This document shows, in pieces, positions 1 through 61,871 of a stretch of DNA of 61,871 nt; positions within the stretch are counted from its first letter, which is position 1, and the number at the start of each line of letters is the position of its first letter. The position numbers were made by a program, and so were the translations under genes. The notes beneath the pieces were generated by a model that saw nothing but the letters and a program-made list of their open reading frames with translations, was not told where the DNA came from and did not search any database. The DNA comes from a virus (taxonomy: Duplodnaviria; Caudoviricetes): IMG/VR virus record IMGVR_UViG_3300042465_001631, positions 1 through 61,871 of that record; one strand, given 5' to 3'.

Positions 1-127
1 CTAACGGCTGCGGGTAGCATTGCAGAGCGGGATTTGAAACCGCTACACTATCCACCGCTACAAAAAGATATTGAAAGCAGTAAAGTTAAATATGCCGTAA
101 TACCCCGCTTTGCTGCTACCCGTTGTT
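1..127. repeat. Terminal overlap, identical to 61745-61871 (circular assembly signature)
   Basis: First 127 nt equal the last 127 nt; a 127 nt overlap is typical of a k=127 de Bruijn circular contig. Confidence 0.9.
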
Positions 128-129
128 AG
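1..129 (-). repeat. attC-like site A (junction copy)
   Basis: CTAAC-ggctg-CGGGTAGCA-tt-GCAGAGCGGG ... CCCCGCTTTGC-TGCTACCCG-tt-GTTAG imperfect inverted repeat. Confidence 0.8.
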
Positions 130-154
130 GGGCTGGTATTAATAAATAAACAAA

Positions 155-406
155 ATGCAAGTTGAAAAATTACCGCAAGACGATTGGAAATTAGACAAAA
201 TTGAGTTAGAATTTAAATCTTATGGTGAAGACCAAGGAAAATACGTTGGTAAAATTCGTTTTCAAAATGGCGAATACGAAAGTTTTTCTTTTAAAATAAG
301 ACCTGATATGGCACAGCCTTATATTGAATTAATAGGTGCTGATATTGTTAAATGTGCTGAGTCGCTTGGAGCAAGATTGGCTGAGTCACTTGGATTAAAG
401 AAGTAG
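155..406 (+). CDS. Cassette-borne hypothetical protein (83 aa), identical to 59004-59255
   Basis: ORF with A-rich leader, flanked by GTTAGGGGC / GCCCCTAAC. Confidence 0.8.
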   Translation: MQVEKLPQDDWKLDKIELEFKSYGEDQGKYVGKIRFQNGEYESFSFKIRPDMAQPYIELIGADIVKCAESLGARLAESLGLKK

Positions 407-434
407 TAAAATCGGGGCGAGGTTATACTTGCCC

Positions 435-559
435 CTAACGATGGTGCTATACGAAGGAGGCGATTATTAGCACTAAAGTTGATGCGGAGTACAAAATTTG
501 AATATAGCAGAATGTTTCTGCGGAACACCGAACCGCCTCTTTTGTATAGCACGTGTTAG
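435..559 (-). repeat. attC-like site G
   Basis: CTAAC-gatg-GTGCTATAC-gaag-GAGGCG ... CGCCTC-tttt-GTATAGCAC-gt-GTTAG. Confidence 0.8.
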
Positions 560-594
560 TGGCTGGGGCGGTTTTTAACGATAAATATAAATAG

Positions 595-1584
595 ATGGAA
601 TTAAACAAAATATATCATAGTGATTGGATGAATAATAATCTACCTGATAAATCGGTGCAGTTGATTATTGCAGACCCGCCATACTACAAAGTAAAAGGAG
701 ATTTTGACTTTGTATGGAAAACCTTTGACGAGTACCTGCAAGATGTAGAACGCTGGGCAATAGAATGTAAAAGAGTTTTAGCAGATAATGGAACGCTTTA
801 TTGGTATGGAGATGCTAAAAATATTGCCTATGCTCAAATCATTTTTGATAAGCATTTTAACTTATTGAATAGTTTGGTATGGGAAAACACAAACGACCAT
901 AAGCAACAAATAAGATTTAATACCGATTTGCGAACATTTGCACCACTTACTGAAAGATTACTGATGTATGAGCAAAGAGGACAAAAGACTGGAGGAGAAT
1001 TGATATTTGAGCAATTTTTAAAGCCTAAAAATCCATTTTCTAAATACCTAAAAATTGAATTTAAAAACGCTGGATTAACAAATAGAGAAATTGCACAACT
1101 ATTCCCAAGTAGAACAGGCGGATTAACTGGATGTGTTTCTAATTGGTTAAATGGTGATAATGTAATAACAGAGGAGCAATACAATGTAATTAGAGAATAT
1201 TGCAATAACAAGTATCTGCAGAAGCCATACGAGGAACTAAAAGCCGAATACGAGGAACTAAAAGCCGAATATGAAGTGCTACGCAGACCGTTTAATAATG
1301 AACGATATTATGGTGATGTGATTAGAATACCAAATTATGAAACTGGAAACCACGAACACGACACGCCAAAACCCGAAAAGCTAACAAGGGAAATAATATT
1401 AATAAGTAGCAGACCAAACGACCTTATTTTAGTTCCTTTTGCTGGAAGTGGAACGGAGTGTGCAATGGCAATAAAAGAAAATAGAAACTTTTTAGGATTT
1501 GAAATAAACGAAAAACACGTTAATTATGGAAACAAACGAACTGACAATATTAAGGCACAACCGTCATTATTTGCAGTAACGTAG
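595..1584 (+). CDS. Cassette-borne N6-adenine/N4-cytosine DNA methyltransferase (beta class) with inserted HTH-like segment
   Basis: N-terminal DPPY motif, HDTPKP and C-terminal PFAGSG SAM-binding motif; internal GLTNREIAQLF...VSNWL. Confidence 0.9.
   Translation: MELNKIYHSDWMNNNLPDKSVQLIIADPPYYKVKGDFDFVWKTFDEYLQDVERWAIECKRVLADNGTLYWYGDAKNIAYAQIIFDKHFNLLNSLVWENTNDHKQQIRFNTDLRTFAPLTERLLMYEQRGQKTGGELIFEQFLKPKNPFSKYLKIEFKNAGLTNREIAQLFPSRTGGLTGCVSNWLNGDNVITEEQYNVIREYCNNKYLQKPYEELKAEYEELKAEYEVLRRPFNNERYYGDVIRIPNYETGNHEHDTPKPEKLTREIILISSRPNDLILVPFAGSGTECAMAIKENRNFLGFEINEKHVNYGNKRTDNIKAQPSLFAVT
1227..1271 (+). repeat. 21-bp tandem repeat (YEELKAE heptads) inside the MTase gene
   Basis: ATACGAGGAACTAAAAGCCGA x2 plus a partial copy. 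Confidence 0.9.
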
Positions 1585-1610
1585 CCTTGCCACTAACTAC
1601 CTACTAACCG
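1584..1610 (-). other. Array-terminal, non-palindromic attI-like site
   Basis: GCCTTGCCACTAAC-TACCT-ACTAACC: core TAAC followed by a second ACTAAC direct repeat and no long hairpin. Confidence 0.45.
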
Positions 1611-1629
1611 ATATAAATACAAATCTTTT

Positions 1630-1812
1630 ATGAAGTCATACACTAAAAATATTACGATAAACGTTTCTGAAATTCAGTATGAAACTTTAGAAAAAATAAG
1701 AGCTAATAATATAAAAGTAGGCAATTTCATCCGTGAATCAATTCAAGAGAAAATAAAACGTGAGTACCAACAATTAATATTAAAACCAAAAAAATCGGAT
1801 TGTCCGTTTTAA
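1630..1812 (+). CDS. Small ribbon-helix-helix-like DNA-binding protein
   Basis: 60 aa; alternating beta strand (ITINVS) followed by two predicted helices (YETLEKI, VGNFIRESIQEKI). Confidence 0.55.
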   Translation: MKSYTKNITINVSEIQYETLEKIRANNIKVGNFIRESIQEKIKREYQQLILKPKKSDCPF

Positions 1813-1815
1813 ATT

Positions 1816-4227
1816 ATGGAAGTAACTATTTTCAAAAATATAAAACAAACATCAACACCATTCTTTAAGACGATTGGTGTGATGCTTGATAGGATACAGA
1901 ACGGTGCCTCTAAAGACATCGTCGAAGGTATTCGCAACGAGAAGGATAAGTCCGCTCGTAATGCACTAAAACAACAGCTACCTGCGGTATGTTTCTCAGG
2001 TAAGTTTACAAAGCGTGAGGATAAGGCTATTTTAGAGCACTCAGGGTTCATTTGCCTAGACTTTGATGGTTATGCCACCGACAAAGAAATGAAGGCTGAT
2101 AAGGCTATAATTTCAAAGAATAAATATACCTATTCAGTATTTGTTTCCCCATCTGGGAATGGACTAAAGATAATTGTTAAGATACCAAGAGATATTGATA
2201 ACCATAAGAACTACTTCAACTCACTTGAGAAGCACTTCAACTCAAAATACTTTGATAAGACATCAAAGAACATCTCAAGGGTATGTTATGAGTCGTACGA
2301 TCCAGAGATTTATGTGAACACCTCAAGCGAGTTGTGGAACACATTATCAGAACACGAGTATGTAGAGATGGATAGAGTAGCCTCTAAACCAACCATCCCA
2401 ATCACTAACGAGAACAAGATTATCGAAATATTGATGAAGTGGTGGACTAGAAAGTACGGACTCGTTGATGGTGAGCGTAATAACAATGTATTTATCTTAG
2501 CCTCAGCGTTTAATGACTATGGCGTAAGCAAGTCATTAGCAGAATATGTAATGGGACAGTTCGACAGTCAAGACTTCCCAATGCAAGAGATCAGGACTAT
2601 TATCGACTCAGCGTACAGACAGACACACAAGTTCGGCACAAAGTTCTATGAAGACGATGAAAAGCTAACACAAGTTCGTCAGAAGATTAAACGTGGAGTC
2701 TCTAAGAAAGACATCAAGTCAGAGTTAATGGGATTAAACATATCGGAGAATGCAATTGACGATGTGATTGATACAATCGACAGAGACGAGGCAAGTCAGA
2801 AGTACTGGAGCAAGTCGGATAAGGGAGCTATAAGCATTATTCACTACCTATTTAGAGAGTTCTTAGAGGACAACGGATTCTTTAAGTATATGCCGAATGG
2901 GGGTAAGAGTTACATCTTCGTAAGGGTAACAAATAACCTCATCGACCACACGTCGGAGGACGAGATTAAAGACTTTGTACTTAACCACTTACAAACTATA
3001 GATGACTTATCAGTTTACAACTACTTTGCAGACAAGACTAGGTTCTTTAAGGAGGACTTTTTATCTCTACTATCTTCTGTTGATGTATATTTTATGGAGG
3101 ATGATAAGGACAATGCGTACCTTTACTATAGGAATTGTGCTGTACGTATAGATAAGGACAACATCGACATCATCGACTATATTGACCTTGGTGGTTACAT
3201 ATGGGCAGATCAAGTTATCGACAGAGATTTTAAGATTTGTGAGATTACAGACTGTGACTTCAAGACATTTATAGCAAACGTATCAAACGATGAACAGACT
3301 CGCATTGACTCTCTTGAGAGCACGATTGGATTCCTTATGCATGGATATAAGAATTTATCTTACTGTCCTGCGGTCATTCTAAATGACGAGGTGATTACAG
3401 ATAACCCAGAGGGCGGAACTGGTAAGGGGTTATTTACTAACGCCATTTCTCAGATGAAGAAGTTAGCCTTTATAGATGGTAAGAGTGTGAACTTCGATAG
3501 TTCATTCCCATACCAGACCGTATCAGTTGATACACAGGTACTTGCGTTTGATGACGTTAAGAAACACTTCAACTTCGAGAGGTTATTCAGTGTGATCACA
3601 GAGGGTATAACTCTGGAGAGAAAGAATAAGGATGCAATGCATATTCCATTTAACAAGTCTCCTAAGATAATTATCACAACAAACTACGCCATCAAGGGTA
3701 AGGGTAATTCATTCGAGAGACGTAAGTGGGAGCTTGAGTTCAAGCAGTTCTACACCAAAGAGTTTACTCCACTAGTTGAGTTTGGTAGGTTATTATTTAC
3801 TGAATGGGACTCAGGCGAATGGTGCAAGTTTGATAACTACATGATTAAGAGTTTACAAGCATACTTAACGACTGGTTTAGTTAAGAGTGAATTTGTCAAT
3901 CTTAAGATACGTAAGTTGTCAGCTGATACGTGCCACGAGTTCATTGAGTGGGTTGGACTGATGGATGATAAGCCAACGATTGCACTAGGAGAGGTACTAT
4001 ATAAACAGGATCTATACCTTGACTTTATCCAAGACAATCCAGACTTTGCACCAAAGGCTAAGATGACCATATCACGTACTATATTTTATAAGTGGTTAAC
4101 ATCTTATGGACTATTTGTTACTGGAGTTTTACCTTCAGAAGGTCGTAATAACATAGGTAGATGGATCAAGTTCAAGGACGCAAGTGGTAAGGACGAAGAA
4201 GAAACTAATGATGAGCTCAGATTTTAA
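1816..4227 (+). CDS. Primase-helicase (VirE-N/BT4734-like primase, PriCT, D5-like SF3 helicase)
   Basis: CLDFD, SPSGNGLK, GERNNNVFILA; Walker A GGTGKG, Walker B LAFDD, IITTN. Confidence 0.85.
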   Translation: MEVTIFKNIKQTSTPFFKTIGVMLDRIQNGASKDIVEGIRNEKDKSARNALKQQLPAVCFSGKFTKREDKAILEHSGFICLDFDGYATDKEMKADKAIISKNKYTYSVFVSPSGNGLKIIVKIPRDIDNHKNYFNSLEKHFNSKYFDKTSKNISRVCYESYDPEIYVNTSSELWNTLSEHEYVEMDRVASKPTIPITNENKIIEILMKWWTRKYGLVDGERNNNVFILASAFNDYGVSKSLAEYVMGQFDSQDFPMQEIRTIIDSAYRQTHKFGTKFYEDDEKLTQVRQKIKRGVSKKDIKSELMGLNISENAIDDVIDTIDRDEASQKYWSKSDKGAISIIHYLFREFLEDNGFFKYMPNGGKSYIFVRVTNNLIDHTSEDEIKDFVLNHLQTIDDLSVYNYFADKTRFFKEDFLSLLSSVDVYFMEDDKDNAYLYYRNCAVRIDKDNIDIIDYIDLGGYIWADQVIDRDFKICEITDCDFKTFIANVSNDEQTRIDSLESTIGFLMHGYKNLSYCPAVILNDEVITDNPEGGTGKGLFTNAISQMKKLAFIDGKSVNFDSSFPYQTVSVDTQVLAFDDVKKHFNFERLFSVITEGITLERKNKDAMHIPFNKSPKIIITTNYAIKGKGNSFERRKWELEFKQFYTKEFTPLVEFGRLLFTEWDSGEWCKFDNYMIKSLQAYLTTGLVKSEFVNLKIRKLSADTCHEFIEWVGLMDDKPTIALGEVLYKQDLYLDFIQDNPDFAPKAKMTISRTIFYKWLTSYGLFVTGVLPSEGRNNIGRWIKFKDASGKDEEETNDELRF

Positions 4228-4462
4228 CTGGTGTATAGAGAATGACTTTCAGGTGTACATAATACCTGAACATTCTTTTGCACGGATATGTATCCGAAGG
4301 GGAGGAATAACGTCTTGCGGAAAGGACTTCTACTACACAAGTGGAGTAAGAGTTAATGTAGTAGAGCAGAAGGGAACAGTACTGTATAAGTCTCAGGACC
4401 TAGCAGCTAAGGAATTAAAGAATGTATATAAATACTTAAGAGAAAGATATGAAACTACGTGA
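4208..4462 (+). CDS. Hypothetical protein
   Basis: ORF overlapping primase stop and helicase start. Confidence 0.6.
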   Translation: MMSSDFNWCIENDFQVYIIPEHSFARICIRRGGITSCGKDFYYTSGVRVNVVEQKGTVLYKSQDLAAKELKNVYKYLRERYETT

Positions 4463-5690
4463 TTACCAGCAACAGTTATCAACTCAGGCATCAGAAATAC
4501 TGCTAGATAAAAAAATAGTATACCTAAACTTCTCGCCACGTGTGGGAAAGACATTAACAGCTCTTGAAACTTGTAAGAAAGTAAATGCACAGAAGGTTTT
4601 GTTCATTACCAAAATAAAGGCGTTTAGCTCGATACAAAGTGATTACGACGATTTCAGTTATCAATTTAGATTAACTATTATTAACAAGGAGTCTATTCAC
4701 AAAATTGATTTGAACGACTTTGACTTAGTAGTAGCAGATGAGGCTCACGGACTGTTCTCAACATTCCCCAAGCCAAATAACTTCTACAAGATATATAAGA
4801 AGCGCTTCGGACACCTTCCAATTATTATGTTAAGTGGTACAATGTGTGTTGAAAGCGGCTCACAGATATTTCATCAGTTCCAAGTTTCAGACTACTCTCC
4901 ATTTCGTAAGTACACTAACTTTTATAAGTGGGCTAAAGACTTCGTAAACATCAAGCAGAAGCAATTAGGATATGGTTTGATAAGCGATTATTCAGACTGC
5001 AATATGATAGAGGTAAATAAAATTATCGATCCTTATACACTTCGTTTTACACAAGAGCAAAGTGGTTTTATATCTACAGTTAATAAAAATATCTTAGAGT
5101 GCGAGATGAAGCCAATTATAAAGACGTTAATTGATAGACTGCTGAGGGATAGTATAATAGAAGGTAACGGAGAAGTTATTATAGCTGACACGTCAGTAGC
5201 AATGCAGCAGAAGGTACACCAACTAGGTTCAGGTACCATTAAATTCCATAGCGGTAACAGTAAAACAATAGATAACTCTAAGGCAGTATTCATTAAAGAA
5301 CACTTTAAAGGTAAGAAAATAGCTATAATTTACTACTACAAGGAGGAATTAAATATGCTGAATGAAGTTTTTAAGGACTTGATTACCACAGACTTAGAAG
5401 AATTTAACATAACCGATAAGATTTTTGTTGGTCAGCAAATATCAAGTTGTGAAGGAATTTCTTTGGCAAGAGCAGAATGTTTAGTATTTTTGAACTTTGG
5501 ATTTAGTGGCAAGAACTTCATACAAGCAATTGACAGACTGACGCTTAAGGACAGACCAACGAACGACGTGTACTTTGTGTTTAGTAGTATAGGGATTGAT
5601 AAGAAGATATATCAGTCGGTAAGTAAAAAAGAAAATTATAATAACTCACATTTTAAGAAAGATTATGGTAATAGTAATTCAAGAGTATGA
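4449..5690 (+). CDS. Superfamily 2 (SNF2/Res-like) helicase
   Basis: LRDYQ Q-motif, PRVGKT, DEAH, SGT, EGISL, QAIDR. Confidence 0.85.
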   Translation: MKLRDYQQQLSTQASEILLDKKIVYLNFSPRVGKTLTALETCKKVNAQKVLFITKIKAFSSIQSDYDDFSYQFRLTIINKESIHKIDLNDFDLVVADEAHGLFSTFPKPNNFYKIYKKRFGHLPIIMLSGTMCVESGSQIFHQFQVSDYSPFRKYTNFYKWAKDFVNIKQKQLGYGLISDYSDCNMIEVNKIIDPYTLRFTQEQSGFISTVNKNILECEMKPIIKTLIDRLLRDSIIEGNGEVIIADTSVAMQQKVHQLGSGTIKFHSGNSKTIDNSKAVFIKEHFKGKKIAIIYYYKEELNMLNEVFKDLITTDLEEFNITDKIFVGQQISSCEGISLARAECLVFLNFGFSGKNFIQAIDRLTLKDRPTNDVYFVFSSIGIDKKIYQSVSKKENYNNSHFKKDYGNSNSRV

Positions 5691-5898
5691 TTACTCAGAT
5701 AAAGAAGAGATAGTAATAGGAGTAGCATCTGATAGAGAAAATGCTATAAGAATTATAGACGAGTATTATGGTAAGAATGCGGTACAGTCTGATTTTAGAG
5801 ACATAAGAGATAGCGGTCTAAACTTCGATGTAAAGATTAAGGTAGATGGTTGTAATTATGGAGTTACAGGAATAGAATTTGAAATAGATGAGATATGA
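5665..5898 (+). CDS. Hypothetical protein
   Basis: ORF in coupled operon. Confidence 0.6.
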   Translation: MVIVIQEYDYSDKEEIVIGVASDRENAIRIIDEYYGKNAVQSDFRDIRDSGLNFDVKIKVDGCNYGVTGIEFEIDEI

Positions 5899-6119
5899 CA
5901 CCAAAAGAAAAAGCAATAGATTTAGTTAGAGATATGGAGTTTGAAATTCCATATATTCATGATCCAACAGAACCACAGGGCGATGATATCGCCAAACGAT
6001 GTACGTTAATATTAGTTAATGAAATGTTAAATAATTTTTTATCAAATAGAACTACAGAATATGGTAGAGAAAGATATCATTTTTGGCAACAAGTTAAACA
6101 AGAAATATATGGCAAGTAA
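5895..6119 (+). CDS. Hypothetical protein (MTPKEKA-type phage family)
   Basis: ORF with ATGA coupling. Confidence 0.6.
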   Translation: MTPKEKAIDLVRDMEFEIPYIHDPTEPQGDDIAKRCTLILVNEMLNNFLSNRTTEYGRERYHFWQQVKQEIYGK

Positions 6120-6378
6120 GTTCCAAACGAAGACTAAGAAACACTATGAAGCCAATGGTTGGATAGTTATTAATACTATTAAGTTAAGTGTTAGCGGCTA
6201 TCCAGATTTGTTTCTATTTAAGAATGGTAAGACTATCTTTATAGAGTGTAAGGAAGGTAACGATACCCTTAAGCCACTTCAAGAGTATCGAATAGACGAG
6301 TTAATTAAACAAGGATTTGAGGCGTTCTGCCTACACGCAACTAAAGGAAAAATATACCCACATGATAGAGAAATTTAA
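6109..6378 (+). CDS. VRR-NUC domain nuclease
   Basis: GYPDL...FIECK...LKPLQ motif; start moved to ATG 6109. Confidence 0.8.
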   Translation: MASKFQTKTKKHYEANGWIVINTIKLSVSGYPDLFLFKNGKTIFIECKEGNDTLKPLQEYRIDELIKQGFEAFCLHATKGKIYPHDREI

Positions 6379-6817
6379 AAAAATAATAGAGTTAGAAACT
6401 GGAGTAAATGTAGAAATAGTTTCAAGAAAGAAGGGATTTGTAGAGGCTAGAGCAATATACTATAAGCTACTTAGAGACATATCTAATATGACGCTACAGG
6501 CTATTGGAGATACTGTTAATAGAGATCACGCAACAATACTACATAGCTTAAAGAGTGTTGATGATTGGATGAAATATGACGCTGCATTAGCTCTTAAGTA
6601 CAAGAACATACTGTACGCTATAGATAATTTAGACGAAACAGATTTCAATAGCGTTAGGTATGAGAATATGATGTTAAATCTAAAGATAGTTGAACTTAAC
6701 AAACAGATAAAGAAATTATCAAACAATAGGTTCCAAGACCTTGTAGATAAGATACCTTACGATAAAGAAGAGCTTTTATACGATAGGTTCAGTACAATTG
6801 TAAGAATGAATTGTTAA
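6362..6817 (+). CDS. DnaA C-terminal-like HTH protein
   Basis: SRK..FVEAR..YY..MTLQAIG...NRDHATILH matches the DnaA domain IV pattern. Confidence 0.75.
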   Translation: MIEKFKKIIELETGVNVEIVSRKKGFVEARAIYYKLLRDISNMTLQAIGDTVNRDHATILHSLKSVDDWMKYDAALALKYKNILYAIDNLDETDFNSVRYENMMLNLKIVELNKQIKKLSNNRFQDLVDKIPYDKEELLYDRFSTIVRMNC

Positions 6818-6869
6818 TAACTTTATTTGCAAGTAAGCAAAATTGTTTATAAATTTGATAAAAAAAGAT

Positions 6870-7028
6870 ATGGAATATATTAACAGTACGATGAAGAATA
6901 TCAATGACTTAACAGATGAAATCTATGAAGGTCTTGCAGATGGAGATACAGCAGCATTGAACAAGAGTATTAATACTCTTATTGCTATCTTAAAAGATGT
7001 CCAACAATCAAATAAAGAGGGGTTATGA
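6870..7028 (+). CDS. Hypothetical protein
   Basis: Short helical ORF after a TAAATTTG promoter-like element. Confidence 0.55.
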   Translation: MEYINSTMKNINDLTDEIYEGLADGDTAALNKSINTLIAILKDVQQSNKEGL

Positions 7029-7174
7029 CACATACAGTAATTCAAGGTAACGAATGTTATATATTTATGAATGGATTACTTATTCATAAAACAAGGACTG
7101 ATAACTCAGAGTCAGGAGTTACATTTGATGTTATGGCTTATAGAAAAAATGATACTTTAAAATCAATACAATGA
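7025..7174 (+). CDS. Hypothetical protein (49 aa, not in ORF track)
   Basis: ATGA-coupled on both sides: MTHTVIQGNECY...KSIQ. Confidence 0.5.
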   Translation: MTHTVIQGNECYIFMNGLLIHKTRTDNSESGVTFDVMAYRKNDTLKSIQ

Positions 7175-7587
7175 AAGATTATAAAAATAGATACGGAGAT
7201 GTCTATACCTTCACCAAAGATGAGAATCACGATATTCTTTGGGAAGGTAACTTCGAGTGGTGTAGTTTTAGTATGTCAAACGATTATTCAAGGGCATACG
7301 AGTCTTATTGCAAAAATTTTGGAACCTTATTGACAATAGAAGAATTTAAAACCGCTGTTCATAAATACGATGATATTAAGAAAGAATATGTTTTAGGATT
7401 TAAATATGTATCAATGGTTGATTGCTTAAGAAACGAGATAGACTCGGTGGATCCAAGCGGTGGTCCATATATATCACGAGGCATGCCGTTAGACTCGTTT
7501 GGATTTAAAGGCTATAAGGTTAAAGACTTCAAGAGAATCGATACTGGATATAAAATAATAACTGAGAAAAATGGAGCCAATTCATAA
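7171..7587 (+). CDS. Hypothetical phage protein
   Basis: YKNRYGDVYTF ... VDPSGGPYI. Confidence 0.65.
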   Translation: MKDYKNRYGDVYTFTKDENHDILWEGNFEWCSFSMSNDYSRAYESYCKNFGTLLTIEEFKTAVHKYDDIKKEYVLGFKYVSMVDCLRNEIDSVDPSGGPYISRGMPLDSFGFKGYKVKDFKRIDTGYKIITEKNGANS

Positions 7588-7798
7588 ATTCAATAACGGT
7601 AGAGGAGCTATGCTTTGTAATGAATGCAGAACTATAATATCTACAGGTCCAAAGACAGATGAGCTTTATTGCGATAAGTGCAAACAAAAAAACCATATAA
7701 TCGAGATAATTAAAGATGACGAAAAAACAAAGTGTTATTGTGGTCATACTACTTATTGCGAATGCGGACCTGATATTGTAAAGGCTGAAGAAATCTAA
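7571..7798 (+). CDS. Small Cys-rich (zinc-binding-like) protein
   Basis: CNEC, CDKC, CYCG, CECG. Confidence 0.6.
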   Translation: MEPIHKFNNGRGAMLCNECRTIISTGPKTDELYCDKCKQKNHIIEIIKDDEKTKCYCGHTTYCECGPDIVKAEEI

Positions 7799-7810
7799 AT
7801 AATTAAAAAT

Positions 7811-8068
7811 ATGAAATACACAACAAATGCAACGAATGACATTATAGTCAATGGTCATGAGATACTTAGTCCTCCGAAGGATACTGTAGTAGAGGCTGTA
7901 AGAGAGGACTTATTAAGAAGATCTAAGGTAGGTATCAATAAATATAATACTACACTTGACAGAACTGATATAGACCTTAAAGGTTGGGTAACTCACGCAA
8001 TTGAAGAGGCACTTGACCTATCACTTTATTTAAAACGAATCCAAATAGAACTAAATGAAAGAACATAA
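7811..8068 (+). CDS. Hypothetical protein, MazG/dNTP-pyrophosphatase-like helical fold
   Basis: RSKVGINKYNTTL...HAIEEALDLSLY. Confidence 0.55.
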   Translation: MKYTTNATNDIIVNGHEILSPPKDTVVEAVREDLLRRSKVGINKYNTTLDRTDIDLKGWVTHAIEEALDLSLYLKRIQIELNERT

Positions 8069-8175
8069 ACAATCACCACTACAGAGAATTACAATTGTAA
8101 TGCAGTACCTATACCGTAAGGGAGGAAATAAGGAGTCAGTAAATAATGTTTACCGTAACATAATAAAAAAGAAGT

Positions 8176-9756
8176 ATGAAAAAATATACGCAGGAGTTTA
8201 AGGACTCAGTACTACATTATTTTATGTCTGGAGGCACAATCACTAAGGCTTGTGAACTAACTTGCGAGGCACATAATATTCCTTATAATGATGGAGTTCG
8301 TAGAAAAGTATCTAAATGGTTAGAGGAGAATAATATCTCTAATAATATAGAGCTTGAGAAGACCGACGTATTCCAAGAGGCTAAGAAGAAAGTGTTTGAT
8401 GAGTCTAAGCAAAGGTTCATAATCTCATGGTGTCAGTCAGAGACGGATATTAATGAAAGATTTTTTACAAATATAGAGGCTTATGCTAAGCATATTGACG
8501 CATCAATACATATTATTGCTGGTCGCTATAAGAATCCAATTTCATTGTCTGCCAGTAAGTCGCTTAAGAATAAAGAAGATTTACTGCAAAATTCTTGGCA
8601 CGAAAGAGCTTTACCTTATTTAGATGCCAATAGACACAAAATACACAAGCATTTATGTATATTATCAGACCTTAAAATTCAGCCTACAGCATCTACACCA
8701 TTATCTGGAATTAATGGGCTTACAGGGCTTGAATCGTGTATCGTAGGGCATCCAAGGGTACACCTGAAGTCATTGCCAGTTTTAAATGGTTATCCTCAAA
8801 AAACACTACTAACTACTGGATCAGTTTCTATTGAGAATTATACTGACACAAAGGTTGGAAAGAAGGGTGAATTTCACCATACTTACGGATTTGTAGTAGT
8901 AGAACTTGATGGGGATAACTTCCATATTAGACAGGTTACTGCCGATGAAGATGGTACATTCTATGACCTTGAGTTGTCTGTTATAGATGGAATTGTAGAG
9001 AAGCATAATGAGCCTACGGTAATAGTATTTGGTGATTTACACCTTGGAGAAACTAATGAAGGAGCGCTTAAAGTGTCATTTGAAATGGCAGATAGATTAA
9101 AATGTAGCCAGATTATCTTACACGACGCATTTGATTCTCATAGTATCAGCCATCATGAAAGAACACAACCGTTTCAATTACTTAAGCGTGAGGAGAATGG
9201 AACAGATAATTTATTTGAAGAATTATTTAATTTATCTGATTTTTTTGAATCTCACTCAGAATATAACTTTGGAGTTGTTCGTTCAAATCATTGCGAATTT
9301 CTTGATAGATGGTTAAACGATGTTGACTGGAGAAAGTCTAGGAACAAAATGGCATATCTACAACTAGCTACATCATTAGCATTTGATAAAGATAATAAGG
9401 GGGTTATTCCAATGTACTTAAAGGAAGTTGGGGTTACTAATGCCTTCTGCCTAGGAATTGATGATAGTCTTAGAGTGCTAGACTGGGAGCTCGGGGTACA
9501 TGGTCATATTGGTGCTAATGGAAGCAGAGGAAGCGCTATACAGTTTGCTCAAATGAATACCAAAACTATTACAGGACATACTCACTCTCCCTTAAGATTA
9601 GACGGTCATGTTTGTGTTGGAACCATGACAGATTTAAGAGTAGGTTACAATAAAGGTTTGTCTAGCTGGAATCACGCAAATGCAGTTATTTATCCAAACG
9701 GCAAGGTTCAATTAATAATTATAAATAAAGATACTTATAAATACACTACGCTATGA
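8176..9756 (+). CDS. Calcineurin-like metallophosphoesterase with N-terminal HTH (T5 A1-like architecture)
   Basis: GDLHLG, HDAFD, SNH, HGHIG, GHTHS; duplicated domain layout. Confidence 0.7.
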   Translation: MKKYTQEFKDSVLHYFMSGGTITKACELTCEAHNIPYNDGVRRKVSKWLEENNISNNIELEKTDVFQEAKKKVFDESKQRFIISWCQSETDINERFFTNIEAYAKHIDASIHIIAGRYKNPISLSASKSLKNKEDLLQNSWHERALPYLDANRHKIHKHLCILSDLKIQPTASTPLSGINGLTGLESCIVGHPRVHLKSLPVLNGYPQKTLLTTGSVSIENYTDTKVGKKGEFHHTYGFVVVELDGDNFHIRQVTADEDGTFYDLELSVIDGIVEKHNEPTVIVFGDLHLGETNEGALKVSFEMADRLKCSQIILHDAFDSHSISHHERTQPFQLLKREENGTDNLFEELFNLSDFFESHSEYNFGVVRSNHCEFLDRWLNDVDWRKSRNKMAYLQLATSLAFDKDNKGVIPMYLKEVGVTNAFCLGIDDSLRVLDWELGVHGHIGANGSRGSAIQFAQMNTKTITGHTHSPLRLDGHVCVGTMTDLRVGYNKGLSSWNHANAVIYPNGKVQLIIINKDTYKYTTL

Positions 9757-10289
9757 AAGAAATATGGATTGATGTAATTAATTTTGAAGAAAATTATCAA
9801 GTATCTAATATGGGTAGATTTAGAAGTAAAGATGCCGTTATAAATAGAACTGATGGAAAGTCTTATGTAAAAAAGGGAAGAATACTAAAACCAACATACT
9901 ACTCAAACGGATACAATCAATTAATGTTATATAAAAATAAAAAAAGATATACATTTATTTCTCATAGAGTTGTAGCAAAACACTTTATACCTAATATAGA
10001 TAATAAAAAAGAAGTAAATCATATTAATAATTTAAAAGATGATAATAGGGTAGAAAATTTAGAGTGGTGTACTCCATCTGAAAATATACAAAAAGCACTA
10101 ATATATAATCCTAATTTTGGAAAAAATAGAGGAAGGGAGAATGATAGATTAACGGAGACAGATGTAATTCAAATAAAAAAAATGATTAATGATAATTTAA
10201 AAAATAGCGAAATACTATCTAAATATAAAATATCAGCATCTTCTTTTTTTAATATAAAATCTAATAAAACATGGTCTCATTTAAAATAA
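9753..10289 (+). CDS. NUMOD4-HNH homing endonuclease
   Basis: EIW...YQVSNMGRFRS; HRVVAKHF...VNHINNLKDDNRVENLEWCT. Confidence 0.9.
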   Translation: MKEIWIDVINFEENYQVSNMGRFRSKDAVINRTDGKSYVKKGRILKPTYYSNGYNQLMLYKNKKRYTFISHRVVAKHFIPNIDNKKEVNHINNLKDDNRVENLEWCTPSENIQKALIYNPNFGKNRGRENDRLTETDVIQIKKMINDNLKNSEILSKYKISASSFFNIKSNKTWSHLK

Positions 10290-10296
10290 TAACATT

Positions 10297-10533
10297 ATGA
10301 GTAAAGCAGTAATCACATGGAACTTAAATGACTTTGAAGAGAATCAAGACTTCAAGAGATGTATAAAGTCAAATGATATGGCTAGGTTGTTGTGGGAGTT
10401 AAAGCATAACTCATATAAGAAATGTAGTTACAAGGCTGATGATTCAGGAGAAGATGACTTTCACGTTATATTTGAGCATATTAACAGCCTATTTGAGCAG
10501 TATAATGTTGACATTGATGATCTAATAGATTAA
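10297..10533 (+). CDS. Hypothetical protein
   Basis: Last ORF of the + arm. Confidence 0.6.
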   Translation: MSKAVITWNLNDFEENQDFKRCIKSNDMARLLWELKHNSYKKCSYKADDSGEDDFHVIFEHINSLFEQYNVDIDDLID

Positions 10534-10566
10534 AAAAATAAAGCCTCCTAATTGGAGGCTTTTTTA
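10532..10566. terminator. Bidirectional intrinsic terminator between convergent arms
   Basis: A-tract, AAAGCCTCC-taatt-GGAGGCTTT, T-tract. Confidence 0.85.
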
Positions 10567-10569
10567 TTA

Positions 10570-13500
10570 TTATCTACTTCCACTCTGAGTTCTAGTTCCA
10601 GATGATTCTCTACTTCTACTTTCGCTTCTGCTTCCAGACGAACTTCTTCCTCCAGACGTATCTTTAACATCTTCAGGTCTTAATCCTAGTTGTTCTACCA
10701 TTCCTCCTTGGAAATATCCACTAGCAAATCCACTAGCCTTATACTCATGCTTAATTTCTGGTAATCCATTAAGTCCTCTATAAATATCTCGAACATCTCT
10801 TACTACTCTCCAAGGTATTATAGGTGTAGATAATCTACTTCCAACTAATTGACCAGCTCCTCCAAGTGCCTTCTGAGTTTTACCAGATGCAGCGTTCTTT
10901 AAGGCTCGTTGAATTTTCTTACCTTCATCAAAAGCATCTGCCTTTATGTTCATCTGCTGACCTAAGAACTCTCCAAGTTTTTTATCTTTTTGAGCTAACA
11001 TAAACTGTACAGCTGGAGGATTTGTTTTCTTCATATACTTATTAGCCCAAGGATTTTTCTTTAACCAGTCATACAGGTCATCATCTGCTCCTGTTGCGCT
11101 AGCTAATGCAAACGCAGCTAAAGTTACAGCAGCTCCAATAAACATTCTTGTATTAGCATTCTTCGCTAATAACTGATACTTCAAATCTTTTTCAAGATTC
11201 TTCATGCCTTCTTCAGTGCTAAGATCAAGTTTACTCCCTCTCGATTTAATGTTCCAGTATATTGTGCTTAAAGTAGGAATACCTGCCTTCTGAGCAGCAA
11301 GCAATGTCCAGTTAGTACCACCTCCAATATAAGGGTTAAGTATGTTAGTAGTAACTATAGAAGCGGCAGTTAATGCAGCAGCATCATTCCATTTCTTATC
11401 CTTTACAGCCTTATCAGTTCTAGTTTGAACCCAAGAGTTAAATAAGTTTAATGGTTTGGATATAATATTATTCGGTTCATGACCTAATTCAAATCCAGCT
11501 ACCGTTTCAGCAGATTTTAACGATGCCTCAAGCTCTTCTAATGTTATTTTATTTCCTCTAACTAATGCTTCATTAACTAAATCATTTGCAAATCTATAAA
11601 TACTTTCCTTAGAGTCTGGTATAACCTTTTTACCAGCATCTTCATTTATTTTATCAGTAATTTGTTTTGCTGTGACTAACGCATCTTCAAATGACTGACC
11701 AGTAAGTTGCTCTGAAACATAGTTCTTAGCTTCTGATTTAGAATAGCCCTTCTTTCTAAGTATTTTTATCAAGTTATAATGAAAGAATCCTTGAGCAAGA
11801 GCAGCCTTGTGCATACTATCGGCAGACTCTAAGAATGGTTTCCCAAGAGCAGTAGAAGTTAGTGCGTGATATAATCTACTATCACTTGCGTTAACAATTA
11901 AATCCATTGTCTTGCTCTTAGTAATGAATGGAGAGGTTACATCTCCAAATTCAAGACCATTACCTAATGTAATATCCTTAAATGTCATACTAGCGAGTTT
12001 ATTTCTTGATTCCTTTAATGATTTCGTATCTACATTATCAAACATAAAACCAACTTTTTTAAATGCTCTTGAAATATATCCAGACGTTGTATTCTCAATA
12101 GCTTGAGCTACAGATACTAATGCATTTCTTTGAGCAAGACCTACAAACTCTTTAGCAATAGTTATTGCTTTATATAATCCATTAGACTCAGACCAGGCAA
12201 CCTTACTAAGTAGTCTCTCAATCTTTTTATTTATAGCTCTCTCTGCTTGTTTTAAATATACTTGATTTAATTGATTTCCATCACTATCTTTTTGAGAAAA
12301 CAATTCAGATAAGCTCTTAGCTAAATTCTTAGCCTCATTAAAACTTTTCTGATCCAATTCGTTCATACCAAGGGCAGTATTTATTAAGTGGTCATAGGTA
12401 TCAGATTCTTTCTCAAATAAGCCATAGTTATATAGCTCGGCAAGTTTTTTAGCACTAGTCTTTAAGTTAACCTTCTTCCTAGGTATATTTCTTCTTTCTA
12501 ATTCGTTTAATGACTTCTCGATAATACTAGCTCTAAGATTATTATACTCTTCTACCAAGTCTTTAGCAGCATCTTCTCCTATTATCTTCTCTACATTTTC
12601 TTTTATTTTTTCTACACTTCCCTCTTCTCCAGCAAGTTTCTTCCAATCAAGTACATTACGTTTTTTACCCTTAACTGTAATTTCCTTACCAAACCCAGCC
12701 TCTATTAAAGCCTGGTTAACTATATCCTTATTAGATAATTCCTTATCCTTAATTTCTTTTTCAGATATTCCTTCAGTTTTAAATCCTTGAGTCATATCAT
12801 CTCTAAACATTCCCTCATTAGCCCAGTCCTTACCATACTTTTCTTTGATATGGTTTATACCAAGTTCAATAGCGTCAGCTATATTAACACCAGCCTTTAT
12901 AGAGTTTTTAATAACTGTTATACCAGAATCAATCAACGCAATAGGAAGACCTATAGTAGCATCATAAGCTCTGCCCTTAAGTTTCTTCTGTATCTTCTCT
13001 AACGCAGCTATAGCCTTATCAGCCCTAACTCTTCTAGCTGTAGGAAGTTTCTTATATATTTCGTTTATCTGTTTTTCAACGCCACTAAGTATAAGTTGTT
13101 CTATATCAGACTCACTAACTATAGATTCGTATTCTTTTTGAATGGTATTTGCATCGGATTGAATAGCTTTTTCAACTTCTTTCTTAGCTCTTAATTGATC
13201 ACCAGATAAGAATCCATCTGTAATTGACTCATAGTTAAATCCATCCTTCATGATAGCTCTTAATCTACCCATATTAATAGCTAAAGAAGATTCTCTTAAG
13301 AACTGTTGAGATTTTGCTCTAACTAAGTCCTGTAGTTTCTTTAATCCAACATTATTAGGTTCTGAATTAACTAAATCAAACATTTCATTCTCTAACGACA
13401 CATACACAAGAGCTTTCTCGTGAGCCTTTAAGTTTGCTGTATCAAGAAATTCAAGTGTCTTTTCAATATACTTATCACCATAAACTTCCTTAGCCATGGC

Positions 13501-16500
13501 AACAGTTTCCTTTCCATGAATACCAGCCTCAACAAGTGGCATAATATCTATCTCTTGAATATTGCGTGGAGCCTCTCCTTCAACTCTCTCTATAGTTTCG
13601 CCACTTAAGTATTTTCCAACCTTACTAGACTCAGGAATATCCTTAACCTTATCTCTAAAAGCCTCTATATCATTAGTAGCTTCCTTAACTTTAAAAGAAT
13701 CAAGTACCTTAGCTTCATTAACTACATCATCGAAATGTACATTAAAAGCCTTTGCAGCCTCCGAAATATGATTAGCAGTAACAATACCTCCCTCAGCAAT
13801 ACTTTTGGCTATTTTAGCCACCATATCGATTATGTCATTGGCACTAAATCCATTTTGTTTATAATCGTCTATATTTATATTTGCATTAGGAAACAAATCA
13901 TTAATAGCTTTTAATTTAGCTTTAATAGTATCTGCTACTTCATCTATCTTAGCGTTTGATAGCTTTATTTTTTCTTCGACTGTTTTTCTAGAAACCTCTT
14001 TAGCGCTAACGCTTTCAAAACCTGTGCTCTTGTTAAATTCTTCTTCATAGTAATTAATTGCATCCTCATCGGATAGTTCGTTTATATAATCATCTTCTGC
14101 TTTAATTGCTTCATACATCGCCAATTCTTTTTCAGATAAACCACCTAAAAAAGCATCAGCCTCTTGTTGTTTAAGTTTATCGGACTCCTCACTTGTTGCG
14201 CTCACTAATTTATCCCTAACTTCAGCCAACGAACCATTACTATTTATAATGTCAATAAGTTGATTTCTTATTTCTTGTTGGTCTAGTTCAGGATAATCAC
14301 TTGCTAAGTCTTCAGCTAATTTTTCAATAGAATCTGCTTTTTTGTCAGTAACCCAACCTGCTTTATCTCCAGTTTCTTGTTTAGGGTTATTTACCTTAAT
14401 TCCCTTTGCTAAAGCGTCTAATGCTACTTCATATTCAGTAGTAGGAGTAAACTTATCTAAAGCGTCTCTAAATATTTTTTCTTGCTCTACTTTAATTTTA
14501 TTATTAGTAGTAACGCCCATCGCTTCGGCTTCTATTATGGTATAATTGGAGTTTTTCTTTAATTTAACCTCTCCTTTATTGTTTTTATACTCAATAAATC
14601 GTTTGACTTCTACACCTTTCTTAGTAGTTATCTTAGTAACGTTACCATTATCGTCGTAGGTTATATCGTATTTAGATTTAACTTCTTTTGGTGCAGTTAG
14701 TTTTATAGGAGTAGGAACTATGTCTTCAGTAGGTTTAACCTCTACTGGAGTTACTTCTTTTACTGGTAACTCTTCTTTTTTATAATTTTCTATAACCTTA
14801 TCTAATAAAATAGCGTCTGGTACTCCATTTGGAAAATCAGTTTCTATTTTTTTAGCTATGCTTAATGCTTCATTTAAATCGTCAAAATATAAATTATCCT
14901 TAGGTAATTCACTTCCTTTTTCTCCTACATTTAAAACATATTTACCTTTATCACCATAATTATTATCGTTTAATCTATGTTTACTAGTTTCGAAATATAT
15001 GTTAGACCCATTTCCTAATTGTCCTATTGGCTTAATTTCTTCAGCAATTTCAGTAACCACCTCTTCAGTAGGTTTGACTACTTCAGTAACTACTTCAGGT
15101 TCATACTTAGCGTCTATAAGAGCATTTCTTTCTGTTTGAGCATCTCTATAATCTGATTCTAACGACTTGATTAGTTCTGCTTTGTTTGGTAAGTTGCCTT
15201 CATTTATAGCAACAGCCTCTGTTTTAATATCAGCAACTTTATTGTTTAAATCAATAATCTTTCTATACACATCGTCAGGCATATTATTTACCTTTTCTAT
15301 TGTATTAGCTATTATGTTAGAGTTCTGAGCTGTAGCCTTGTCTATTTGTTTGGTTATTACAGCTCTTTCAGTATCATTTAAAGATTCATTCTCTAATTGT
15401 TTAGAAAAGTCAATAATCTTTCTTGAGTTCTCATCTAAAACATTTAAATCGCTATTATTTTGATGTGACTTAAGTATTGCTCCAGCAACATGCGGAGCTG
15501 CTTTTAATATATTTGTTAGTGTAAATGTATCCTTAAGAACTGTACCAGCATTATCTAATAACCCTACATCTTTTTTGCCTAAAACGTATTTATTTGTAAA
15601 GTTTTGTGTAAAATTAGTAAACTCCTCACCAGATATTTCTTTACTCATATCAACAGACCAGTCCTTAGCCCATTCCTTAGCCCTTTCTTTTACAGTTTTT
15701 TTTATTAAATCACCTTCATTCTTTACAATAGCATCGATAACTCTTCCTCCTTTTGTAAGTATAGATAGCGTAGGTATCTCAGATATTACCTCAGCAGAAC
15801 CCCAAAGAGCTGGAGCTACCGCCATTTGTAGCGGAGAATAAGTAGCTTTACCTTCAAGAACTTCTTTATTCATTTCGGTATATTTCTCACCAGTAGATGA
15901 AATACCAACGACTCCTAACCCACCTATACCAGTTGACGTAGCTACAAGATTAGGTATTTGCTTAGATATAATGTCAGAAGCGTAGTTTATAAAACCTTCT
16001 GGGCTTTCAATACTTTCCACTGACTTTCTTAACTGACTCTCTTCGTCAGATATATAGTCGTTTATTTTATTTGTAACTTGCTGACCAGCTAGTGAATATA
16101 ACTCTCCCTGAGCCCCCATTCCAAATTTAGCAGCGTAGTTAGTAAAACCTAATATACCATTTAATATCTTAGTACCTCCTAAGCCAATATTTGTAACTGC
16201 ATTATCTATATCTCCATACCTTCTTTTAAGTAAATCAAATTCTTGTTTTACAGTGCCTAAATCCTCCTTGTTCTTGTTTATTACAGATTGTCTTTTCTGT
16301 ATGCTATTTCCAATACCAATTATCTCATTACCTAAAGATACGTACGATTCGTACGTTTCTTTTGGAAGCGGTTGATTATTATTCTTATACTTAAGAAGTT
16401 CTTGCTCTATAGTTTTATACTCATTTATTTTCTTGTTACCTATTACCTCATAGGCATTTATAGCTTTTTCTTCTTTTAGATTATTTTCTTGTAAGTGCTC

Positions 16501-17373
16501 ACCTAAATTTTTTCTACTTTGCTTTAATAGATTCTTATCATTTTCATCAAGATTATCTAAGAATGAATTTAAATTATCAGTTTCAATATAATCTTTTTGT
16601 TTGTTTTTATATAATTGCTTTGCACGTTCTTCTACTTCAACATCACTTAGCTCTATTTTATTTTTAGCAGCATCCTTTAAAACCTCTTTCTTTTCATCTG
16701 ATAATACATCGGTATCTGCCTTTAGTTTATCAACTCCAATAGCTCTTAGTGCAGGCTGATCTAAAACAGCGTTGTACATGTCTATTGAAGTGGACTTTAC
16801 ATTATTCCAAATACCAGTATTAGTAAGTGCATCATTTAGTCTTTTATCAGCCTCGACCTCAGCAGCCTCATCATCCTTAGCAGTCTTAAATTGCTGCTCT
16901 ATTTCAGATAATCTATTATTGCTAATCGCATCTTGTTCTTTAATTACAGATGAAAGCTCATCAGTCTTTCTTAATATTTCTTCTTGGTTCTGAGGAGTTA
17001 CTTTAGTAGTAGCTAATTCTTTCTGAAGTGTAAGTTTTTTGCCTATTAAAGCAGCTGATTTAGATATTTTAGGAACAGGTTTAGCCTGAAGAGTCTGTTG
17101 TTCTTCAGGTGTAAATCCAGTAAATATTTTCATTTTAGGTGGTCCACCTAAACCATCCGATTCCACAGGAGGTTGAGTTTCTTCTGTATCCGATGAAGTA
17201 GGAGTAGGTTGAGTTTGTGTATGAGAAGCCAATTGCTTTTTTGGAGCAGTAGGTTGAGTAGCTACTTTTTTTTTTGAGTCAGCAATATAAAGGTCTATAA
17301 TTCTCCTTACATCATTGTCACTAGCTCCTTGACTTTTAGCTCCTTCTATTAAATTTCTTAATTCCTCGTCCAT
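10570..17373 (-). CDS. Large internal virion/ejection protein (2267 aa)
   Basis: Size, helical composition, position at end of structural operon. Confidence 0.6.
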   Translation of the reverse strand: MDEELRNLIEGAKSQGASDNDVRRIIDLYIADSKKKVATQPTAPKKQLASHTQTQPTPTSSDTEETQPPVESDGLGGPPKMKIFTGFTPEEQQTLQAKPVPKISKSAALIGKKLTLQKELATTKVTPQNQEEILRKTDELSSVIKEQDAISNNRLSEIEQQFKTAKDDEAAEVEADKRLNDALTNTGIWNNVKSTSIDMYNAVLDQPALRAIGVDKLKADTDVLSDEKKEVLKDAAKNKIELSDVEVEERAKQLYKNKQKDYIETDNLNSFLDNLDENDKNLLKQSRKNLGEHLQENNLKEEKAINAYEVIGNKKINEYKTIEQELLKYKNNNQPLPKETYESYVSLGNEIIGIGNSIQKRQSVINKNKEDLGTVKQEFDLLKRRYGDIDNAVTNIGLGGTKILNGILGFTNYAAKFGMGAQGELYSLAGQQVTNKINDYISDEESQLRKSVESIESPEGFINYASDIISKQIPNLVATSTGIGGLGVVGISSTGEKYTEMNKEVLEGKATYSPLQMAVAPALWGSAEVISEIPTLSILTKGGRVIDAIVKNEGDLIKKTVKERAKEWAKDWSVDMSKEISGEEFTNFTQNFTNKYVLGKKDVGLLDNAGTVLKDTFTLTNILKAAPHVAGAILKSHQNNSDLNVLDENSRKIIDFSKQLENESLNDTERAVITKQIDKATAQNSNIIANTIEKVNNMPDDVYRKIIDLNNKVADIKTEAVAINEGNLPNKAELIKSLESDYRDAQTERNALIDAKYEPEVVTEVVKPTEEVVTEIAEEIKPIGQLGNGSNIYFETSKHRLNDNNYGDKGKYVLNVGEKGSELPKDNLYFDDLNEALSIAKKIETDFPNGVPDAILLDKVIENYKKEELPVKEVTPVEVKPTEDIVPTPIKLTAPKEVKSKYDITYDDNGNVTKITTKKGVEVKRFIEYKNNKGEVKLKKNSNYTIIEAEAMGVTTNNKIKVEQEKIFRDALDKFTPTTEYEVALDALAKGIKVNNPKQETGDKAGWVTDKKADSIEKLAEDLASDYPELDQQEIRNQLIDIINSNGSLAEVRDKLVSATSEESDKLKQQEADAFLGGLSEKELAMYEAIKAEDDYINELSDEDAINYYEEEFNKSTGFESVSAKEVSRKTVEEKIKLSNAKIDEVADTIKAKLKAINDLFPNANINIDDYKQNGFSANDIIDMVAKIAKSIAEGGIVTANHISEAAKAFNVHFDDVVNEAKVLDSFKVKEATNDIEAFRDKVKDIPESSKVGKYLSGETIERVEGEAPRNIQEIDIMPLVEAGIHGKETVAMAKEVYGDKYIEKTLEFLDTANLKAHEKALVYVSLENEMFDLVNSEPNNVGLKKLQDLVRAKSQQFLRESSLAINMGRLRAIMKDGFNYESITDGFLSGDQLRAKKEVEKAIQSDANTIQKEYESIVSESDIEQLILSGVEKQINEIYKKLPTARRVRADKAIAALEKIQKKLKGRAYDATIGLPIALIDSGITVIKNSIKAGVNIADAIELGINHIKEKYGKDWANEGMFRDDMTQGFKTEGISEKEIKDKELSNKDIVNQALIEAGFGKEITVKGKKRNVLDWKKLAGEEGSVEKIKENVEKIIGEDAAKDLVEEYNNLRASIIEKSLNELERRNIPRKKVNLKTSAKKLAELYNYGLFEKESDTYDHLINTALGMNELDQKSFNEAKNLAKSLSELFSQKDSDGNQLNQVYLKQAERAINKKIERLLSKVAWSESNGLYKAITIAKEFVGLAQRNALVSVAQAIENTTSGYISRAFKKVGFMFDNVDTKSLKESRNKLASMTFKDITLGNGLEFGDVTSPFITKSKTMDLIVNASDSRLYHALTSTALGKPFLESADSMHKAALAQGFFHYNLIKILRKKGYSKSEAKNYVSEQLTGQSFEDALVTAKQITDKINEDAGKKVIPDSKESIYRFANDLVNEALVRGNKITLEELEASLKSAETVAGFELGHEPNNIISKPLNLFNSWVQTRTDKAVKDKKWNDAAALTAASIVTTNILNPYIGGGTNWTLLAAQKAGIPTLSTIYWNIKSRGSKLDLSTEEGMKNLEKDLKYQLLAKNANTRMFIGAAVTLAAFALASATGADDDLYDWLKKNPWANKYMKKTNPPAVQFMLAQKDKKLGEFLGQQMNIKADAFDEGKKIQRALKNAASGKTQKALGGAGQLVGSRLSTPIIPWRVVRDVRDIYRGLNGLPEIKHEYKASGFASGYFQGGMVEQLGLRPEDVKDTSGGRSSSGSRSESRSRESSGTRTQSGSR

Positions 17374-18869
17374 TATTTTTTCTTTGTTTGTTGTTTAAAG
17401 TATGTATCCGCATCGAATCCACTGCCACTTACATTACCACCCTTTTGAATAGTCTTCCAATTATCTACTGCTTGAGGCTTAAGATAGTCGTATAATTCTC
17501 GGTATCCACTCAAGTACCTTCTCCTTGCAGGATCATATATTTGAGTAGCAATATTAGATATTTTTGAAATATCAGGAGCTACATCACCTTTTTTCTTACT
17601 AGAATATGTAACATCTGCTACAGTTGTAATCCCGTCAACTACATTCTTTTCTTCTATCTTCATCTGTAACTCATTAGTTACAGGATCAATATAAATAGCC
17701 TTAAGGTTCTGAGCTGCCCCAGTAGATTTATCTATAACAGGAACATCCATTGTAAATCCAGATCTTGATGTTTTTTTACCACCAACTTCAGTAGATGTGG
17801 TATATCTTATGTCTTGAGTTGTTGGAATTACTGGAGCAGGTTTTCCATCTCCGCTTCTATCAGGTGCCCATCCACGCCAAGTAGCTTCCTGATTTTGAAC
17901 TTGAGTTTGAACATATTTCAACCTTTCTCTTAAATATCTTTTACCAGTTTCTTTAGCTGCTTCGTCTTGAGCTTTAGTAAGTACTGGTTCTGGATTTCCA
18001 GATGCGTTTAATTGAACATATATTTTAGAAGGATCTTTTTCAGCCTCTGCTTTATTTATTGTTGGAGTGTATCTTTTTCCATTAATATCTCCATAATCAA
18101 CAAGTACAGATAACGCTCTTAACGGATCTCCTGTAAGACCATTAGATACATTATTTTCATATAGTTCAAAATTAGCACGAGCAGTTGGATCACTTATTGT
18201 CCATATTCCACCAGCTCCAACTTTTCCATACTTTGTAAATTCAGCTATCTTATCTGCCTGAGCATCAAGCTCTTTGTCTAATTGCACTTTCGGTATTAAT
18301 AAGTTTCTTTGGTTATTTAACCAGTTTACTTCGACCAAGTCGTTAGGATCTTTACCAACAATAAAACCTCTTCCAGTCTTAGGATCAGCTATAATACTCT
18401 TATCTGTTAATGATGCAGCTAAACCAAGAGTTTGAGCCATATAGTCAGATGCAGCAGATAGATTACCAGCCTTGTTTTCTTCAATATAAGTGTCGTAAGC
18501 TGTTTTAGCATTTTTACCTACAGCATCAATCGTATTGAATGTATCGTTTATATTTTGATTGAAAAGATTGTAATCTTTCTGAGACATCTTGCCCTCACGA
18601 ACTAGCTGTGCATTCTTACCAACTAAACCTTTAAGATTGTAAGCAGCCTCTGTAAGTTTAGTATTAATAGCTTCGTCTTTGCCAAGAGTAACCTTACCCA
18701 TTGCGGTAATGGTGTCATTGGTATCTTTCTCTAGTTTATCTCTATTAGCCTGGCGAGCAGCTTCACTATCGGTTAATGATTTCTGAACATTGCTAATAAC
18801 TGTATTCCAATCAAATGTTGGATTTGCTTTTACTTCGGCTGGATTGACTATTCCTCTATATTCTGGCAT
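17373..18869 (-). CDS. Putative internal virion/ejection protein
   Basis: Position between small Ala/Gly-rich and large ejection-like genes. Confidence 0.5.
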   Translation of the reverse strand: MPEYRGIVNPAEVKANPTFDWNTVISNVQKSLTDSEAARQANRDKLEKDTNDTITAMGKVTLGKDEAINTKLTEAAYNLKGLVGKNAQLVREGKMSQKDYNLFNQNINDTFNTIDAVGKNAKTAYDTYIEENKAGNLSAASDYMAQTLGLAASLTDKSIIADPKTGRGFIVGKDPNDLVEVNWLNNQRNLLIPKVQLDKELDAQADKIAEFTKYGKVGAGGIWTISDPTARANFELYENNVSNGLTGDPLRALSVLVDYGDINGKRYTPTINKAEAEKDPSKIYVQLNASGNPEPVLTKAQDEAAKETGKRYLRERLKYVQTQVQNQEATWRGWAPDRSGDGKPAPVIPTTQDIRYTTSTEVGGKKTSRSGFTMDVPVIDKSTGAAQNLKAIYIDPVTNELQMKIEEKNVVDGITTVADVTYSSKKKGDVAPDISKISNIATQIYDPARRRYLSGYRELYDYLKPQAVDNWKTIQKGGNVSGSGFDADTYFKQQTKKK

Positions 18870-18883
18870 AATTTATTTATTTA

Positions 18884-19657
18884 TTATCTTACTCCGCTCA
18901 TATTAAAAGAACTAAGCCAATCCATATTAGGAGCTGGTAACGGTCCAAAAGGATTAGCTGCTGCAGTAGACATTAGTGGATTATTTTGTTCGTAATAATT
19001 ACCATATCTTTGATTTGCTGGAGATTGAAAATTAGGGTTAGGTCCAGTATTTATGCTTGGTTTATTCATTCCAAAAGGAGAAATCATCCCAAGACCTGTA
19101 TTTATTGCACCAGCACCTGCCATTGCAGCACCTTGTTGTAATCCTAACTTAGCAGCATTTGCTGAAGCTGCAGCTGATTGAGCACCTGCTAATCTGTTAG
19201 CCTCTAGTTTAGCTAAATCTTGATTAACATTCATTCCTGACTGAGCCTGTGCTACACCTAGCTGATATAAGTCTTGTGCCGCTGCATCTCTTGTAGCAGC
19301 CTCTCCTTCTATACCAGCTGCGGCAAGTTTTCCAACTCCACCTGCTAGTTGACGAGAGTCACCCTCCTGAAGAGCTTGAGTCATCTGACCTACTTGAGCA
19401 GTAGTTTCTTTTGCTGCTCTATCATAAGCCGCCATAGGAGCCTGTAGTGCGCTAAAAAAGTCTTGACTTCTTAATTGTTCTTCTTTAGCAGCTGCATCTC
19501 TTGCTGCTCTTTCTGCTGACTTCTGTATATCTGCTTGTTTACTAGCTTGAATTAAATCAGTAGCTATATTAACTGCAGAAAGTCCCATTCCAATATATGG
19601 AGTTGCTGCTGCTAATCCTCCTGCTGCTCCTGCTGCTCCGCCTGCTGCTGCTCCCAT
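18884..19657 (-). CDS. Putative ejection (pilot-like) protein, Ala/Gly/Gln-rich
   Basis: Composition and position typical of podovirus DNA-transfer proteins. Confidence 0.55.
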   Translation of the reverse strand: MGAAAGGAAGAAGGLAAATPYIGMGLSAVNIATDLIQASKQADIQKSAERAARDAAAKEEQLRSQDFFSALQAPMAAYDRAAKETTAQVGQMTQALQEGDSRQLAGGVGKLAAAGIEGEAATRDAAAQDLYQLGVAQAQSGMNVNQDLAKLEANRLAGAQSAAASANAAKLGLQQGAAMAGAGAINTGLGMISPFGMNKPSINTGPNPNFQSPANQRYGNYYEQNNPLMSTAAANPFGPLPAPNMDWLSSFNMSGVR

Positions 19658-19658
19658 A

Positions 19659-20054
19659 CTATATTTTTTTTATATATTCAACAATGTTTTTAGAAGATGA
19701 TATATAATTACTATCTTCAAATAATTTCTTTAATGTCGGAGTTCCGCTTACTGTCATAATAAGATTATATCCTATACTCTTCATATACTGCTCTACATTA
19801 TAAAGCAAAAAGTTAAGAGCATTCTTTCTATATTTCTTCTTGGTATCTTTATTTCCAGTTATAAAACCAATCCAACACCAAGAAGAATCACTAACATAAA
19901 CTGGAACTGCATATAAATCAACTCCTTCTGCACTTACTACGAATATTCTCTCAGGAAGTGATGACTTACCTAGTACTGGAAAATTCCATTTAGTCCACCA
20001 ATCTACCAATGTTTCGTAGTACCTTTCCTTATTCTCTAATCTACACTCATGCAT
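19659..20054 (-). CDS. GNAT-like virion morphogenesis protein
   Basis: 131 aa alpha/beta ORF directly before ejection genes, a common podovirus arrangement. Confidence 0.45.
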   Translation of the reverse strand: MHECRLENKERYYETLVDWWTKWNFPVLGKSSLPERIFVVSAEGVDLYAVPVYVSDSSWCWIGFITGNKDTKKKYRKNALNFLLYNVEQYMKSIGYNLIMTVSGTPTLKKLFEDSNYISSSKNIVEYIKKI

Positions 20055-20058
20055 ACTG

Positions 20059-20072
20059 CAAAGATAGTAAAT
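20059..20072 (-). promoter_or_regulatory. Bacteroidota-type -7 promoter element ATTTACTATCTTTG
   Basis: TAnnTTTG 4 nt before ATG 20054. Confidence 0.6.
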
Positions 20073-20813
20073 TTAAGGGTAACTTTTGAACATGTTACTT
20101 CCAACAGAGAACATCTCTACTCTTGACGTGTTGTCATTTATAAGCTCAAACTGCATGTAATATCCACGAACACCGTATGACTCAGCAACTGAGTTTTGGA
20201 AGTAAAATATAAAGTCTGTAACCAATGGTATATTTCCACCAGTAGTGTCGATAGTTATAGTTGTATTTGTCTTCCCAGTTATCTCTCCTAATTTTAAAGG
20301 AGTACCAGCATTATTTTTATATGCGTAAGCACCTATAGTTATAATGCTTCCAAGTTTGTAACTAAACTCTACTATAACAGCTGTAGGATCAGTATCATCA
20401 ATAGATATAGGCTTACCTATTCCTTGAGTAGAACGTAAGTTCAAGTCTTGAGTATCTGATTCGCTTCTTATATACGCAAAATAATCTCCCTCCTTTAATT
20501 CAAAATATGAAGAGCTTATATATCCAGTTGACAAGTCAGTAAGTATGTTACAATCCCAACTATCATCACTATTTAGAGATAATGTATTAAAATTCTTAAC
20601 AGTAGACTGATCTGCGTTAAATACGCTAGTCATCTTAGACGGATAATCCTGATCATAGAAGCAATTTCTTCTTTCATTAGTATTGTGACGATATAAATTA
20701 CCACCTTTAAATGAATAAAAGTAAGAGTTCATACCAATCATCATATCTGGTATGTAAGAAAAGAATGAAGTCCATCCTTGAGCAGCTTCGCTATATGATA
20801 ATGTTTTTTCCAT
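20073..20813 (-). CDS. Tail hub/stabilization protein, C-terminal part
   Basis: TLSYSE..GWTSFFSY.P; abuts the upstream gene (TAA-ATG). Confidence 0.55.
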   Translation of the reverse strand: MEKTLSYSEAAQGWTSFFSYIPDMMIGMNSYFYSFKGGNLYRHNTNERRNCFYDQDYPSKMTSVFNADQSTVKNFNTLSLNSDDSWDCNILTDLSTGYISSSYFELKEGDYFAYIRSESDTQDLNLRSTQGIGKPISIDDTDPTAVIVEFSYKLGSIITIGAYAYKNNAGTPLKLGEITGKTNTTITIDTTGGNIPLVTDFIFYFQNSVAESYGVRGYYMQFELINDNTSRVEMFSVGSNMFKSYP

Positions 20814-23800
20814 TTAGTCTACTATTACTATTGAACAAATTATTGTATCTGTAACTACTCCAAAATCATCTATCTTATAAGCTGTTGCTAACGAAGTCCA
20901 ATGGAAAGTATTATCTCCATCAAACGTAGTAGTTAATGAAGGATCATTATACACTGTATCTCCAACCTGTATAGGCAGATACACTACATATAAAGAAAGT
21001 GGATATGGAGAATTTGGAATACTTGGGCTTCCACAAGGTAATGCTGGAGTACTATTACTGAATCTTACATTATAATACGCTGGAGGAGGCGGACATGAAG
21101 GACATATAGTATATGCTAATAGCATTCCGTCTAATTGTCTTCTGTAATATCCACCGATACTATAGTATCCATCTGGAGCTTTAGTAGTTAATAATGAATC
21201 AGTATATACCGATAATGCATCAGTAAATAATGGAGCATCAAGATAAAATATATTACCAGTAAAATCGCAACAAGAATCTAACGCAGAAAATGCATTATAG
21301 TTCAAGTATATCTCATGAGACTGAGTATAATCCCATATCATATATAAGTACTGTTTAAGGTCTGGATTATCATATACAAATGAAGACTCATATTTACCAC
21401 TAGAAGGATTTAATGTAGGAGTAGCCTCGGTAGATTCAAACAATAAAGTAGGAATATCTAGCTCTGTGTACAAAGTATCAGAAACTAAATACTTAAATGA
21501 ATTAACGCCCTCTTCAAATATAAATGTGTCATCAGTTAGTTTTGTTGAGTTTATAGATATTGTACTTCCAATAGCTGGAATAACTCCTACAGAGTTCATA
21601 GCTGTATTAGCATCATATAAAGATATTCCATCAGCTTCCATAGTAATGAAATCAGAATTATAAGCACTATTAAATGAACCTAAAGCCCAGTTATAGTTGT
21701 TATGTATGGTTTGATCAACACTTCCAGATGAATTTATTACCACTCTAACCACTGTTATCTCTTCAGATATAGGACAGTTTGGGGTTAATATATATGAAGA
21801 CTCTACCTCGCAATCAATAATAACTGTTGCTGTTAATGGAAATATAGAGTCTTTATTAAATGAAAGAGTTCCATTTGTATCAACTAATTCATTAATAACT
21901 TCTACGACATCATATATAACAGTTATATTTATCTCTCCTTGTGTTACAGAATAGTCAAAACTAACCTCTCCAACTATAGGATTAAGTTCTAATGTGAACT
22001 CATAACTACCTACAAATAATTGCTGTGATATTGTGGTGCCACAAGAGTAAATATCCTTAGTATAAGGTAATTTTATATCGTTCAATGACAGTACATACTC
22101 GTTCATATAAGGATCAAATCCACCAAGTTTTTGATAACCTAACGCATCTTTAAATTCATCTCTAAACCAGTTCTTTAATCCATAGTTTGAAGATATGTCA
22201 AGTTGTTCGCTTGATGCAGAACCTCCCTTTAAATTCAATACCGCAGTACGTTTAGCATCTGTAAAAAATACCTCACCTCCACGAACTGCAAAACTTTCTG
22301 GATTGTTACTAATACCATAATCTTCAATCCTAGCTATTTGTGTTCCAAGAACCTCTGGAATAGATGTGATAGCACCTCCAGCAGCAGCATCAGAAAGCAA
22401 ATTCTTACCAGCTAATACATAAGATATTTTATCTTCCTGTAAAACTAATATATCAGTCTTACGAGCATATAATTTATTGATTGGACCAAATGATTTTTCA
22501 CAATCTTTCCAGTTTGAAAGTGCAAGATTAAATTCATTAAGTTTATTTATATTTGTTTCAGCGTTATATACTCCACTATAGGTAAGACCAGCATATCTAT
22601 CTGCTTTTTTAAATTCCTCTTGAGATACAGCAGTAACCCTACTTCCCAAGTAAAAAGGAGATCCAACTATAGAGTCATTTATCTTATAACTCTCAACACC
22701 GTTACCAAAAGTAAAACAGTTAAAGAAGTTTAATTCAACTACTGCTGGAGTAGAGATTGTTTGATTGGCTACATTACCAGTATGAAATCCATCTATAATA
22801 GGGAAACTATCACTTCCTTCGTAATATATTTCCCCATCAGCATCTTGAGCCTCTGTCTCAAATATCATTAATGAAGTAGCTCTCTGTACCGTTATTTCAC
22901 AAGAAATCCTTGATTTAGGAACCTTTATAAAATTACCTCCAAAACCAATAAGTGGTAAAAAAACAGCATCGTTAGAACAGTTTGGGGTACCACTCTTACA
23001 TACTAAATATAATGAATCTGTAGTATCGTCTTTAAAAAATTTATATTGATTCGTATTAATTACTGTTGGTATAGACTGAGAAATAGTCCAGTCACCTAAT
23101 TCAGGATCAAATACATTTAGATTATCAGTAGCCCCAGTTTCTATCCCTGCAGTTAAGTCTATATTTTGTCTAGTAACAAAATCATACATATCAGTATAAT
23201 CACTAGATGCTATATAAGTGTTCTTTAGTAAATAATCTCTTGAAGAACATTCAACTCCAGAAAATCTATATACTCTTAAGTTAATATCTACGAGGCTACC
23301 AGCAGGTATTGTATATATCTTATTAGGTAAACTCCCTGGTTCATCTGGATACAATTCGTTAGGAATGTGACAAGGATACGCTATTTGAGTATAACTTCCA
23401 GCAGACGAAACATTTCCTACATCTATAAATGAGTCTGCTTGATATTCAGCTGCAAAATTAGAAGGTTTTAACTTCATGTATAACCCAGCTGGTTCAATTA
23501 TAGGATCTCCATTTTCGTTATTATTATTAATGATAAAATCTCTTGGCTTGGACTCTAATGCCAACACTTTAGTCTTTATCAATTCATTTATTATACCGCT
23601 TGTATCTGCCTTTACTATTAAGTTCTGATTGTCTTGGACCTTACTTCTATTGTCTCCATCTAATTTAAACCAAGTATATCCAGTATCTTCAATAAAGAAT
23701 GAGTTTGAATATATGGTTTGATATAATGACTTAGAAGGCTTTACTACAAATTTATATCTAGTAGCCCAATCTGGGGGGTAATTATTTATAGTTGCCTTTA

Positions 23801-25589
23801 TAGAACTTTTTTTATCTGAATTGTTAGCTGGTACAAAAATAGTATTTTCAGTATTTACCAGTGCGGTAGAACTCCTATTATATTCGTCCATATAAACAAT
23901 AGCAACCTCGTAATCTCTATTACTATGTAAACTTCTTTTTGCTCCAGCAAGAGTAAATATAGATTGAGTATTAGAGTTTAAAAAATACTCGTATGCAAAT
24001 AAAAATGTTCCAGGATTGTCTGGATCCTCTATAGTAAATTCAACTGCTGGAACCTGTATGCTTAATATACTTGCGGTAGATGTTATTTTAAAACCTCCAT
24101 CAGCATTTATTATACCACTACCTACCTCAGTCCATCCTGACTTAGCCACTATTCCACAGTTGAATCTATCTGTTATGGAGTTACCACCACAACTAGATGA
24201 ATATATATCATGAGTATATATAGCATCAATAAATTCTTGACTTGTAGCTAAATCATTAACGTTAATATAATCTCTTTGAAAACTATAAACAAATTCAGTT
24301 GAAAAATTATTTAATGGCGGAGTTGTATCAGTATAAAGAGCATTTCCTCCAAAAGATGAATGAACTACATTAAAAGATATAGTCATAAAAGAACCATTAG
24401 ATAAATCTACCCCAGTTAAATCTATGTCAATCTTAGAATTTTCTACAGTTGTAGTATCTAACGTATCTATAGTATAATCAATACCGTCTGAATATCCAAT
24501 TGGATTAACTCTATACGCTATGTCTTCAGTAATTAATTCTAAAGAATAATCTAACTGCTCATTAATATCGTATCCATCTACATAATTTCCATATACAAGT
24601 CTATTTCCCATAACTGTCTGTGATTTAGCAGTTCTAGGAACATTGTCATATAGTCTAAGCAATTCGCTTTCAGTAAGGGTGGTGTATATCTTTCTATTAT
24701 TAAATAATATGCTCTGAGTCTCGTTATCCATCCATCCTTGATCGGATTTCCTATAACGTTCAATTACGTTTATAATATTAGAGTCAGATAATTTAAAACA
24801 CAAGTCAATACCAGTCACATTACTACTGCCCGTATCAAAAGAGATATTTACAGAATTAAATATATTACGCATTGATTTATTATCAAATGTAGCGTAATCT
24901 AATTGAAAATTTCCTGGTTCAAATGCTATTTCGCTAAATTGAGATAAGGCACTATATTCATTATCTTTATATTTATATCTGTATGCAAAAGATATGAATT
25001 TATCAGTCATATAATTCTCATCTCCAGATATATTTGAAAGAGTTAGTGTAGGTGCTTCTGTTGGAGGAGCTACAATAACTGAAACATCATCATTTGTTAT
25101 AAAATCAATTCCAGCAACTGGATTAGGATAGTTCCTGTTTACATTTATTTTTCTTGGAGGGTTTAAATTATCTGTCCAGAATAATAAGTCATCAACCTTA
25201 TTTATGCCAGTTATAAGGTTTTCTTGACTAAAATTCAATACAGACGTAGATATAACGTGATATTTTATAACTCCATTGTTTGTATTGTACGATAATATTA
25301 AATCTACATTGCTTGGATCACATACAAACCAATAAATAGTCTCTTTAGTACCGTCTTCAAATACACCTATACATCTAGCAGTATCTGGGTCTATAAAATC
25401 TATACTCGTAAGTTGAGTATTTCCTTTTGAATTTTCAACAGCTCCAACACTATTAGATTCACTAGAACCTATTCTAATATTTAATGCATCGATATATTGA
25501 CCAGGAGGTATTACTCTCTCGTCAAAATCCTTATTCATTTTACCCTGAATAAAATTTACTTCTATGCCTCCGTTAGATTGGTTTGCCAT
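20814..25589 (-). CDS. Tail hub/stabilization (nozzle-like) protein
   Basis: GKMNKDFDER..P.GQY.DALN N-terminus; LLFWTDNLNPPRKIN; YGISNNPESF. Confidence 0.7.
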   Translation of the reverse strand: MANQSNGGIEVNFIQGKMNKDFDERVIPPGQYIDALNIRIGSSESNSVGAVENSKGNTQLTSIDFIDPDTARCIGVFEDGTKETIYWFVCDPSNVDLILSYNTNNGVIKYHVISTSVLNFSQENLITGINKVDDLLFWTDNLNPPRKINVNRNYPNPVAGIDFITNDDVSVIVAPPTEAPTLTLSNISGDENYMTDKFISFAYRYKYKDNEYSALSQFSEIAFEPGNFQLDYATFDNKSMRNIFNSVNISFDTGSSNVTGIDLCFKLSDSNIINVIERYRKSDQGWMDNETQSILFNNRKIYTTLTESELLRLYDNVPRTAKSQTVMGNRLVYGNYVDGYDINEQLDYSLELITEDIAYRVNPIGYSDGIDYTIDTLDTTTVENSKIDIDLTGVDLSNGSFMTISFNVVHSSFGGNALYTDTTPPLNNFSTEFVYSFQRDYINVNDLATSQEFIDAIYTHDIYSSSCGGNSITDRFNCGIVAKSGWTEVGSGIINADGGFKITSTASILSIQVPAVEFTIEDPDNPGTFLFAYEYFLNSNTQSIFTLAGAKRSLHSNRDYEVAIVYMDEYNRSSTALVNTENTIFVPANNSDKKSSIKATINNYPPDWATRYKFVVKPSKSLYQTIYSNSFFIEDTGYTWFKLDGDNRSKVQDNQNLIVKADTSGIINELIKTKVLALESKPRDFIINNNNENGDPIIEPAGLYMKLKPSNFAAEYQADSFIDVGNVSSAGSYTQIAYPCHIPNELYPDEPGSLPNKIYTIPAGSLVDINLRVYRFSGVECSSRDYLLKNTYIASSDYTDMYDFVTRQNIDLTAGIETGATDNLNVFDPELGDWTISQSIPTVINTNQYKFFKDDTTDSLYLVCKSGTPNCSNDAVFLPLIGFGGNFIKVPKSRISCEITVQRATSLMIFETEAQDADGEIYYEGSDSFPIIDGFHTGNVANQTISTPAVVELNFFNCFTFGNGVESYKINDSIVGSPFYLGSRVTAVSQEEFKKADRYAGLTYSGVYNAETNINKLNEFNLALSNWKDCEKSFGPINKLYARKTDILVLQEDKISYVLAGKNLLSDAAAGGAITSIPEVLGTQIARIEDYGISNNPESFAVRGGEVFFTDAKRTAVLNLKGGSASSEQLDISSNYGLKNWFRDEFKDALGYQKLGGFDPYMNEYVLSLNDIKLPYTKDIYSCGTTISQQLFVGSYEFTLELNPIVGEVSFDYSVTQGEINITVIYDVVEVINELVDTNGTLSFNKDSIFPLTATVIIDCEVESSYILTPNCPISEEITVVRVVINSSGSVDQTIHNNYNWALGSFNSAYNSDFITMEADGISLYDANTAMNSVGVIPAIGSTISINSTKLTDDTFIFEEGVNSFKYLVSDTLYTELDIPTLLFESTEATPTLNPSSGKYESSFVYDNPDLKQYLYMIWDYTQSHEIYLNYNAFSALDSCCDFTGNIFYLDAPLFTDALSVYTDSLLTTKAPDGYYSIGGYYRRQLDGMLLAYTICPSCPPPPAYYNVRFSNSTPALPCGSPSIPNSPYPLSLYVVYLPIQVGDTVYNDPSLTTTFDGDNTFHWTSLATAYKIDDFGVVTDTIICSIVIVD

Positions 25590-25590
25590 G

Positions 25591-26508
25591 CTATTTTATC
25601 CATTTGTTTTGACCTCTAAGATTCATCAATAATCTTCCAGGGTGCATATTACTCAATCTTATCTTTGCGTTCCTTAAATTAGCTGTTTTATCCTTCTTAG
25701 CTCGTTGTACTACGTATTCTTGAACTCCAAATTTATTATTTAATAGTGCGTACTTAATATACGAATATAAAAACTCTTCTGCAAGTTTATTTATAGTAAC
25801 CTCAGAGTCATCTCCACCCTCCATTCCATCAGAAATATACTCTAAAATACATAACTCACCAGACATTCCAGAGCTAAAGTTAATAACTCCAGACTGTTTA
25901 TCTATTCTATATGTCGGATTTGAGTTTGCGGTCTCTGTATTTAGACCATATCTTGATCCTACATTATAGTCAAAGTACCACCTTCCATCAATGTTATATC
26001 CCTCTCTACCAGAGAACTTTCCTTCTCCAAGGTAGATAGTTTTAATGTTATCATGGATTCTGTCGTAGTCTAGTATTGACGTACCTTCTAAAACATCCCC
26101 ATCCTGGTCAAATAATACTCTACAGTTATTATCTTGTAAATAACTGTTACTATAATTTGCTTGTATATTTTCAGAAAGCGGTCTAAGTATACCATCTTTA
26201 TATAGGGAAATTCTAACGTAGTTTACATAATTATTAGGAAGTATGAATTTTAAATCATCACAAATACTTATCTCAAGTATCTTTATTTCCTTTAAGGCAT
26301 CATAATTTACCTCCTGTATTCCTCTCTTGGCGTGAAATAATACGTTATATTTTGAGACGTTATTAAGTAGCTTATCATTTCCAACGTACATCAGCATAAA
26401 GTTATTGACCACGTCTGATAATGAAACGTATTGATATGAACCCCAGTTTTCACCCTCGGGATTTAAACCTGCATTCTCATAGTATTGATAACCAGTTAAA
26501 TATGCCAT
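25591..26508 (-). CDS. Virion ring/adaptor structural protein
   Basis: Position between capsid and tail hub genes. Confidence 0.55.
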   Translation of the reverse strand: MAYLTGYQYYENAGLNPEGENWGSYQYVSLSDVVNNFMLMYVGNDKLLNNVSKYNVLFHAKRGIQEVNYDALKEIKILEISICDDLKFILPNNYVNYVRISLYKDGILRPLSENIQANYSNSYLQDNNCRVLFDQDGDVLEGTSILDYDRIHDNIKTIYLGEGKFSGREGYNIDGRWYFDYNVGSRYGLNTETANSNPTYRIDKQSGVINFSSGMSGELCILEYISDGMEGGDDSEVTINKLAEEFLYSYIKYALLNNKFGVQEYVVQRAKKDKTANLRNAKIRLSNMHPGRLLMNLRGQNKWIK

Positions 26509-26509
26509 A

Positions 26510-27208
26510 TTATCCTTCTATTTGTTTATTAGCAGTTTCTTGAGATGTTCCAAATGCATACACATCAGCCTCTCTAATAGAGATTCCAGCGTATTGTAAT
26601 ATCTTAGAAACCAATGATACTTCATCGAATCCTGGTATCTCAAAGTCTTGGTAGTCACTAGCTGATTGGTCAAATAATGGAGTACCTCCAACTAGAGTAG
26701 TATATGTCCACTTAGGATCTTTAGGTAATCTTATGTACTGAGCATTAACTAAGGTGGTAACTGTATCTGGGTAAACCAAGATAGAAGTACTTTCCATTGA
26801 GTATACTGGAAATAATATAGACGGACTTGTAAGATTTGATGATAATAAGTACATCAACTTATCTTGAGTAACTCTATCTATTTCCTTGGTATTATTATAT
26901 CTAATACTATTCAAGAAAAAATAATCTTCTGGCAGTTCAAAAGTTCCAGAAGGAATATCATAAGCTAATGCAACAGTAGATGAGAACTTGTCCATAGTTT
27001 CTTCAAGATGCTTTACTACATCAGAGTACCCGCTACCAGAAGCTCTTGCATTCTGTTTTACTATCCAATTATTATATTGGTAAAAGTAATTCTCAAATAT
27101 ATCTAACTGTGCTTGCTTGGCGTATAAGTTGAAATCATCAGGTGTAATGTACCCAAAGTTATTCTTATTAGCTACCGATAATACAGTATTCCTAACCGAA
27201 TTTATCAT
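26510..27208 (-). CDS. Head-tail adaptor/tail tubular protein
   Basis: NKNNFGYITPDDFNLYA..AQ; YIRLPKDPKW; position. Confidence 0.6.
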   Translation of the reverse strand: MINSVRNTVLSVANKNNFGYITPDDFNLYAKQAQLDIFENYFYQYNNWIVKQNARASGSGYSDVVKHLEETMDKFSSTVALAYDIPSGTFELPEDYFFLNSIRYNNTKEIDRVTQDKLMYLLSSNLTSPSILFPVYSMESTSILVYPDTVTTLVNAQYIRLPKDPKWTYTTLVGGTPLFDQSASDYQDFEIPGFDEVSLVSKILQYAGISIREADVYAFGTSQETANKQIEG

Positions 27209-27223
27209 TTATAAAACTTTTTA

Positions 27224-27231
27224 CAAAGATA
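27224..27231 (-). promoter_or_regulatory. -7 promoter element TATCTTTG
   Basis: TAnnTTTG 15 nt before ATG 27208. Confidence 0.55.
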
Positions 27232-27233
27232 CT

Positions 27234-27264
27234 AAAAAAAAACACCCTATTTTTTAGGGTGCTT
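27234..27264 (-). terminator. Intrinsic terminator
   Basis: CACCCTA/TAGGGTG stem followed by U-tract on the - strand. Confidence 0.7.
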
Positions 27265-27271
27265 TATTAAT

Positions 27272-28012
27272 TTACTTAACGTGATTCTCTAATAGTCGTA
27301 AGACCTCGATTCCTTCATCGGTCTGAAGATATGATGCTAAGATATATACTGTTTCCTCTCCAAATGGAACGGTTAGTAATTTCTTTTTATTGGAAGGTAA
27401 GTTATAATAAATATCTCTTCCTTTATTTTTTAATCTCAACAAGTCATACTCAAAGAACTTTGCGCAAGTATTTTGAAGTTGAAGCATTGGATCGTTTAAC
27501 ATCTCCAAGAATTGTCGTGGATTATTTCTTGAATATACAAATACATCACGTTTCAATTCAGCAGTAGACATCTTTTCAACCTTAGAGCCAAGTAGTACAC
27601 GAGCAACAGCCTCAAGCAAGTCGATACTTAAATCTCTTGCCGCAATCTGTGCGTCTAATTCACTTGATAATTTTTCAACGTCTGACGTTGCATCTTTCTC
27701 TGTATTAACCTCTTCATAAATAGATCCATTAGCTGGATGAATTTCTAAGAAGTATTGTAAAACTGGGTTATTTCCTGGAACGCTTAAAGCTCCATCCACA
27801 AAGATAATAGGTTCTAAAATAGCATTTCCATCCTGTTCGTCCTCAAAAGGACTTTTTTGATTTCTTGCATATCTTAATGCTCTTTGTGAAGTACCATCGA
27901 AGTGCAATAATGCAGCTCTATGCGTATTTCTTGATGCCAACATATAAGTAAGTGGCGTATTCTTTTTCTTTAAAACGTAGATTTTGTCTGTTAAGACTGT
28001 TTGATTTTTCAT
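27272..28012 (-). CDS. Conserved capsid-adjacent protein
   Basis: RALRYARNQKSPFEDEQ; directly downstream of MCP. Confidence 0.6.
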   Translation of the reverse strand: MKNQTVLTDKIYVLKKKNTPLTYMLASRNTHRAALLHFDGTSQRALRYARNQKSPFEDEQDGNAILEPIIFVDGALSVPGNNPVLQYFLEIHPANGSIYEEVNTEKDATSDVEKLSSELDAQIAARDLSIDLLEAVARVLLGSKVEKMSTAELKRDVFVYSRNNPRQFLEMLNDPMLQLQNTCAKFFEYDLLRLKNKGRDIYYNLPSNKKKLLTVPFGEETVYILASYLQTDEGIEVLRLLENHVK

Positions 28013-28031
28013 TTGATAAGATTTAAAATTT

Positions 28032-28064
28032 AAAAAAAATAACAGGGGATTTTACTCCCCTGTT
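28032..28064 (-). terminator. Intrinsic terminator after major capsid gene
   Basis: TAACAGGGGA-tttt-ACTCCCCTGTTA with U-tract on the - strand. Confidence 0.75.
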
Positions 28065-28076
28065 AAGTATTATTGA

Positions 28077-29471
28077 TTATGCTTCAAAGATGAAGAAGTT
28101 ATTTGCACCTAAAGTACATAAAGCTCTTTCAGATAAGAAGTGAACTTCCATAGCATCTAAGCTAGAAGTAGAAGCTCCACCAGCAGAACCAGTGATCCAT
28201 GTTTTGTAACGTCTGTCTTCAGTTTCAGAAGCTCTGTAACGTACGTGTAAGAATGGACGTTTAGCGTTTTTACCAAGAACTTGGTCGTAAACTGTAGTAG
28301 AACCAGCAGGTACTAATACTCCATTAACAGATCCACCTACAATACCACCTCTTAATGTAGCATCGTTTAAGTATTTCCAGTCAGTTTTGTAGAAGTCATA
28401 ACCTCTACGGAAACCTGTAAATCCTAAATTCAATGACATCTCTCTATCGTTGTCAAACAAACCGTAAGAAACTCCACCAGCAGCATTAGAAGATTGTGCT
28501 CCCAACATATCGTCAACATCAAAAGAGAACTGACGGTTCAAGAACAATACGTTCTCTTCGATAGCTCCTTGTTTGTCAAGTCTTTGGATAATAGCATCAA
28601 AATCAGCTAAAGCAGTTGGATTTCCACCACCCCAAACATTTCCTCTATCATTGATAGAATAGAATAAACCTTCAGAACCTTTATTTCCGTAAACGCTTTG
28701 AGCAGCAGCTCCAGAACCAGCTTCAGCAGGAACAGCTTCAATCATACTCATTTCTAAGTAGTCATCAAAACGCAAACGAGTTTCGTGCTCTGATTTAATG
28801 TACCATAAGTAACCAGTAGCTCCATTCTCAGTAGTTACTTCTACCCATCCGATTTGTGCCATATCTGAACCAGATACTGCATATTTATCTTTGATGATGA
28901 TTGGGCTATTCTCGAAGATGTCATCAACTGACTCAAGAGACTCTTCCATTCCTTCAGTTCCTTTTCTAAACTCAGAACCGTAAACGAATGCAGTAATTGT
29001 AGCAGTACTTCCAAACATTTGACCAGTCCCAGCGTAGTAGGCTACATCAAACGTACCTAATGTGTAATCTACATCAGTAATGATAGCCTTGTTTGAGTTA
29101 GCAGCAGTTTGGTTAGATGATAAGAAAACTGTTTGACCTTTTCTAAAAGAAATTCCTCCAGATATAGTATCATTCACTGTAATAGTAGCTGTATCAGCAC
29201 CAACAGTAACGTCAGTAGAACAGTCTACATATTTAGTGTGTAAACGACCTTGTTCTGCCCATTTGATAAGGTCAGAGTTAGATGGCATCTCAGCTCCAAC
29301 TGCTCTTAAGAAAGATGCAACTGAGCGATTTCCGTAACGTTCAAATTCTTTCTCATAAGTATCAGGAAGATACTGGTTCAAGAAGTTGAAATCCGTGATG
29401 TAATTTGTAGAAAGAGTTTTTCTTTCTGACGAAGGGGTTAATGCAAACCCAGGCGTTGGTAATACTGACAT
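28077..29471 (-). CDS. Major capsid protein
   Basis: 464 aa after scaffold, biased high-expression codon usage, QYLPDTYEKEFERYGNR, followed by terminator. Confidence 0.8.
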   Translation of the reverse strand: MSVLPTPGFALTPSSERKTLSTNYITDFNFLNQYLPDTYEKEFERYGNRSVASFLRAVGAEMPSNSDLIKWAEQGRLHTKYVDCSTDVTVGADTATITVNDTISGGISFRKGQTVFLSSNQTAANSNKAIITDVDYTLGTFDVAYYAGTGQMFGSTATITAFVYGSEFRKGTEGMEESLESVDDIFENSPIIIKDKYAVSGSDMAQIGWVEVTTENGATGYLWYIKSEHETRLRFDDYLEMSMIEAVPAEAGSGAAAQSVYGNKGSEGLFYSINDRGNVWGGGNPTALADFDAIIQRLDKQGAIEENVLFLNRQFSFDVDDMLGAQSSNAAGGVSYGLFDNDREMSLNLGFTGFRRGYDFYKTDWKYLNDATLRGGIVGGSVNGVLVPAGSTTVYDQVLGKNAKRPFLHVRYRASETEDRRYKTWITGSAGGASTSSLDAMEVHFLSERALCTLGANNFFIFEA

Positions 29472-29482
29472 AGTCTTGTTTT

Positions 29483-30568
29483 TTATTGTTTATAACTTCT
29501 AATTTTTAGTCCTCTACCACTATCGCTATCCGAAGCTGTTACTTTAAATCCTGACTGATTTGTAGATTGTGGTACACTACGTGTTTCCATATCTATGTTC
29601 TTAATTTTTCTTGTGCTATCTAATAGCGCATCAGTTTTGCCTTGCTCATAAAAGAACTTAGCCATTTTTTCAGGATTCATAGCTGCTGCTAATGAACGGT
29701 GATAACCTTTAGCATCTGATATTAGTCCATTTGCATCTAAATGTTTAGATATAAAATTTGTAACATCTGATTGAGCTTTCTTTAATTCTAAAGTATCTCC
29801 AGGTAAAAACGTTATACTCTTGTCTCCAACATTGAACTCAAAACCTTTGAACTCGTTAGAAAAAATTTCTTCAGTCTTCTTTTGAAAATATTCAGATTTC
29901 CTAGAACTCTCTTGCTGATAGGTCTGTGATTCTTGAACATATTTCTTGTAGGCTTCGTAACCTTCCTTTTCTTCATTTGAAACAGAGCTTCCAGCCGACT
30001 CGACAGGCACTCTATACGCTTCTTTTGAATCATCAAAAAATTTCTTTGCCTTAGCAAGTTCTTTTTTCTTAGCAATTTCCTTCTTCTTAATGTCTTTTGG
30101 CTCATCAAGATCCTCGTCATAAGCAAATTTATCCTCGATCATATATTCAATATCATCTTTATCTAAATCTTCTTCTGTATGAGAGTAGTACTCTGCTAAT
30201 AATTGTTCTGGACTTAAGTCATCATAGTTTCTGCTTAACTTAGCAAAATCTTCGATGCCTCTTCCAGTTTCTTTTTTGTACTTGAAGTATGCAGATACAT
30301 CGCCAGGCAATTCTTCTGCTTCTTCTCTTTTTTGAAGTAACTCATCAATTGAGCTAACCTCTTTATTGTATCTATTCTTAATATATGAAAGAACGTCTGA
30401 GTCTCCATATTCTGGAGTAACTACTTCTTCTGTAGTAACTATTCCTTCAGGAACTACCTCATTATGCTGTTGTAAACTTTCTTCGTGCTTATCTAAAAGC
30501 GTTTGTTCAACCTCTTGGATAGACTTCTGCTCAACAGATCCTACCTCTTTTACTGTAAAATTTTCCAT
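29483..30568 (-). CDS. Capsid scaffolding protein
   Basis: Acidic coiled-coil ORF between portal and MCP. Confidence 0.7.
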   Translation of the reverse strand: MENFTVKEVGSVEQKSIQEVEQTLLDKHEESLQQHNEVVPEGIVTTEEVVTPEYGDSDVLSYIKNRYNKEVSSIDELLQKREEAEELPGDVSAYFKYKKETGRGIEDFAKLSRNYDDLSPEQLLAEYYSHTEEDLDKDDIEYMIEDKFAYDEDLDEPKDIKKKEIAKKKELAKAKKFFDDSKEAYRVPVESAGSSVSNEEKEGYEAYKKYVQESQTYQQESSRKSEYFQKKTEEIFSNEFKGFEFNVGDKSITFLPGDTLELKKAQSDVTNFISKHLDANGLISDAKGYHRSLAAAMNPEKMAKFFYEQGKTDALLDSTRKIKNIDMETRSVPQSTNQSGFKVTASDSDSGRGLKIRSYKQ

Positions 30569-30584
30569 TTGATTTAATTTTTTG

Positions 30585-30592
30585 CAAAGTTA
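30585..30592 (-). promoter_or_regulatory. -7 promoter element TAACTTTG
   Basis: TAnnTTTG upstream of scaffold. Confidence 0.55.
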
Positions 30593-30613
30593 ACTATTTA
30601 ATTTATATATTAT

Positions 30614-30886
30614 TTAGCAGTTCCACTTGTCTAATGCAAGTTTTTTTCTTGTAGGCTCACCATTAGGTTTCTTCATAGGTCCTGGCATTCCTGACATCCT
30701 AGCGCAGAAAGATTTTCTACGCATAGCGTCCTTACTTCCAGGTTTTAACTTAGAAGGTTTAGTTGTAACAGCTGTTTGAAGTTTACTTCCAGGATTTTCT
30801 TTTCTATAAGAAGCAACTCCTTTAGCATTTAAACCACCTGTTTTACTTTTTCCCTCGGCTCTTTGCCATGCTGCTGTTTTTGCCAT
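30614..30886 (-). CDS. Small basic conserved phage protein (DUF6321-like)
   Basis: GGLNAKG...RRKSFCARMSG...ALDKWNC. Confidence 0.65.
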   Translation of the reverse strand: MAKTAAWQRAEGKSKTGGLNAKGVASYRKENPGSKLQTAVTTKPSKLKPGSKDAMRRKSFCARMSGMPGPMKKPNGEPTRKKLALDKWNC

Positions 30887-30994
30887 TTATTTTACGTTCT
30901 TGTTTAAGCATCTCTACTGTTGGTTTTTTACCAGAGCCTTTATTTGCTCTAATATTATTCCACAATGAGTTTTCTACTCCTAATTTATTTATCA

Positions 30995-33430
30995 TTATCT
31001 TGGTCCGAATTGCGATAAGTCAAACGAATCTAAACTATCATTTGTAGATTCAAAATCTACTGGAGGTAAATTATTCTTACGTTGATCTATCAGTTTAGAT
31101 TGCTGTGTATTCTGCAAACTAACACGCTTATCCTTAGCCTCTTCCTTCATTTGTTCCTTAGACTTAGTATTTTGAACTTCAATTCCTTTTAGCTGCATAT
31201 TATAATTAAACTCAACCTCCATTAACTGTAACTTAGCTTGTACCTCTGACTGCATCTTTTGAATATCAAATGCTGATTCAGCTTGTTTAACTTGTAACTT
31301 AGCTTGTGTTTCAGCCTGTATCTGCTGCATAGCAACCTGAGCTGCCAACTGCTGTGATTGTTGCTGCATCTGACCCTGCATCTGCTGAGCCTCTTGAGCT
31401 TGCTTTTGCTTCTGTTCTTCTCTCTTCTTTCTCTTAAGTTTAAGAAGTTGATTAGCTAGTTTAAGATTCCTAACCTCTCTAATATCTATAGCATCTTCTA
31501 ATAATATAGAATCACGAGATAATGAGATTTGTATATTCTGTTCTAACTGAGCCTTCTCTTCTTCATCTGGAGATACCTCTATAAAAATACCAAAATCATA
31601 AATATATAAATCTTTAATATCTTCTAAAATACCGACACTATACTTACCGATCTGATTTATAAATTCTTCTTTAAAGTCAGAATACTCTAAAATATCAGCA
31701 ACTCTATAAGATATAGCCTCTGATAAAGATCGTGTTACATATAGACTTGATTCTAATATGTGTCTTGTAGCTGTGTTTGAATTTAAAGCCGCTAACTTTT
31801 GAACACCAACTAATGCATCTGGGTTAGGAGTAGATCCATCACGAGCCTCATTAAGACCAGTAACATCTCTAATCATACCCATATAGTGATTATAACTTCC
31901 AATTAAACTTTGTAGTTTTCCTTGACCGCTATTTGTACTTAATTCTTGTATTGGAATCCTTGCATTATTAAATTCACCATCTCCAGTATAGCTTCTACCA
32001 ATTACACTACCAGTTTGGAAGTATAATCTTAATGCATCTTCTGGATTATATGCAGCACCTGTTCCTAAATCAACCTCGTTAATACCATCAGCATCAATAA
32101 ATACCCCATCTGGTACAACTCTTGAAAGAACTTGTTGCATTTTAAGGTGAATGATCTGAATTAAATCAGCAAATGGAATCATTCTTTTTACTAATGATTC
32201 AATATTACCCTTATACATTCTTGGAGCAACTGCTACATAATTAGATATTGCATGTTGAGTAGCAGACTTAGGACGAACCATATTTTTAGATAGCTCCCAC
32301 TTCAACATAATTTGAGTACCAGCCACCATTATACCATCATACCAAACATCGATAGTTTTCTCAACCTTCTCGAAGTTACCTTCATCCATCATCTCTTGTG
32401 GTGGATTAAATGTATCATCTTTAGGTATCATCTTCTCAGAACCGTTCTCTAACTTCTTTTTCTTATAAACTATCTTCTTAGTGGTCTTATAATTAAAGTA
32501 TAATAATGTAGCCGTATCTTTACTAAACATACTATTATCATATACTTGAGCAGAGTTATAAAAGTTATTCCAAGACTGACCGTATTTAGATATTTCAGCT
32601 AAATCTTCATTTGTAAGTGTAGGATCTATTTTAACTAATTCGGTAATATGAACCGTCTTAACTTCTCCCCAATAGAAACAATCCTTAAAGTATGGATTTT
32701 CTGTATAACTATAGATTACATTTGCTGGATCTACATATTCAATCCTTACTCCGTCTCCTTGTAAGAACATGTGTTTAGCCATACCCACACCGATAGTAGC
32801 TATATCTAAGTCAATACTCTTACGAATATCATTATATTTATTATCGTCAAATATTGTATTAATTGCTTGTTCTTCAGCTATTTCAATTGCAGGCTTATAA
32901 TTAATCTGCATAAACAATGATAACTCATCATCTGTCTCTGGAAGTTCTTCTGGAGGAGTATCGAATGCATCAATTCCAAACTTATCTTTAACATTTAATA
33001 GTAAATCCTTAGCAGCCATGTCGGTCTGAACTGATTGTTGGAATCTATTTCGCTTATCAGTAGACATAGCATCTTGCGCATAAGCCTTTACCTTAAACAT
33101 TCTATCAGTCATTCCGTTAACTACAATATCAATAAACTTTGGTATAATAGGAACTGGAGTCCAGTCTAAATTTAAATGGCTTAAATCGCCATCAACAGAA
33201 AGTTCGTTCTTATACTTACCAATAGACTGTTCGCCTCTTGCATAAAGCCTTAGTTTATGAAAGTTTGCACGTTGGTCGTAAAACTTACATCCGTGACTAT
33301 CCTTTTTAAACCACTCATATTGAATTGCGGTCCCTATTTGCAAACCGTATTCAACAGATTCTTTTTCTTTATCTGTAGCGAATTGATTAGGAAAGCTGAC
33401 TTGAGGTGTGCTTATTTTTATATCTTTCAT
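30995..33430 (-). CDS. Portal protein
   Basis: 811 aa after terminase; LDWTPVPIIPKFIDIVVNG; Gln-rich C-terminal coiled-coil barrel. Confidence 0.85.
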   Translation of the reverse strand: MKDIKISTPQVSFPNQFATDKEKESVEYGLQIGTAIQYEWFKKDSHGCKFYDQRANFHKLRLYARGEQSIGKYKNELSVDGDLSHLNLDWTPVPIIPKFIDIVVNGMTDRMFKVKAYAQDAMSTDKRNRFQQSVQTDMAAKDLLLNVKDKFGIDAFDTPPEELPETDDELSLFMQINYKPAIEIAEEQAINTIFDDNKYNDIRKSIDLDIATIGVGMAKHMFLQGDGVRIEYVDPANVIYSYTENPYFKDCFYWGEVKTVHITELVKIDPTLTNEDLAEISKYGQSWNNFYNSAQVYDNSMFSKDTATLLYFNYKTTKKIVYKKKKLENGSEKMIPKDDTFNPPQEMMDEGNFEKVEKTIDVWYDGIMVAGTQIMLKWELSKNMVRPKSATQHAISNYVAVAPRMYKGNIESLVKRMIPFADLIQIIHLKMQQVLSRVVPDGVFIDADGINEVDLGTGAAYNPEDALRLYFQTGSVIGRSYTGDGEFNNARIPIQELSTNSGQGKLQSLIGSYNHYMGMIRDVTGLNEARDGSTPNPDALVGVQKLAALNSNTATRHILESSLYVTRSLSEAISYRVADILEYSDFKEEFINQIGKYSVGILEDIKDLYIYDFGIFIEVSPDEEEKAQLEQNIQISLSRDSILLEDAIDIREVRNLKLANQLLKLKRKKREEQKQKQAQEAQQMQGQMQQQSQQLAAQVAMQQIQAETQAKLQVKQAESAFDIQKMQSEVQAKLQLMEVEFNYNMQLKGIEVQNTKSKEQMKEEAKDKRVSLQNTQQSKLIDQRKNNLPPVDFESTNDSLDSFDLSQFGPR

Positions 33431-33434
33431 TTAT

Positions 33435-34109
33435 TTATATATGTTTCCACGTTTTTCTATTCAATATACTAGTTACATTAGATTTAGATATAGAATACAT
33501 TTCAGATAATTTTTTATGGCTATATTTATTATTTAAATATAAATTCCTTATCGATAAAACATCTTTATCATTTAATTTTGAAGAAGTATTACACTCTCCT
33601 CTTTTTGCTGATTTTATTTTATTATCCAAATGTTTAGCAGATATTTTTTTGCCATACATATGATTATTTACACCACTATTAGCTAAAGATATTTTATCTT
33701 TATGCTCTTGACTAAGAACCTTTCCTTTATGAAATAGAGATACCTTGTCTCTTTGTTCTTGACTAATGATTTTTCCCTTATTAGGAATACTCATTTTTAA
33801 TTTAGAATCGTCTGAATGAATTAAACCCAAACAGCCGTCTCCACCATTAGTTAAATTACATAAAGTTCCATTACTCAAATCTTTTCTTCCATGCAGACTT
33901 ATAAATTCAATTTCTTTTTGCTTTATAAGTTCATAGTCATCATTTTCAAATAATATTTCTACATCATATTCAGTTTTAGAAACTATATTTAACCAATGAG
34001 AATTTCTATTTTTATTTGAATTTGCTCTCGAATATGTTTCATCAGAACCTATCCCTATATAAAACGGAACATTTTTATCTAACCTAATATGTCTATATAA
34101 ATAAGCCAT
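33435..34109 (-). CDS. Free-standing GIY-YIG homing endonuclease with NUMOD3 repeats and C-terminal HTH
   Basis: YLYRH...FYIGIG, NLTNGGDG, HSDDSKLKMS / LSQEHKDKIS repeats. Confidence 0.8.
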   Translation of the reverse strand: MAYLYRHIRLDKNVPFYIGIGSDETYSRANSNKNRNSHWLNIVSKTEYDVEILFENDDYELIKQKEIEFISLHGRKDLSNGTLCNLTNGGDGCLGLIHSDDSKLKMSIPNKGKIISQEQRDKVSLFHKGKVLSQEHKDKISLANSGVNNHMYGKKISAKHLDNKIKSAKRGECNTSSKLNDKDVLSIRNLYLNNKYSHKKLSEMYSISKSNVTSILNRKTWKHI

Positions 34110-36362
34110 TTATCTTATTATTTCGCTACGTGTTCCGTTATTATTATACTTTGCAAAGTTAAAGATTATTTTCGATTCTTTTTTAACTTGCAGATAAACA
34201 TTCTTTTGGTTAGCCATTATAGCTAATCCTGAACTAATTGCAGCATCAAACTTAGTTCTATTGTTAATATCAAACTTAGCCCACTCTTCAATTGTTCTTG
34301 TAAAGTACATCGAGCCCATCTCATCGGAGTCTCTATACGTGCCCTCTAAATCAAGTCCTACATACTTCTCAATATAAGACTCAATTGCCGCTGCGTGAGA
34401 CTGCTTAACATCTTCAGATGAGTTAGGAATACCACCAAGCTCTTTCTCTGTCTTAGAAAGGTTAGTATAGTGCTTGTCTGGTCTATTCATAGAGAATCCT
34501 CTATAGCCTCTATTCTTAAAATGGTATAAAAGTCTTGGTTTGTTATTCTCAACTAAAATAGGCATTCCATAAAATATACACGCCATCAGTACTTCTTCAA
34601 AGAATATCTCTGCCGTCTGTGGTCTTGCAATATACTCTAAAAAGAATTGATTACTTGGTGCATTGTCCATATTAAACTTAGTAAGTCCATGGAGAGATCC
34701 GTTAGATCCGCCTCCACCAACAGTACCTGATATATCGTACGGATCACATCCAAATGCACCAATGTGGTCATTTCCTGGATGCTTCATTCCGTTCTTGTGT
34801 ATTACATTGTTCTGAAGATCCTTCTCAGGAATCCATGATACATTAAATCTACCTCTTGGATCTGGAGTCCAAACTACCTTAGTATCTTTCGCTCCATTTA
34901 ACCAACTAAAAGATCCTCGTGTAAGTACCCTATCTCTAATTAAAGAGTCATTATAGTCGATCTGCTGATAGATCTTTGTTAAATTGAATATTGATGACTT
35001 ACTCTCATCTCTGAAGGCGTGAGACTCTGTTCTTGAGAACTGTCTATAGAACTCATTAAGTGCATCAGCATCGTTCTTCAAGGATGCAACCTCATTCTCC
35101 CAGTAATCAATAGCACCGTTAGAAATCATCTGACCATCAATACCAAGTACTGGTTTCTCAGGCTTTCTAAATACTGGCATCCCATATCTATCAATATATC
35201 CCTCAAAGTTCCATTCCATTGGAATATAAAGAGAATACATACCAGATTTGGTTTGACCATTGGCGTTACGAGTTTTTACATTTGATTCTTCGTATAATTT
35301 TTTGAAGTTAGCACCTCCCTTTTCAAGTGCGTTAGGTGTTGAACCCATCATACACTTTCCGATAATTTTAGATCCTAACCTAAGACATGTCTTGGTTACA
35401 CGCCAGTTATTTAAAATATTATCGGGCTTGATCCATTTACCAGACTCGTCATGTACGAGAAGAAGTAATTTCTCACCATCATAGCTATTGTCCGCTGTAT
35501 TCTTCCAGTCGATTGTAGTATCAAGACCTTTTATATCAGAATTATTATCTGTACTTTCGTACATATTCTTCTTAGTAATCTTAGCCGCAGGAACTCTAAA
35601 TGCAAGTTCTGTCTTTGGCTTATCCATACCATCCTGAATAGGTTTAAAGAAGAACGGATAGTTATTTATAATTGGAACTACCTTGTTGGTAAACATTGTC
35701 TTAGCATCGTTACCAGTCTTTGATAATATTCCAAGTCTTGCATCCTTTGCAAGTGTTCCTGTATTAGATAGTTCATTTGAACCCATGAACGAGAATCCAG
35801 AACGTCTAATCTTTAAGTAAACCATTCCAAAGGAACGATTATCTGCCTTGCAAGCCTCCCAAAATATAAAGTATATTCTATTAGCCTCACGATAATCAGG
35901 TAGTCCAACATCTATCTTAGTCCACTGGAGGTACATATAATGAGATCCAGTGATGTACGTCTCTACTCCATTATTCATGAAGAAGAATCCGTGCTCTCTT
36001 CTGTCAAACTCTCCCTCTATATAATCAACCCACTCATCCTTAAAATTCTTAGGCATAGTGTGCCAGTTGAATATAGTCTTAATATTACTAAGTTCTTTAG
36101 GATATTCAGATGGTTCCCAGTACTGATTTTCTTTTTTATTGTCACGTTTATATACTAAATTTGTTACAGAAGGGAGTGCAACTAATAGCCCACTTATATT
36201 GTAAATATCACCGATAGTTCCATCCTTAGATATAACCACCATATCATACTTTTCGTTATAACCATACTCCCAGCCCTTGTTTTTGTTTTTATTAACAATA
36301 ACCGTCTTAGGAATGTGGTCGTGAACTATAGTATATAATTTATTTTGATCGTCGTTCTGCAA
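34110..36362 (-). CDS. terL: Terminase large subunit
   Basis: KIRRSGFS Walker A, LVHDESGK Walker B, GSTPN, GCDPYD nuclease, KFDAAIS. Confidence 0.9.
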   Translation of the reverse strand: MQNDDQNKLYTIVHDHIPKTVIVNKNKNKGWEYGYNEKYDMVVISKDGTIGDIYNISGLLVALPSVTNLVYKRDNKKENQYWEPSEYPKELSNIKTIFNWHTMPKNFKDEWVDYIEGEFDRREHGFFFMNNGVETYITGSHYMYLQWTKIDVGLPDYREANRIYFIFWEACKADNRSFGMVYLKIRRSGFSFMGSNELSNTGTLAKDARLGILSKTGNDAKTMFTNKVVPIINNYPFFFKPIQDGMDKPKTELAFRVPAAKITKKNMYESTDNNSDIKGLDTTIDWKNTADNSYDGEKLLLLVHDESGKWIKPDNILNNWRVTKTCLRLGSKIIGKCMMGSTPNALEKGGANFKKLYEESNVKTRNANGQTKSGMYSLYIPMEWNFEGYIDRYGMPVFRKPEKPVLGIDGQMISNGAIDYWENEVASLKNDADALNEFYRQFSRTESHAFRDESKSSIFNLTKIYQQIDYNDSLIRDRVLTRGSFSWLNGAKDTKVVWTPDPRGRFNVSWIPEKDLQNNVIHKNGMKHPGNDHIGAFGCDPYDISGTVGGGGSNGSLHGLTKFNMDNAPSNQFFLEYIARPQTAEIFFEEVLMACIFYGMPILVENNKPRLLYHFKNRGYRGFSMNRPDKHYTNLSKTEKELGGIPNSSEDVKQSHAAAIESYIEKYVGLDLEGTYRDSDEMGSMYFTRTIEEWAKFDINNRTKFDAAISSGLAIMANQKNVYLQVKKESKIIFNFAKYNNNGTRSEIIR

Positions 36363-36624
36363 ATCCTTGTACTTTAGGTTCAGTTTTTACACTGGTTACA
36401 GAATCGTCAATTAATTTTTCTTGCTCTAACTCTATTCTACTAAGAATATGAAAGGCATCTTCTACAGCTAAGCGTTTTGTTGATGCTGCATTCTTTAATT
36501 TATCAGATGAAAGATCGTCATCACCGCCTCTTATTATAGTATCCTCAGCAATTTTAATTAACTCTTCAACCGCTTTATAACCAGCAGCTATAATTTTATG
36601 TTTTAATTCTTTAGATTTATCCAT
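36340..36624 (-). CDS. Terminase small subunit (putative)
   Basis: Short helical ORF overlapping the terL start. Confidence 0.55.
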   Translation of the reverse strand: MDKSKELKHKIIAAGYKAVEELIKIAEDTIIRGGDDDLSSDKLKNAASTKRLAVEDAFHILSRIELEQEKLIDDSVTSVKTEPKVQGFAERRSK

Positions 36625-36657
36625 TACGCATAAATTAAATTACTAGGGTTTCTTTAT

Positions 36658-37224
36658 TTAATTCCATTTTAATGTAATATTTTTAGTAAGCATTCTATAC
36701 AGCTTCTCTTCATTTATATAAAATGGGTACTCACTATTTGGCTCAAACGAAATCTCATTTCCAATGCTTAGACCTAAATCTAGCAACTCTTGATTTATAT
36801 ATTCTATCGTACCAACTAATGGCTCCTCTAATGTATTCTTATATATTACAGAATCCTTAGATTTTATTGGTTTAATAAAGCAATATTTAGAGTGAGCACT
36901 CCATTTATTATTATGAAAATACATAAAGAACTGCTCGTCATCTACCATAAATAAATCATCTTTAAGATAACTAGCTCCGCTCTTTTCATTTCCTTTCATG
37001 TCATAATATAACTTGAATACGTTATGATGTACAAGTAGTAAATCACCGACTATTACATCTCCCTTATATCCAATAGGAGTAGATACTACTACACCTAATC
37101 TATTTGATACTGTATGATCCTCTTGAGATGTGCTTACAACTAAATCAATACCTCCTATTTTCTTAGTATTATTATATCGCTTACCATCTAATGGCTTTAC
37201 GATAAAGCAGTATGGAGATTTCAT
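36658..37224 (-). CDS. Tandem GroES-like co-chaperonin domain protein
   Basis: Two repeats of FIVKP/FIKP...G.V...V.VGD/L.IGN pattern. Confidence 0.5.
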   Translation of the reverse strand: MKSPYCFIVKPLDGKRYNNTKKIGGIDLVVSTSQEDHTVSNRLGVVVSTPIGYKGDVIVGDLLLVHHNVFKLYYDMKGNEKSGASYLKDDLFMVDDEQFFMYFHNNKWSAHSKYCFIKPIKSKDSVIYKNTLEEPLVGTIEYINQELLDLGLSIGNEISFEPNSEYPFYINEEKLYRMLTKNITLKWN

Positions 37225-37449
37225 TTAGAAATTTATATTGTACTCTACTGAAACTGGCATATTAGAGTTGAACTCCTTCCAAAGCAATACTTCATTAGAA
37301 TCGTTCTCTATCCATACCTTAATACTATCCTTTAACTCATCAAAAAATATAAGATGTATCTTATGAGAACCTCCAAGTACTTCTTGATCTTGAAGATAGC
37401 TCATAGCATTTTTATAGTCTGGTCCTATAGATATTTTACGAATATCCAT
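37225..37449 (-). CDS. Conserved hypothetical protein
   Basis: IRKISIGPDYKNAMSY. Confidence 0.6.
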   Translation of the reverse strand: MDIRKISIGPDYKNAMSYLQDQEVLGGSHKIHLIFFDELKDSIKVWIENDSNEVLLWKEFNSNMPVSVEYNINF

Positions 37450-37904
37450 TAGTTATATACTCTAATTTCAATCATAGTTCCTTGTAATCCGTCAACATAA
37501 GCATCATCTCCGTTAAACTGATACAATATAACTCCAGTAATACCATCTTTATTATTATATTTAATAGTCTGCCACAGTCCATCATCTGGTCTACAAGATA
37601 CTTGACAAAATGCTACTGTTTTATTACCAGTTAATAATGTTCCAGCGTTAGCTAAATATGTTCCAGATTCATCACGAGTCCAAGTAATTTCTCCAATATC
37701 ATTATATATAACTGTAGACGCTGGATCACTTATTCCAGATTGATTCAATAAACAAACATAAGACTTATATGGCAATGCTCCTAAAGCAATAACATCACTA
37801 ATCTTAAAATTCATTGTAACATCATTGTTCTCTACATCTGTACCAATTAATAAGTCGTCAATTGTAGGTACTGATATTTCTGGGTATAGACTAATTTTTG
37901 TCAT
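37449..37904 (-). CDS. Short fibre/decoration-like protein, paralog of 48869-49342
   Basis: Shared YK.Y..LL.QSG...IEIRVYN domain. Confidence 0.6.
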   Translation of the reverse strand: MTKISLYPEISVPTIDDLLIGTDVENNDVTMNFKISDVIALGALPYKSYVCLLNQSGISDPASTVIYNDIGEITWTRDESGTYLANAGTLLTGNKTVAFCQVSCRPDDGLWQTIKYNNKDGITGVILYQFNGDDAYVDGLQGTMIEIRVYN

Positions 37905-38136
37905 TTATCTCTCCTGTTTCTAAGTTAATACTAATATCGCCATACTTCTCTAGTAAATTAGTTTCAACATCTTTATATGATAAAGATATTTTTTCTAATT
38001 CAGAAAATATTACAGTCTTGTTGTTTTCTAATCGTTTGATTGAAATTTCATTATCTGCTAATGATGTTTTTAAAGAGTTAAACTTTAGGTTAGCCTCTTT
38101 CAATAATTCTAATTCTTCTGTAGTTACTGTTTTCAT
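37891..38136 (-). CDS. Small coiled-coil protein
   Basis: Ends KYGDISINLETGEI. Confidence 0.6.
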   Translation of the reverse strand: MKTVTTEELELLKEANLKFNSLKTSLADNEISIKRLENNKTVIFSELEKISLSYKDVETNLLEKYGDISINLETGEINDKN

Positions 38137-38152
38137 TTTATTAAATTTTTTA

Positions 38153-38166
38153 CAAAGATAGTAAAT
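38153..38166 (-). promoter_or_regulatory. -7 promoter element ATTTACTATCTTTG
   Basis: Same extended motif as 20059 and 43363. Confidence 0.55.
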
Positions 38167-38327
38167 TATTCTTTATTATAAAAAGTTCTACTTTCAAAAT
38201 CAAAATAAGGATTTTCAAAATATTCAGTTAATAATTCATCTATTGCAATTTCATTTTCTAATAAGTGTATTTCAACTATTGAAGCGTATAAAACTTTACC
38301 TGTAAATTTGTCTATTATTGTTAGCAT
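38166..38327 (-). CDS. Small protein after tail fibre (possible fibre chaperone, 53 aa, not in ORF track)
   Basis: MLTIIDKFTGKVLY...PYFDFESRTFYNKE; TAATG coupling. Confidence 0.5.
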   Translation of the reverse strand: MLTIIDKFTGKVLYASIVEIHLLENEIAIDELLTEYFENPYFDFESRTFYNKE

Positions 38328-40858
38328 TAGTTTGTTATATTTATTGATTCTTGATTTGCTATATCTGTAGATATAGTATTAGTTACTGCAAAAATTATAT
38401 ATTTGCTTTGTGTTAAATCATAAAGAACTGACTGCATTGCTGTTGTTACTGGAGAAGTTTCTGAAGTTGAAAACACGGATGGATAACCCCTTAAATTAGT
38501 ACCATTTAAAGAATAATGTCTTGTAAATAAGGTAAAAAATTGAGTAACAATAATTGGATTACTTGCAGCTATTATGGTCGCACCTGTTAAACTTTCTATT
38601 GAATTAATATAAATTCTTATAGTCATAGTGCCTGTTCCACTACGAGTAAACATTGATGGGTCAATTTTTAAAGTATCTCCAGCAACAAACGTATTTGCAG
38701 GAATTAAATAACTCGAAATCATAGTATTTACAACTGTTCCTGTTACTGTTTTTTGAACAGCATTTTTTACAATATTTTTAACGGAATTGTTTAATTGCGT
38801 TTGAATAGAACTTGTAGCTCCTTTTACATAACTTAATTCAGTTAATGAAGGATATGTTGCAGTATCTAATGACTGAACGTTTTTACTTGCGTCTAATGCC
38901 AATAACTGTGATGCAGTTAATGAACTTAATATTGGAGTAGTTGATAATGTCTTTGCTCCTGCTAATGTTTGCGCTTCTGTTGTTACTAATCCTCTTGCAG
39001 TTGCTGATGCAGACGGTAAATTGAATGTATGTGTTTCAAGCGCACTATCGATATTAAAATCTGTTCCTGAAGTTCCTACTGCTAAATATTGATTATTAGA
39101 AGTTAACCCATTAATCGCAGAAATTCCTGACGAAAAAGTAGTAATTATTTGGCACAAATGACCATCCTCAGTATGTAACGTAGCTGTTCTTCCACCTGAA
39201 TTATTAACTATATAAACCCTAACAGCTAATCTATCTGTTAATAACAATGTAGTTGTAGGTACTGCTAAAGATGATAAATATAAATCAAGCAGAGTACCCC
39301 CGCTTATTGTTTCAGGAGCTAAAGATCCATTTGCAATACTTGTAAATACAGCCCCGTCATATTTTAAAAGTTCAACGTAAAATTTAGGAGTCCCTCCGTT
39401 TGATGACATTGAAAAAAACATCTCAAAGTTCCAAGCACCTCCAGGTATCTCAAGTCTATTTGGATTACCTGCGTCTGTTAAAAATTGTGCAATTAATCCA
39501 TTACCTGTTAAACTAAAATCAGTACCCGTTCCAATTACCGCAGCGTTTGACATTTGCTTGTAAGTGGCAACTGACGCAGCAACTGAACCATTTAGATAAT
39601 AGAACACAGATGAACCTCCACCCCCACTTGTTGGAAAAGTCGCTAACTGTCCATCTCCTCTAATATATTGAGAAGCTGTTCCTGCTCCTGTTATTGCAAA
39701 TGTTCCTGATGTTGTAATAGAGCTCGGTGTAACACTAAATGCAGGAGGCACAGTAATACCTATAGACGTTACAGCCGTAGTTAGGTATGTATTTGTATCC
39801 AATGAAAATATTCCATCAGCGGTCATTTTTACAAATGGTGTTCCACTTAACCAAATTGGATAGTCTAATATTCCCCAAGTACCTATAGTTGGAATATCGT
39901 CGGTAGTTGCGATTGTATAAGTCCCTACGGATTTATTAGGAAACTCTAATACTACATTCGCTGTTATGTCGTTTACTCTTATAGAGCCAAAGTTATCGTT
40001 TTTATAAAAAGTAATCTTACCTCCTCCTAATCCAGGTTCTCCAGGACTTAAATTTACAGAACCAGTTTCAAGTAATTTACTCCAGTACAAGTTAACTCCA
40101 TAAGTATCAATATTACTATTCCTATTCTCACCTTCAAAATCTGTGGTTAAAAATATACCGTATCCAGCATAATCAGCTATATAATTTGTCTCAGTAGGAG
40201 AAACATATTCGTAGTAAGAGTTTAATGAAGTTAATGTATTAGTTAATGTGTAATCTGGAGTATAAGGATTAGTTAGAATTATACTTTCATCTGAAGTATT
40301 TCCCTCAGTAAGCACTTCATCTAACGTAGGTGTAGGTCCTCCTCCAGTAGATACGTCAATTAAAGATATTAAATAATCTCTATCTTCCTCTATTGATCCA
40401 TTACCAGTTATATATTCAAGTGTTACCTCAAAGAAATTAGGTTCTGGAATATACTCTTCTATACTCACTACAGAAAAATATCCAAACTTATTTACATCGC
40501 TTGATTTACTAATTAATACCTTTGTTCCTATTAAGAAATTAAGATACTCAGTAACATCATTACCTTTTAAAGTATACTTACTTAATAAAAATGTAGATAT
40601 ATTTGAAAAACTATACGGAGTACCAACCTGTGGATTAAATGTTATTGTACCAGGAAGTCTAGTATCTCCAATTTCAAGAATATCATACCTATATCGTATC
40701 GATGCTCCAATATCTATTACCTGATTCTCATTAAAGTATTCAGCTAACTTTGCAGGAGTAAAATTCTTTGTAGCATACTGATTCTGAGCATCAGATCCAA
40801 TCCACTTATCATTTCCAGCTACCTTCTCATCAATCTTGTATATACTTATTTTTGTCAT
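38327..40858 (-). CDS. Tail fibre / receptor-binding protein
   Basis: Thr/Gly-rich modular sequence: PTLDEVLTEGN, GTASQYIRGDG, ATARGLVT, ELSYVKGATSSIQTQLN. Confidence 0.75.
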   Translation of the reverse strand: MTKISIYKIDEKVAGNDKWIGSDAQNQYATKNFTPAKLAEYFNENQVIDIGASIRYRYDILEIGDTRLPGTITFNPQVGTPYSFSNISTFLLSKYTLKGNDVTEYLNFLIGTKVLISKSSDVNKFGYFSVVSIEEYIPEPNFFEVTLEYITGNGSIEEDRDYLISLIDVSTGGGPTPTLDEVLTEGNTSDESIILTNPYTPDYTLTNTLTSLNSYYEYVSPTETNYIADYAGYGIFLTTDFEGENRNSNIDTYGVNLYWSKLLETGSVNLSPGEPGLGGGKITFYKNDNFGSIRVNDITANVVLEFPNKSVGTYTIATTDDIPTIGTWGILDYPIWLSGTPFVKMTADGIFSLDTNTYLTTAVTSIGITVPPAFSVTPSSITTSGTFAITGAGTASQYIRGDGQLATFPTSGGGGSSVFYYLNGSVAASVATYKQMSNAAVIGTGTDFSLTGNGLIAQFLTDAGNPNRLEIPGGAWNFEMFFSMSSNGGTPKFYVELLKYDGAVFTSIANGSLAPETISGGTLLDLYLSSLAVPTTTLLLTDRLAVRVYIVNNSGGRTATLHTEDGHLCQIITTFSSGISAINGLTSNNQYLAVGTSGTDFNIDSALETHTFNLPSASATARGLVTTEAQTLAGAKTLSTTPILSSLTASQLLALDASKNVQSLDTATYPSLTELSYVKGATSSIQTQLNNSVKNIVKNAVQKTVTGTVVNTMISSYLIPANTFVAGDTLKIDPSMFTRSGTGTMTIRIYINSIESLTGATIIAASNPIIVTQFFTLFTRHYSLNGTNLRGYPSVFSTSETSPVTTAMQSVLYDLTQSKYIIFAVTNTISTDIANQESINITN

Positions 40859-41286
40859 TTGAATTTATATATGATATACGCTGGTATTATTAGTAAAAGT
40901 AACCACCACCAATTAAAACCTGATTTACGTTCAGTTTCTTTTACCTCCTTTATAGCCTCGATTTTTTCAGTAGTCTTTTTTATGCTTAAATCAGACGTTG
41001 TTTTATCTGAAACTATACTAGTATTGACTTTTCTTTTTTTGTGGCTAATTTTAGCGTTTAGATAGCTCTTTCCATCTATAACCATGGGCTTGATACTATC
41101 GATTGGCTCTATACAAATCTCATCAGTGCTATCTATAACTTTTATAGCTACATTTTCTTTAGTCTGTACGTTATTTTGTACGTCTTCTACACGTGTCTGT
41201 TTTATCTCTTCTGTAGACTTATTAACCTTACGAGTGGCACACGATGTTATTATTACTATGCTAACTAAAATATATAATGCTTTCAT
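40855..41286 (-). CDS. Spanin-like lipoprotein
   Basis: Lipobox ITSC and C-terminal TM (WWWLLLLII), next to endolysin. Confidence 0.65.
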   Translation of the reverse strand: MKALYILVSIVIITSCATRKVNKSTEEIKQTRVEDVQNNVQTKENVAIKVIDSTDEICIEPIDSIKPMVIDGKSYLNAKISHKKRKVNTSIVSDKTTSDLSIKKTTEKIEAIKEVKETERKSGFNWWWLLLLIIPAYIIYKFK

Positions 41287-41707
41287 ATAGTCGTCTTCTT
41301 GTTAAACCTAGTACTTCTTTTTTATTTACTTTGTTCCACTTCTTGAACTCTAATGCTATTAACGTGTCATTAGGATCTTTATTTACTTTTTTCAATAATG
41401 TACTATTCATAAATGCTGCAATTCCAATATTATATGTTAGACTTGTCAGTGCATTTATTTGATTTTGATTTACATCTTTTTTTAATTGTTTTTCTACAGC
41501 TAAGCAAAATCTATCGGCAATTAGTTTGAACATTTCAAACGCCTCGTCTTTAGTTACTGGCTTATCTAGTAATGTAACTCTTTTCCCGTTAGGATAATAA
41601 GTGTTTCCGTATCCAATCGTAGGGATTTTTGCGGAACATAGGTAAGGTTTTGCACTAAATCCTTCAAATTCTGTAATAAGTTTGTATCCTTTTTCGTTTA
41701 ATTTCAT
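41261..41707 (-). CDS. Endolysin, GH24 lysozyme
   Basis: FEG...Y.C...PTIGYG; SLTYNIG; GLTRRR. Confidence 0.9.
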   Translation of the reverse strand: MKLNEKGYKLITEFEGFSAKPYLCSAKIPTIGYGNTYYPNGKRVTLLDKPVTKDEAFEMFKLIADRFCLAVEKQLKKDVNQNQINALTSLTYNIGIAAFMNSTLLKKVNKDPNDTLIALEFKKWNKVNKKEVLGLTRRRLYESIIYFS

Positions 41708-41937
41708 TTGAACGCTTTAAATAGTAGTGTTATTAGTGCTCCGAATAGTATTACGAATGCTACCTTGAATTGATTAACATATACAGATATTTCATTCTTA
41801 AACTTCTCAAGGTCTCCAACCCTATCGTCTATCTCTTTTACTTGATGGACCATTCCTTTAAAGTCATTAAACTCATTACCTAATAATGCTTGTTTAATTT
41901 CCTTTATATCTTTGCTTAATTGTTCAAGATTATCCAT
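41704..41937 (-). CDS. Holin/antiholin-like protein (coiled coil plus C-terminal TM)
   Basis: Lysis cluster, one TM. Confidence 0.5.
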   Translation of the reverse strand: MDNLEQLSKDIKEIKQALLGNEFNDFKGMVHQVKEIDDRVGDLEKFKNEISVYVNQFKVAFVILFGALITLLFKAFK

Positions 41938-42121
41938 TCTTCTTAGTTAATCGTTCAACAATATTCGTAGCTCCTTCTATTCCAATGTAAACAGTAGCTA
42001 TAATAACCCAGTCAGAAGAAGTAAGACTTCCTGAGAATAATCCACCACAAGCCGTTAGAAATACTAATAGCTTGCGTGAAATCCACTTACTTAAAATTAT
42101 ATCTATCTGTTCTTTACTCAT
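41930..42121 (-). CDS. Holin-like protein
   Basis: SRKLLV motif, two short hydrophobic segments. Confidence 0.55.
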   Translation of the reverse strand: MSKEQIDIILSKWISRKLLVFLTACGGLFSGSLTSSDWVIIATVYIGIEGATNIVERLTKKNG

Positions 42122-42122
42122 C

Positions 42123-42389
42123 TTACCAAAGTGCTACTACTTTTTCAACAGCATCTACACTTATTATTTCTATAACGCTAAATGGAAGTACAGCACCTTG
42201 AATAGGATTATAAAAAGTAACTATATCTCCAGATATATTTTTTACTGTAATAGTAGATTCTGGAACAGATGAGCCAATATATAAATTACATCCACCATTT
42301 ATTCCTCCAGATACAGACTCTATAATTAATGGGAGAGTATTTAAATCTAATTCAACACCTCTAAGGTACTGTGTTTTTATTACGTTCAT
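42123..42389 (-). CDS. Small beta-rich structural protein
   Basis: LYIG...V.F.N...G.VLP pattern. Confidence 0.5.
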   Translation of the reverse strand: MNVIKTQYLRGVELDLNTLPLIIESVSGGINGGCNLYIGSSVPESTITVKNISGDIVTFYNPIQGAVLPFSVIEIISVDAVEKVVALW

Positions 42390-42541
42390 AGTATTTTGTT
42401 TATTAACAAGTTAGGATTATTAAGTTTAGCCTTACGAGCAGCACATCCACAGTCCTTGCCAGTTTTTTTAGCAATCTTATCTACTACAGACTTTATACCT
42501 GTAGCGGTAGTTACCTTCTCTATTGCGTTACCTAATAACAT
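42386..42541 (-). CDS. Small protein with DCGC motif (51 aa, not in ORF track)
   Basis: MLLGNAIEKVTTATGIKSVV...GKDCGCAARKAKLN; ATGA coupling. Confidence 0.55.
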   Translation of the reverse strand: MLLGNAIEKVTTATGIKSVVDKIAKKTGKDCGCAARKAKLNNPNLLINKIL

Positions 42542-42560
42542 TATTTCTTTTTTTCATAGT

Positions 42561-43109
42561 TTAACAAGTTTTACAAGATGTGTCTTTATTTTTATTATTT
42601 AGTAATGATCCACCACTATTACTGCTCTTTGCTTTTTCAGAATTTATATTTGCTCTTTCTTGGATTCTTTTTCTATATTGATCAAAAGACTCGTCAGAAG
42701 TTTTGTTTTTATTATAATCTGATATTTTATTCTCTATAACCTTCTCTTTCTTAGATTTAGGAGTAAACTTATCCTCCTTCTTCATTAAAGGAGCCGAAAT
42801 TTCTTGCTTCTTTTCTTCAGCTGCTTTAGGAATAGGTGCAGATGTAATCTCTCTTGATCCAGAAGTTGCTGTCTTAGAAGATTTTGCCTTAGATCCTACA
42901 GATGATATTGAAGGTGAAGCATTTGTTCTTTTAGCTGAAGTATTAGTTGACGTATCGCTCCAAGATTGTCTGTAAGTTACAGCCCCAGTATCTGGATCTG
43001 TAGTTTGAGTTCTTTTTATAATCGGATCCGACTTAGTACCAGCCTCCTGAGCTAATCTTTTAGCAGCAATTGCTACTAAGGCAGAATTTTTCATTGGAAT
43101 ATTGTCCAT
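42561..43109 (-). CDS. Low-complexity basic hypothetical protein
   Basis: Ser/Lys-rich ORF. Confidence 0.55.
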   Translation of the reverse strand: MDNIPMKNSALVAIAAKRLAQEAGTKSDPIIKRTQTTDPDTGAVTYRQSWSDTSTNTSAKRTNASPSISSVGSKAKSSKTATSGSREITSAPIPKAAEEKKQEISAPLMKKEDKFTPKSKKEKVIENKISDYNKNKTSDESFDQYRKRIQERANINSEKAKSSNSGGSLLNNKNKDTSCKTC

Positions 43110-43249
43110 TACTTCTTCTTTTTAGTTTTACCAGCAACACTTAAAGCGATTGCTACTGCTTGCTTAACTTTCATTGCTGGATGTTTTTTCATCTCAGTTC
43201 TAATATTTGAACTAATTGTTTTTGAATTATTTTCCCTTTTTAACGGCAT
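43109..43249 (-). CDS. Small basic protein (46 aa, not in ORF track)
   Basis: MPLK...ISSNIRTE...KQAVAIAL. Confidence 0.55.
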
Positions 43250-43362
43250 TTCCTTGTTTTTTAACGTTACCCTTTAAATAAGACATCTTTCCATCTAAAG
43301 ATTTCTTTGAATCCCATTTTTTAGTTAATTCTAGTATCTTTTTCGTTGGCATTTTTTATTTG

Positions 43363-43376
43363 CAAAGATAGTAAAT
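43363..43376 (-). promoter_or_regulatory. -7 promoter element ATTTACTATCTTTG
   Basis: Repeated extended motif. Confidence 0.55.
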
Positions 43377-45262
43377 TATAATTTTACTATAGTTAGTATT
43401 CTATTATTTAATATACATCTACCAACATCGGTTCTCCAATTTATACTAATAGGTTGTGTACCATCAACAGTTGTAACACAAGTTAAAGCTACATCTTCTG
43501 TATACGTGTAGTATCTTCTTAATCTACTGGAGTTTGGAACCATTGTATTCCCATTATATATACTAAACATATTAGTACTACCTAATTGTTGAGTATCATC
43601 ATAAGCATTTCCATTAAATATACTTGTTGCAAATATAGTAACATTTCCAAAATTAGTACCCATATCTCCTGTTATTACTGCTAAAGCTGTATTTGCAACA
43701 TTACCTTGATTTGTAAAGCAAAGGAAGTTTTCCAATATACCCATATTGATAACACTTATTGCAGTTGGTTTAGATTGTATTCCTGAGCTAAATGCTAAAG
43801 CACCACTTGTAGAAAACAATCTACCATTAAAAATACAATTTGCACCTAAAGCAGCAGCTGCTCCATAAGCAATAAAGTTTCCACTAACAACATTATCTGC
43901 ACCAATTCCTACAGCTCCAATAGCCATAAAAAATACATTAGCAGCATTAGCACTATTACTCAATTGAATAGTGGTTGCAATTGCTGTGTTTATAGCTCCT
44001 GTTACTCTAAATATAAATAAAGCATTTGGATCACCTCCACCATCAAGCGTTAGTGTTCCAGCAACTGACATAGCTCCTGAAACTGTATAAACTCCAGCTG
44101 TAATAGTTTCTCCTGAACCAAAAGTTAATCCATGAGTTCCTGTAGCTGGTGTATTTAATAGTGCTAGATACATATTCTGTAAATCTAGTGTAGCTATTGT
44201 ACAAACATTTCCAGGTATTACATCATAGTTTCCATTAAAATCTACTTTATAAGTTCCTGCAGGGGGAGTTATAGTCATACCTGTTACTACTACATCTGTT
44301 AAAGAAGTTGTTGATACTTCTTCTGATGCATTTATAGAGTTATAATATCCACCACTAACTGTAACTACATTCCCATTTGCATCAACTCCTATTGCTTGTC
44401 CTGTTGATGTTGGAGAAGAACTTGTTAGTCTTTCAAGTCTTAGACCAGAATCATTAGCAGCTTCACCATATATATGAAGTCTTTTTGTTGGCGCTATTGT
44501 TCCTATACCTATCTTACCTACATTGTCTATATAAAGTCTTGTAGTTGATGACGTCCTTAAATGTAAAAAATTCTGATTACCCCCATAAAACATAGTTGAA
44601 CCTGATAATTCAGCTACATATACATCGCCAATAGTTATTGAATTATTTGCAGGAACAAGATTAATACCTAATAATCCTGTTGCATCAGCAGCTCTTATGC
44701 TTCCTATTACATGCAAAGGTACTTGTGGACTTGTTGTGAGTATTCCTAATCTATTATTTGTGTCATTCCAAAAGAAATTAGGATTATCTTGCGCAATTGT
44801 TGTTCCATTTGAGAATAATACAGATCCAGATGTTAATGGACCTATAACTGCTCCTGGACCTTGTGGACCTATTGGACCTTGTTCTCCAGCTGGACCTACA
44901 GCACCTTGTAATGCAAGTAATGCCCAATGTGTTGGATCTAAGTAAGGCTCTATAGTTCCATCAGTAGCTAATATACAGAAATAAGAACCATTATTATTAC
45001 CAACAGCATCATCCTCTATATAAGAAGTTCCTGATTCCCATTCTCCTCTCCATTCTAATCCTGCTGGACCAACTGCACCTGGTGCTCCTGTTAATCCTAT
45101 CTCTCCCTGTGGACCAATAGGTCCCTGTTCTCCAGGACCTACAAATTCTGCAATATCCTCTATGGTAAAAGGCTCTGTTGTTTTGTTCAACACAGCAGAC
45201 TTTCTTTCTACTAAGTCAACCGATGTCGCTATTCCTATAAATCTTGTACCATTTGGTATCAT
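43376..45262 (-). CDS. Collagen-repeat fibre protein with inserted DUF3494 (ice-binding-type) domain
   Basis: G-X-Y repeats, NRLGI / GKIGIGT..P fibre repeats, ITAGVY...LTLDGGGDPNALFIFRV...NAANVFF. Confidence 0.75.
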   Translation of the reverse strand: MIPNGTRFIGIATSVDLVERKSAVLNKTTEPFTIEDIAEFVGPGEQGPIGPQGEIGLTGAPGAVGPAGLEWRGEWESGTSYIEDDAVGNNNGSYFCILATDGTIEPYLDPTHWALLALQGAVGPAGEQGPIGPQGPGAVIGPLTSGSVLFSNGTTIAQDNPNFFWNDTNNRLGILTTSPQVPLHVIGSIRAADATGLLGINLVPANNSITIGDVYVAELSGSTMFYGGNQNFLHLRTSSTTRLYIDNVGKIGIGTIAPTKRLHIYGEAANDSGLRLERLTSSSPTSTGQAIGVDANGNVVTVSGGYYNSINASEEVSTTSLTDVVVTGMTITPPAGTYKVDFNGNYDVIPGNVCTIATLDLQNMYLALLNTPATGTHGLTFGSGETITAGVYTVSGAMSVAGTLTLDGGGDPNALFIFRVTGAINTAIATTIQLSNSANAANVFFMAIGAVGIGADNVVSGNFIAYGAAAALGANCIFNGRLFSTSGALAFSSGIQSKPTAISVINMGILENFLCFTNQGNVANTALAVITGDMGTNFGNVTIFATSIFNGNAYDDTQQLGSTNMFSIYNGNTMVPNSSRLRRYYTYTEDVALTCVTTVDGTQPISINWRTDVGRCILNNRILTIVKL

Positions 45263-45273
45263 ATCGGTAAATG

Positions 45274-45295
45274 TTATATCTTTGCAAAGATATAA
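45274..45295. promoter_or_regulatory. Perfect 22-bp palindrome with TATCTTTG on both strands (divergent promoter pair)
   Basis: TTATATCTTTGCAAAGATATAA between divergent genes. Confidence 0.65.
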
Positions 45296-45306
45296 AATAT
45301 AATCTA

Positions 45307-45873
45307 ATGGAATTTAAACCAAAATTACGTAAAAACTACGACAGATACGAACCAAAGTACGACTACTTGAAATATTACAAGGTAGTTCGGTACTGGGTAA
45401 AGCGAAAGTATGGTGTCGGAACATCTGACCTTGAGATGCTGTGCTTCTTGTACACTCAAAAACTATTCAAGCGTGCAGACTTTAAAGAATACGAGTGCCT
45501 ATTCGCATGGGATGTGAATCGATTCCAAAGACTTATGGATGAGGGGTGGATCTCTCGTTGGCGTGAACGCAAAGGAACAGAGGGTGCTTTATATGAACTA
45601 TCACAGAAGGGTAAGCTGTTGATTACTACCGTGTACAGAAAGCTAAATGGAGAGGAGCCTATATCTGAGGCTCAACAGAACAATCCACTATTCAATACAA
45701 ACGTGTCATATACTGACAATATGTACAAGAGAATTATAAAGACAATGAATATAAACTATGCCGAAAAAAGAAGGCTGAAGAAGATAGACGAAATCGCCTT
45801 TCAAAAACAGCCTTGTACAATTGAAAAAAGGAAAGCTATAGGACTACCACCACATCCCTTTCTTGAATTATAG
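45307..45873 (+). CDS. Winged-helix (MarR-like) DNA-binding protein; only + strand gene in the late arm
   Basis: DLEMLCFLY...FQRLMDEGWISRW...LYELSQKGK; start moved to ATG 45307, downstream of the promoter. Confidence 0.6.
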   Translation: MEFKPKLRKNYDRYEPKYDYLKYYKVVRYWVKRKYGVGTSDLEMLCFLYTQKLFKRADFKEYECLFAWDVNRFQRLMDEGWISRWRERKGTEGALYELSQKGKLLITTVYRKLNGEEPISEAQQNNPLFNTNVSYTDNMYKRIIKTMNINYAEKRRLKKIDEIAFQKQPCTIEKRKAIGLPPHPFLEL

Positions 45874-46102
45874 TATAGGGTATATTCTCTATTAACATAG
45901 TATATCCAGCTCCTTTATCGTAGTAGATATAATTTCCCTCGTTAACGCAGTCTACATTCGTGCCTGGCTTTACTACTAGCCCCTTCTTGTATCTAAACTT
46001 CTCAGCATCACTACCCGTAAGTAGTAACCCTGATTCTGTTTTTATCTGTTCATCAATCGTTGTGATTAAAATGTATTTATTTATTGGAATTGCTGTCATC
46101 AT
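45836..46102 (-). CDS. groES: Co-chaperonin GroES
   Basis: KTESGLLL mobile loop, G.VV..G, ERDVV; adjacent to GroEL. Confidence 0.8.
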   Translation of the reverse strand: MMTAIPINKYILITTIDEQIKTESGLLLTGSDAEKFRYKKGLVVKPGTNVDCVNEGNYIYYDKGAGYTMLIENIPYTIIQERDVVVVL

Positions 46103-48681
46103 TACGCTCGTGTCATTGTTATAATTGCATTTGTACTTAATATCGTAGTGGCTACACTCACCGCATTCTTCAGTGCGTTCTTCGTAACCTTCAGTGGATC
46201 AATTACACCCATCTTGAACATATCACCATATACCTCATTCTTAACATCATACCCTTGATCCTTACCAAATGGAACCTCCATCACCTCATAACCATCCAAC
46301 CCAGCATTGGTCATGATCTGTAGCAATGGTGCTTGTATAGCCCTTGCTATAATATGCATCGCTGCGTACTGGTTAGCACTAATGTCATCAATCGTGTCAT
46401 CTGCGTTAGCGATAATCGTGTAAGACTCACTGAATAAGGCTAAACCTCCTCCTGGCAAGATACCTTCCTCTAATGCAGAACGTACAGCACATACTGCGTC
46501 ATCAACTCTGTCTTTACGTTCTTTCTGCTCAAGGTCTGAGTTACCTCCTACGTAAATTACACCAATACCTCCTGTCAAGCTAGCAATACGCTGTTTGATA
46601 AAGTCCTTGTCTGACTTTCTATTTGATAGGTTATAGCTATCCCAAAGCTGAGAAACTCTATCGTTGATCTCGTCGCTTGCAACCTCTGACCTTACAATCA
46701 CAGTGTTGTCTCTTCCTACAATGATCTTGTCTGCTCTACCAAGGTCGTCAACGCTAATAAGGCTCAAGTCATCTCCAGTGCTCTCTGAGAAATACTTAGC
46801 TCCTACAGCCAGTGCAATGTCACCCATCAACTCGTTACGTTTATAACCAAACTGAGGAGGTATAATGTTGCATAACCTCAATCCCTTCTGTACTACGTTG
46901 GCAGCCAATGTGTTAATAACATTCTGACTACACGTACCGATGATCAATAGCTTCTTCTGTTGCTGTATAACTGGCATAAGTACCTTCTCAATTGACAAGA
47001 TATTATTTATCTCTTGATCCGTAACAAGTACCAGTACATCATCCATAATGCACTCGTCTTTCTTATGGTTGTTGATGAACATGTTCGATGTATATCCTCT
47101 ATCAATCTTAATACCATTGGTAACCTGCGTATACGTCTCTGATGTCTGAGAGTCCTCGATAGTGACAATACCATCCTTACCAACCTTCTCGTATGTGCTC
47201 GCTATAATACCGCCAAGCTCCGTGTCATTGTTGGCTGAGATTGATGCCACGTTCTTCAGCGTCTTTCCGCTAACCTTCTTGGACCTCTTCTCCAGACTAG
47301 TTACCAACCTATCAGTTACGTCGTTCATGTGTCTAATAACCTCTGTGATGTTGTGCTTGTCGTTCAAAATCTCTTGACCTTGCTTAACAATAGCCTCTGT
47401 AAGCACAATCGCTGTTGTGGTATTGTGAGTAGGAATATAATTATCTGTTATGTATAAGTGGTTTTCATTACTTACCTTTATACACATCATTTCTGTTCTA
47501 ATTCCAGTATTTACTACGTTTACTATTTTAGCTCCGTACTTATATCCAGATAATTGAGCTATTCTATGAATACTTTTATTTGAGTATGAATTAACATCAT
47601 TCTCTCTTGAATGTAATCTCCTGTTAAAAGAATGACCAAGACTAACGATTAATTCTTGAAAGTCGTCAGCTAATTTATCAGAAACCGTACTAAATTCAAA
47701 TAACCCTCTTTTATTAATATATCCGTCAGTAGCTAATAGTCCTTCTAATAATCTTTTTCTATCCTCTATTGGGGAATATAAATAAGTTTCTGGTATTAAT
47801 TTCGTATCGCTTTTTGTTCCAAGTAAACCTATTGAATTAACTAAATCAAACATAGTAAGTCCAGATTCAGTAACTCCTTTAAATTTTACTCTAAAATAAT
47901 TCTTATCATCACACCATCTAACTGATGTAGTTATTCCGTCTGGAATAATTATACTGCTAATTATATGTTCTTTATTTAATCCAAGAGATAACTCAATAGC
48001 TCCTGTTCCGCTTAAACTACCATCACCAAGAAGTACACCTACTAAAAATGGATCTAACGGCATAGGATTTACTTGAGTAAACTCAACTGGAGACGTTTCT
48101 ATAAAATATTTGTATGTATTTGAATTATCTTTATTTAAAGATGAAAAATCTTTCATTATATCTAAAGTAGTAATAGTTTTAGATACTCCGTAATTAGTTG
48201 TAACGGTCCATAAATGATTTTCAGAACACTCAACTAACCTTCCATCTCCAAATGAAACTTCGTATATGTCTAAATTTCCTTTAGGGAATACCCCTAAAAC
48301 AGTTTGACTAGTTTCGTGAGTTCCGCAAATAGTATCTCCAACACTTAAATCACTTATCTTAGTCCATCCAAATGGGGTTAAGACATTGGCATCTAATGGT
48401 TGTGGTCCATCTCCTGCACTAGTCGCTGTGCGATCTGCCGCTTCCTTCATCATCTTAACTGCTAGGTTCTCTACTGGATCGATGAGGTAAATAGACTTGG
48501 CTACTGTTACCCCATCTTTCGTGACTGTAATTCCATGCGTGTGCTCTGGTGATTCAATCAAGACTGTCTTACCTCGTGGTCCGAGTGTGCTCTTAACTGC
48601 CTTGGCAATAGTGGTGATGCCATTAATTAACTTATCCCTTCCTTCTGTATCGAAGACTAAATCCTTTGGACTGTAACTCAT
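46102..48681 (-). CDS. groEL: Chaperonin GroEL containing an intein
   Basis: STLGPRG, VTKDGVTVAK, AGDG/TTT, KDRVDDA, PGGG, GVIDP; start set at MSYSPK, downstream of TATATTTG. Confidence 0.95.
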   Translation of the reverse strand: MSYSPKDLVFDTEGRDKLINGITTIAKAVKSTLGPRGKTVLIESPEHTHGITVTKDGVTVAKSIYLIDPVENLAVKMMKEAADRTATSAGDGPQPLDANVLTPFGWTKISDLSVGDTICGTHETSQTVLGVFPKGNLDIYEVSFGDGRLVECSENHLWTVTTNYGVSKTITTLDIMKDFSSLNKDNSNTYKYFIETSPVEFTQVNPMPLDPFLVGVLLGDGSLSGTGAIELSLGLNKEHIISSIIIPDGITTSVRWCDDKNYFRVKFKGVTESGLTMFDLVNSIGLLGTKSDTKLIPETYLYSPIEDRKRLLEGLLATDGYINKRGLFEFSTVSDKLADDFQELIVSLGHSFNRRLHSRENDVNSYSNKSIHRIAQLSGYKYGAKIVNVVNTGIRTEMMCIKVSNENHLYITDNYIPTHNTTTAIVLTEAIVKQGQEILNDKHNITEVIRHMNDVTDRLVTSLEKRSKKVSGKTLKNVASISANNDTELGGIIASTYEKVGKDGIVTIEDSQTSETYTQVTNGIKIDRGYTSNMFINNHKKDECIMDDVLVLVTDQEINNILSIEKVLMPVIQQQKKLLIIGTCSQNVINTLAANVVQKGLRLCNIIPPQFGYKRNELMGDIALAVGAKYFSESTGDDLSLISVDDLGRADKIIVGRDNTVIVRSEVASDEINDRVSQLWDSYNLSNRKSDKDFIKQRIASLTGGIGVIYVGGNSDLEQKERKDRVDDAVCAVRSALEEGILPGGGLALFSESYTIIANADDTIDDISANQYAAMHIIARAIQAPLLQIMTNAGLDGYEVMEVPFGKDQGYDVKNEVYGDMFKMGVIDPLKVTKNALKNAVSVATTILSTNAIITMTRA
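47422..48405 (-). mobile_element. 328 aa LAGLIDADG intein, class-3-type (Pro1, W-C-T triplet)
   Basis: PQPLDANVLTP start; CSENHLW; LVGVLLGDG and LLEGLLATDG; MMCIKV...IPTHN/T end. Confidence 0.9.
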
Positions 48682-48708
48682 TTTATTATATTTAATTGTT
48701 TTATGGGA

Positions 48709-48716
48709 CAAATATA
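48709..48716 (-). promoter_or_regulatory. -7 promoter element TATATTTG for groEL
   Basis: TAnnTTTG. Confidence 0.5.
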
Positions 48717-48840
48717 CAAAAAAAAACGCATATCACTTAAGACACACGTTTATCTGTTATACTTTACTCAAATATAACTTTCACCCAACTATAACATCAT
48801 GATGTCCAAAATCGTTGCTGCCTTGGCTGTCCACAACTAT

Positions 48841-48863
48841 TTCTTCATGATTATGTTATGATG
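48841..48863. repeat. 23-bp direct repeat, copy 1 (copy 2 at 49349-49371)
   Basis: TTCTTCATGATTATGTTATGATG flanks gene 48869-49342. Confidence 0.85.
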
Positions 48864-48868
48864 AACTA

Positions 48869-49342
48869 TTAGTTATATACTCTTATTTCAATTAACGTAT
48901 TATTTAGTATTCCATCTTTTTCTATACTATTATTATTAGTTATATCTACATCTACTGTAGTTAATACTAAATAATTAGTCTCTCCTTCATCAAGTATATT
49001 TGCATAAGTACAGTACGTATTAAGTCCTGATATTACTCCAATACTTACATTACCATTAGGATTAGGGCATACTGTTTTCCCTATTGTAAAAAAATTAATC
49101 CCATTAATTAAATATACTCCAATTCTATCGTATGTAAACCAAATATCCCCAATAGTGTTTTCTAATACAGTTGCCACTGGAGCATTTTCTCCGCTTTGTG
49201 TTAACAAAGCTGTATAAACCTTATAGCCCTTAATATCATCAAGAGTAAATGCCTCAGTCTGATCATTAACCAACTTGCTCCTTTTTTCAGTTAGATCTAC
49301 GCTAGGAGCAATGCCTATGAATCTAAACCCATTAGTAGCCAC
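48869..49342 (-). CDS. Short fibre/decoration-like protein
   Basis: N-terminus like 43376-45262, C-terminus like 37449-37904. Confidence 0.65.
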   Translation of the reverse strand: MATNGFRFIGIAPSVDLTEKRSKLVNDQTEAFTLDDIKGYKVYTALLTQSGENAPVATVLENTIGDIWFTYDRIGVYLINGINFFTIGKTVCPNPNGNVSIGVISGLNTYCTYANILDEGETNYLVLTTVDVDITNNNSIEKDGILNNTLIEIRVYN

Positions 49343-49521
49343 TACTTCTTCTTCATGATTATGTTATGATGCAATGGACCTTGCTTCATAGCATCTGCCA
49401 TAGCCATAGCATTTGCCATTCGCATCGTCTTTTTAACTTCCTTCTGAGCCTTAGCAGCCCGTACTATCTTTGTGATACCAATCGTCTGGTCTGGCATCGG
49501 GTTGTTTATGCAGTTCTTCAT
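49342..49521 (-). CDS. Hypothetical protein (59 aa, not in ORF track)
   Basis: MKNCINNPMPDQ...HHNIIMKKK. Confidence 0.5.
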   Translation of the reverse strand: MKNCINNPMPDQTIGITKIVRAAKAQKEVKKTMRMANAMAMADAMKQGPLHHNIIMKKK

Positions 49522-49523
49522 AG

Positions 49524-49910
49524 TTATTTGTTTTTATTTTTTTTATACCCATTTGCTGCGAAATCTTTAGATTCCTTTTCTGTTTTAAATGGACCATATC
49601 TTTCTCCTCTTGCTACGGCAGTATCTGCAAATGCAAAAGATTTTGAAGGACTTTCATACCAATCCTTTGGATCTTTAGAAGAAGTTCCCTTTCTATCTTT
49701 TGGATATATTGTAGGAGCTGCATAATATTTACCATCTGACTCATATGAAGCCATTTTATGCGTTGAAGTAGTATTATCAGAATTTTGTCTATACTCTCCA
49801 TTATTCCATCTTTTTACAATTACAGATTTTGGATCAACAAATCCAGGATTATTTGTAGAGGCTAATGGAGTATCTGCTCTTGATTGTTTTTTAATGTTTA
49901 ACCCTCTCAT
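49524..49910 (-). CDS. Hypothetical protein
   Basis: STHKMASYE motif; TAACTTTG at 49926-49933 favours start 49910. Confidence 0.6.
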   Translation of the reverse strand: MRGLNIKKQSRADTPLASTNNPGFVDPKSVIVKRWNNGEYRQNSDNTTSTHKMASYESDGKYYAAPTIYPKDRKGTSSKDPKDWYESPSKSFAFADTAVARGERYGPFKTEKESKDFAANGYKKNKNK

Positions 49911-50074
49911 ATCTATTTTTTTTTGCAAAGTTACAAATTTAATTCCATCTAATCATGATGCCAATAAATAACAAATACAGCTCAAACTCACTGTAAGGGA
50001 ACTCCTCATCTGGGTAGTTAAATGTAAATCCTATTAGTGGTCCGCTTGTAAATCCTAGTTCTATCTCCATGCGA

Positions 50075-50087
50075 CAAAGATAGTAAA
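50075..50087 (-). promoter_or_regulatory. -7 promoter element TTTACTATCTTTG near the head of the late arm
   Basis: TAnnTTTG 4 nt before an ATG at 50070. Confidence 0.5.
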
Positions 50088-50310
50088 AAAAAATTATTAT
50101 ATATCTGTAAGTATCGGGTTATACCCCTGATCTGCGTAAACCTTCCAGAAAAGAAACCCAACTATTTCGACCACCTGGGGTACCATTTCCAACATTTCCC
50201 CTCAAACTTTTGGCGTTTTTGTCCCACCACCTGCACGGACGGCAACAGTCATGACAAACATTGTCATCGGCAAAGATAAAGCCCACGTGTTATGCGGGCT
50301 TGCTTGGTTG

Positions 50311-50655
50311 TTAGTTGGTTCGTCGGTCTTCCTTATACTTGTCGATCACGTCCCTATATGTAAACTCCTTTGGATCCAAAACCTTTGGTAATTTATTAGC
50401 TTGTCTATACAGTCGAGCCTTCTCGTTTATAACGTCCTTGTTTTTATGTCGGTACGTCTTACGGTACTCGTTAGCCTTGTCCTTCTCGAGTTGCAATACG
50501 TTAGCCCTCGACTCATTCCGTTGGTTCTCCTGCATTAAAAAATTAATATAAACACTTTCACAATCAAAACAATTATCAACACGTCCACGAGTCAAAAATT
50601 CATTCTCTTGAAATTCTCTAGGTTCTTTTTCCAAACCACATTTTAAACACTTCAT
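50311..50655 (-). CDS. Zinc-finger (CxxC...CxxC) protein
   Basis: MKCLKCGLEK...CFDC plus basic helix. Confidence 0.55.
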   Translation of the reverse strand: MKCLKCGLEKEPREFQENEFLTRGRVDNCFDCESVYINFLMQENQRNESRANVLQLEKDKANEYRKTYRHKNKDVINEKARLYRQANKLPKVLDPKEFTYRDVIDKYKEDRRTN

Positions 50656-51052
50656 ACTTTTGTAAATTAAATAGCCCAATAAAAAAATGTAGGTTCTCAT
50701 GCTACATAAATTTAAAGGGCTTAGTCTTTTTAAGTTGCCATATTTGAGAACGCAACCGAAATACAAAGATACAAAATATAAACCAATATATAAATTAGTG
50801 TCGATTATTATATATTGGTGTCGACCTTATGACGATTTTACGACGAAAATAAACCACAAAAAATCAATGAATATAAGTCCTAACGTAAATTAGTGTCGTG
50901 GTGACGTTTTTATAGTCAATACTAGCTATATATACATCTCCCCTTTTTAAATACTTTTTTTTATCTCATAACATTAAAAAAAATCAGAATGAAATGATAA
51001 AATCCTTCTTAGCCCTTTGATACCAAGACTTAAGACCATGACAAACTTTTTT

Positions 51053-51128
51053 AAAAACGTCGTAAAAACGTCGCAAGAATTAAAAAAACGTCGCAGCCCT
51101 TGTAAACATTGGTATAAAAACGTCGCAG
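51053..51128. repeat. Four AAAAACGTCG direct repeats in the large intergenic region (iteron-like)
   Basis: Copies at 51053, 51064, 51084, 51116. Confidence 0.8.
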
Positions 51129-51473
51129 TCAATGACACCAAGGGTTCACGTTGTTTATTGTTTTTATTGGTATTTTGATTCTAAGGAATAAACTCAGGAT
51201 TTTAATGCTAGTGTATGTATTGGTTTATTATCGTGGCGCAAATGTAGCTTAAAATCGATTTAGGAGGTCGCACGTGCTGACTAACCCCCGTTAGTTAAAT
51301 TTACTCAAAATATCATTTACATATTATAGTACTAATAATGATAAAAGCCCTATTCTATTGACTTGTATAATATCTTTATGGTTAAACCCTATTAATCAAA
51401 ACAAACTATCGTTGATAATCAAGTAGTTAGAAAATAAACTGTTAAAGTTTTCCCAATTTTTTAGCAAGTATAG

Positions 51474-51503
51474 TTTGTAATTCAAACATGCGTTGTAAGT
51501 TTG
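51474..51503 (+). promoter_or_regulatory. Early promoter TTTG-N18-TAAGTTTG; a second similar element at 51558-51589
   Basis: Bacteroidota -33/-7 consensus; both elements end in TTTGTACCA. Confidence 0.55.
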
Positions 51504-51799
51504 TACCAGCAAAACAGATAAAGGATATTATTTAAAATCATAAAGTTTTGTTAAAAATTTGCAGGTATCAAATAAAAGTATTTAATTTGTACCATAATAA
51601 TAAAGCAGTAAAATATTCAGGTTGACGTGTTTAAAAACATTAGTTAACGGTGTTGAGGTCGAAAGGCTTCCGCCAGGTTTAATAAACTTATGCAATGCGC
51701 TTGCATATCTTTATTAAGCGATATAAGACTATATTATTGTGATATATTAACGGTGGTTCGCAACCCCTATAGTCTACTAACATTTAAACACTATGCATT

Positions 51800-52174
51800 A
51801 TGAACACAAATTTAAAAAATGCAGTTTTAGAACAAATAGGAATTTCAAAAAAAGAATTTAAAAACAATGCTTCAGATTATGCGGATGCATCAAACGGGGT
51901 AAGCGGTTTTATTTACTGTTCAGATACTCACAAATTTGCCTTAGATAATCAAAACGAAATTAACAACCTATTGGATGAACTTGCAGACGACCAAGGAATT
52001 GAAGTCGTGGAACTAGTGAAAAGTTTCGGAGTGTTCAGAGGAAATATGGATAAAGAAGAATTAAAAGACCTTTATAAATTCATATCAGGAAATAAAAACA
52101 TAAAACAAGGAAGCGTAACAAACGTTTTAGCGTGGTTATGCGTAGAACAATTATCTTTCGAACTTAATAACTAA
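51800..52174 (+). CDS. First early gene, hypothetical
   Basis: GVSGFIY motif. Confidence 0.7.
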   Translation: MNTNLKNAVLEQIGISKKEFKNNASDYADASNGVSGFIYCSDTHKFALDNQNEINNLLDELADDQGIEVVELVKSFGVFRGNMDKEELKDLYKFISGNKNIKQGSVTNVLAWLCVEQLSFELNN

Positions 52175-52288
52175 CATCATGAAAAAAACAGCCCTACAAT
52201 TAATAATCGCCACTATTGGCATATTAACAACATCGAGCCTAGTATTAATCGCGTGTATCATAGCAGGCATAATAACACTATTGAAATA

Positions 52289-52498
52289 ATGGAAGCAACA
52301 TTTTATAAATTTGGAACGAATAAACACGGATATTTTGTACAAGACAAAACAATTGACTTTAAAAAAGAAATAAGCAAAAAGGACTTGTTTAATATGGTTA
52401 AACTAGATCACCCAGTATTAAGCAACAAAGATTATTTTAATATCTTACTAAGTAAAAAAACTTTTTTAAGTAGCAACCATTATATAACAATATTATGA
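52289..52498 (+). CDS. Early hypothetical protein
   Basis: ORF track; start at ATG 52289. Confidence 0.5.
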   Translation: MEATFYKFGTNKHGYFVQDKTIDFKKEISKKDLFNMVKLDHPVLSNKDYFNILLSKKTFLSSNHYITIL

Positions 52499-52737
52499 AA
52501 ACATTTTATTTAAACAACAGCGCAAAGCACCACGTTAACGAGTACACGAACCAAGACGGCAACCACTATTCCGACCTAATAAGCTATGAGACACGCGTCG
52601 CCAGTTACAACCACACCACAAATGAAATAAGCGTATACGGTTGGCATAGTAACACAACACAAAAACACGTTAACGCCTTCTTAGAATTTTACGGCTTCGA
52701 CAAACAAACTAAACAACAACTTTTAAATCAAATATAA
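52495..52737 (+). CDS. Early hypothetical protein
   Basis: LISYETRVA...SNTTQKHVNAF. Confidence 0.65.
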   Translation: MKTFYLNNSAKHHVNEYTNQDGNHYSDLISYETRVASYNHTTNEISVYGWHSNTTQKHVNAFLEFYGFDKQTKQQLLNQI

Positions 52738-52738
52738 C

Positions 52739-52987
52739 ATGAGTTATTTAACACTACCAAAACGGGTTTCAAACAGCCCGTTAATCGATTATAAAAATTA
52801 TCCAGACGGATCATATATTAACCTTATAAAGTTAATAAAACCATACGCCAACGGCAACGCTTGGGCAGTACATGAGACCACTTCTAATCCATTTTGCTCA
52901 AATGGTTTATTTAAAACCGAACAACAAGCTAGAGATAAATTTGACCTAATGGTAAGAAATAACAAAGATAAAACAGTAAAATCATGA
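52739..52987 (+). CDS. Early hypothetical protein
   Basis: Coupled ORF. Confidence 0.6.
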   Translation: MSYLTLPKRVSNSPLIDYKNYPDGSYINLIKLIKPYANGNAWAVHETTSNPFCSNGLFKTEQQARDKFDLMVRNNKDKTVKS

Positions 52988-53181
52988 CATACAGCGAAAA
53001 AATAGAGAAACAAATTGAGAACGGATCCATAGATACAAAAGACTTACAATGTGATTTTTTTAATTATCTAGTATTAAACGGATATAATAGAGACGAAGCA
53101 AATAATTTCACACGTAACAACTTTGAAAATTTACTAACATTTGAACAAAACAAGCAAAATTTTAAAAAATACATATCATGA
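52984..53181 (+). CDS. Early hypothetical protein
   Basis: Coupled ORF. Confidence 0.55.
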   Translation: MTYSEKIEKQIENGSIDTKDLQCDFFNYLVLNGYNRDEANNFTRNNFENLLTFEQNKQNFKKYIS

Positions 53182-53320
53182 CAACATATAAATATTTAGC
53201 CGAGACAGCAGACAGACGCACGGCACAATACAAGAAAGTACAAAACGACTTAGACGAACTAATACAAAAGTACGGCTACAACTCAAAACAAGTAAATAAA
53301 TACTTTAATAAAGAAATACT

Positions 53321-53647
53321 ATGACACAAACAGAAATAATCCAATCACTGGATAACTGCATTGAAATTGCAAAAAATTCAGAAAATAAGTATATTGAGAA
53401 CAGGCTTACGGAAATTGCAAATTCCTTAATGAATGACAGCGTAAAACACGCAAAACAGACATTAAAAGACGCTGGGTACTTCGTAGACAACCTTTGGCAC
53501 GTGAACGATGTACAGGACAACTTCGAGTGCGACGAAGAAACGGCTCAAAATATATTGTATTGGAGTATGACTAGTCCAGCAGTGATTGAGTACATTAACG
53601 AGACAATAAACAGAGTAGCAACAAACGAACAACTTAACACAAAATAA
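53321..53647 (+). CDS. Early hypothetical protein
   Basis: ORF track. Confidence 0.6.
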   Translation: MTQTEIIQSLDNCIEIAKNSENKYIENRLTEIANSLMNDSVKHAKQTLKDAGYFVDNLWHVNDVQDNFECDEETAQNILYWSMTSPAVIEYINETINRVATNEQLNTK

Positions 53648-53707
53648 CATGGAAATAATAGTTTTTGAACAAGACAACAAACAAGTAATTCAAAAAGGAA
53701 ATAGAAT

Positions 53708-53929
53708 ATGAAAGCCGAATATATTAAGATGCGCAACACTAAGCAGTATAACCTTAGTTGGTTCCACAGATACTACCTAGAGAGCAGTAAAGACAACATC
53801 AACATTAACAAGTTCGCCATGATATTCAATCAGGTATCGCTTGACAACATTTTGGAACACCTTGATAAGAAGTACGACCTAACGGGATTGTACGATAAAA
53901 ATAATAACTTAATAAAAATAGTATTATGA
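53708..53929 (+). CDS. Early hypothetical protein
   Basis: ORF track. Confidence 0.6.
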   Translation: MKAEYIKMRNTKQYNLSWFHRYYLESSKDNININKFAMIFNQVSLDNILEHLDKKYDLTGLYDKNNNLIKIVL

Positions 53930-54168
53930 TTATCATTAACGGAAGGTGGACAACCCAATACGGTGAGCCACTAACAACACCACAACAACATCAGGACTTC
54001 ACGGACAGGCTAAACAGAGTTAAGCAGTTCGCCTCTGGCAGGACGTTAACGCCTAGAAAAGTTGAGGTATTGTTTAAGATACTTGACACCAACGAGGTTA
54101 CAGATAATGCCATGACAAAGTTATTGGAGATGAGTAAAAAAGAAATAAAGAACCTATGTTTGGTATAG
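53926..54168 (+). CDS. Early hypothetical protein
   Basis: Coupled ORF. Confidence 0.6.
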   Translation: MIIINGRWTTQYGEPLTTPQQHQDFTDRLNRVKQFASGRTLTPRKVEVLFKILDTNEVTDNAMTKLLEMSKKEIKNLCLV

Positions 54169-54470
54169 GCGACAAAGTAGTATGCGTTGATTCAAGTAAG
54201 CAACCGCAAACGGCAGACGAATTAGCGATAGACGTACCTAATTGGGTGCAGCAGGATAAAAGGTACACAATACGAGCTATAGAACATCACGACTTCGGTG
54301 CGGTAGGCGTACTATTGGAAGAAATTGTAAACCAACCAAAGTATTTTAGGTTGGTAGGTAAAGTAAAGGAGCCAATGTTTGCAGAATGGCGCTTCAAAAA
54401 ACTAAAAGAAAATGAAATTAAACAACAACATTATGAAAATATCAATTTACAAGAAAGGATTTACGGGTAG
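54156..54470 (+). CDS. Early hypothetical protein (SH3-like, F.IGDKVVC)
   Basis: ORF track. Confidence 0.6.
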   Translation: MFGIGDKVVCVDSSKQPQTADELAIDVPNWVQQDKRYTIRAIEHHDFGAVGVLLEEIVNQPKYFRLVGKVKEPMFAEWRFKKLKENEIKQQHYENINLQERIYG

Positions 54471-54699
54471 ACTATTCGATGTATACACTTCAGACGAGTT
54501 CTTTAAGCAGGAGTTTGTTATGAAGGTTAGTTGGAATAAGATAGAGTTCACGAGACCTACGGTAGACACGAAGACTAAGATCAGGAGAGCCTCAAAAAAC
54601 AACAAAGGATTTAGATTTACGATAGCACTTGATGAAGACGCATGTGGCAAGTATGATATAGAACAAGACGAAGATAAACTAATAGTACAACTAGTATGA
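54433..54699 (+). CDS. Early hypothetical protein
   Basis: ORF track. Confidence 0.55.
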   Translation: MKISIYKKGFTGRLFDVYTSDEFFKQEFVMKVSWNKIEFTRPTVDTKTKIRRASKNNKGFRFTIALDEDACGKYDIEQDEDKLIVQLV

Positions 54700-54890
54700 C
54701 AACAGTAGAATATTTACTAAAAAAACTTGAAACAGATGAGCTTTGTATTGAACAAGCCAAAGAATTTGAAAAAGAAATGTTATTCCAATGTTGGAAAGCA
54801 TCAGAGCAGAATATGAGATCTCAGTTCAGCAGTTCAGCATACAAGAACATAACATTCGATACGTGGTTTAAACAATTTAAAAAGAAATAA
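54696..54890 (+). CDS. Early hypothetical protein
   Basis: T.VEYL...EQAKE.EKE. Confidence 0.55.
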   Translation: MTTVEYLLKKLETDELCIEQAKEFEKEMLFQCWKASEQNMRSQFSSSAYKNITFDTWFKQFKKK

Positions 54891-55148
54891 GATGAAAGCA
54901 ATATTAGAAGTTATAATAATATTATTTTTTATAATTGGTGTTTTTACGATTGCAGGAATAGTAATAGAATATTTAGTAAACAAATTTAGTAAATAAAATG
55001 AAGCCATCAGAAGTAAAAAGTATTAGATTAATGACCAGAGTATCTCAAAAAGAAATTGATGCTTTAGGAGGTCGTAAAAACGTATTAAAACTACTCAAGG
55101 CTATAGTAAGAATAAGATTAGATAACAAGTTAGAAATAATAAAACAAT

Positions 55149-55541
55149 ATGAACATCAGAGAGCAAATTTTTGAACAAGCCTACAGCGATAGGTTAGGAG
55201 TTAAGATAACAACGCCAGACTCGGTATCTGTAATTTACAGAGGCGTTAAGGTAGAGAATAAAGACGGTAAGGCAAGGGTACTAAACATGTCCCTCAATGG
55301 AGACTTTTATAAGGAGATAACGCAGGATCAGTACGATATATTCCTTAAGTACGGATTCAGGAGAGGCGTATACGAGGTATGCATGACAAACTATAAGCGC
55401 ACGTTAGAGATGCTATCTAAGAGTATAAGCAACGAAGTATCCAAGCGCAATAATGTAAAGCATTACGAGGCTTTAAAAGAGTACAGAAACACAATAATGA
55501 CAAAAATTACCGATACATTAAAATTAAAACAAGCAATATGA
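55149..55541 (+). CDS. Hypothetical protein
   Basis: ORF track. Confidence 0.65.
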   Translation: MNIREQIFEQAYSDRLGVKITTPDSVSVIYRGVKVENKDGKARVLNMSLNGDFYKEITQDQYDIFLKYGFRRGVYEVCMTNYKRTLEMLSKSISNEVSKRNNVKHYEALKEYRNTIMTKITDTLKLKQAI

Positions 55542-55888
55542 GAACATTAGAAGAAGTAAAACAACATTTTAAAGGAGTAGAGACAGCAAAATGTTTCGTA
55601 AATGGTAAAAAATTTAACTTTGAAGATGCAGACGAAAGAGGTATACATTGGGAGCTTAATAGTTTTTGGATTACAAACAAAAAAAATGGTCATGCAAGTA
55701 TGGTATATTCTACAATAAGTAATGAATTTGCTGAAATAATTGAAAAAGAAAATGTATTCCAATTCTATTCAGAAATATTAGACGAGTGGTTAGAATTGTC
55801 ACCTGACAGAAAATACAGAATTAAACCAGATCATTCAATAGAGATTGCAGAGTTAGAGAGAAAAATTGAAATCTTAAAAAATTTATAA
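55538..55888 (+). CDS. Hypothetical protein
   Basis: Coupled ORF. Confidence 0.6.
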   Translation: MRTLEEVKQHFKGVETAKCFVNGKKFNFEDADERGIHWELNSFWITNKKNGHASMVYSTISNEFAEIIEKENVFQFYSEILDEWLELSPDRKYRIKPDHSIEIAELERKIEILKNL

Positions 55889-55889
55889 C

Positions 55890-56138
55890 ATGAGACTAGA
55901 CGACAACTACAGTATTGACACAAAAGGAGCAGGAACAGTTCTAAACTTCCAACAACAACGCCAGAGAGAAAAGAATAAAGTAATGGTAGATTTCATCCAC
56001 AAAGACAGTTGGTTCTTCTTATCTTTGCCACAGGCATTGAATAAGTACTTAGATTTAAAGTTAGAAGGATCAGAGGACGTTAAGGACTGTTTAAATAAGA
56101 TCGAAGAGGTTAGACAAATAATTAAACAAATTAAATAA
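55890..56138 (+). CDS. Hypothetical protein
   Basis: ORF track. Confidence 0.6.
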   Translation: MRLDDNYSIDTKGAGTVLNFQQQRQREKNKVMVDFIHKDSWFFLSLPQALNKYLDLKLEGSEDVKDCLNKIEEVRQIIKQIK

Positions 56139-56142
56139 AATT

Positions 56143-56655
56143 ATGGGAAACTGGAGAAATTCATTTACATCGCCATTTATGGCAAGTTGGGATATAGACA
56201 AGCCAACAATATTAACGATAGAATCTGTAGAACAGAAAGTTGTGCAGTTACAAAAGTCAGAGCAAAAAGTATTAGCAACATTTGTTGAGAAAAAGTTTGA
56301 CAACGGAGAGGAAGTTAAAAAGATGATATTAAATGCGTCAAATTGCAAAATACTTCATAAAGCTACAAATTCAAACAACACAGATAACTGGAAAGGTATT
56401 AAAGTTGAGATTGGAGTAATTGCCAACAAAGGAAGGATTGGAAACGAACTTGGATTATCTATTTTAAGGGTTATCGGAACGCAACAAACACCAACGGTAA
56501 TTGAACTAAAAATTGACGACGCAAATTGGAGTAAGGTATTGGAATACATAAAAGCTAATAAACACTTAGGATTGGCTCCAATAGTAAAAAACCTACAATC
56601 AAAATATACTATATCAACAGATGTTAAAAAAGAACTTGGAAAAATACTAGGATAA
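56143..56655 (+). CDS. Putative recombination/ssDNA-annealing-associated protein
   Basis: K.MILNASN...W.G.KV pattern; directly upstream of the exonuclease. Confidence 0.45.
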   Translation: MGNWRNSFTSPFMASWDIDKPTILTIESVEQKVVQLQKSEQKVLATFVEKKFDNGEEVKKMILNASNCKILHKATNSNNTDNWKGIKVEIGVIANKGRIGNELGLSILRVIGTQQTPTVIELKIDDANWSKVLEYIKANKHLGLAPIVKNLQSKYTISTDVKKELGKILG

Positions 56656-56657
56656 AT

Positions 56658-57380
56658 ATGAAAGAAATAATAAATAATTTAAGAGATGATTCTAAATATT
56701 ATGGATCATACGGAGACCAATTCTTATCAAATAGCTCAGTAGGAGTATTACTAAATAATCCTAAATTATTTGGAGTAAAGCAACAACCAACCGTGCCAAT
56801 GCTACAAGGTAGCTACTTCCATACAGCACTTCTGGAACCTGAGAAGTTAAACAACTTTGAAATAGTTGAAGCAAGTACAAGGAATACAAATATTTATAAA
56901 GACGCTTCAAATGGTACATTATTACTTCTTAAAAATGAAGTAGATAATCTAAATGAAATGATTAAAACTATCAAATCTAATTTTAAATTTTATGAAGATA
57001 TTTATTCAGAAGGAAATGTATATGAAGAACCAGCGGTAAAAGAACTGTTTGGGCACCAATTCAAAGGTAAGTGCGATATTATAACAAATGATTTTTTAAT
57101 TGATATAAAAACAACATCAAGCATTAAAGATTTTAAATGGTCAGCTCGTAAATACAATTACGATTCGCAATCGTTTATATACCAACATTTATTTGGGAAA
57201 CCATTAGTTTTTTATGTAATAGATAAAACAACACTTGACTTAGGTATTTTTGAATGTTCTGAAGAATTTATAATGAATGGAAGAGCTAAAGTATTGGAAG
57301 CAATAGGAATTTATGAAAAGTTTTATGGTAAAAAGGCTTCAGAAGATATAAATAATTTCTTTTTGCAAGAAGAATTGTAA
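56658..57380 (+). CDS. RecE/Exo VIII-like PD-(D/E)xK exonuclease (DUF3799)
   Basis: LSNS, GSYFHTALLEP, KGKCD, IDIKTT, Y..Q...Y. Confidence 0.85.
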   Translation: MKEIINNLRDDSKYYGSYGDQFLSNSSVGVLLNNPKLFGVKQQPTVPMLQGSYFHTALLEPEKLNNFEIVEASTRNTNIYKDASNGTLLLLKNEVDNLNEMIKTIKSNFKFYEDIYSEGNVYEEPAVKELFGHQFKGKCDIITNDFLIDIKTTSSIKDFKWSARKYNYDSQSFIYQHLFGKPLVFYVIDKTTLDLGIFECSEEFIMNGRAKVLEAIGIYEKFYGKKASEDINNFFLQEEL

Positions 57381-57403
57381 TTATTATATTATATTTGCAT
57401 TTC

Positions 57404-57473
57404 AGCTACGTGGTATAGTGGTATTATATTGAGTTTTTCCTCATTGAGGCAGGTTCGATTCCTGTCGTAGTGC
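57404..57473 (+). tRNA. tRNA-like cloverleaf with a 6-nt anticodon loop (pseudo-tRNA, identity unassignable)
   Basis: GCTACG/CGTAGT acceptor, TAGTGGTA D-loop, TGAG/CTCA stem, GCAGG-TTCGATT-CCTGT T-arm; TATATTTG promoter at 57390. Confidence 0.55.
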
Positions 57474-57531
57474 TAAACAAACAGGGTAGCCGAAAACTGA
57501 TTAGAGTAGGCGAATTTAAAATAAAATAAAA

Positions 57532-57855
57532 ATGGAATTAACAGGGAAAATTGAAGTAATTAGTTTGAATGTAGGAAATGAAAAATTCAAAAAAAGCGAA
57601 TTAGTAGTAACCACAGATGAAAAATATACACAAAGTATCTTAATTGAGTTTGGTGGTGATAAATCAGACTTAATAGATGCTTATAAAGTAGGAGACGAAG
57701 TAGAGGTATCGATTAATATTGGAGGTAGAAAATGGACTAATCCAGAAGGTATTGACAAGTACTTCAATTCGATAAAGGGATGGAAAATCAAAAAACTATC
57801 TGAAGAGGCACAACCAACGCAAGCACAGGAACTAGCAGATATTCTTCCATTCTAA
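57532..57855 (+). CDS. DUF3127 single-stranded DNA-binding protein
   Basis: MELTGKI...VGDEVEVSINIGGRKW...YFNSIKGWKI; DILPF tail. Confidence 0.85.
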   Translation: MELTGKIEVISLNVGNEKFKKSELVVTTDEKYTQSILIEFGGDKSDLIDAYKVGDEVEVSINIGGRKWTNPEGIDKYFNSIKGWKIKKLSEEAQPTQAQELADILPF

Positions 57856-57862
57856 ACTAACT

Positions 57863-57889
57863 AAGCCTCCTGTAAAACGGAGGCTTTTT
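57863..57889 (+). terminator. Intrinsic terminator
   Basis: AAGCCTCC...GGAGGCTTTTT. Confidence 0.75.
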
Positions 57890-57902
57890 AACAAAACAAA
57901 TT

Positions 57903-58109
57903 ATGAAAAACACAATAAATTATTTAGGACACGAGTTTGAATATAGATTCAGTTATTCACCAGGAAGACCAGCAACTCACGAAGATCCAGAAGAATATGA
58001 AGAGTTTGATATTTACGACATTACATTAAATGGTATAGACGCAACTGACTTATTAGACAGACAAATTGATGATTTTGAAGGAGAAGTAATTAGATACCTT
58101 AAAGACTAA
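57903..58109 (+). CDS. Small acidic hypothetical protein
   Basis: ORF track. Confidence 0.6.
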   Translation: MKNTINYLGHEFEYRFSYSPGRPATHEDPEEYEEFDIYDITLNGIDATDLLDRQIDDFEGEVIRYLKD

Positions 58110-58207
58110 TGGAAAATATAGCAGCATTTTTAGTAGGATGTTTCTTCGTCCTATTTATATGGGTAAATACTTGGATCTATGAACAGTGGAATAATAAATT
58201 GAAGTAA
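58109..58207 (+). CDS. 32 aa membrane peptide whose TAA stop forms the first TAAC core of the array
   Basis: TAATG coupling; MENIAAFLVGCFFVLFIWV... Confidence 0.45.
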   Translation: MENIAAFLVGCFFVLFIWVNTWIYEQWNNKLK

Positions 58208-58233
58208 CGGATGGTGTTACCGCTAGTTGTGGG
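58204..58233 (-). repeat. Half attC-like site at the array's left end
   Basis: GTAACGGATGGTGTTACCGCTAGTTGTGGG resembles the left arms of sites G and D; no matching right arm found. Confidence 0.45.
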
Positions 58234-58276
58234 TTTTTACCGAAAAATTAATTATAAATACTAAATACAAAAAAAT

Positions 58277-58810
58277 ATGGGATGTGATATACACAGTTTT
58301 GCCGAAATAAAAAGAAACGGTAAATGGGAAAAAGTAGGAGAACATTTTTCGTTAGGAGAATGGGAAAAAGAATATTATAAAAAAGAAAAAAACGACAGTC
58401 CTTTTGATTGGAGAAGTTATTCAATGTTTGCATTTTTAGCTGATGTTAGAAATTATGACCATTGCGAACCAATAAGCGAACCAAAAGGAATACCCGAAGA
58501 TGTTTGTGACGAAATCAAAAGCGAATATGATGATTGGGAAAGTGACGCACATTCATCGTCTTACTTGACACTAAAAGAACTTTTAGATTTTGATTACGAT
58601 AAAGTGTTTTGGAACAGAAGAATTAATAGAACTACGTATAATGAAAATGGTGGTAGTTATACTAACGGAGCGTCATTAGCAGAAGAAGGAGAAGGAACTA
58701 ATGTAACGTATAGAGAAAATCTAGGAGAATTTTTCTTTATTCATTTGAAAGAATTGGAAGAATTAGGAAATCCTGATGAAGTCAGAATAGTTTTTTGGTT
58801 CGACAATTAA
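58277..58810 (+). CDS. Hypothetical phage protein (MGCDIH family) in the first, degenerate cassette
   Basis: MGCDIH...RSYSMFAFLADVRN...RIVFWFDN. Confidence 0.8.
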   Translation: MGCDIHSFAEIKRNGKWEKVGEHFSLGEWEKEYYKKEKNDSPFDWRSYSMFAFLADVRNYDHCEPISEPKGIPEDVCDEIKSEYDDWESDAHSSSYLTLKELLDFDYDKVFWNRRINRTTYNENGGSYTNGASLAEEGEGTNVTYRENLGEFFFIHLKELEELGNPDEVRIVFWFDN

Positions 58811-58849
58811 CTAAATTTCATTAAGAACCGCTAATGTAGTAATTAGCAT

Positions 58850-58978
58850 CTAACGGCTGCGGGTAGCATTGCAGAGCGGGATTTGAAACCGCTACACTAT
58901 CCACCGCTACAAAAAGATATTGAAAGCAGTAAAGTTAAATATGCCGTAATACCCCGCTTTGCTGCTACCCGTTGTTAG
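58850..58978 (-). repeat. attC-like site A
   Basis: Same as 1-129. Confidence 0.8.
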
Positions 58979-59003
58979 GGGCTGGTATTAATAAATAAAC
59001 AAA

Positions 59004-59255
59004 ATGCAAGTTGAAAAATTACCGCAAGACGATTGGAAATTAGACAAAATTGAGTTAGAATTTAAATCTTATGGTGAAGACCAAGGAAAATACGTTGGTA
59101 AAATTCGTTTTCAAAATGGCGAATACGAAAGTTTTTCTTTTAAAATAAGACCTGATATGGCACAGCCTTATATTGAATTAATAGGTGCTGATATTGTTAA
59201 ATGTGCTGAGTCGCTTGGAGCAAGATTGGCTGAGTCACTTGGATTAAAGAAGTAG
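59004..59255 (+). CDS. Cassette-borne hypothetical protein (83 aa)
   Basis: Identical to 155-406. Confidence 0.8.
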   Translation: MQVEKLPQDDWKLDKIELEFKSYGEDQGKYVGKIRFQNGEYESFSFKIRPDMAQPYIELIGADIVKCAESLGARLAESLGLKK

Positions 59256-59283
59256 TAAAATCGGGGCGAGGTTATACTTGCCC

Positions 59284-59414
59284 CTAACGGTATCTCGCTT
59301 TGTGTCAGTGGCGGATTAAAAAAGACTGACTTTCCGATTAATAACTAAACATACAAAAATGCAAGAAACATTAAATTTAGACCAAAACCCGCCATTGCAC
59401 AAAACTAGTGTTAG
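59284..59414 (-). repeat. attC-like site B
   Basis: CTAAC...TTTGTG-t-CAGTGGCGG ... CCGCCATTG-CACAAA...GTTAG. Confidence 0.75.
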
Positions 59415-59907
59415 CAAATCGGTTCCGAAAATTAAAACTTATGTGCTAACAGTTTCAGAATTTTTCCCTAAAACGCACAATAAATCAGGATTACCAACAG
59501 GATTTATTGATAAAATCGGAAGCAAAATTAAAAAGCACACCATTCGTGGAAATTACGAATTATGGAAAAAAAGAATTGAAGAAATACAAAAAGGAAATGC
59601 TGTTTTATCAATTCGTTATTGGCTTGGAAAACCTTATAATTCCAAGCAAAAAGAAGTTCATGTTTTAGATAAATATTCTGGAATTGGAGTTCAAAAATTA
59701 ACTTTTGAAGAGATGATTATGACTTGCGAAGATGTTTTAGAAACAAAATCAAAAGTAGGACTGCATATTTGGAAACCAAATTTTTCAAATATTAAAACTC
59801 TAGCGAAAAATGACGGACTTGAATTTGAAGATTTTAAAGAATGGTTTAAAGGTTATGATTTAAACGAACCAATGGCAATAGTTCATTTTACCGATGAACG
59901 TTATTAA
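59359..59907 (+). CDS. Cassette-borne ASCH/PUA-like protein; ORF begins inside site B
   Basis: KKHTIR...W and LAKNDGL...F..WF motifs. Confidence 0.6.
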   Translation: MQETLNLDQNPPLHKTSVSKSVPKIKTYVLTVSEFFPKTHNKSGLPTGFIDKIGSKIKKHTIRGNYELWKKRIEEIQKGNAVLSIRYWLGKPYNSKQKEVHVLDKYSGIGVQKLTFEEMIMTCEDVLETKSKVGLHIWKPNFSNIKTLAKNDGLEFEDFKEWFKGYDLNEPMAIVHFTDERY

Positions 59908-59914
59908 CTGTTTG

Positions 59915-59989
59915 CTAACGTTCCCACGATAGGGGCTGTTTGCCTATGCGGTTGCGTAAATTCGGCAAATAGACATTATCGTGTGTTAG
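59915..59989 (-). repeat. attC-like site C (short, 75 bp)
   Basis: CTAAC...ACGATA..CTGTTTGCC ... GGCAAATAG..TATCGT-gt-GTTAG. Confidence 0.75.
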
Positions 59990-60040
59990 CACCAGTAGCG
60001 GATTAATTAAACAAAAATATTAACTTAAAACAAAATAAAT

Positions 60041-60187
60041 ATGCCACCATTAAAAGAATACAGATTTGAGGATATGATGAACTCAAATGTACAAGTAGTA
60101 ATTAAATCATACAGCTTTACACAGGCTTATGAAATTTTGGTAATGATAACTAAACACCCTGCGGATTTTAAATGTACGAGTTTGTAG
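60041..60187 (+). CDS. Cassette-borne 48 aa protein (not in ORF track)
   Basis: MPPLKEYRFED...KCTSL fills the gap between sites C and D; A-rich leader. Confidence 0.65.
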   Translation: MPPLKEYRFEDMMNSNVQVVIKSYSFTQAYEILVMITKHPADFKCTSL

Positions 60188-60196
60188 CTATTGGTG

Positions 60197-60328
60197 CTAA
60201 CGTACGTTGAGCATTGTTGTAGTTGTGGATTAGGGCTGCCAAATTATCGATTAAACACTAATACAACCAAGTACAAAAACCAATTATTAATTAAGCCAAA
60301 TGCCACAATTGCCACAACGCATTGTTAT
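60197..60328 (-). repeat. attC-like site D
   Basis: CTAAC...GCATTGTTGTAGTTGTGG ... CCACAATTGCCACAACGC-att-GTTAT. Confidence 0.75.
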
Positions 60329-60354
60329 ATGATGGCTTTTTATTCACACAAATT

Positions 60355-60621
60355 ATGAAAGATTTTAAACAATTCAGAAGAAGTCAAATTGCAGAAATTA
60401 GAGAAGTAACAGAAGTAGATATTAATGTATTTAAGAATCACGGATTTATATATATATCAGAATATCTATTTGGTTTTAATATATCAATTTCCGATGCAGA
60501 TAAAAATAACGGAAGCCCTAAAATTGGCGATATGATTGCAAGAAATCCAAAAGACTACTCTGACCAATGGTTAATAGCTGAACAATATTTCAAAGATAAT
60601 TTTGAACAGTTAGTTGAGTAA
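60355..60621 (+). CDS. Cassette-borne hypothetical phage protein
   Basis: SISDADKNNGSPKIGDMIARNP...DQWL; start at ATG 60355. Confidence 0.75.
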   Translation: MKDFKQFRRSQIAEIREVTEVDINVFKNHGFIYISEYLFGFNISISDADKNNGSPKIGDMIARNPKDYSDQWLIAEQYFKDNFEQLVE

Positions 60622-60629
60622 GCTATCAT

Positions 60630-60715
60630 ATAACGGAAAAGCTTGTAGCTGTATGCCAAGAAAAACGTGAATCTAAAGAAAATAGTCGTAGCATATAGCT
60701 ACAAGCGTGTGTTAG
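60630..60715 (-). repeat. attC-like site E
   Basis: ATAAC-ggaaaa-GCTTGTAGCTGTATGC ... GCATATAGCTACAAGC-gtgt-GTTAG. Confidence 0.8.
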
Positions 60716-60749
60716 GGTGCGTAGTGGGTAATTAAAAATAAAAGTTATT

Positions 60750-61421
60750 ATGAAAAAGAATGTTTTAGAATTATTTGCAGGATCCCGCTCAATAGGAAAT
60801 AAAGCCGAGCAATTAGGAATGAATGTTTTTAGCGTAGATTGGACACCATACGAAAAAATAGATTTATCAATTGATATTGAATTATTGACTAAAGACCAAG
60901 TCCCATTTATTCCTGATGTTGTATGGGCAAGTCCTGATTGCACAACTTATACGATTGCCGCAATATCACATCATAGAAATGGAACAGAACCTAAAAGCGA
61001 TTATGCTTTAAAATGTGATAATGTAAATAAGCACTGGCTAGGCTTAATAAATGAATGGTTAATCATTAATCCTAAAATGGTATTCTTTATTGAAAATCCT
61101 CGTGGAATGATGCGAAAAATGCCGTTTATGAAAGGATTACAAAGAACTACTGTATGGTATTGTACTTACGGAGATTCGAGAGCAAAACCAACTGACATCT
61201 GGAGCAATAATATACAATCAATTTTTAATCAAAACGGATGGAATCCAAGAGCTGAATGTTTTAACGGTAATAAAAAATGCCAACACGAAAGCGCACCGAG
61301 AGGATCAAAAACAGGGACACAAGGAAAAAAAGGAAGTTACAACCGTTCTAAAATACCTGAATTATTATGCGAGGATGTGCTAAATTCAATTATGAATGAT
61401 AATCGTAGCTATGCACCCTAA
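60750..61421 (+). CDS. Cassette-borne short C5-cytosine DNA methyltransferase-like protein
   Basis: LELFAGS (motif I), ASPDC (IV), IENP (VI), KPT; stop codon is the TAA of the next core. Confidence 0.8.
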   Translation: MKKNVLELFAGSRSIGNKAEQLGMNVFSVDWTPYEKIDLSIDIELLTKDQVPFIPDVVWASPDCTTYTIAAISHHRNGTEPKSDYALKCDNVNKHWLGLINEWLIINPKMVFFIENPRGMMRKMPFMKGLQRTTVWYCTYGDSRAKPTDIWSNNIQSIFNQNGWNPRAECFNGNKKCQHESAPRGSKTGTQGKKGSYNRSKIPELLCEDVLNSIMNDNRSYAP

Positions 61422-61545
61422 CGGCGGATGCTACACGATGGCTGGGAAAAGCACACACCCAAACTTCGGATAATGACTGATTAAAAAAGTACAAACTGAA
61501 CTTTAAATTTAAAAATTAACCCAACTATTGTATAGCGTATGTTAG
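61418..61545 (-). repeat. attC-like site F
   Basis: CTAAC...ATGCTACACGATGGCTGGG ... CCCAACTATTGTATAGCGT-at-GTTAG. Confidence 0.75.
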
Positions 61546-61570
61546 CAGTAGTTATAATACAGAATTTGTT

Positions 61571-61738
61571 ATGAAAGCACTATGCTTAATTATTTGGATG
61601 ATTATTTCATTATTATTTGTTTGCAGTATCATTGGATTGGTAATGTTTATACCTAAAGACAATTGGCAAAATCAAGAAAACACACCATCAACTTGGTATT
61701 CTATTGGTAAAAAATTGTTGAACAGTGTGGTTGAATAA
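61571..61738 (+). CDS. Cassette-borne 55 aa membrane protein (not in ORF track)
   Basis: MKALCLIIWMIISLLFVCSIIGLVMF...; fills the gap between sites F and A. Confidence 0.65.
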   Translation: MKALCLIIWMIISLLFVCSIIGLVMFIPKDNWQNQENTPSTWYSIGKKLLNSVVE

Positions 61739-61744
61739 TTACTG

Positions 61745-61871
61745 CTAACGGCTGCGGGTAGCATTGCAGAGCGGGATTTGAAACCGCTACACTATCCACC
61801 GCTACAAAAAGATATTGAAAGCAGTAAAGTTAAATATGCCGTAATACCCCGCTTTGCTGCTACCCGTTGTT
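61745..61871 (-). repeat. attC-like site A, equal to the terminal overlap with 1-127
   Basis: Identical to window start. Confidence 0.85.

Follow-up and report, generated by a model that had tools for sequence, protein, structure and literature searches.

Integrons are the textbook gene-capture system of bacteria. Their attC sites are described as 57-141 bp long, with an unpaired central spacer of 5-6 nt in each arm and, in the case of IntI, with extrahelical bases on the other arm than the cleaved 5'-AAC-3' of the recombined strand (PMC5027507). Clusters of attC sites without an integrase (CALINs) occur in virulent phages according to Qi et al. (2023; PMC9892861), who report that IntI1 recombined a site of the Polaribacter phage P12002L with attI1; this was the only relevant report in our literature search for a described Flavobacteriaceae or phage-specific system. 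The shuffling of the PeSL cassettes of T4-type phages is attributed to recombination between similar promoter-plus-stem-loop motifs (PMC2839356, PMC4122927), and XerCD is described as acting on folded single-stranded DNA in the case of the CTX phage (PMC5027507).

The array described here occupies positions 58204-61871 and 1-1597 of the window, i.e. the whole stretch of 61,871 nucleotides that was analysed. The window derives from a lake-water phage of Flavobacterium type. The contig ends overlap by 127 bp, and hairpin site A runs on across this overlap to 1-134; the range 1-594, to which the initial annotation referred, takes in only the last two sites. We confirmed eight hairpin sites (nine covariance-model matches, one site lying across the contig overlap), all on the + strand, and nine + strand genes bounded by such sites, at 58.2-61.9 kb and 1-1.6 kb. 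As had been stated initially, every cargo ORF is on this strand, and four of them have family support (PF01555 N6/N4 methyltransferase, phrog_757, phrog_8581 and phrog_10141). The features of the array and its borders are:

58204..58220, + strand: first core, in stub form (TAACG, 5 nt, TGTTA), overlapping the stop codon of a conserved upstream gene
58277..58810, + strand: cassette gene, 177 aa, phrog_10141 (function unknown)
58845..58983, + strand: hairpin site A', 65.9 bits; copy 1 of the duplicated cassette begins at 58850
59004..59255, + strand: cassette gene, 83 aa, copy 1
59279..59419, + strand: hairpin site B', 94.1 bits; its loop holds the ATG (59359) of the next gene, whose ORF runs through the right arm and core
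59359..59907, + strand: cassette gene, 182 aa, phrog_8581
59910..59994, + strand: hairpin site S4, short form, 23.1 bits
60041..60187, + strand: cassette ORF, 48 aa
60192..60333, + strand: hairpin site S5, left arm partly decayed, 59.8 bits
60322..60621, + strand: cassette ORF, 99 aa, TTG start (ATG at 60356)
60625..60720, + strand: hairpin site S6, short form, 16.2 bits
60750..61421, + strand: cassette gene, 223 aa, DNA methyltransferase, phrog_757; stop codon within the next left core
61413..61550, + strand: hairpin site S7, 79.2 bits; 79% identity to a site of the F. psychrophilum phage FPSV-D15
61571..61738, + strand: cassette ORF, 55 aa, hydrophobic
61741..61871, then 1..134, + strand: hairpin site A, 53.3 bits (1..134); copy 2 of the duplicated cassette begins at 1
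155..406, + strand: cassette gene, 83 aa, copy 2
430..564, + strand: hairpin site B, 78 bits
595..1584, + strand: cassette gene, 329 aa, N6/N4 DNA methyltransferase, PF01555
1589..1597, + strand: lone left core GCCACTAAC without a hairpin, array end, attI-like
1630..1812, + strand: conserved 60-aa gene past the array end, phrog_25647; its match to DUF6290 is weak

The lone core at 1589-1597 equals the reverse complement of the right core of site B plus its extension, and a lone core at the array end is an arrangement shared by the related phage L062 and by FPSV-D15. In phage D35 a cassette is inserted at the position of this core, and the insertion is flanked by a TAACGT direct repeat. At the opposite border, homology to L062 stops at the first core of the array (58210). 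Among the relatives found by way of the primase only L062 has an array; in the closest ones, L003, L006 and L026, the variable region is without sites. An exonuclease/SSB recombination module adjoins the array in the window phage. Profile searches of the window with PF00589, PF00239 and PF01797 each gave no match, and no candidate recombinase was present among its ten replication-module proteins. The window therefore presents eight consecutive sites without a recombinase, the sites being called by our own model and not by the CALIN-defining attC model. A scan of the window against Rfam, which holds no attC family, returned tRNA alone at gathering thresholds. On the sequence evidence set out below we consider it quite probable that this is an integrase-less cassette array belonging to an integron-like system that Flavobacteriaceae share with their phages.

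The sites are imperfect hairpins, 85-140 nt in length. Each has a left core yTAAC-G, 3-4 additional nt that bulge from the left arm, a long stem with covariation, a loop and, at the other end, a right core T-GTTAr. The right-core forms TTGTTA, GTGTTA and ATGTTA become TAACAA, TAACAC and TAACAT on the - strand, where site B reads GCCACTAACACGTGCTATAC...GTATAGCACCATCGTTAG; the attC-like - strand sequences quoted in the initial annotation are thus indeed present at sites A (1-134) and B (430-564). In an alignment of 26 sites TAAC-G and T-GTTA are invariant (26/26), and the flanking positions match RYYYAAC...GTTRRRY only loosely. Bases are paired in 90.6% of the cells of this alignment, against 66% when shuffled and 34-46% with slid partners, compensatory changes are found in 12 of 14 stem pairs, and two G-T pairs are near-invariant (26/26 and 24/25). 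In a mixed set of 21 sites whose arms were aligned out of register RNAalifold detected no structure; the alignment used instead (A2) has a hand-set structure. In all 49 distinct sites the extra 2-4 nt lie on the left, i.e. the crossover arm, and spacers of 5 nt against 1 nt are the most frequent. The sense strand of these 49 sites has 50 G-T positions versus 12 A-C positions and folds better in 37 of them (Wilcoxon p 2e-5). The covariance model, trained on the 26 sites of which two come from the window, gave nine matches in the window at E<=0.18, all on the + strand, the best - strand match reaching 12.3 bits (E 1.2). With a heuristic that combines core and stem, the window and about 94 loci (~1.4 Mb) gave 41 gene-strand sites and 8 opposite-strand sites, and shuffled sequence gave 3. 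Loop motifs are conserved between phages and start codons lie in A-rich loops: five of the ten L062 genes, as well as the gene at 59359-59907, start within a loop and read through the right core. The phage bias to sense-strand folding would fit a role at the RNA level too.

The point of exchange can be read from several junctions. The window contains an exact duplication (1-440 = 58850-59289) with CTAACG at its start and at its end; within the duplicated 440-bp unit site A precedes the gene, and the site body that comes after the unit differs between the two copies. This unit assembles as its own 440-nt contig in all four lake-water runs, some of which are without contig cover over parts of the window, and its depth is about twice that of the flanks in X1 (183 vs 99), X2 (63 vs 34) and X4 (14 vs 5-8) and is not doubled in X3 (11 vs 12). 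At the left core of S7 (61419), metagenome contigs of X2 and X4 pass into different DNA. A weak metagenome joint of 60683 to 61419 was also seen, its shorter side being only 27 nt. Seven F. psychrophilum phages that carry the same family of sites are nearly identical (mostly 97.7-100% over the segments they share) and vary by whole cassettes. Breakpoints among them fall at six different left cores, in at least nine different joints, and in no recent event among these seven phages was a right core the breakpoint. The hairpin body stands directly past the junction in every recent whole-cassette insertion or deletion, and the junctions fall on the 5-6-nt core, the flanking bodies having no other similarity. 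Four further breakpoints lie inside site bodies or a gene (2495/2501, 2515, 5030 and 5720 of L001). Paralogous site bodies are 93-96% identical and their likeness stops at the right core, so that older exchange at the right core, or homogenisation of bodies, may have occurred.

The extensions of the cores agree with these junctions. The right-core extension complements the left extension of the next site over 5-6 nt beyond GTTA/TAAC in all eight pairs of the window, the run against the left extension of its own site being only 0-3 nt. Across loci such complementarity is found in 19 of 32 adjacent detected pairs; for same-site pairs the count is 2 of 45, and for random pairs the rate is 3.8%. 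As in attC-type exchange, a single core is used and the cassette start complements the cassette's own inverse core; the two ends of a circularised unit pair as a perfect base helix of 9-10 bp. Because the duplication, the end of the L062 homology (58210) and the lone core at 1589-1597 agree, and because the seven F. psychrophilum phages and the attI-like lone cores next to the recombinase gene in bacteria independently point the same way, these comparisons place the crossover at the left core of the + strand, which is the - strand G/TT proposed in the initial annotation. Since, of the two cores, only the left one appears as a breakpoint, the cassette reads as hairpin, gene and next core, and with the exchange inside the left core the mobile unit comprises hairpin body, right core, gene and next left core. 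Viewed on the - strand, a phage cassette is a canonical cassette with its gene inverted.

The same family of sites is common in the chromosomes of Flavobacteriaceae. The covariance model R1, which was trained on phage sites only, matches 112 of 151 genomes of this family (E<=1e-3). The bacterial loci were chosen from the top R1 matches or by co-location with recombinase matches and are not a random sample; in them arrays often lie downstream of a tyrosine recombinase of Xer/IntI-like type, next to a lone-core attI-like site. The array is directly downstream, on the opposite strand, at 9 of 11 inspected recombinase loci that have downstream sequence, and the recombinase-like loci G044:C13 and G001:C23 have no array. 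Among five recombinase loci taken blind to the sites, G093 has an array, the two loci just named do not, and in G038:C10 and G029:C6 the contig ends just past the gene. When R1 matches and a recombinase on the same contig were judged by eye, about 15 placements fitted the platform layout and 6 did not. The lone core lies 40-135 nt from the recombinase gene in 8 of 9 array-bearing bacterial loci, where it matches the right core of the nearest site, extended by 6 nt and read as reverse complement, at 10/10 in six cases and at 9/10 in two. In addition, 80 viral contigs carry a short homologue of the array-linked recombinase. The link between enzyme and sites is one of adjacency.

This recombinase differs from IntI. 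TIGR02249 gave no match above its cut-off in 401 Flavobacteriaceae genomes, in a search run without an integron-bearing positive control. The array-linked enzyme scores 195.6 bits against a TIGR02249 cut-off of 265, is below the cut-off of NF040815 too, and leaves model positions 180-238 of TIGR02249 unaligned, which we take to be the place of the IntI-specific insert. By sequence it is closest to the archaeal XerA structures 4a8e and 5hxy, ahead of IntI4 (2a3v). The initial annotation had spoken of a host integron: a host platform with arrays does exist, and since its recombinase falls below the IntI cut-off, the term has to be read here as a variant of Xer/IntI-like type.

The comparison of gene polarity between phages and hosts, which the initial annotation had proposed, gave the predicted split. 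Genes are antisense to the model in 31 of 33 bacterial intervals (none sense, two without an ORF) and in 45 of 48 intervals of a second bacterial set (two sense, one without an ORF), versus sense in 43 of 44 phage intervals. All 77 model matches in 20 phage loci are in gene orientation, and all 268 matches in the 80 viral loci with the recombinase homologue are on the recombinase strand. An independent heuristic on these 80 loci counted 377 versus 19 sites and gave 234 of 258 intervals as sense, 10 as antisense and 14 as ORF-less. Therefore, the phage order is hairpin then gene and the bacterial order is gene then hairpin, as in canonical cassettes, where the gene lies upstream of the attC site and is co-oriented with its top strand. 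Phage cassettes are mirror images of the bacterial ones in coding polarity, and the inversion suggested at the outset is supported both by the structure of the mobile unit and by this split. Because phage genes face the opposite way relative to their sites, phages and hosts seem to maintain separate pools of cassettes. Two viral contigs contain homologues of the 83-aa gene, in neither case within a cassette. Those of the 182-aa gene occur in 2 of 401 Flavobacteriaceae genomes with no site near either; for this single protein, the absence of sites lends weak support to separate pools.

Set against integrons, the system shares imperfect hairpins of similar size, inverse cores of the type ...AAC/GTT..., a crossover in one core, complementary cassette ends from which the circular cassette rebuilds the base helix, mostly ORFan genes and a lone-core attI-like site that adjoins a tyrosine recombinase gene. 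It differs in that no IntI stands above the cut-off and the recombinase does not align at TIGR02249 180-238, that the recombinase gene is co-oriented with the cassettes, and that phage genes are all inverted relative to the sites. The window itself has no tyrosine recombinase, and the array-linked enzyme elsewhere is below the cut-offs. The asymmetry of the hairpin is also mirrored, the bulge by the base helix being on the crossover arm and not on the opposite arm as described for attC (PMC5027507). The initial description of the - strand sites as typical attC top strands thus holds for the inverse cores and fails for the extrahelical bases, which lie on the other arm than in canonical attC. 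Since the hairpin asymmetry is opposite to that of canonical attC, an attC model trained on IntI sites might call the other strand.

The CALINs of Qi et al. (PMC9892861) resemble the window array as integrase-less arrays in lytic phages with methyltransferase cassettes, and P12002L, one of the three phages tested there, carries the window site family in the same polarity. Its sites are 57-70 nt forms, which we read by eye and which R1 missed at default filters. In the relevant parts of that paper the sites are taken as ordinary attC, P12002L being given two sites only, 'with divergent directions', as called by the published attC tools (IntegronFinder or HattCI), and gene polarity, the crossover core and a Flavobacteriaceae platform are not addressed. 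The T4-type PeSL cassettes are similar in that, as described, stem-loops flank small variable early genes in hyperplastic regions with modular shuffling (PMC2839356, PMC4122927); in the window family, however, a tyrosine recombinase platform exists and junctions lie at a core of 5-6 nt, with unlike bodies on its two sides, instead of following motif homology. With XerCD the system would share a Xer-family recombinase and a folded single strand, the action of the enzyme here being what we infer. We know of no cassette arrays for XerCD.

One could argue that the array simply has canonical polarity, with the + strand as the attC top strand, each gene belonging to its downstream site, the crossover at the right-hand G/TT and nothing inverted. 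Unpaired extra bases on the 5' arm of the + strand are a canonical top-strand feature as described in PMC5027507, and this model accounts equally well for right extensions that complement the left extension of the next site. However, site A precedes the gene of the duplicated unit and two different bodies come after it, the hairpin body directly follows the junction in all recent F. psychrophilum whole-cassette changes, and arrays terminate in a lone left core without a body. A right-core crossover would also cut the loop-started genes (half of those in L062, and 59359-59907) from their start, and bacterial arrays of the same family show the opposite gene polarity. Canonical polarity is thus disfavoured, and we regard it as very improbable.

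A different view is that the main role of the hairpins is regulatory or at the RNA level (promoter, terminator or translation start, similar to PeSL) and that shuffling is a by-product of homologous or microhomology recombination. The better folding of the sense strand with its conserved G-T pairs, the start codons inside A-rich loops, the loop motifs kept between phages, the few breakpoints within homologous bodies and the neighbouring exonuclease/SSB module all agree with it. Against this, the junctions lie at a 5-6-nt core between otherwise dissimilar bodies, and arrays are flanked by a tyrosine recombinase gene and a lone-core site. Moreover, the better-folding strand is antisense to the genes in bacteria, so mRNA folding is not what is selected there. 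As the main function we find this improbable; as a second role of the hairpins in phages it may apply. A single-strand HUH element of the IS200/IS605 type that moves by peel-and-paste, or another transposon, inserting 3' of TAACG would explain the insertion beside a short conserved target and the hairpin just within the element end. Yet the Y1 transposase typical of IS200/IS605 and PATE elements is missing from the window (PF01797 without a match), the gene that consistently adjoins the arrays is a tyrosine recombinase, and the crossover falls, as in attC, within a hairpin-base helix formed with the far end of the cassette. We give such an element hardly any credence.

Under the preferred reading of an integrase-less, integron-like array, the recombined strand in phages would be the folded gene-sense DNA strand. 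The enzyme would be the tyrosine recombinase of Xer/IntI-like type that stands beside host arrays, or its short homologue from other phages, and it would act in trans on the window array because the window phage encodes none. New cassettes would enter at the lone core (1589-1597). Early transcription of the + strand would read the array towards this core, some genes starting in a hairpin loop; the attI-like core lies downstream, a geometry with which transcription from the distal end agrees. Since the site fixes the orientation of insertion, a cassette that passed from a host array to a phage array, or the reverse, would come to lie antisense, which would result in two gene pools.

Extending this reading, the chances seem to us about even that Flavobacteriaceae and their phages possess a second, IntI-independent kind of integron, in two coding-mirror versions with separate pools and one chemistry. 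It would use a Xer-like recombinase without the IntI insertion and sites with mirrored asymmetry. In bacteria the recombinase would be followed by the attI-like core and then by gene-then-hairpin cassettes; in phages hairpin-then-gene cassettes would be followed by the attI-like core and then by the short recombinase, the recombined strand would be the coding strand and the hairpins would supply gene starts.

Integrons are thought to be rare in Bacteroidota, the earlier finds mentioned in the IntegronFinder 2.0 preprint being only In0 and one complete integron in Salinibacter. The related system found here has a different recombinase and a different site geometry; of the Flavobacteriaceae genomes sampled, 112 of 151 contain it, as do many phage contigs. 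Surveys based on attC probably under-count such arrays and may mis-orient them. The finding raises the questions of how the strand is chosen and the orientation determined when the IntI-specific domain is missing, of how lytic phages acquire and shed anti-restriction methyltransferases and ORFan genes in whole units, and of whether the cassette pools of phages and hosts are isolated by polarity.

Comparison of phage and bacterial arrays shows that the polarity of genes relative to their recombination sites is opposite in the two groups. In the window, an imperfect palindrome reading yCTAACG ... TGTTAGrr on the + strand (left core yTAAC-G, right core T-GTTAr) lies in front of every gene of a run of small + strand genes inside the + strand early/replication gene block, with a tRNA (57404-57473), a PDDEXK exonuclease and a DUF3127 single-strand-binding protein upstream and a conserved 60-aa gene and a primase-helicase downstream. 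R1, a covariance model of the site family trained on 26 phage sites (two of them from the window), gives nine + strand matches in the window (E<=0.18) and no - strand match better than 12.3 bits (E 1.2).

Hairpin sites of the window matched by R1, and the region directly upstream of the array
56143-57855: recombination module; 170-aa protein phrog_21613 of no known family, PDDEXK exonuclease (DUF3799, exonuclease VIII-like), DUF3127 single-strand-binding protein
58845-58983, + strand: hairpin site
59279-59419, + strand: hairpin site
59910-59994, + strand: hairpin site
60192-60333, + strand: hairpin site
60625-60720, + strand: hairpin site
61413-61550, + strand: hairpin site
61747-61871, carrying on as 1-134, + strand: hairpin site A
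430-564, + strand: hairpin site B

The initial annotation had placed inverted cassettes at 1-594. The sites there are real, and the sequences it quoted are present as the reverse complement of site B, but the range is too short and the array is far longer. As it had stated, all cargo lies on the + strand, where we found an N6/N4 methyltransferase (PF01555), a second methyltransferase (phrog_757) and members of phrog_8581 and phrog_10141. No tyrosine, serine or Y1 recombinase was found in the window. In GenBank the closest matches are to Flavobacterium phages and to an uncultured Caudoviricetes record. As an IMG/VR phage record the window is complete (61,871 bp), with a 127-bp end overlap (1-127 = 61745-61871). 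This 'direct terminal repeat', 127 bp to the base, begins precisely on the left core of hairpin A, itself duplicated at 58850; rather than a physical terminal repeat, it resembles an overlap left by the assembler where a circular or permuted genome was opened at a repeat. Elsewhere the window carries HNH homing-endonuclease genes (9753-10289, NUMOD4 and HNH_3) and a very large - strand ORF of 2267 aa (10570-17373) that opens the late region; another HNH homing-endonuclease gene was spotted by eye in the variable region of a relative without hairpin sites (L026, 7055-7660).

The sites share one fold. A common structure, set on an alignment (A2) of 26 sites from the window, its relatives and F. 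psychrophilum phages, consists of a base helix TAACG/TGTTA, a 4-nt left-arm bulge and a 14-bp stem; 90.6% of the cells are paired on it versus 66% after shuffling and 34-46% with partners slid, compensatory changes occur in 12 of the 14 stem pairs, and two G-T pairs are near-invariant (26/26 and 24/25). Folding was better than that of shuffled sequence for four of five single sites (z -2.7 to -5.4), site S7 of the window array being the exception. Among 49 distinct sites from an independent heuristic, some of which are close paralogues so that the counts overstate independence, the left spacer is longer than the right by 2-4 nt in all 49, G-T outnumbers A-C at stem positions of the gene strand (50 vs 12), and in 37 the gene strand folds more stably (Wilcoxon p 2e-5). 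Many loops of the alignment keep an A-rich motif in their 3' half, roughly ACAAAAC-TTTAAATTAA-CC (e.g. window 61480-61520), which may act as a promoter, start region or binding site, and a loop-encoded mini-ORF starting MMRNEN is common to two phages (L001, ~2940; L062, a relative of the window phage, ~7086).

In the window, the 6 nt past each right core are reverse-complementary to those ahead of the next left core (a run of 5-6 nt in 8/8 consecutive pairs vs 0-3 nt with the site's own left flank). Across loci the match is seen in 19/32 adjacent detected pairs, as against 2/45 pairs within one site and 3.8% of pairs taken at random; most adjacent pairs lacking it have an undetected site between them. 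Therefore, each gene lies between the arms of a 9-10-bp inverted repeat, the classical signature of a cassette; this repeat is silent on which core is cut. In the window phage this is decided by a duplication (1-440 = 58850-59289): the unit starts and ends with CTAACG and has hairpin A ahead of an 83-aa gene, and the hairpin bodies that come after its two copies differ, which bears out the crossover in the left (+ strand) core proposed in the initial annotation. The 440-nt unit forms its own contig in 4/4 lake-water runs, with a depth of ~2x its flanks in three. Homology between the window and L062 breaks off at the first TAACGG (58210) and returns near 1717, and at the end of the window array stands a lone left core without hairpin, GCCACTAAC (1589-1597), as in L062 and FPSV-D15.

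The same site family is present in seven F. psychrophilum phages (FPSV-D15, -D35, -F7, 2A, 6H, 1H and 23T); identity in the segments they share is mostly 97.7-100%, and they differ by whole cassettes. Their breakpoints involve six different left cores, giving at least nine different joints, and the D35 insertion (hairpin and gene) lies between TAACGT direct repeats exactly at the array-end core. Right cores were not found as breakpoints of recent events among these seven phages; four other breakpoints fall within related hairpin bodies or a gene. Paralogous bodies (93-96% identical) cease matching at the right core, which may reflect older exchange at that core or homogenisation of hairpin bodies. 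Comparison of these joints shows core-specific exchange at the left core. Several genes have their ATG in the loop, and their ORFs run on across the right arm and core: window gene 59359-59907 (site 59279-59419) and five of the ten L062 genes (starts at 5237, 5952, 6277, 6791 and 8629). This is intelligible only if a hairpin moves together with its downstream gene. By this comparison the mobile unit runs from hairpin body through gene to the next core, and in - strand reading it corresponds, as had been claimed, to a canonical cassette with an inverted gene. In homologous C5 methyltransferase genes of L062 and a Flavobacterium prophage, the right core is read in one and the same frame, behind different hairpin bodies.

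The initial annotation had proposed a survey of polarity in phages versus hosts, and the outcome agrees with its claim of inversion. All 77 R1 matches across 20 phage loci are in gene orientation, and the longest ORF is sense in 43/44 distinct phage intervals; the one remaining interval is an artefact of ORF bounds, because the annotated CDS begins inside the site. R1 also matches at E<=1e-3 in 112/151 sampled Flavobacteriaceae genomes, often in clusters, and between the sites of the top-cluster arrays ORFs are antisense to R1 in 31/33 intervals, sense in none and absent in two. Gene starts and stops abut these sites, and the bacterial arrays share the gene-then-site order of canonical integrons. 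The integron integrase model TIGR02249 gave no hit above cut-off in 401 sampled Flavobacteriaceae genomes, with a control set that held no integron-bearing genome; the IntegronFinder 2.0 preprint reports Bacteroidetes with only In0 and one Salinibacter integron.

One top-cluster bacterial array has, 1.1 kb away, a 347-aa tyrosine recombinase scoring 211.7 bits against NF040815 'XerA / integron integrase' (cut-off 220) and 195.6 bits against TIGR02249 (cut-off 265; model positions 180-238 unaligned), with archaeal XerA and next IntI4 as the closest solved structures. Homologues at E<=1e-60 occur in 93/151 genomes, strikingly frequently at contig ends, often 100-300 nt away, as if arrays break assemblies. 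An array follows directly in 9/11 inspected recombinase-like loci having downstream sequence (seven of the nine arrays were selected for a site match on the same contig, a biased sample); in all nine the sites are on the opposite strand and the ORFs co-oriented with the recombinase gene, the intervals being antisense to R1 in 45/48, sense in two and without ORF in one. At 40-135 nt from the recombinase gene, 8/9 arrays carry a lone core whose sequence is reverse-complementary to the right core of the nearest site plus 6 nt (10/10 in six arrays, 9/10 in two). Such a core is attI-like; being again a 'left' core in R1 orientation, it independently supports the crossover assignment. These chromosomal platforms (loci L123-L141; genomes G001, G028, G036, G093, G138, G139, G141, G144 and G151) read recombinase gene of Xer/IntI type, lone core, then up to 16 co-oriented cassettes (18 kb fetched). 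Within another bacterial array (L126, 8336-8812, G044:C2), a truncated tyrosine-recombinase ORF of 158 aa has 'phage' polarity, and its interval also holds an ORF in host polarity.

Recombinase homologues are also found in 80 viral contigs (39-49% identity), where they are often shortened (267 aa in L187). Here all 268 R1 matches are on the recombinase strand, nearly all upstream of its gene, and the independent heuristic gave 377 vs 19 sites, with at least two sites in 59/80 loci and 234 intervals sense, 10 antisense and 14 ORF-less (234 of 258). In L187 a lone core follows the last hairpin, ~55 nt ahead of the recombinase ATG. The recombinase sits at the same array end relative to the sites in phages and bacteria alike; between the two, all coding is flipped relative to the sites, cassettes and recombinase included.

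For canonical attC, Nivina et al. (2016; PMC5027507) describe cleavage by IntI at 5'-AA/C-3' within R' of the bottom strand, better folding of that strand, extrahelical bases on the arm opposite the cleaved one and a central spacer of 5-6 nt on both arms. In the window-type sites two features agree in marking the gene strand as the recombined one: the position of the crossover core and the better folding. In contrast to attC, their unpaired bases lie on the crossover arm, so the extrahelical-base rule alone would orient the sites oppositely. The family follows an attC-like logic and is not canonical attC. Phage CALINs are already published: Qi et al. (2023; PMC9892861) described attC clusters lacking an integrase in virulent phages and showed recombination of one Polaribacter phage P12002L site by IntI1. 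Their tools called two P12002L sites, in 'divergent directions'; we found at least eight window-family sites in that genome, in one polarity relative to genes, as in the window. Both P12002L cassette arrays (L080, - strand) end in the same ~70 nt, starting TAACAACGGATAAAAC (29180-29250 and 37200-37270), which may be a repeated attI-like module. Our literature search found no account of the polarity inversion, of left-core crossover, of F. psychrophilum phage cassette indels or of a Flavobacteriaceae platform with array-linked recombinase.

We infer that the substrate would be the folded gene strand, on which an Xer/IntI-like recombinase from the host or a co-infecting phage would act in trans in the window array. 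New cassettes would enter at the lone core (1589-1597), compare the D35 insertion, and + strand early transcription toward this core would express the array, with the loops giving some starts. With orientation fixed by the site, a cassette would end up antisense in either direction of transfer, from host to phage array or from phage to host array. Homologues of a 182-aa cassette protein were found in 2/401 host-family genomes, neither near a site, which weakly supports separate pools. Such fixed insertion orientation would maintain two cassette pools, one of phages and one of their hosts.

Follow-up and report, generated by a model that had tools for sequence, protein, structure and literature searches.

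The ORFs of integron cassettes read away from attI and Pc, and each attC site has inverse cores (RYYYAAC...GTTRRRY) around an imperfect hairpin of about 57-141 nt. CALINs, reportedly defined by Cury in 2016 as at least two attC sites without a nearby intI, are usually taken to be integron debris or stray insertions. Xer-exploiting elements (CTX-phi type) present a folded single-stranded attP to the ubiquitous host tyrosine recombinase and can encode a small protein that licenses the reaction. Regarding canonical attC sites, the extrahelical bases are placed near L'' on the recombined (bottom) strand (Nivina 2016, accessible part). CALINs of virulent phages have already been published (Qi et al. 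2023, PMC9892861); the accessible part of that article reports arrays of the kind found here, with hairpins resembling attC, cassettes for orphan DNA methyltransferases and no integrase, terms the attC directions of phage P12002L 'divergent', and describes neither an attI-type end nor an RHH gene. The PeSL + ORFan regions of T4-type phages, as presented in the accessible part of Arbiol et al. 2010 (PMC2839356), are likewise hyperplastic regions of small ORFs in which a stem-loop precedes each ORF and no dedicated recombinase is present. The attG sites of Loot et al. (10.1101/2022.09.11.507474, accessible part) are double-stranded, non-att sequences that accept cassettes outside the integron and have G(A/T)T as their minimal core; they are numerous and unconserved, whereas the phage site described below is a single conserved element of 35-45 nt found across many lineages. 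A link of an RHH gene or of a conserved attI-like site to phage CALINs was not encountered among the top-ranked titles and abstracts; phage CALINs are known, and the conserved site with its RHH module was not found in print.

The stretch of DNA analysed here (the window) is the circular genome of a freshwater phage, 61,871 bp in length. It carries an array of eight cassettes, seven of them distinct, two of which are DNA methyltransferases; the features are listed in Table 1. A TAAC...GTTA hairpin precedes each of the eight cassettes. Hairpin length ranges from 73 to 130 nt in the window, and most hairpins of relatives measure 115-130 nt; TAAC and GTTA are invariant, and the positions outside AAC/GTT agree only in part with the attC consensus. 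The hairpins fold better on the + strand, although two of the seven window hairpin regions fold no better than shuffled sequence (z -0.12 and +0.09). An unpaired surplus of 4-5 nt, versus 0-2 nt, lies on the 5' arm adjoining the cleaved box (36 and 38 of 44 hairpins), i.e. on the arm opposite to that of integron attC sites, so that the L'' pattern is absent. With eight hairpins and no intI the array falls under the definition of a CALIN. Each of the eight cassette bodies is flanked by an inverted repeat across the ORF (GTTA plus 5-6 nt, and 5-6 nt plus TAAC), and in all eight the beginning of the cassette can pair with the R'' box of the same cassette over 5-6 nt beyond GTTA, which is the signature of a circular cassette. 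Rfam yielded no family for the hairpins, its sole match being a tRNA at 57404-57473, and a megablast search of positions 1-6000 against INPHARED phages matched nothing. A segment at 59280-59312 was considered as a short hairpin-less site and rejected (a full hairpin occupies 59285-59413, and the family match of ORF182 begins at residue 26). The system is also present in the cultured Polaribacter phages P12002S and P12002L and in the Flavobacterium phages 6H, 2A and 23T.

Table 1. Features of the cassette array and its terminal site (positions in the window)
Feature	Position	Strand	Remarks
Hairpin, 127 nt	2..128, continuing from 61746	+	Spans the 127-bp assembly overlap
Cassette body with 83-aa ORF (155-406)	125..439	+	Second copy of 58974-59288
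Hairpin of methyltransferase unit, TAAC..GTTA, 123 nt	436..558	+	
Site-proximal cassette body	555..1597	+	N6/N4 DNA methyltransferase ORF 595-1584
End of last cassette, GCCACTAAC	1589..1597	+	Inverted partner of GTTAGTGGC at 555-563
First TAAC box (G/TTA on minus strand)	1594..1597	+	Putative crossover and insertion point; boundary from variable cassette to conserved platform
7-nt spacer TACCTAC and second TAAC (1605-1608)	1598..1608	+	Consensus of relatives TAYTTGC-TAAC
Conserved non-coding element CGATATAAATACAAATCTTTT, up to ATG	1609..1629	+	Relatives: CG(C/A)TATAAAT(G/A)YA
60-aa RHH-like ORF	1630..1812	+	phrog_25647, weak DUF6290 match; invariant C-terminal CPF
Primase-helicase (BT4734-like_N, PriCT_1, DUF5906)	1816..4227	+	Backbone gene downstream of platform
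Distal-most hairpin	58851..58977	+	No inverted partner in the left flank, which marks the array's far end
Six further cassette bodies	58974-59288, 59410-59919, 59985-60201, 60324-60634, 60711-61422, 61541-61749	+	
Of these six, the body at	60711-61422	+	DNA methyltransferase, phrog_757
Separating hairpins	59285-59413, 59916-59988, 60198-60327, 60631-60714, 61419-61544	+	

All cassette ORFs read towards the terminal site, the reverse of the arrangement in integrons; this direction had been missed in an earlier sequence-only reading of the locus. What that reading had described at the array end was confirmed, namely a last cassette without a following hairpin, a second ACTAAC 11 nt past the first (at 1603-1608), an ORF of 60 aa and the primase. 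The methyltransferase ORF of the last cassette ends at TAG 1582-1584, and no hairpin was found at 1583-1640, where the predicted energy was -0.3 kcal/mol on either strand and no better than that of shuffles (z +0.8 and +1.1). The motif CTAAC-N6-CTAAC occurs once in the window versus 0.21 expected, and at least once in 19 of 100 shuffles; in the window alone the double repeat is therefore within chance, and its significance comes from the relatives.

Among 32 unique array ends, whose terminal cassettes differ, information content averaged 0.33 bit per position in the sequence preceding the first TAAC and rose to 1.39 bit over the stretch running from that TAAC to +50. Regarding the 14 RHH-bearing loci found by protein similarity, the first TAAC stands at the junction in 14/14 and a second TAAC follows 7 nt on in 12/14. 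Only this RHH-based set counts as evidence for conservation of the second box and the element, since the loci L113-L132 were retrieved by a pattern containing both. In L089, L102, L061 and L100 the second box reads TACA, TAAA or TTGG in place of TAAC, and in phages 6H and P12002S it is missing. An automatic walker found a cassette partner at 28 of 34 ends and at least one upstream hairpin at 23 of 34. The sequence-only reading had expected both the motif and the RHH gene to be kept at the array ends of relatives: the site is (32 ends), the gene in part (25/32, one copy being interrupted by a stop and one only a partial match).

The difference between two closely related loci falls on the same position. 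L086 and L087 have flanks that are 94-99% identical, and L087 contains exactly one additional unit (hairpin plus ORF, 354 nt), which sits between ...CCACTAAC and TACTTGCTAACCG, exactly after the terminal TAAC; the direction of the change, insertion or deletion, is not polarised. This comparison shows that gain or loss of units takes place where the last cassette adjoins the site. Two further cases place the crossover in the TAAC box. In the window, 58840-59289 is repeated across the window end/start (99.3% over 450 nt), the two copies having the upstream hairpin in common and not the downstream one; a hairpin plus methyltransferase unit is common to P12002S and P12002L, behind different cassette ends. 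In Logan contigs from four lake metagenomes the duplicated unit of the window stood at about twice the depth (183 versus 76-99 in one run), and both of its exits were recovered in 4/4 runs, contigs being blind to rare circles and new junctions. One lake run held a variant contig diverging after the 436-558 hairpin. Among 11 locus pairs with a similar downstream backbone, in ten the shared array segments are all distal, lying 466 nt or more away from the site, and in one the proximal cassette is shared; indels inside arrays also occur in this comparison, so that a preference for the terminal end is not proven.

Taken together, the conservation boundary, the one-unit difference and the placement of the crossover indicate that the site behaves like an attI, and the attI-like array end proposed from sequence alone has gained support from its sharp boundary at the first TAAC, from the one clean difference exactly there and from the geometry of a true integron of the host class (L109/L149: array - TAAC - intI(+)), which is as in the phage array. 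Only one attC and no cassette ORF can be clearly made out in this Bacteroidia integron, which is thus unusable as a control for ORF direction. As with an integron attI, the phage site is a non-palindromic junction of platform and first cassette, hairpin-less, double-stranded and cassette-proximal, with a GTT core (AAC on the other strand) for the presumed crossover, a direct repeat of the core one helical turn away, and a platform gene immediately beyond on a strand pointing away from the array. It differs from attI in that the phage has no integrase, a dispensable 60-aa RHH-like protein being the neighbour where intI would sit, and in the cassette ORFs that face the site. We regard it as reasonably probable that TAAC 1594-1597 and the approximately 35 nt after it serve as the fixed partner site, double-stranded and without a hairpin, in an array of integron type, i.e. 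as its functional attI equivalent.

The array end might instead have arisen by decay of an attC whose 3' arm was lost by chance, with RHH an unrelated orphan antitoxin-like or anti-defence gene. The sequence TAAC-T-AYTT-GC does resemble the first 11 nt of the consensus 5' arm of the hairpins (TAAC-G-TTt..GC), and some RHH homologues carry the JGI name 'predicted CopG family antitoxin'. A chance remnant, however, is expected neither to be conserved beside different terminal cassettes in 32 ends nor to coincide exactly with the position at which two loci differ by one unit, and these two results largely refute this explanation; moreover, no toxin partner was found, and the gene after RHH (primase or others) varies among the loci. 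A decayed attC is accordingly judged extremely improbable.

The attI-like reading supposes a site-specific reaction, whereas units could also be shuffled in the manner of PeSLs by the recombination or replication machinery of the phage, through exonuclease and annealing or through template switching where CTAACG microhomology occurs at the bases of the hairpins. An exonuclease VIII-like PD-(D/E)XK protein is encoded by the phage (56658-57380), beside a 170-aa protein without known function; the polarity of the units, with the motif upstream of the ORF, is that of PeSL + ORFan; and PeSL mini-circles arise without a dedicated recombinase, according to the accessible part of Arbiol et al. 2010 (PMC2839356). 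PeSLs are, however, homologous promoter-terminator motifs that recombine by homology (same source), whereas the phage array shares only the TAAC/GTTA cores and flank complementarity and has one fixed hairpin-less end site. The hairpin interiors are non-homologous, with only four pairs of at least 85% identity among 59 hairpins, and thus provide no long shared motif to recombine. (Two of these four pairs were informative on whether hairpins are linked to the upstream or the downstream ORF, and both agreed with the expected direction, too few for statistics.) In addition, the junctions are exact at TAAC, and the inverted repeat of 9-11 nt across the ORF (8/8 cassettes in the window, 28/34 terminal cassettes) is a requirement for a folded R-box in an excised circle and is not predicted by homologous exchange. 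Shuffling of this kind is considered improbable.

The 60-aa ORF matches phrog_25647 at 5e-24, a family without assigned function, and DUF6290 at an E-value of 0.002 (18.7 bits, below the cut-off of 27). Ribbon-helix-helix proteins (CopG/Arc/MetJ) have two helices after an N-terminal strand, through which they dimerise. In the AF2 monomer (pLDDT 76), residues 1-13 are extended and followed by helices at 14-25 and 30-45; a Foldseek search of this model against the PDB gave nothing at E<=0.001 and 16 weak rows (E 1.1-9.6), nine of which we take from their titles to be ribbon-helix-helix proteins. The predicted RHH identity is therewith moderately supported. The family comprises 1,886 clusters in the protein collection and is the only one common to 16 of 20 sequences (19 loci and the window, within +/-6 kb), the next best being found in 8/20. 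At seven of the 32 ends the site is followed by other genes and not by RHH; the contig G432 (estimated 100% complete) has the site and lacks RHH. P12002S and its sister P12002L have the same type of terminal site, with an RHH homologue at the array end of the former; the latter keeps the site without RHH in the 7.5 kb compared around the array. The RHH gene is thus not essential for the existence of an array, its role stays putative, and its suggested function as a required accessory factor finds no support in these loci.

For the element between the second TAAC and the ATG, roles as an extension of the site, as a promoter or as an operator are conceivable. Taken further, the conserved stretch would be mainly a phage promoter/operator and RHH an autoregulator unrelated to recombination, the TAAC before the promoter having once served as an attG-like secondary insertion site. 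The element also precedes first genes other than RHH: in five loci (L116, L119, L128, L131, L132) the first gene is a 37-aa ORF, in two (L114, L121) it encodes a 293-aa protein. The portion next to the ATG varies along with the RHH subfamily (ACAAATCTTTT accompanying KNITINVSE, GTATTACAATT accompanying KTKVIRISE), while the TAAC boxes are unchanged. Insertion of cassettes by IntI at GWT sites of genomes is on record (Loot et al., 10.1101/2022.09.11.507474, accessible part). Against this explanation, lineages with RHH proteins of only 57-60% identity have both TAAC-TAYTTGC-TAAC and the element conserved, L004 and P12002L keep a site-like TAAC end without element or RHH, and a sigma-70 scan, which is not built for Bacteroidota promoters, called no promoter on the + strand at 1598-1629. 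A promoter/operator would also be compatible with the site still being an active insertion point. As a replacement for the attI-like site, this explanation appears possible, though doubtful.

The statement of the sequence-only reading that the genome has no recombinase holds at the HMM level: a six-frame search of the whole 61,871-bp record gave 0 matches at E<=10 for PF00589, PF00239, PF01797, PF00665 and TIGR02249, Pfam scans of 46 ORFs showed no recombinase, and tyrosine, serine, HUH and DDE recombinases were thus not detectable at this level. PF00589 occurs in only 2 of 35 array-bearing viral records; regarding the seven of these that are at least 90% complete, it is found in two, and five lack a tyrosine recombinase. 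The idea that a host integron integrase is borrowed has been weakened, an integron integrase above cut-off being found in one of 401 sampled genomes from the likely host class (at most five candidates scored per genome) and no IntI in a Flavobacterium isolate with a prophage-like copy. IntI1 did recombine a hairpin of the related phage P12002L in E. coli (Qi et al. 2023, PMC9892861, accessible part). The rarity of host IntI would suit a recombinase of a fold outside current profiles, encoded by this phage or by most such phages, with RHH as its site-specificity subunit. Many early ORFs have no family, among relatives also the 293-aa protein right after the site (in L114, neither Pfam nor PHROG gave a family). 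Apart from RHH, however, no family is common to the RHH-bearing loci within +/-6 kb, and the array-bearing genomes (32-73 kb) have differing backbones. A phage-encoded enzyme of this kind is held to be quite improbable.

For the attI-like site, the following mechanism is proposed. As the comparisons show, the mobile unit on the + strand is [C - hairpin - GTTA-X - ORF - X'-TAA], with the crossover in the TAAC box (G/TTA on the minus strand). Given that the hairpin lies upstream of the ORF within such a unit, all cassette ORFs read towards the site and would be co-transcribed with the phage early genes. The recombinase would not be phage-encoded and is most likely a host tyrosine recombinase supplied in trans, for which the folded hairpin of the + strand and the double-stranded site would be the substrates. 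RHH, the usual first platform gene, most likely binds the conserved element directly before its start codon, where it would either autoregulate a promoter from which transcription resumes past the array or act as an optional accessory that marks the site.

A bolder proposal goes beyond this. Lytic and temperate phages of Flavobacteriia would carry a self-contained, integrase-less 'phage integron' with a conserved attI-like docking site, a homogeneous family of attC-like hairpins of about 125 nt whose asymmetry is reversed, and cassettes in the orientation that suits phage transcription. RHH, with a C-terminal PF motif resembling the SSB tip, would bring in or license a tyrosine recombinase ubiquitous in hosts (Xer-type, not IntI) on replicating single-stranded DNA. 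We consider this extension rather unlikely. The likeness to Xer-exploiting elements is pure analogy, and no dif-like site was identified: dif-like copies of the conserved element in one host genome were not enriched (18 matches versus 29 for the reversed control). If the proposal is true, phages would trade anti-restriction methyltransferases and other cassettes during co-infection.

For annotation, X-TAAC-TAYTTGC-TAAC-CGCTATAAAT may serve as a signature of an active array end. The locus would represent an integrase-less array that possesses a conserved insertion site of its own and, linked to this, a platform gene, a module that recurs across many phage lineages. This raises the question which enzyme moves attC-type cassettes where no IntI is present, and bears on the exchange of counter-defence genes, e.g. 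orphan methyltransferases, that phages may conduct via such arrays.

The 127 first bases of the 61,871-bp IMG/VR record are identical to its 127 last bases, and the window is therefore a circle closed by the assembler. By primase similarity the closest named relatives are phages of Flavobacteriia hosts (Flavobacterium, Nonlabens, Cellulophaga, Polaribacter, Tenacibaculum and Maribacter), and 66-100% of the sampled words from 1-4300 were present in four lake-water metagenomes from four studies. A tRNA gene lies at 57404-57473 (Rfam 37.5 bits), for which ARAGORN gave an odd two-base anticodon and an unassigned amino acid. The interval between the SSB-like gene and the primase holds the cassette array in the window and iteron-like repeats in the array-less relatives L013-L078. 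These are tandem and stand, together with an AT-rich stretch, 100-250 nt upstream of the primase (e.g., AAAATCGACAT, twice, between the terminator of the SSB-like gene and the primase); in these relatives the stretch looks like a candidate replication origin.

A walk upstream from the TAAC at 1594-1597 passes eight hairpins and eight cassette bodies, running across the window ends; DNA methyltransferases are two of the window's cassettes. In all eight cassettes the start bases after GTTA are the reverse complement of the end bases before TAAC, 5-6 nt past the core, and the flanks on the two sides of a hairpin are mostly non-matching. Judged from sequence, complementary ends of this kind are the signature of integron cassettes with a circular intermediate. 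On the + strand, folds beat shuffles in five of the seven hairpin regions folded (z -2.6 to -5.3) and were no better than shuffles in the other two (z -0.12 and +0.09); the + strand fold was at least as stable as the - strand fold, through G·T pairs (e.g., -20.5 vs -14.6 kcal/mol). In these folds the folding strand is that of the mRNA. The longest ORF of the cassette at 59359-59907 begins within the loop of the hairpin before it and has a PHROG match from residue 26, its true start being probably downstream of the GTTA box; several ORFs of L061, the locus of a relative, also start within hairpin loops. Among 59 hairpins, AGTACAA occurs in the loops of 14 (e.g., window 61470-61510), compared with 1 of 69 cassette bodies, and TTAAATT is found roughly 40, 60 or 78 nt before the 3' end.

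Features of the cassette array and of its end in the window
Feature	Position	Remark
Hairpin 1	58851-58977	TAAC..GTTA
Hairpin 2	59285-59413	TAAC..GTTA
Hairpin 3	59916-59988	TAAC..GTTA
Hairpin 4	60198-60327	TAAC..GTTA
Hairpin 5	60631-60714	TAAC..GTTA
Hairpin 6	61419-61544	TAAC..GTTA
Hairpin 7	61746/2-128	TAAC..GTTA; across window ends
Hairpin 8	436-558	TAAC..GTTA
N6/N4 DNA methyltransferase ORF	595-1584	last cassette before site
GCCACTAAC	1589-1597	end of last cassette, contains first TAAC
Second TAAC	1605-1608	after first TAAC and 7-nt spacer
AT-rich stretch, 21 nt		between second TAAC and 60-aa ORF
60-aa ORF (RHH-like)	1630-1812	
Primase-helicase	1816-4227	after 60-aa ORF

An 83-aa cassette occurs twice in the window (58840-59289 and 61735-61871/1-440; 99.3% identity over 450 nt), the two copies having the upstream hairpin in common and different downstream hairpins. 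In a viral pair of 94-99% identity, L087 equals L086 plus one extra block, which starts directly after ...CCACTAAC with G + hairpin and ends ...CTGCTAAC before TACTTGCTAACCG. The Polaribacter phages P12002S and P12002L share a hairpin + methyltransferase block behind two different cassette ends. It follows from these three cases that the mobile unit, read on the + strand, is a hairpin with its downstream ORF; the crossover is placed by them in the TAAC box (G|TTA, minus strand). Because of this polarity the minus-strand order is site - (cassette - attC)n, as in integrons, and the hairpin-less TAAC at 1594-1597 is predicted to occupy the attI position. Given the crossover position, all cassette ORFs of the window would read towards the site, along the early-gene direction, whereas integron cassettes are read outward from attI and Pc (Nivina 2016). 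The 127-bp assembly overlap sits within the duplicated 83-aa cassette; the duplicated unit (440-bp repeat) has about twice the flank depth in Logan contigs from four lake metagenomes, with both exits present. A contig of one lake run (X2, depth 47) carries hairpin 8 with three substitutions and diverges some 15 nt past GTTAG; this may represent a variant in the population in which a near-identical hairpin precedes a different cassette.

The sequence-only reading had described an array end lacking a hairpin, followed by a second TAAC, a small ORF and the primase, which was confirmed from sequence and folding: at 1583-1640 both strands reached -0.3 kcal/mol, and shuffles did as well. The double CTAAC alone is not significant within the window (one seen vs 0.21 expected; at least one in 19 of 100 shuffles). 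Comparison with relatives supports the attI-like reading of the site well. Protein searches with the 60-aa ORF yielded 12 viral loci, and L061 and L001 were added through the primase; X-TAAC stands at the junction in all 14 loci (window included), with the second TAAC 7 nt further in 12. The gene after the RHH gene varies among them and is the primase in just three, namely the window, L061 and L001. Further ends came from pattern scans and were excluded as evidence for the pattern's own part, for which the RHH-derived loci remain valid. Alignment of 32 unique ends gave 0.33 bit/position upstream of the first TAAC vs 1.39 bit from TAAC to +50, with the consensus TAAC TAnTTGC TAAC CGCTATAAATGTATTACAATTATG. 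A T at -7 from the terminal TAAC is invariant amid the variable cassette ends (TTRC-NNN-TAAC), which suggests that the recognised R-box extends past the TAAC core. Upstream of 34 walked ends (several cut by contig ends, and L118 a chance match), a cassette partner was found in 28 and a hairpin in 23. Eleven locus pairs have similar backbones downstream, and a single one of them, L086/L087, has the site-proximal cassette in common; in the other ten no common segment comes closer to the site than 466 nt, and internal indels also occur. Over its first 11 nt (TAAC-T-AYTT-GC) the site is similar to the start of the hairpin 5' arm (TAAC-G-TTt..GC, consensus of 46 hairpins), and it may therefore have originated from a truncated hairpin that was later fixed. 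The window-type terminal element ATACAAATCTTTT resembles short motifs common to hairpin loops.

The junction motif was present in four of five bacterial-genome RHH loci; one of these loci, L100, belongs to a Flavobacterium isolate and lies in a region that resembles a prophage. One phage contig, L080, has two platform sites (5968-7140): the array abuts the first, which is followed by RHH and three genes (one of them VRR-NUC-like), then by a hairpin, a cassette and the second site, whose first box is mutated to TATC, and finally by another gene.

The 60-aa ORF matched phrog_25647 (function unassigned; 5e-24) and, under the family cut-off, DUF6290; its family comprises 1,886 clusters, and some homologues are named CopG-family antitoxin by JGI. 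The AF2 model predicts an extended N-terminus followed by two helices; Foldseek returned no significant match to it, and nine of the 16 weak rows are what we take to be RHH proteins. The expected co-occurrence of RHH gene, array and motif in other phages was borne out, the RHH gene directly following 25 of 32 ends (one copy with an in-frame stop, one matched over residues 1-36 only). The other seven are followed by a 37-aa ORF (five) or a 293-aa protein without family match (two). G432 (a contig estimated 100% complete) has the site and lacks the RHH gene, and P12002L has a P12002S-like site with the RHH gene absent from the 7.5-kb stretch compared. In L004 and L003 the array ends TGCTAAC|TATTGCG... 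ahead of the SSB-like gene. The RHH gene is thus closely linked to such ends yet dispensable for them. The ATG-proximal sequence covaries with the RHH subfamily, whereas the TAAC boxes do not, which points to a predicted operator at the RHH gene's own start. The C-terminus of the RHH protein is an invariant ...CPF, replaced by YPF or DPF in distant homologues, and that of the SSB-like DUF3127 protein (57532-57855) is ...LPF; both recall the C-terminal PF tip through which bacterial SSB binds partner proteins.

The only true integron found in the host class, that of a Bacteroidia genome (L109/L149), has matching one-strand geometry (hairpin - cassette - ...CTAAC - intI). The unpaired surplus of the phage hairpins (4-5 nt vs 0-2 nt) adjoins the cleaved box (36 and 38 of 44 hairpins), whereas the extrahelical bases of canonical attC are near L'', on the other arm (Nivina 2016, accessible part). 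Phage CALINs (attC clusters without integrase), including P12002L with methyltransferase cassettes, are already published (PMC9892861); the conserved hairpin-less end, RHH linkage, unit polarity and reversed ORF direction were not found in the accessible part of that paper or in literature searches. The PeSL cassettes of T4-type phages, as described in the available portion of PMC2839356, have the polarity of the unit in common with the present array and likewise lack a recombinase but depend on homologous motifs, whereas the present hairpins are not homologous to one another.

The genome had been read as devoid of a recombinase, and this held: six-frame searches of the whole record at E<=10 gave no match to PF00589 (tyrosine), PF00239 (serine), PF01797 (HUH Y1), PF00665 (DDE rve) or TIGR02249 (integron integrase), control genomes being positive in the same searches, and Pfam scans of 46 ORFs found HNH endonuclease, VRR-NUC, helicase and PD-(D/E)XK exonuclease and no recombinase. 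PF00589 occurs in 2 of 35 array-bearing viral records, and in 2 of the 7 at least 90% complete. Borrowing of a host integron integrase, also proposed, fared less well among likely hosts: the Flavobacterium isolate has Xer-like matches only (<=101 bits vs a cut-off of 265), and IntI exceeded the cut-off in 1 of 401 sampled genomes of the host class (<=5 candidates scored per genome). IntI1 recombined one P12002L hairpin in E. coli (Qi et al. 2023, PMC9892861, accessible part), so such hairpins are usable by an IntI, an enzyme that would rarely be available to these phages.

Follow-up and report, generated by a model that had tools for sequence, protein, structure and literature searches.

The gene array that crosses the ends of this circular phage genome probably consists of nine cassettes running from core to core, with folded sites of a family common to Bacteroidota phages and Flavobacterium-type chromosomes, where the arrays lie beside an Xer-like recombinase, and with the enzyme acting in trans. 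The evidence comes from the sites themselves, from covariation within their stems, from gain, loss and duplication of cassettes bounded by cores, and from the linkage of the sites to the recombinase gene.

Organization of the cassette array

The window, i.e., the whole stretch of 61,871 nt analyzed here, is a circular contig of a lake-water phage with an end overlap of 127 nt, bases 1-127 repeating 61745-61871 (assembly overlap). The array begins at 58205, crosses the circular junction and ends at 1597, and the end overlap shows that this is a real continuation, as the earlier note had proposed when it extended the array to 1610. It occupies bases 58205-61744 and 1-1597 (5.1 kb) and holds nine cassettes with one gene each; eight of the nine are distinct. 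Seven distinct imperfect palindromes (TAACG...TGTTA) of 73-130 nt, one ahead of each small gene, were found within 1 nt of where they had been placed, and a core-only site and a terminal core bound the array on its two sides (Table 1). In agreement with the note, one gene lies between each successive pair of sites. A cassette thus defined extends between two consecutive TAA|CG cores and contains the folded site, then a short leader, then one gene. Intergenic gaps within the array measure 103-193 nt, compared with mostly less than 60 nt elsewhere in the window.

Table 1. Sites, genes and boundaries of the array, listed in array order across the circular junction (R1, covariance model described in the text).
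Feature	Position	Strand	Remarks
Left boundary, core-only site (TAACG, 5 nt, TGTTA)	58205..58219	+	Overlaps stop codon of 32-aa ORF 58109-58207
Cassette 1 gene, 177 aa, phrog_10141, no assigned function	58277..58810	+	
Site A, 127 nt	58851..58977	+	Fold; R1 59.8 bits; copy at 61746-61871/2-128
Cassette 2 gene, 83 aa, no assigned function	59004..59255	+	Within 440-nt unit 58850-59289
Site B, 129 nt	59285..59413	+	Fold; R1 107 bits
Cassette 3 gene, 182 aa, phrog_8581 from residue 26	59359..59907	+	
Site C, 73 nt, short class	59916..59988	+	Fold; R1 31.3 bits, E 5e-4; outside training set
Cassette 4 gene, 48 aa, no assigned function	60041..60187	+	
Site D, 130 nt	60198..60327	+	Fold; R1 82.5 bits
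Cassette 5 gene, 88 aa, no assigned function	60355..60621	+	
Site E, 84 nt, short class	60631..60714	+	Fold; R1 35.1 bits, E 9e-5; outside training set
Cassette 6 gene, 223 aa, DNA methyltransferase (phrog_757)	60750..61421	+	
Site F, 126 nt	61419..61544	+	Fold; R1 71.8 bits
Cassette 7 gene, 55 aa, hydrophobic	61571..61738	+	
Second copy of 440-nt cassette	1..440	+	Site A' 2-128 and 83-aa gene 155-406; identical to 58850-59289
Site G, 123 nt	436..558	+	Fold; R1 69.6 bits
Cassette 9 gene, 329 aa, N6/N4 DNA methyltransferase	595..1584	+	PF01555 at 9e-40; phrog_67
Right boundary, terminal core CACTAAC	1591..1597	+	Homology to relatives starts again beyond

Homology to the relatives L004 and L007 stops at 58203/58210, at the left boundary, where L007 has a full palindrome instead of the core-only site, and homology to L007 restarts at 1586, at the right boundary. 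The cassette 1 gene is missing in all 77 of 77 primase-linked relatives. Sites and genes can overlap: the full-length palindrome of site B carries the ATG of ORF 59359 in its loop and encodes the N-terminus of that ORF in its right arm, and the TAA stop codon of the cassette 6 gene is part of the TAAC core of site F. The recognizable cargo of the window array consists mainly of DNA methyltransferases, and sister arrays carry methyltransferases, Mom and an Acb2/Tad1-like protein; the array is probably a bank of counter-defence genes.

Sites conserved in structure rather than sequence

When folded, every site forms a long stem and a variable loop, and a short additional run of bases behind TAACG stays unpaired on the left arm. 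The TAAC start, GTTA end, asymmetric unpaired stretch by the core, stem and loop described before are all seen in the folds. The training set of the covariance model R1 comprised 110 sites from other phages and five window sites (A, B, D, F and G). A search of the 61.9-kb window with R1 returned the array sites and their copies only, all on the + strand and at 31-107 bits, with the next best match at 14.2 bits (E 0.93); the matches of the five training sites are partly by construction, those of C and E are not. The bare pattern TAACG-N100-125-TGTTA gave 10 matches versus 4.08 ± 1.93 in shuffles (0/100 shuffles reach 10), and four of these matches fall outside the array, on the - strand and without the fold. 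The bare pattern alone is weak evidence, and R1 is the discriminating test.

The long-class sites (129, of which 112 are non-redundant) mostly differ in sequence. In an alignment of 115 non-redundant sites, 14 of 20 stem pairs show compensatory changes, one of them occurring as GC 32, UA 24, AU 22 and CG 21 times, indicating that the arms differ while pairing is kept, as had been noted for the seven palindromes. Two G.T pairs are conserved, in 110/115 and 97/115 phage sites and in 83/83 and 81/81 bacterial sites, and a manual tally of the other stem pairs in the 115-site alignment gave 107 G.T versus 23 A.C. For the bacterial sites 94.9% of cells are paired versus 67.5% in shuffles, in an alignment that had been fitted to the model. 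The G.T-tolerating strand is sense to the cargo in phages and antisense in bacterial arrays, where 42 ORFs lie opposite the fold strand versus nine on the same strand, five of these nine in the phage-type locus L211. Because the same G.T-bearing fold is sense in phages and antisense in bacteria, it is a feature of the DNA and not of the mRNA.

The latter result bears on the idea that the palindromes between the early genes function at the mRNA level (as processing sites, stabilizers or terminators), with breaks found there since recombinants within genes are lost. In phages the foldable strand is indeed the sense strand and tolerates G.U pairs, A-rich leaders and sometimes a start codon lie in the loops, and related phages without such sites also have mosaic breakpoints at gene borders, so that selection alone can put breakpoints between genes. 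Such a role is nonetheless highly improbable in view of the bacterial arrays, which have the same fold and the same two G.T pairs antisense to their cargo, the 60-fold enrichment of sites beside the recombinase gene, and independent junctions that fall on the same 4-6 nt core; moreover, no Rfam model matches the sites.

Cassette cores as breakpoints

The 440-nt cassette is duplicated exactly, with CTAACG at both ends, and assembles as a unitig of its own, with roughly double the depth of its flanks, in four runs, which were examined as contigs, not reads, and three of which perhaps represent the source sample. Its depth of 183 in run X1 is close to the sum of the flanks (85 + 99), with similar ratios in X2 and X4, and these depths would also be compatible with a separate 2.9-kb circle of equal abundance. 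Cassettes are common to other phages as well: L007 4194-4718 and L089 117-642 match at 95% from CTAACG to CTAACG, and L085 and L087 have a common stretch (2922-3692) from TAACG to CTAAC|. In run X4, a lake metagenome, one contig joins 61422 to 1598 (TAAC|TAC) with three cassettes lost; X2 and X4 both have a different sequence ahead of 61419. Relatives with 80-89% identical flanks carry entirely different genes between the boundary cores (0/8 array proteins in common), the gain and loss at cores that a comparison of relatives had been expected to reveal. The proposed shufflable accessory-gene array is thus borne out by cassettes that are duplicated, common to other phages and lost exactly at cores. 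Duplication ends, common cassettes and the X4 junction all place the crossover in CTAA|CG, with the 6-nt core as the limit of resolution. Exchange is not confined to one core, since L078 has the same gene as cassette 3 behind a different palindrome and the boundaries on the right are imprecise, homology between copies of palindrome B ending 0-16 nt past GTTA.

Near-identical copies of site B lie in seven other viral contigs, ahead of different genes. This recurrence of a near-identical 130-nt unit in eight contexts, with both flanks differing, is what miniature mobile elements upstream of genes would look like if they served as portable homology on which the phage's own exonuclease, annealing protein and SSB could act, a role proposed for PeSL motifs; the array does lie next to genes for an SSB and an exonuclease VIII-like protein. 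We consider this explanation unlikely, as most sites differ (112/129 non-redundant) and so offer no homology, the events run from core to core of different sites with only 5-6 nt in common, and the arrays lie near a tyrosine recombinase, with no transposase found near them. PeSL (promoter-terminator) motifs are conserved in sequence and work by homologous recombination. According to the available parts of two reports (PMC2839356, PMC4122927), they are found in hyperplastic regions of lytic phages and, like the sites described here, those of T4-type phages are intergenic stem-loops that flank small accessory genes and mark swaps. In contrast to PeSL motifs, the arms of our sites differ, only the 5-6 nt core is common to them, and a dedicated recombinase accompanies the family.

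Linkage to an Xer-like recombinase

The recombinase that accompanies these sites in phages is an Xer-like tyrosine enzyme of 267 aa, encoded for example at L094 5238-6041; across 23 recombinase sequences its catalytic residues R, K, HxxR, H and Y do not vary. At 80 phage loci, 202 same-strand sites lie in 278,924 bp upstream of the recombinase versus five in 407,853 bp downstream. The arrays are directly upstream, and 54 of the 57 loci with at least 1 kb of upstream sequence contain a site. L007, the closest array-bearing relative of the window, has 11 R1 matches at 55-102 bits. Around homologous bacterial recombinases R1 gave 83 matches in 80 loci, 78 of them downstream and on the opposite strand; these loci are mostly from Flavobacteriaceae, and in Flavobacterium chromosomes the homologue is followed by arrays of same-family sites.

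The window sites belong to the family of these recombinase-adjacent arrays, with the untrained sites C and E reaching 31-35 bits. In the window itself, a search of its 86 ORFs gave no PF00589 match, and neither TIGR02249 nor tblastn with the array-linked recombinase found a match; the array end, accordingly, carries no recombinase gene. A profile of the attI-like motif from 22 loci matched the window array end at E 35 only, which is not significant. As the genome is complete and holds no recombinase or remnant, the window array is an orphan, and its activity in this phage is a prediction. Because the phage lacks a recombinase, the enzyme would have to act in trans and come from a co-infecting phage or from the array on the host chromosome. 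We propose that the TAACG strand, which is gene-sense in phages, would fold as single-stranded DNA, and that the recombinase would bind the TAAC/GTTA box and cut at TAA|C. Recombination between two sites would then excise a cassette as a circle, which could be re-inserted by recombining with another core.

Relation to integrons and CALINs

Integrons, including the sedentary chromosomal ones, are the textbook gene-capture engine of bacteria; they have attC-bounded cassettes and an attI site next to the integrase gene, and IntI with its special domain is what defines them. The arrays resemble them in having small single genes, mostly promoterless-looking, that are separated by structure-conserved imperfect palindromes. 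The window sites, too, are imperfect palindromes conserved in structure over sequence, with inverse AAC/GTT core boxes that match those of integrons and a crossover inside the core. In the wider system, a tyrosine recombinase stands at one array end, mostly with a simple TAAC-bearing site beside it, and site orientation is fixed relative to the recombinase end.

In contrast to integrons, the recombinase is XerA/XerC/D-like. It scores 143-208 bits on TIGR02249 (cut-off 265) and aligns with VchIntIA in two pieces, leaving about 48 IntI residues between the lysine hairpin and HxxR unmatched. By these comparisons it lacks the IntI-specific additional domain near patch III that marks an integron integrase. 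In phages the cargo genes are encoded on what reads as an attC bottom strand, so that the site precedes the gene, and the phage recombinase gene is downstream of the array and co-directional. This strand call equates the window gene strand with the aadA7 'bottom' oligo in Table S3 of PMC9892861, provided that forward oligos are bottom strands as the legend suggests. An ORF on the attC top strand followed by its attC is not seen in the window or in phage arrays but is found in same-family bacterial arrays. The sites also have a build of their own, with a 4-nt bulge after TAACG, two fixed G.T pairs and a length of mostly ~125 nt, and the window, unlike an integron, has no recombinase. With nine sites in 5.1 kb, candidates for attC under the defining model, and no recombinase it has the architecture of a CALIN, a cluster of at least two neighbouring attC sites without an integron integrase close by. 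Because the array-linked recombinase lacks the IntI domain and phage cargo is inverted, 'integron-like' is the right name and 'canonical integron' is not. Of the integron attC architecture claimed in the earlier note, the integron-like part therefore holds, given the covarying AAC/GTT sites, with the Xer-like enzyme, the inverted cargo and the lack of any recombinase in this phage as qualifications, and 'integron attC sites' in the strict sense goes beyond the data.

CALINs in virulent phages, including Polaribacter phage P12002L, for which two sites are reported, were described by Qi et al. 2023 (PMC9892861). As far as that report goes, the P12002L CALIN resembles the window array in belonging to a lytic flavobacterial phage, with DNA methyltransferase genes between attC-like sites and no integrase, and P12002L_attC1 has the same TAACG...TGTTAG build. 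Compared by eye, its oligo in Table S3 is the gene-sense strand of L091 29974-30077. Within the published material available to us, P12002L_attC1 is the only site of this family in print, and section 3.4 and Tables S1-S4 of PMC9892861 mention neither a partner recombinase nor covariation nor cassettes that move in nature.

The same site bears on whether the window array is a canonical CALIN, i.e., true attC sites from a classical integron that are served by a host IntI. HattCI called P12002L_attC1 an attC, but the combined HattCI+INFERNAL search missed it, and this site, the sole member of the family assayed at the bench, was alone among six in giving no IntI1 recombinants (PMC9892861). The CTAAC...GTTAG cores are those of classical attC sites, and the ends of the duplication suggest a crossover that agrees with G|TT of R', which is AA|C on the bottom strand; against this stand the TIGR02249 scores of the array-linked recombinase, its missing IntI residues and the inverted cargo orientation. 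In addition, the IntegronFinder 2.0 report lists one complete integron in Bacteroidetes, in Salinibacter. A canonical CALIN is thus quite unlikely.

Overall, we lean towards the view that Bacteroidota and their phages run a second kind of integron, with an Xer-type recombinase without the IntI domain and folded single-strand sites of its own. Lytic phages would use it as a rapidly reshuffled counter-defence bank with inverted cargo, and phages without the enzyme would borrow it from a co-infecting phage or the host. If so, cassette exchange through folded sites, carried out by a simpler, Xer-like enzyme, either arose or survived outside the IntI clade. The system is widespread in a phylum in which the standard tool detects hardly any integrons. 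Its occurrence in virulent phages would explain in concrete terms how small accessory genes turn over; anti-defence genes could be sought as what sits between sites, and the simple pair of recombinase and site would be amenable to bench work. These recombinase-linked arrays look scarcely described, and we found no name for them in print.

Two further observations were made by eye. The P12002L genome, in which R1 has no match at E 0.01, contains further candidate sites of the window type. In most of the 34 recombinase loci displayed, the motif TAAC-TAYTATATGTAAA lies ~55 nt before the recombinase start.

Structure and specificity of the sites

The window carries a real and specific array in which cassettes are gained, lost and duplicated at the cores, the TAAC or CTAACG boxes. 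The array belongs, as an orphan, to an integron-like system that is run by a Xer-type recombinase.

Inspection of the sequence and folding confirmed seven distinct palindromes (A–G) where the earlier note had placed them, with site A present twice. The sites are 73–130 nt long, start with TAACG and end with TGTTA, usually followed by a G. They fold into stems of 13–25 bp, compared to the 15–20 bp claimed; the loop varies, and the left arm has a few additional unpaired bases following TAACG. The apparent shortness of site B arose only from an ATG in its loop at which ORF calling begins, and its right arm falls within ORF 59359, the gene of the third cassette. In many sites (59359–59440 and sites of the loci L007, L087 and L088), an A-rich leader and an ATG in frame lie in the loop, so that the N-terminus of the cargo protein is translated from the right arm and GTTA core. 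At gene 59359, ATT stands in place of the ancestral ATG in both the window and the phage contig L078, and the start codon comes from two different palindromes.

The bare core-gap-core pattern was dropped as a criterion, as it gave 10 matches compared to 4.08 ± 1.93 in shuffled sequences (about 2.5 times chance). Because this pattern is not rare, a covariance model of long-class sites (R1) was trained on five of the window's sites together with 110 non-redundant ones from other phages. Applied to the whole window with filters off, R1 matched only the array sites (31–107 bits, all on the plus strand), and the next best match reached 14.2 bits. The short sites C and E, which are not part of the training set, scored 31.3 and 35.1 bits. 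No Rfam family matched the palindromes in a search of 57400–61871.

In line with the original proposal, structure is kept rather than sequence: 112 of 129 long-class sites gathered next to recombinase genes share few 12-mers with any other, and the stem pairs covary. RNAalifold predicted 20 pairs on an alignment of 115 sequences, 14 of them with compensatory changes, and one stem position is occupied by GC 32, UA 24, AU 22 and CG 21 times. Two G·T pairs are nearly fixed, one between the G of TAACG and the T of TGTTA (110/115) and a second one inside the stem (97/115). A hand tally of the other pairs in the 115-site table gave 107 G·T cells versus 23 A·C cells; thus, the TAACG strand is the one whose fold is kept. 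This bias is seen only in the 115-site alignment, as plus- and minus-strand fold energies of the seven window sites showed no consistent bias.

Cassette breakpoints at the cores

The idea of a shufflable array that changes at its cores was borne out by cassette gain, loss and duplication. Comparison of the locus in relatives, a check suggested by the earlier note, revealed flanks of 80–89% identity with the likeness ending at 58203/58210 and returning at 1586 or 1812. None of the eight array proteins of the window is found in 77 primase-linked loci, and L007 carries an array of its own with 11 sites at the same locus.

Within the window, a 440-nt unit consisting of site A and the 83-aa gene of cassette 2 is present in two identical copies, and the identity begins and stops at CTAACG with zero extra bases in common. 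The window stretch is present in four lake-water metagenome runs (X1–X4), in all of which the unit forms a separate contig. In X1 its depth is 183 and that of the flanks 85 and 99; the corresponding values are 63 versus 36 and 34 in X2, and 14 versus 4.4 and 5.2 in X4; in X3 it is lower, at 11 versus 7–12. These depths fit two copies per genome, a reading in which contigs cannot prove linkage. X4 is a run not marked as a possible source. One of its contigs ends at 61422 and then runs on into 25 letters with a single occurrence in the window, at 1598, so that CCCTAAC is joined to TACC and the last three cassettes are gone. The T of site F's TAACG (61419) is preceded by different sequence in X2 and X4. 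No joints were listed inside the placed stretch for the run sequences placed on the window. A crossover within TAA/CG would account for the duplication as well as for the X4 deletion; this is the position that PMC9892861 states for attC, G/TT of R'.

Two further cassettes, counted as independent events, have similar borders: L007 4194–4718 and L089 117–642 match at 95% from CTAACG to CTAACG, and L085 and L087 have a common cassette (2922–3692) that runs from TAACG to CTAAC. Palindrome B is found nearly unchanged in seven other contigs, in front of different genes, with a left end that is sharp at TAACG and a right end 0–16 nt past GTTA; a search of the "phages" collection revealed no copy of it. 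In L078, gene 59359 of the window lies behind another palindrome, with likeness from the right core on. The copies of palindrome B and L078 speak against a single-core rule. Members of the same phage group without these sites have breaks at gene borders, too.

A Xer-type recombinase adjoins phage arrays

The complete contig L078 has seven sites, and its last cassette is directly followed by a co-oriented gene for a 267-aa tyrosine recombinase. Among 117 relatives of this recombinase in IMG/VR, 80 loci were examined with a site detector based on TAACG, a GTTA or GTTG partner, a DNA fold of at most −10 kcal/mol and at least 12 arm pairs. In these 80 of 117 loci, 202 same-strand sites lie upstream of the recombinase gene (278,924 bp) and 5 downstream (407,853 bp), with 5 and 7 sites, respectively, on the other strand. 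Where at least 1 kb upstream of the recombinase is available, 54 of 57 loci have a site.

All 23 aligned recombinases retain the catalytic R, K, HxxR, H and Y. The models nearest to the phage enzyme are those of the XerA type (NF040815, 191 bits) and those of XerC and XerD, and in the PDB two XerA structures match it best. Its score with the integron-integrase model is 143 bits, compared to a cut-off of 265. Alignment with VchIntIA, an IntI, gave two pieces, leaving ∼48 VchIntIA residues between the lysine hairpin and HxxR without counterpart; this is where the IntI-specific domain lies as described in PMC9668308 and PMC8138268.

Two phage recombinase genes, L133:5684–6484 and L138:1827–2624, carry in-frame stops at residues 28 and 91, and therefore some arrays may adjoin a broken recombinase gene. 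By eye, a motif TAAC-TAYTATATGTAAA was seen ∼55 nt before the phage recombinase start; a profile of this attI-like motif had no significant match in the window, including the terminal CACTAAC region, or in L007.

A Pfam scan of ORFs, the integrase model and tblastn detected neither a recombinase gene of the array-linked type nor a remnant of one in the window, from which we infer that the enzyme must come in trans. A recombinase supplied in this way would move the cassettes of the window.

The same sites in bacteria

A scan of species-representative genomes yielded at least 562 recombinase relatives, the best 80 of which are mostly from Flavobacteriaceae and other Bacteroidota. At an E-value of 0.001, R1 had 83 matches in these best 80 loci: 78 are on the strand opposite to the recombinase and downstream of it, and the other five belong to the phage-like loci L176 and L211 and show the phage arrangement. 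Among the loci of this set with at least 2 kb downstream, 26 of 44 have an R1 match. Flavobacterium terrisoli, F. saccharophilum and F. cheonanense each encode one homologue of 344–347 aa (our own ORF calls) that is 42% identical to the phage recombinase and scores 222–227 bits with NF040815 and 204–208 bits with TIGR02249, the integron-integrase model. These genes are followed by 4–9 sites with one ORF between successive sites.

Stems of the bacterial sites covary as well. In an alignment fitted to the model, 94.9% of their stem cells are paired versus 67.5% in shuffles, a value reached by 0 of 500 shuffles, and slid controls stay at or below 48%. Relative to the TAACG strand, 42 ORFs of the bacterial arrays are opposite and nine are the same, five of the latter in L211. 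The fold with the same G·T pairs is thus antisense to the cargo in bacteria but sense in phages, which favours a feature of the DNA strand and disfavours an mRNA element.

Relation to integrons and cargo

The bacterial arrays have the same classical build as integrons, an ORF followed by its site, whereas in phage arrays cargo and recombinase have the reverse orientation with respect to the sites. Seen from the recombinase end, site orientation is the same in both kinds of array. Qi et al. 2023 (PMC9892861) report virulent phages that carry CALINs; one of these is Polaribacter phage P12002L, whose attC1 oligo (their Table S3) has the same build as the window's sites. This attC1 is given there as a HattCI-only prediction and as the only one of six sites that yielded no verified IntI1 recombinants. 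The IntegronFinder 2.0 report gives a single complete integron for Bacteroidetes. At an E-value of 0.01, R1 had no match in P12002L (L091) or in L002–L004. By eye, L091 29166–41005 contains at least four intergenic palindromes (TAACG or CAACG to GTTAG or GTTAC) beyond the two published attC calls; these are short, precede methyltransferase and small genes, and are missed by the long-site R1. A literature search covering papers other than subscription ones found no description of the recombinase-linked system, and only PMC9892861 was directly relevant.

The window cassettes encode two DNA methyltransferases and six small proteins without assigned function, one of them twice. The sister arrays contain 267 ORFs, 260 of them non-redundant (median 92 aa). 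Scanning the first 150 gave Pfam matches at 1e-4 for 19, including seven DNA methyltransferases, Mom, an Acb2/Tad1 hairpin domain, a PAPS-reductase-like protein, a GNAT, an HD domain and a dATP/dGTP pyrophosphohydrolase.

Genome context and additional features

The window contig is circular, with its first 127 bases equal to the last 127, and its record classifies it as 100% complete with direct terminal repeats. The "phages" collection held no close relative of the genome; Flavobacterium, Cellulophaga and Tenacibaculum phages are weak DNA and protein matches. From the SSB to the primase gene all intergenic gaps are 103–193 nt, and genes elsewhere are tightly packed. A direct repeat at 44634/60762 was rejected as chance likeness. 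The muzzle-domain match raises the possibility that this flavobacterial lake phage has a crAss-like podovirus tail.

Coordinates of features in the window
Feature	Position	Strand	Description
440-nt unit, copy	58850–59289		site A and 83-aa gene
440-nt unit, copy	61745–61871 plus 1–440		site A and 83-aa gene
SSB gene	57532–57855
Primase gene	1816–4227
tRNA-like gene	57404–57473		just 5' of SSB gene; Rfam tRNA 37.5 bits; "tRNA-???" in ARAGORN, anticodon call of two bases
DUF805b RNA motif match	57480–57512		33 nt, after tRNA-like gene; 33.2 bits, below gathering score 35.6
GroEL gene	46102–48681	−	859 aa, phage-encoded; appears interrupted by LAGLIDADG-type insert, possibly an intein
GroES gene	45836–46102	−	adjoins GroEL gene
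Collagen-like gene	43376–45262	−	628 aa; Gly-X-Y repeats and ice-binding-like domain; presumably fibre or receptor-binding protein
Muzzle-domain gene	20073–20813	−	C-terminal domain of crAss-virus muzzle protein, PF25729, 3.5e-13
Homing-endonuclease-like gene	9753–10289	+	free-standing; of this pair, one has NUMOD4 and HNH_3, the other NUMOD3
Homing-endonuclease-like gene	33435–34109	−	free-standing; see preceding row
Non-coding stretch	48682–49341		660 nt, at leftward/rightward gene-block switch; TAACG present, no R1 match; may hold origin or early promoters
Non-coding stretch	51179–51799		621 nt, as preceding row
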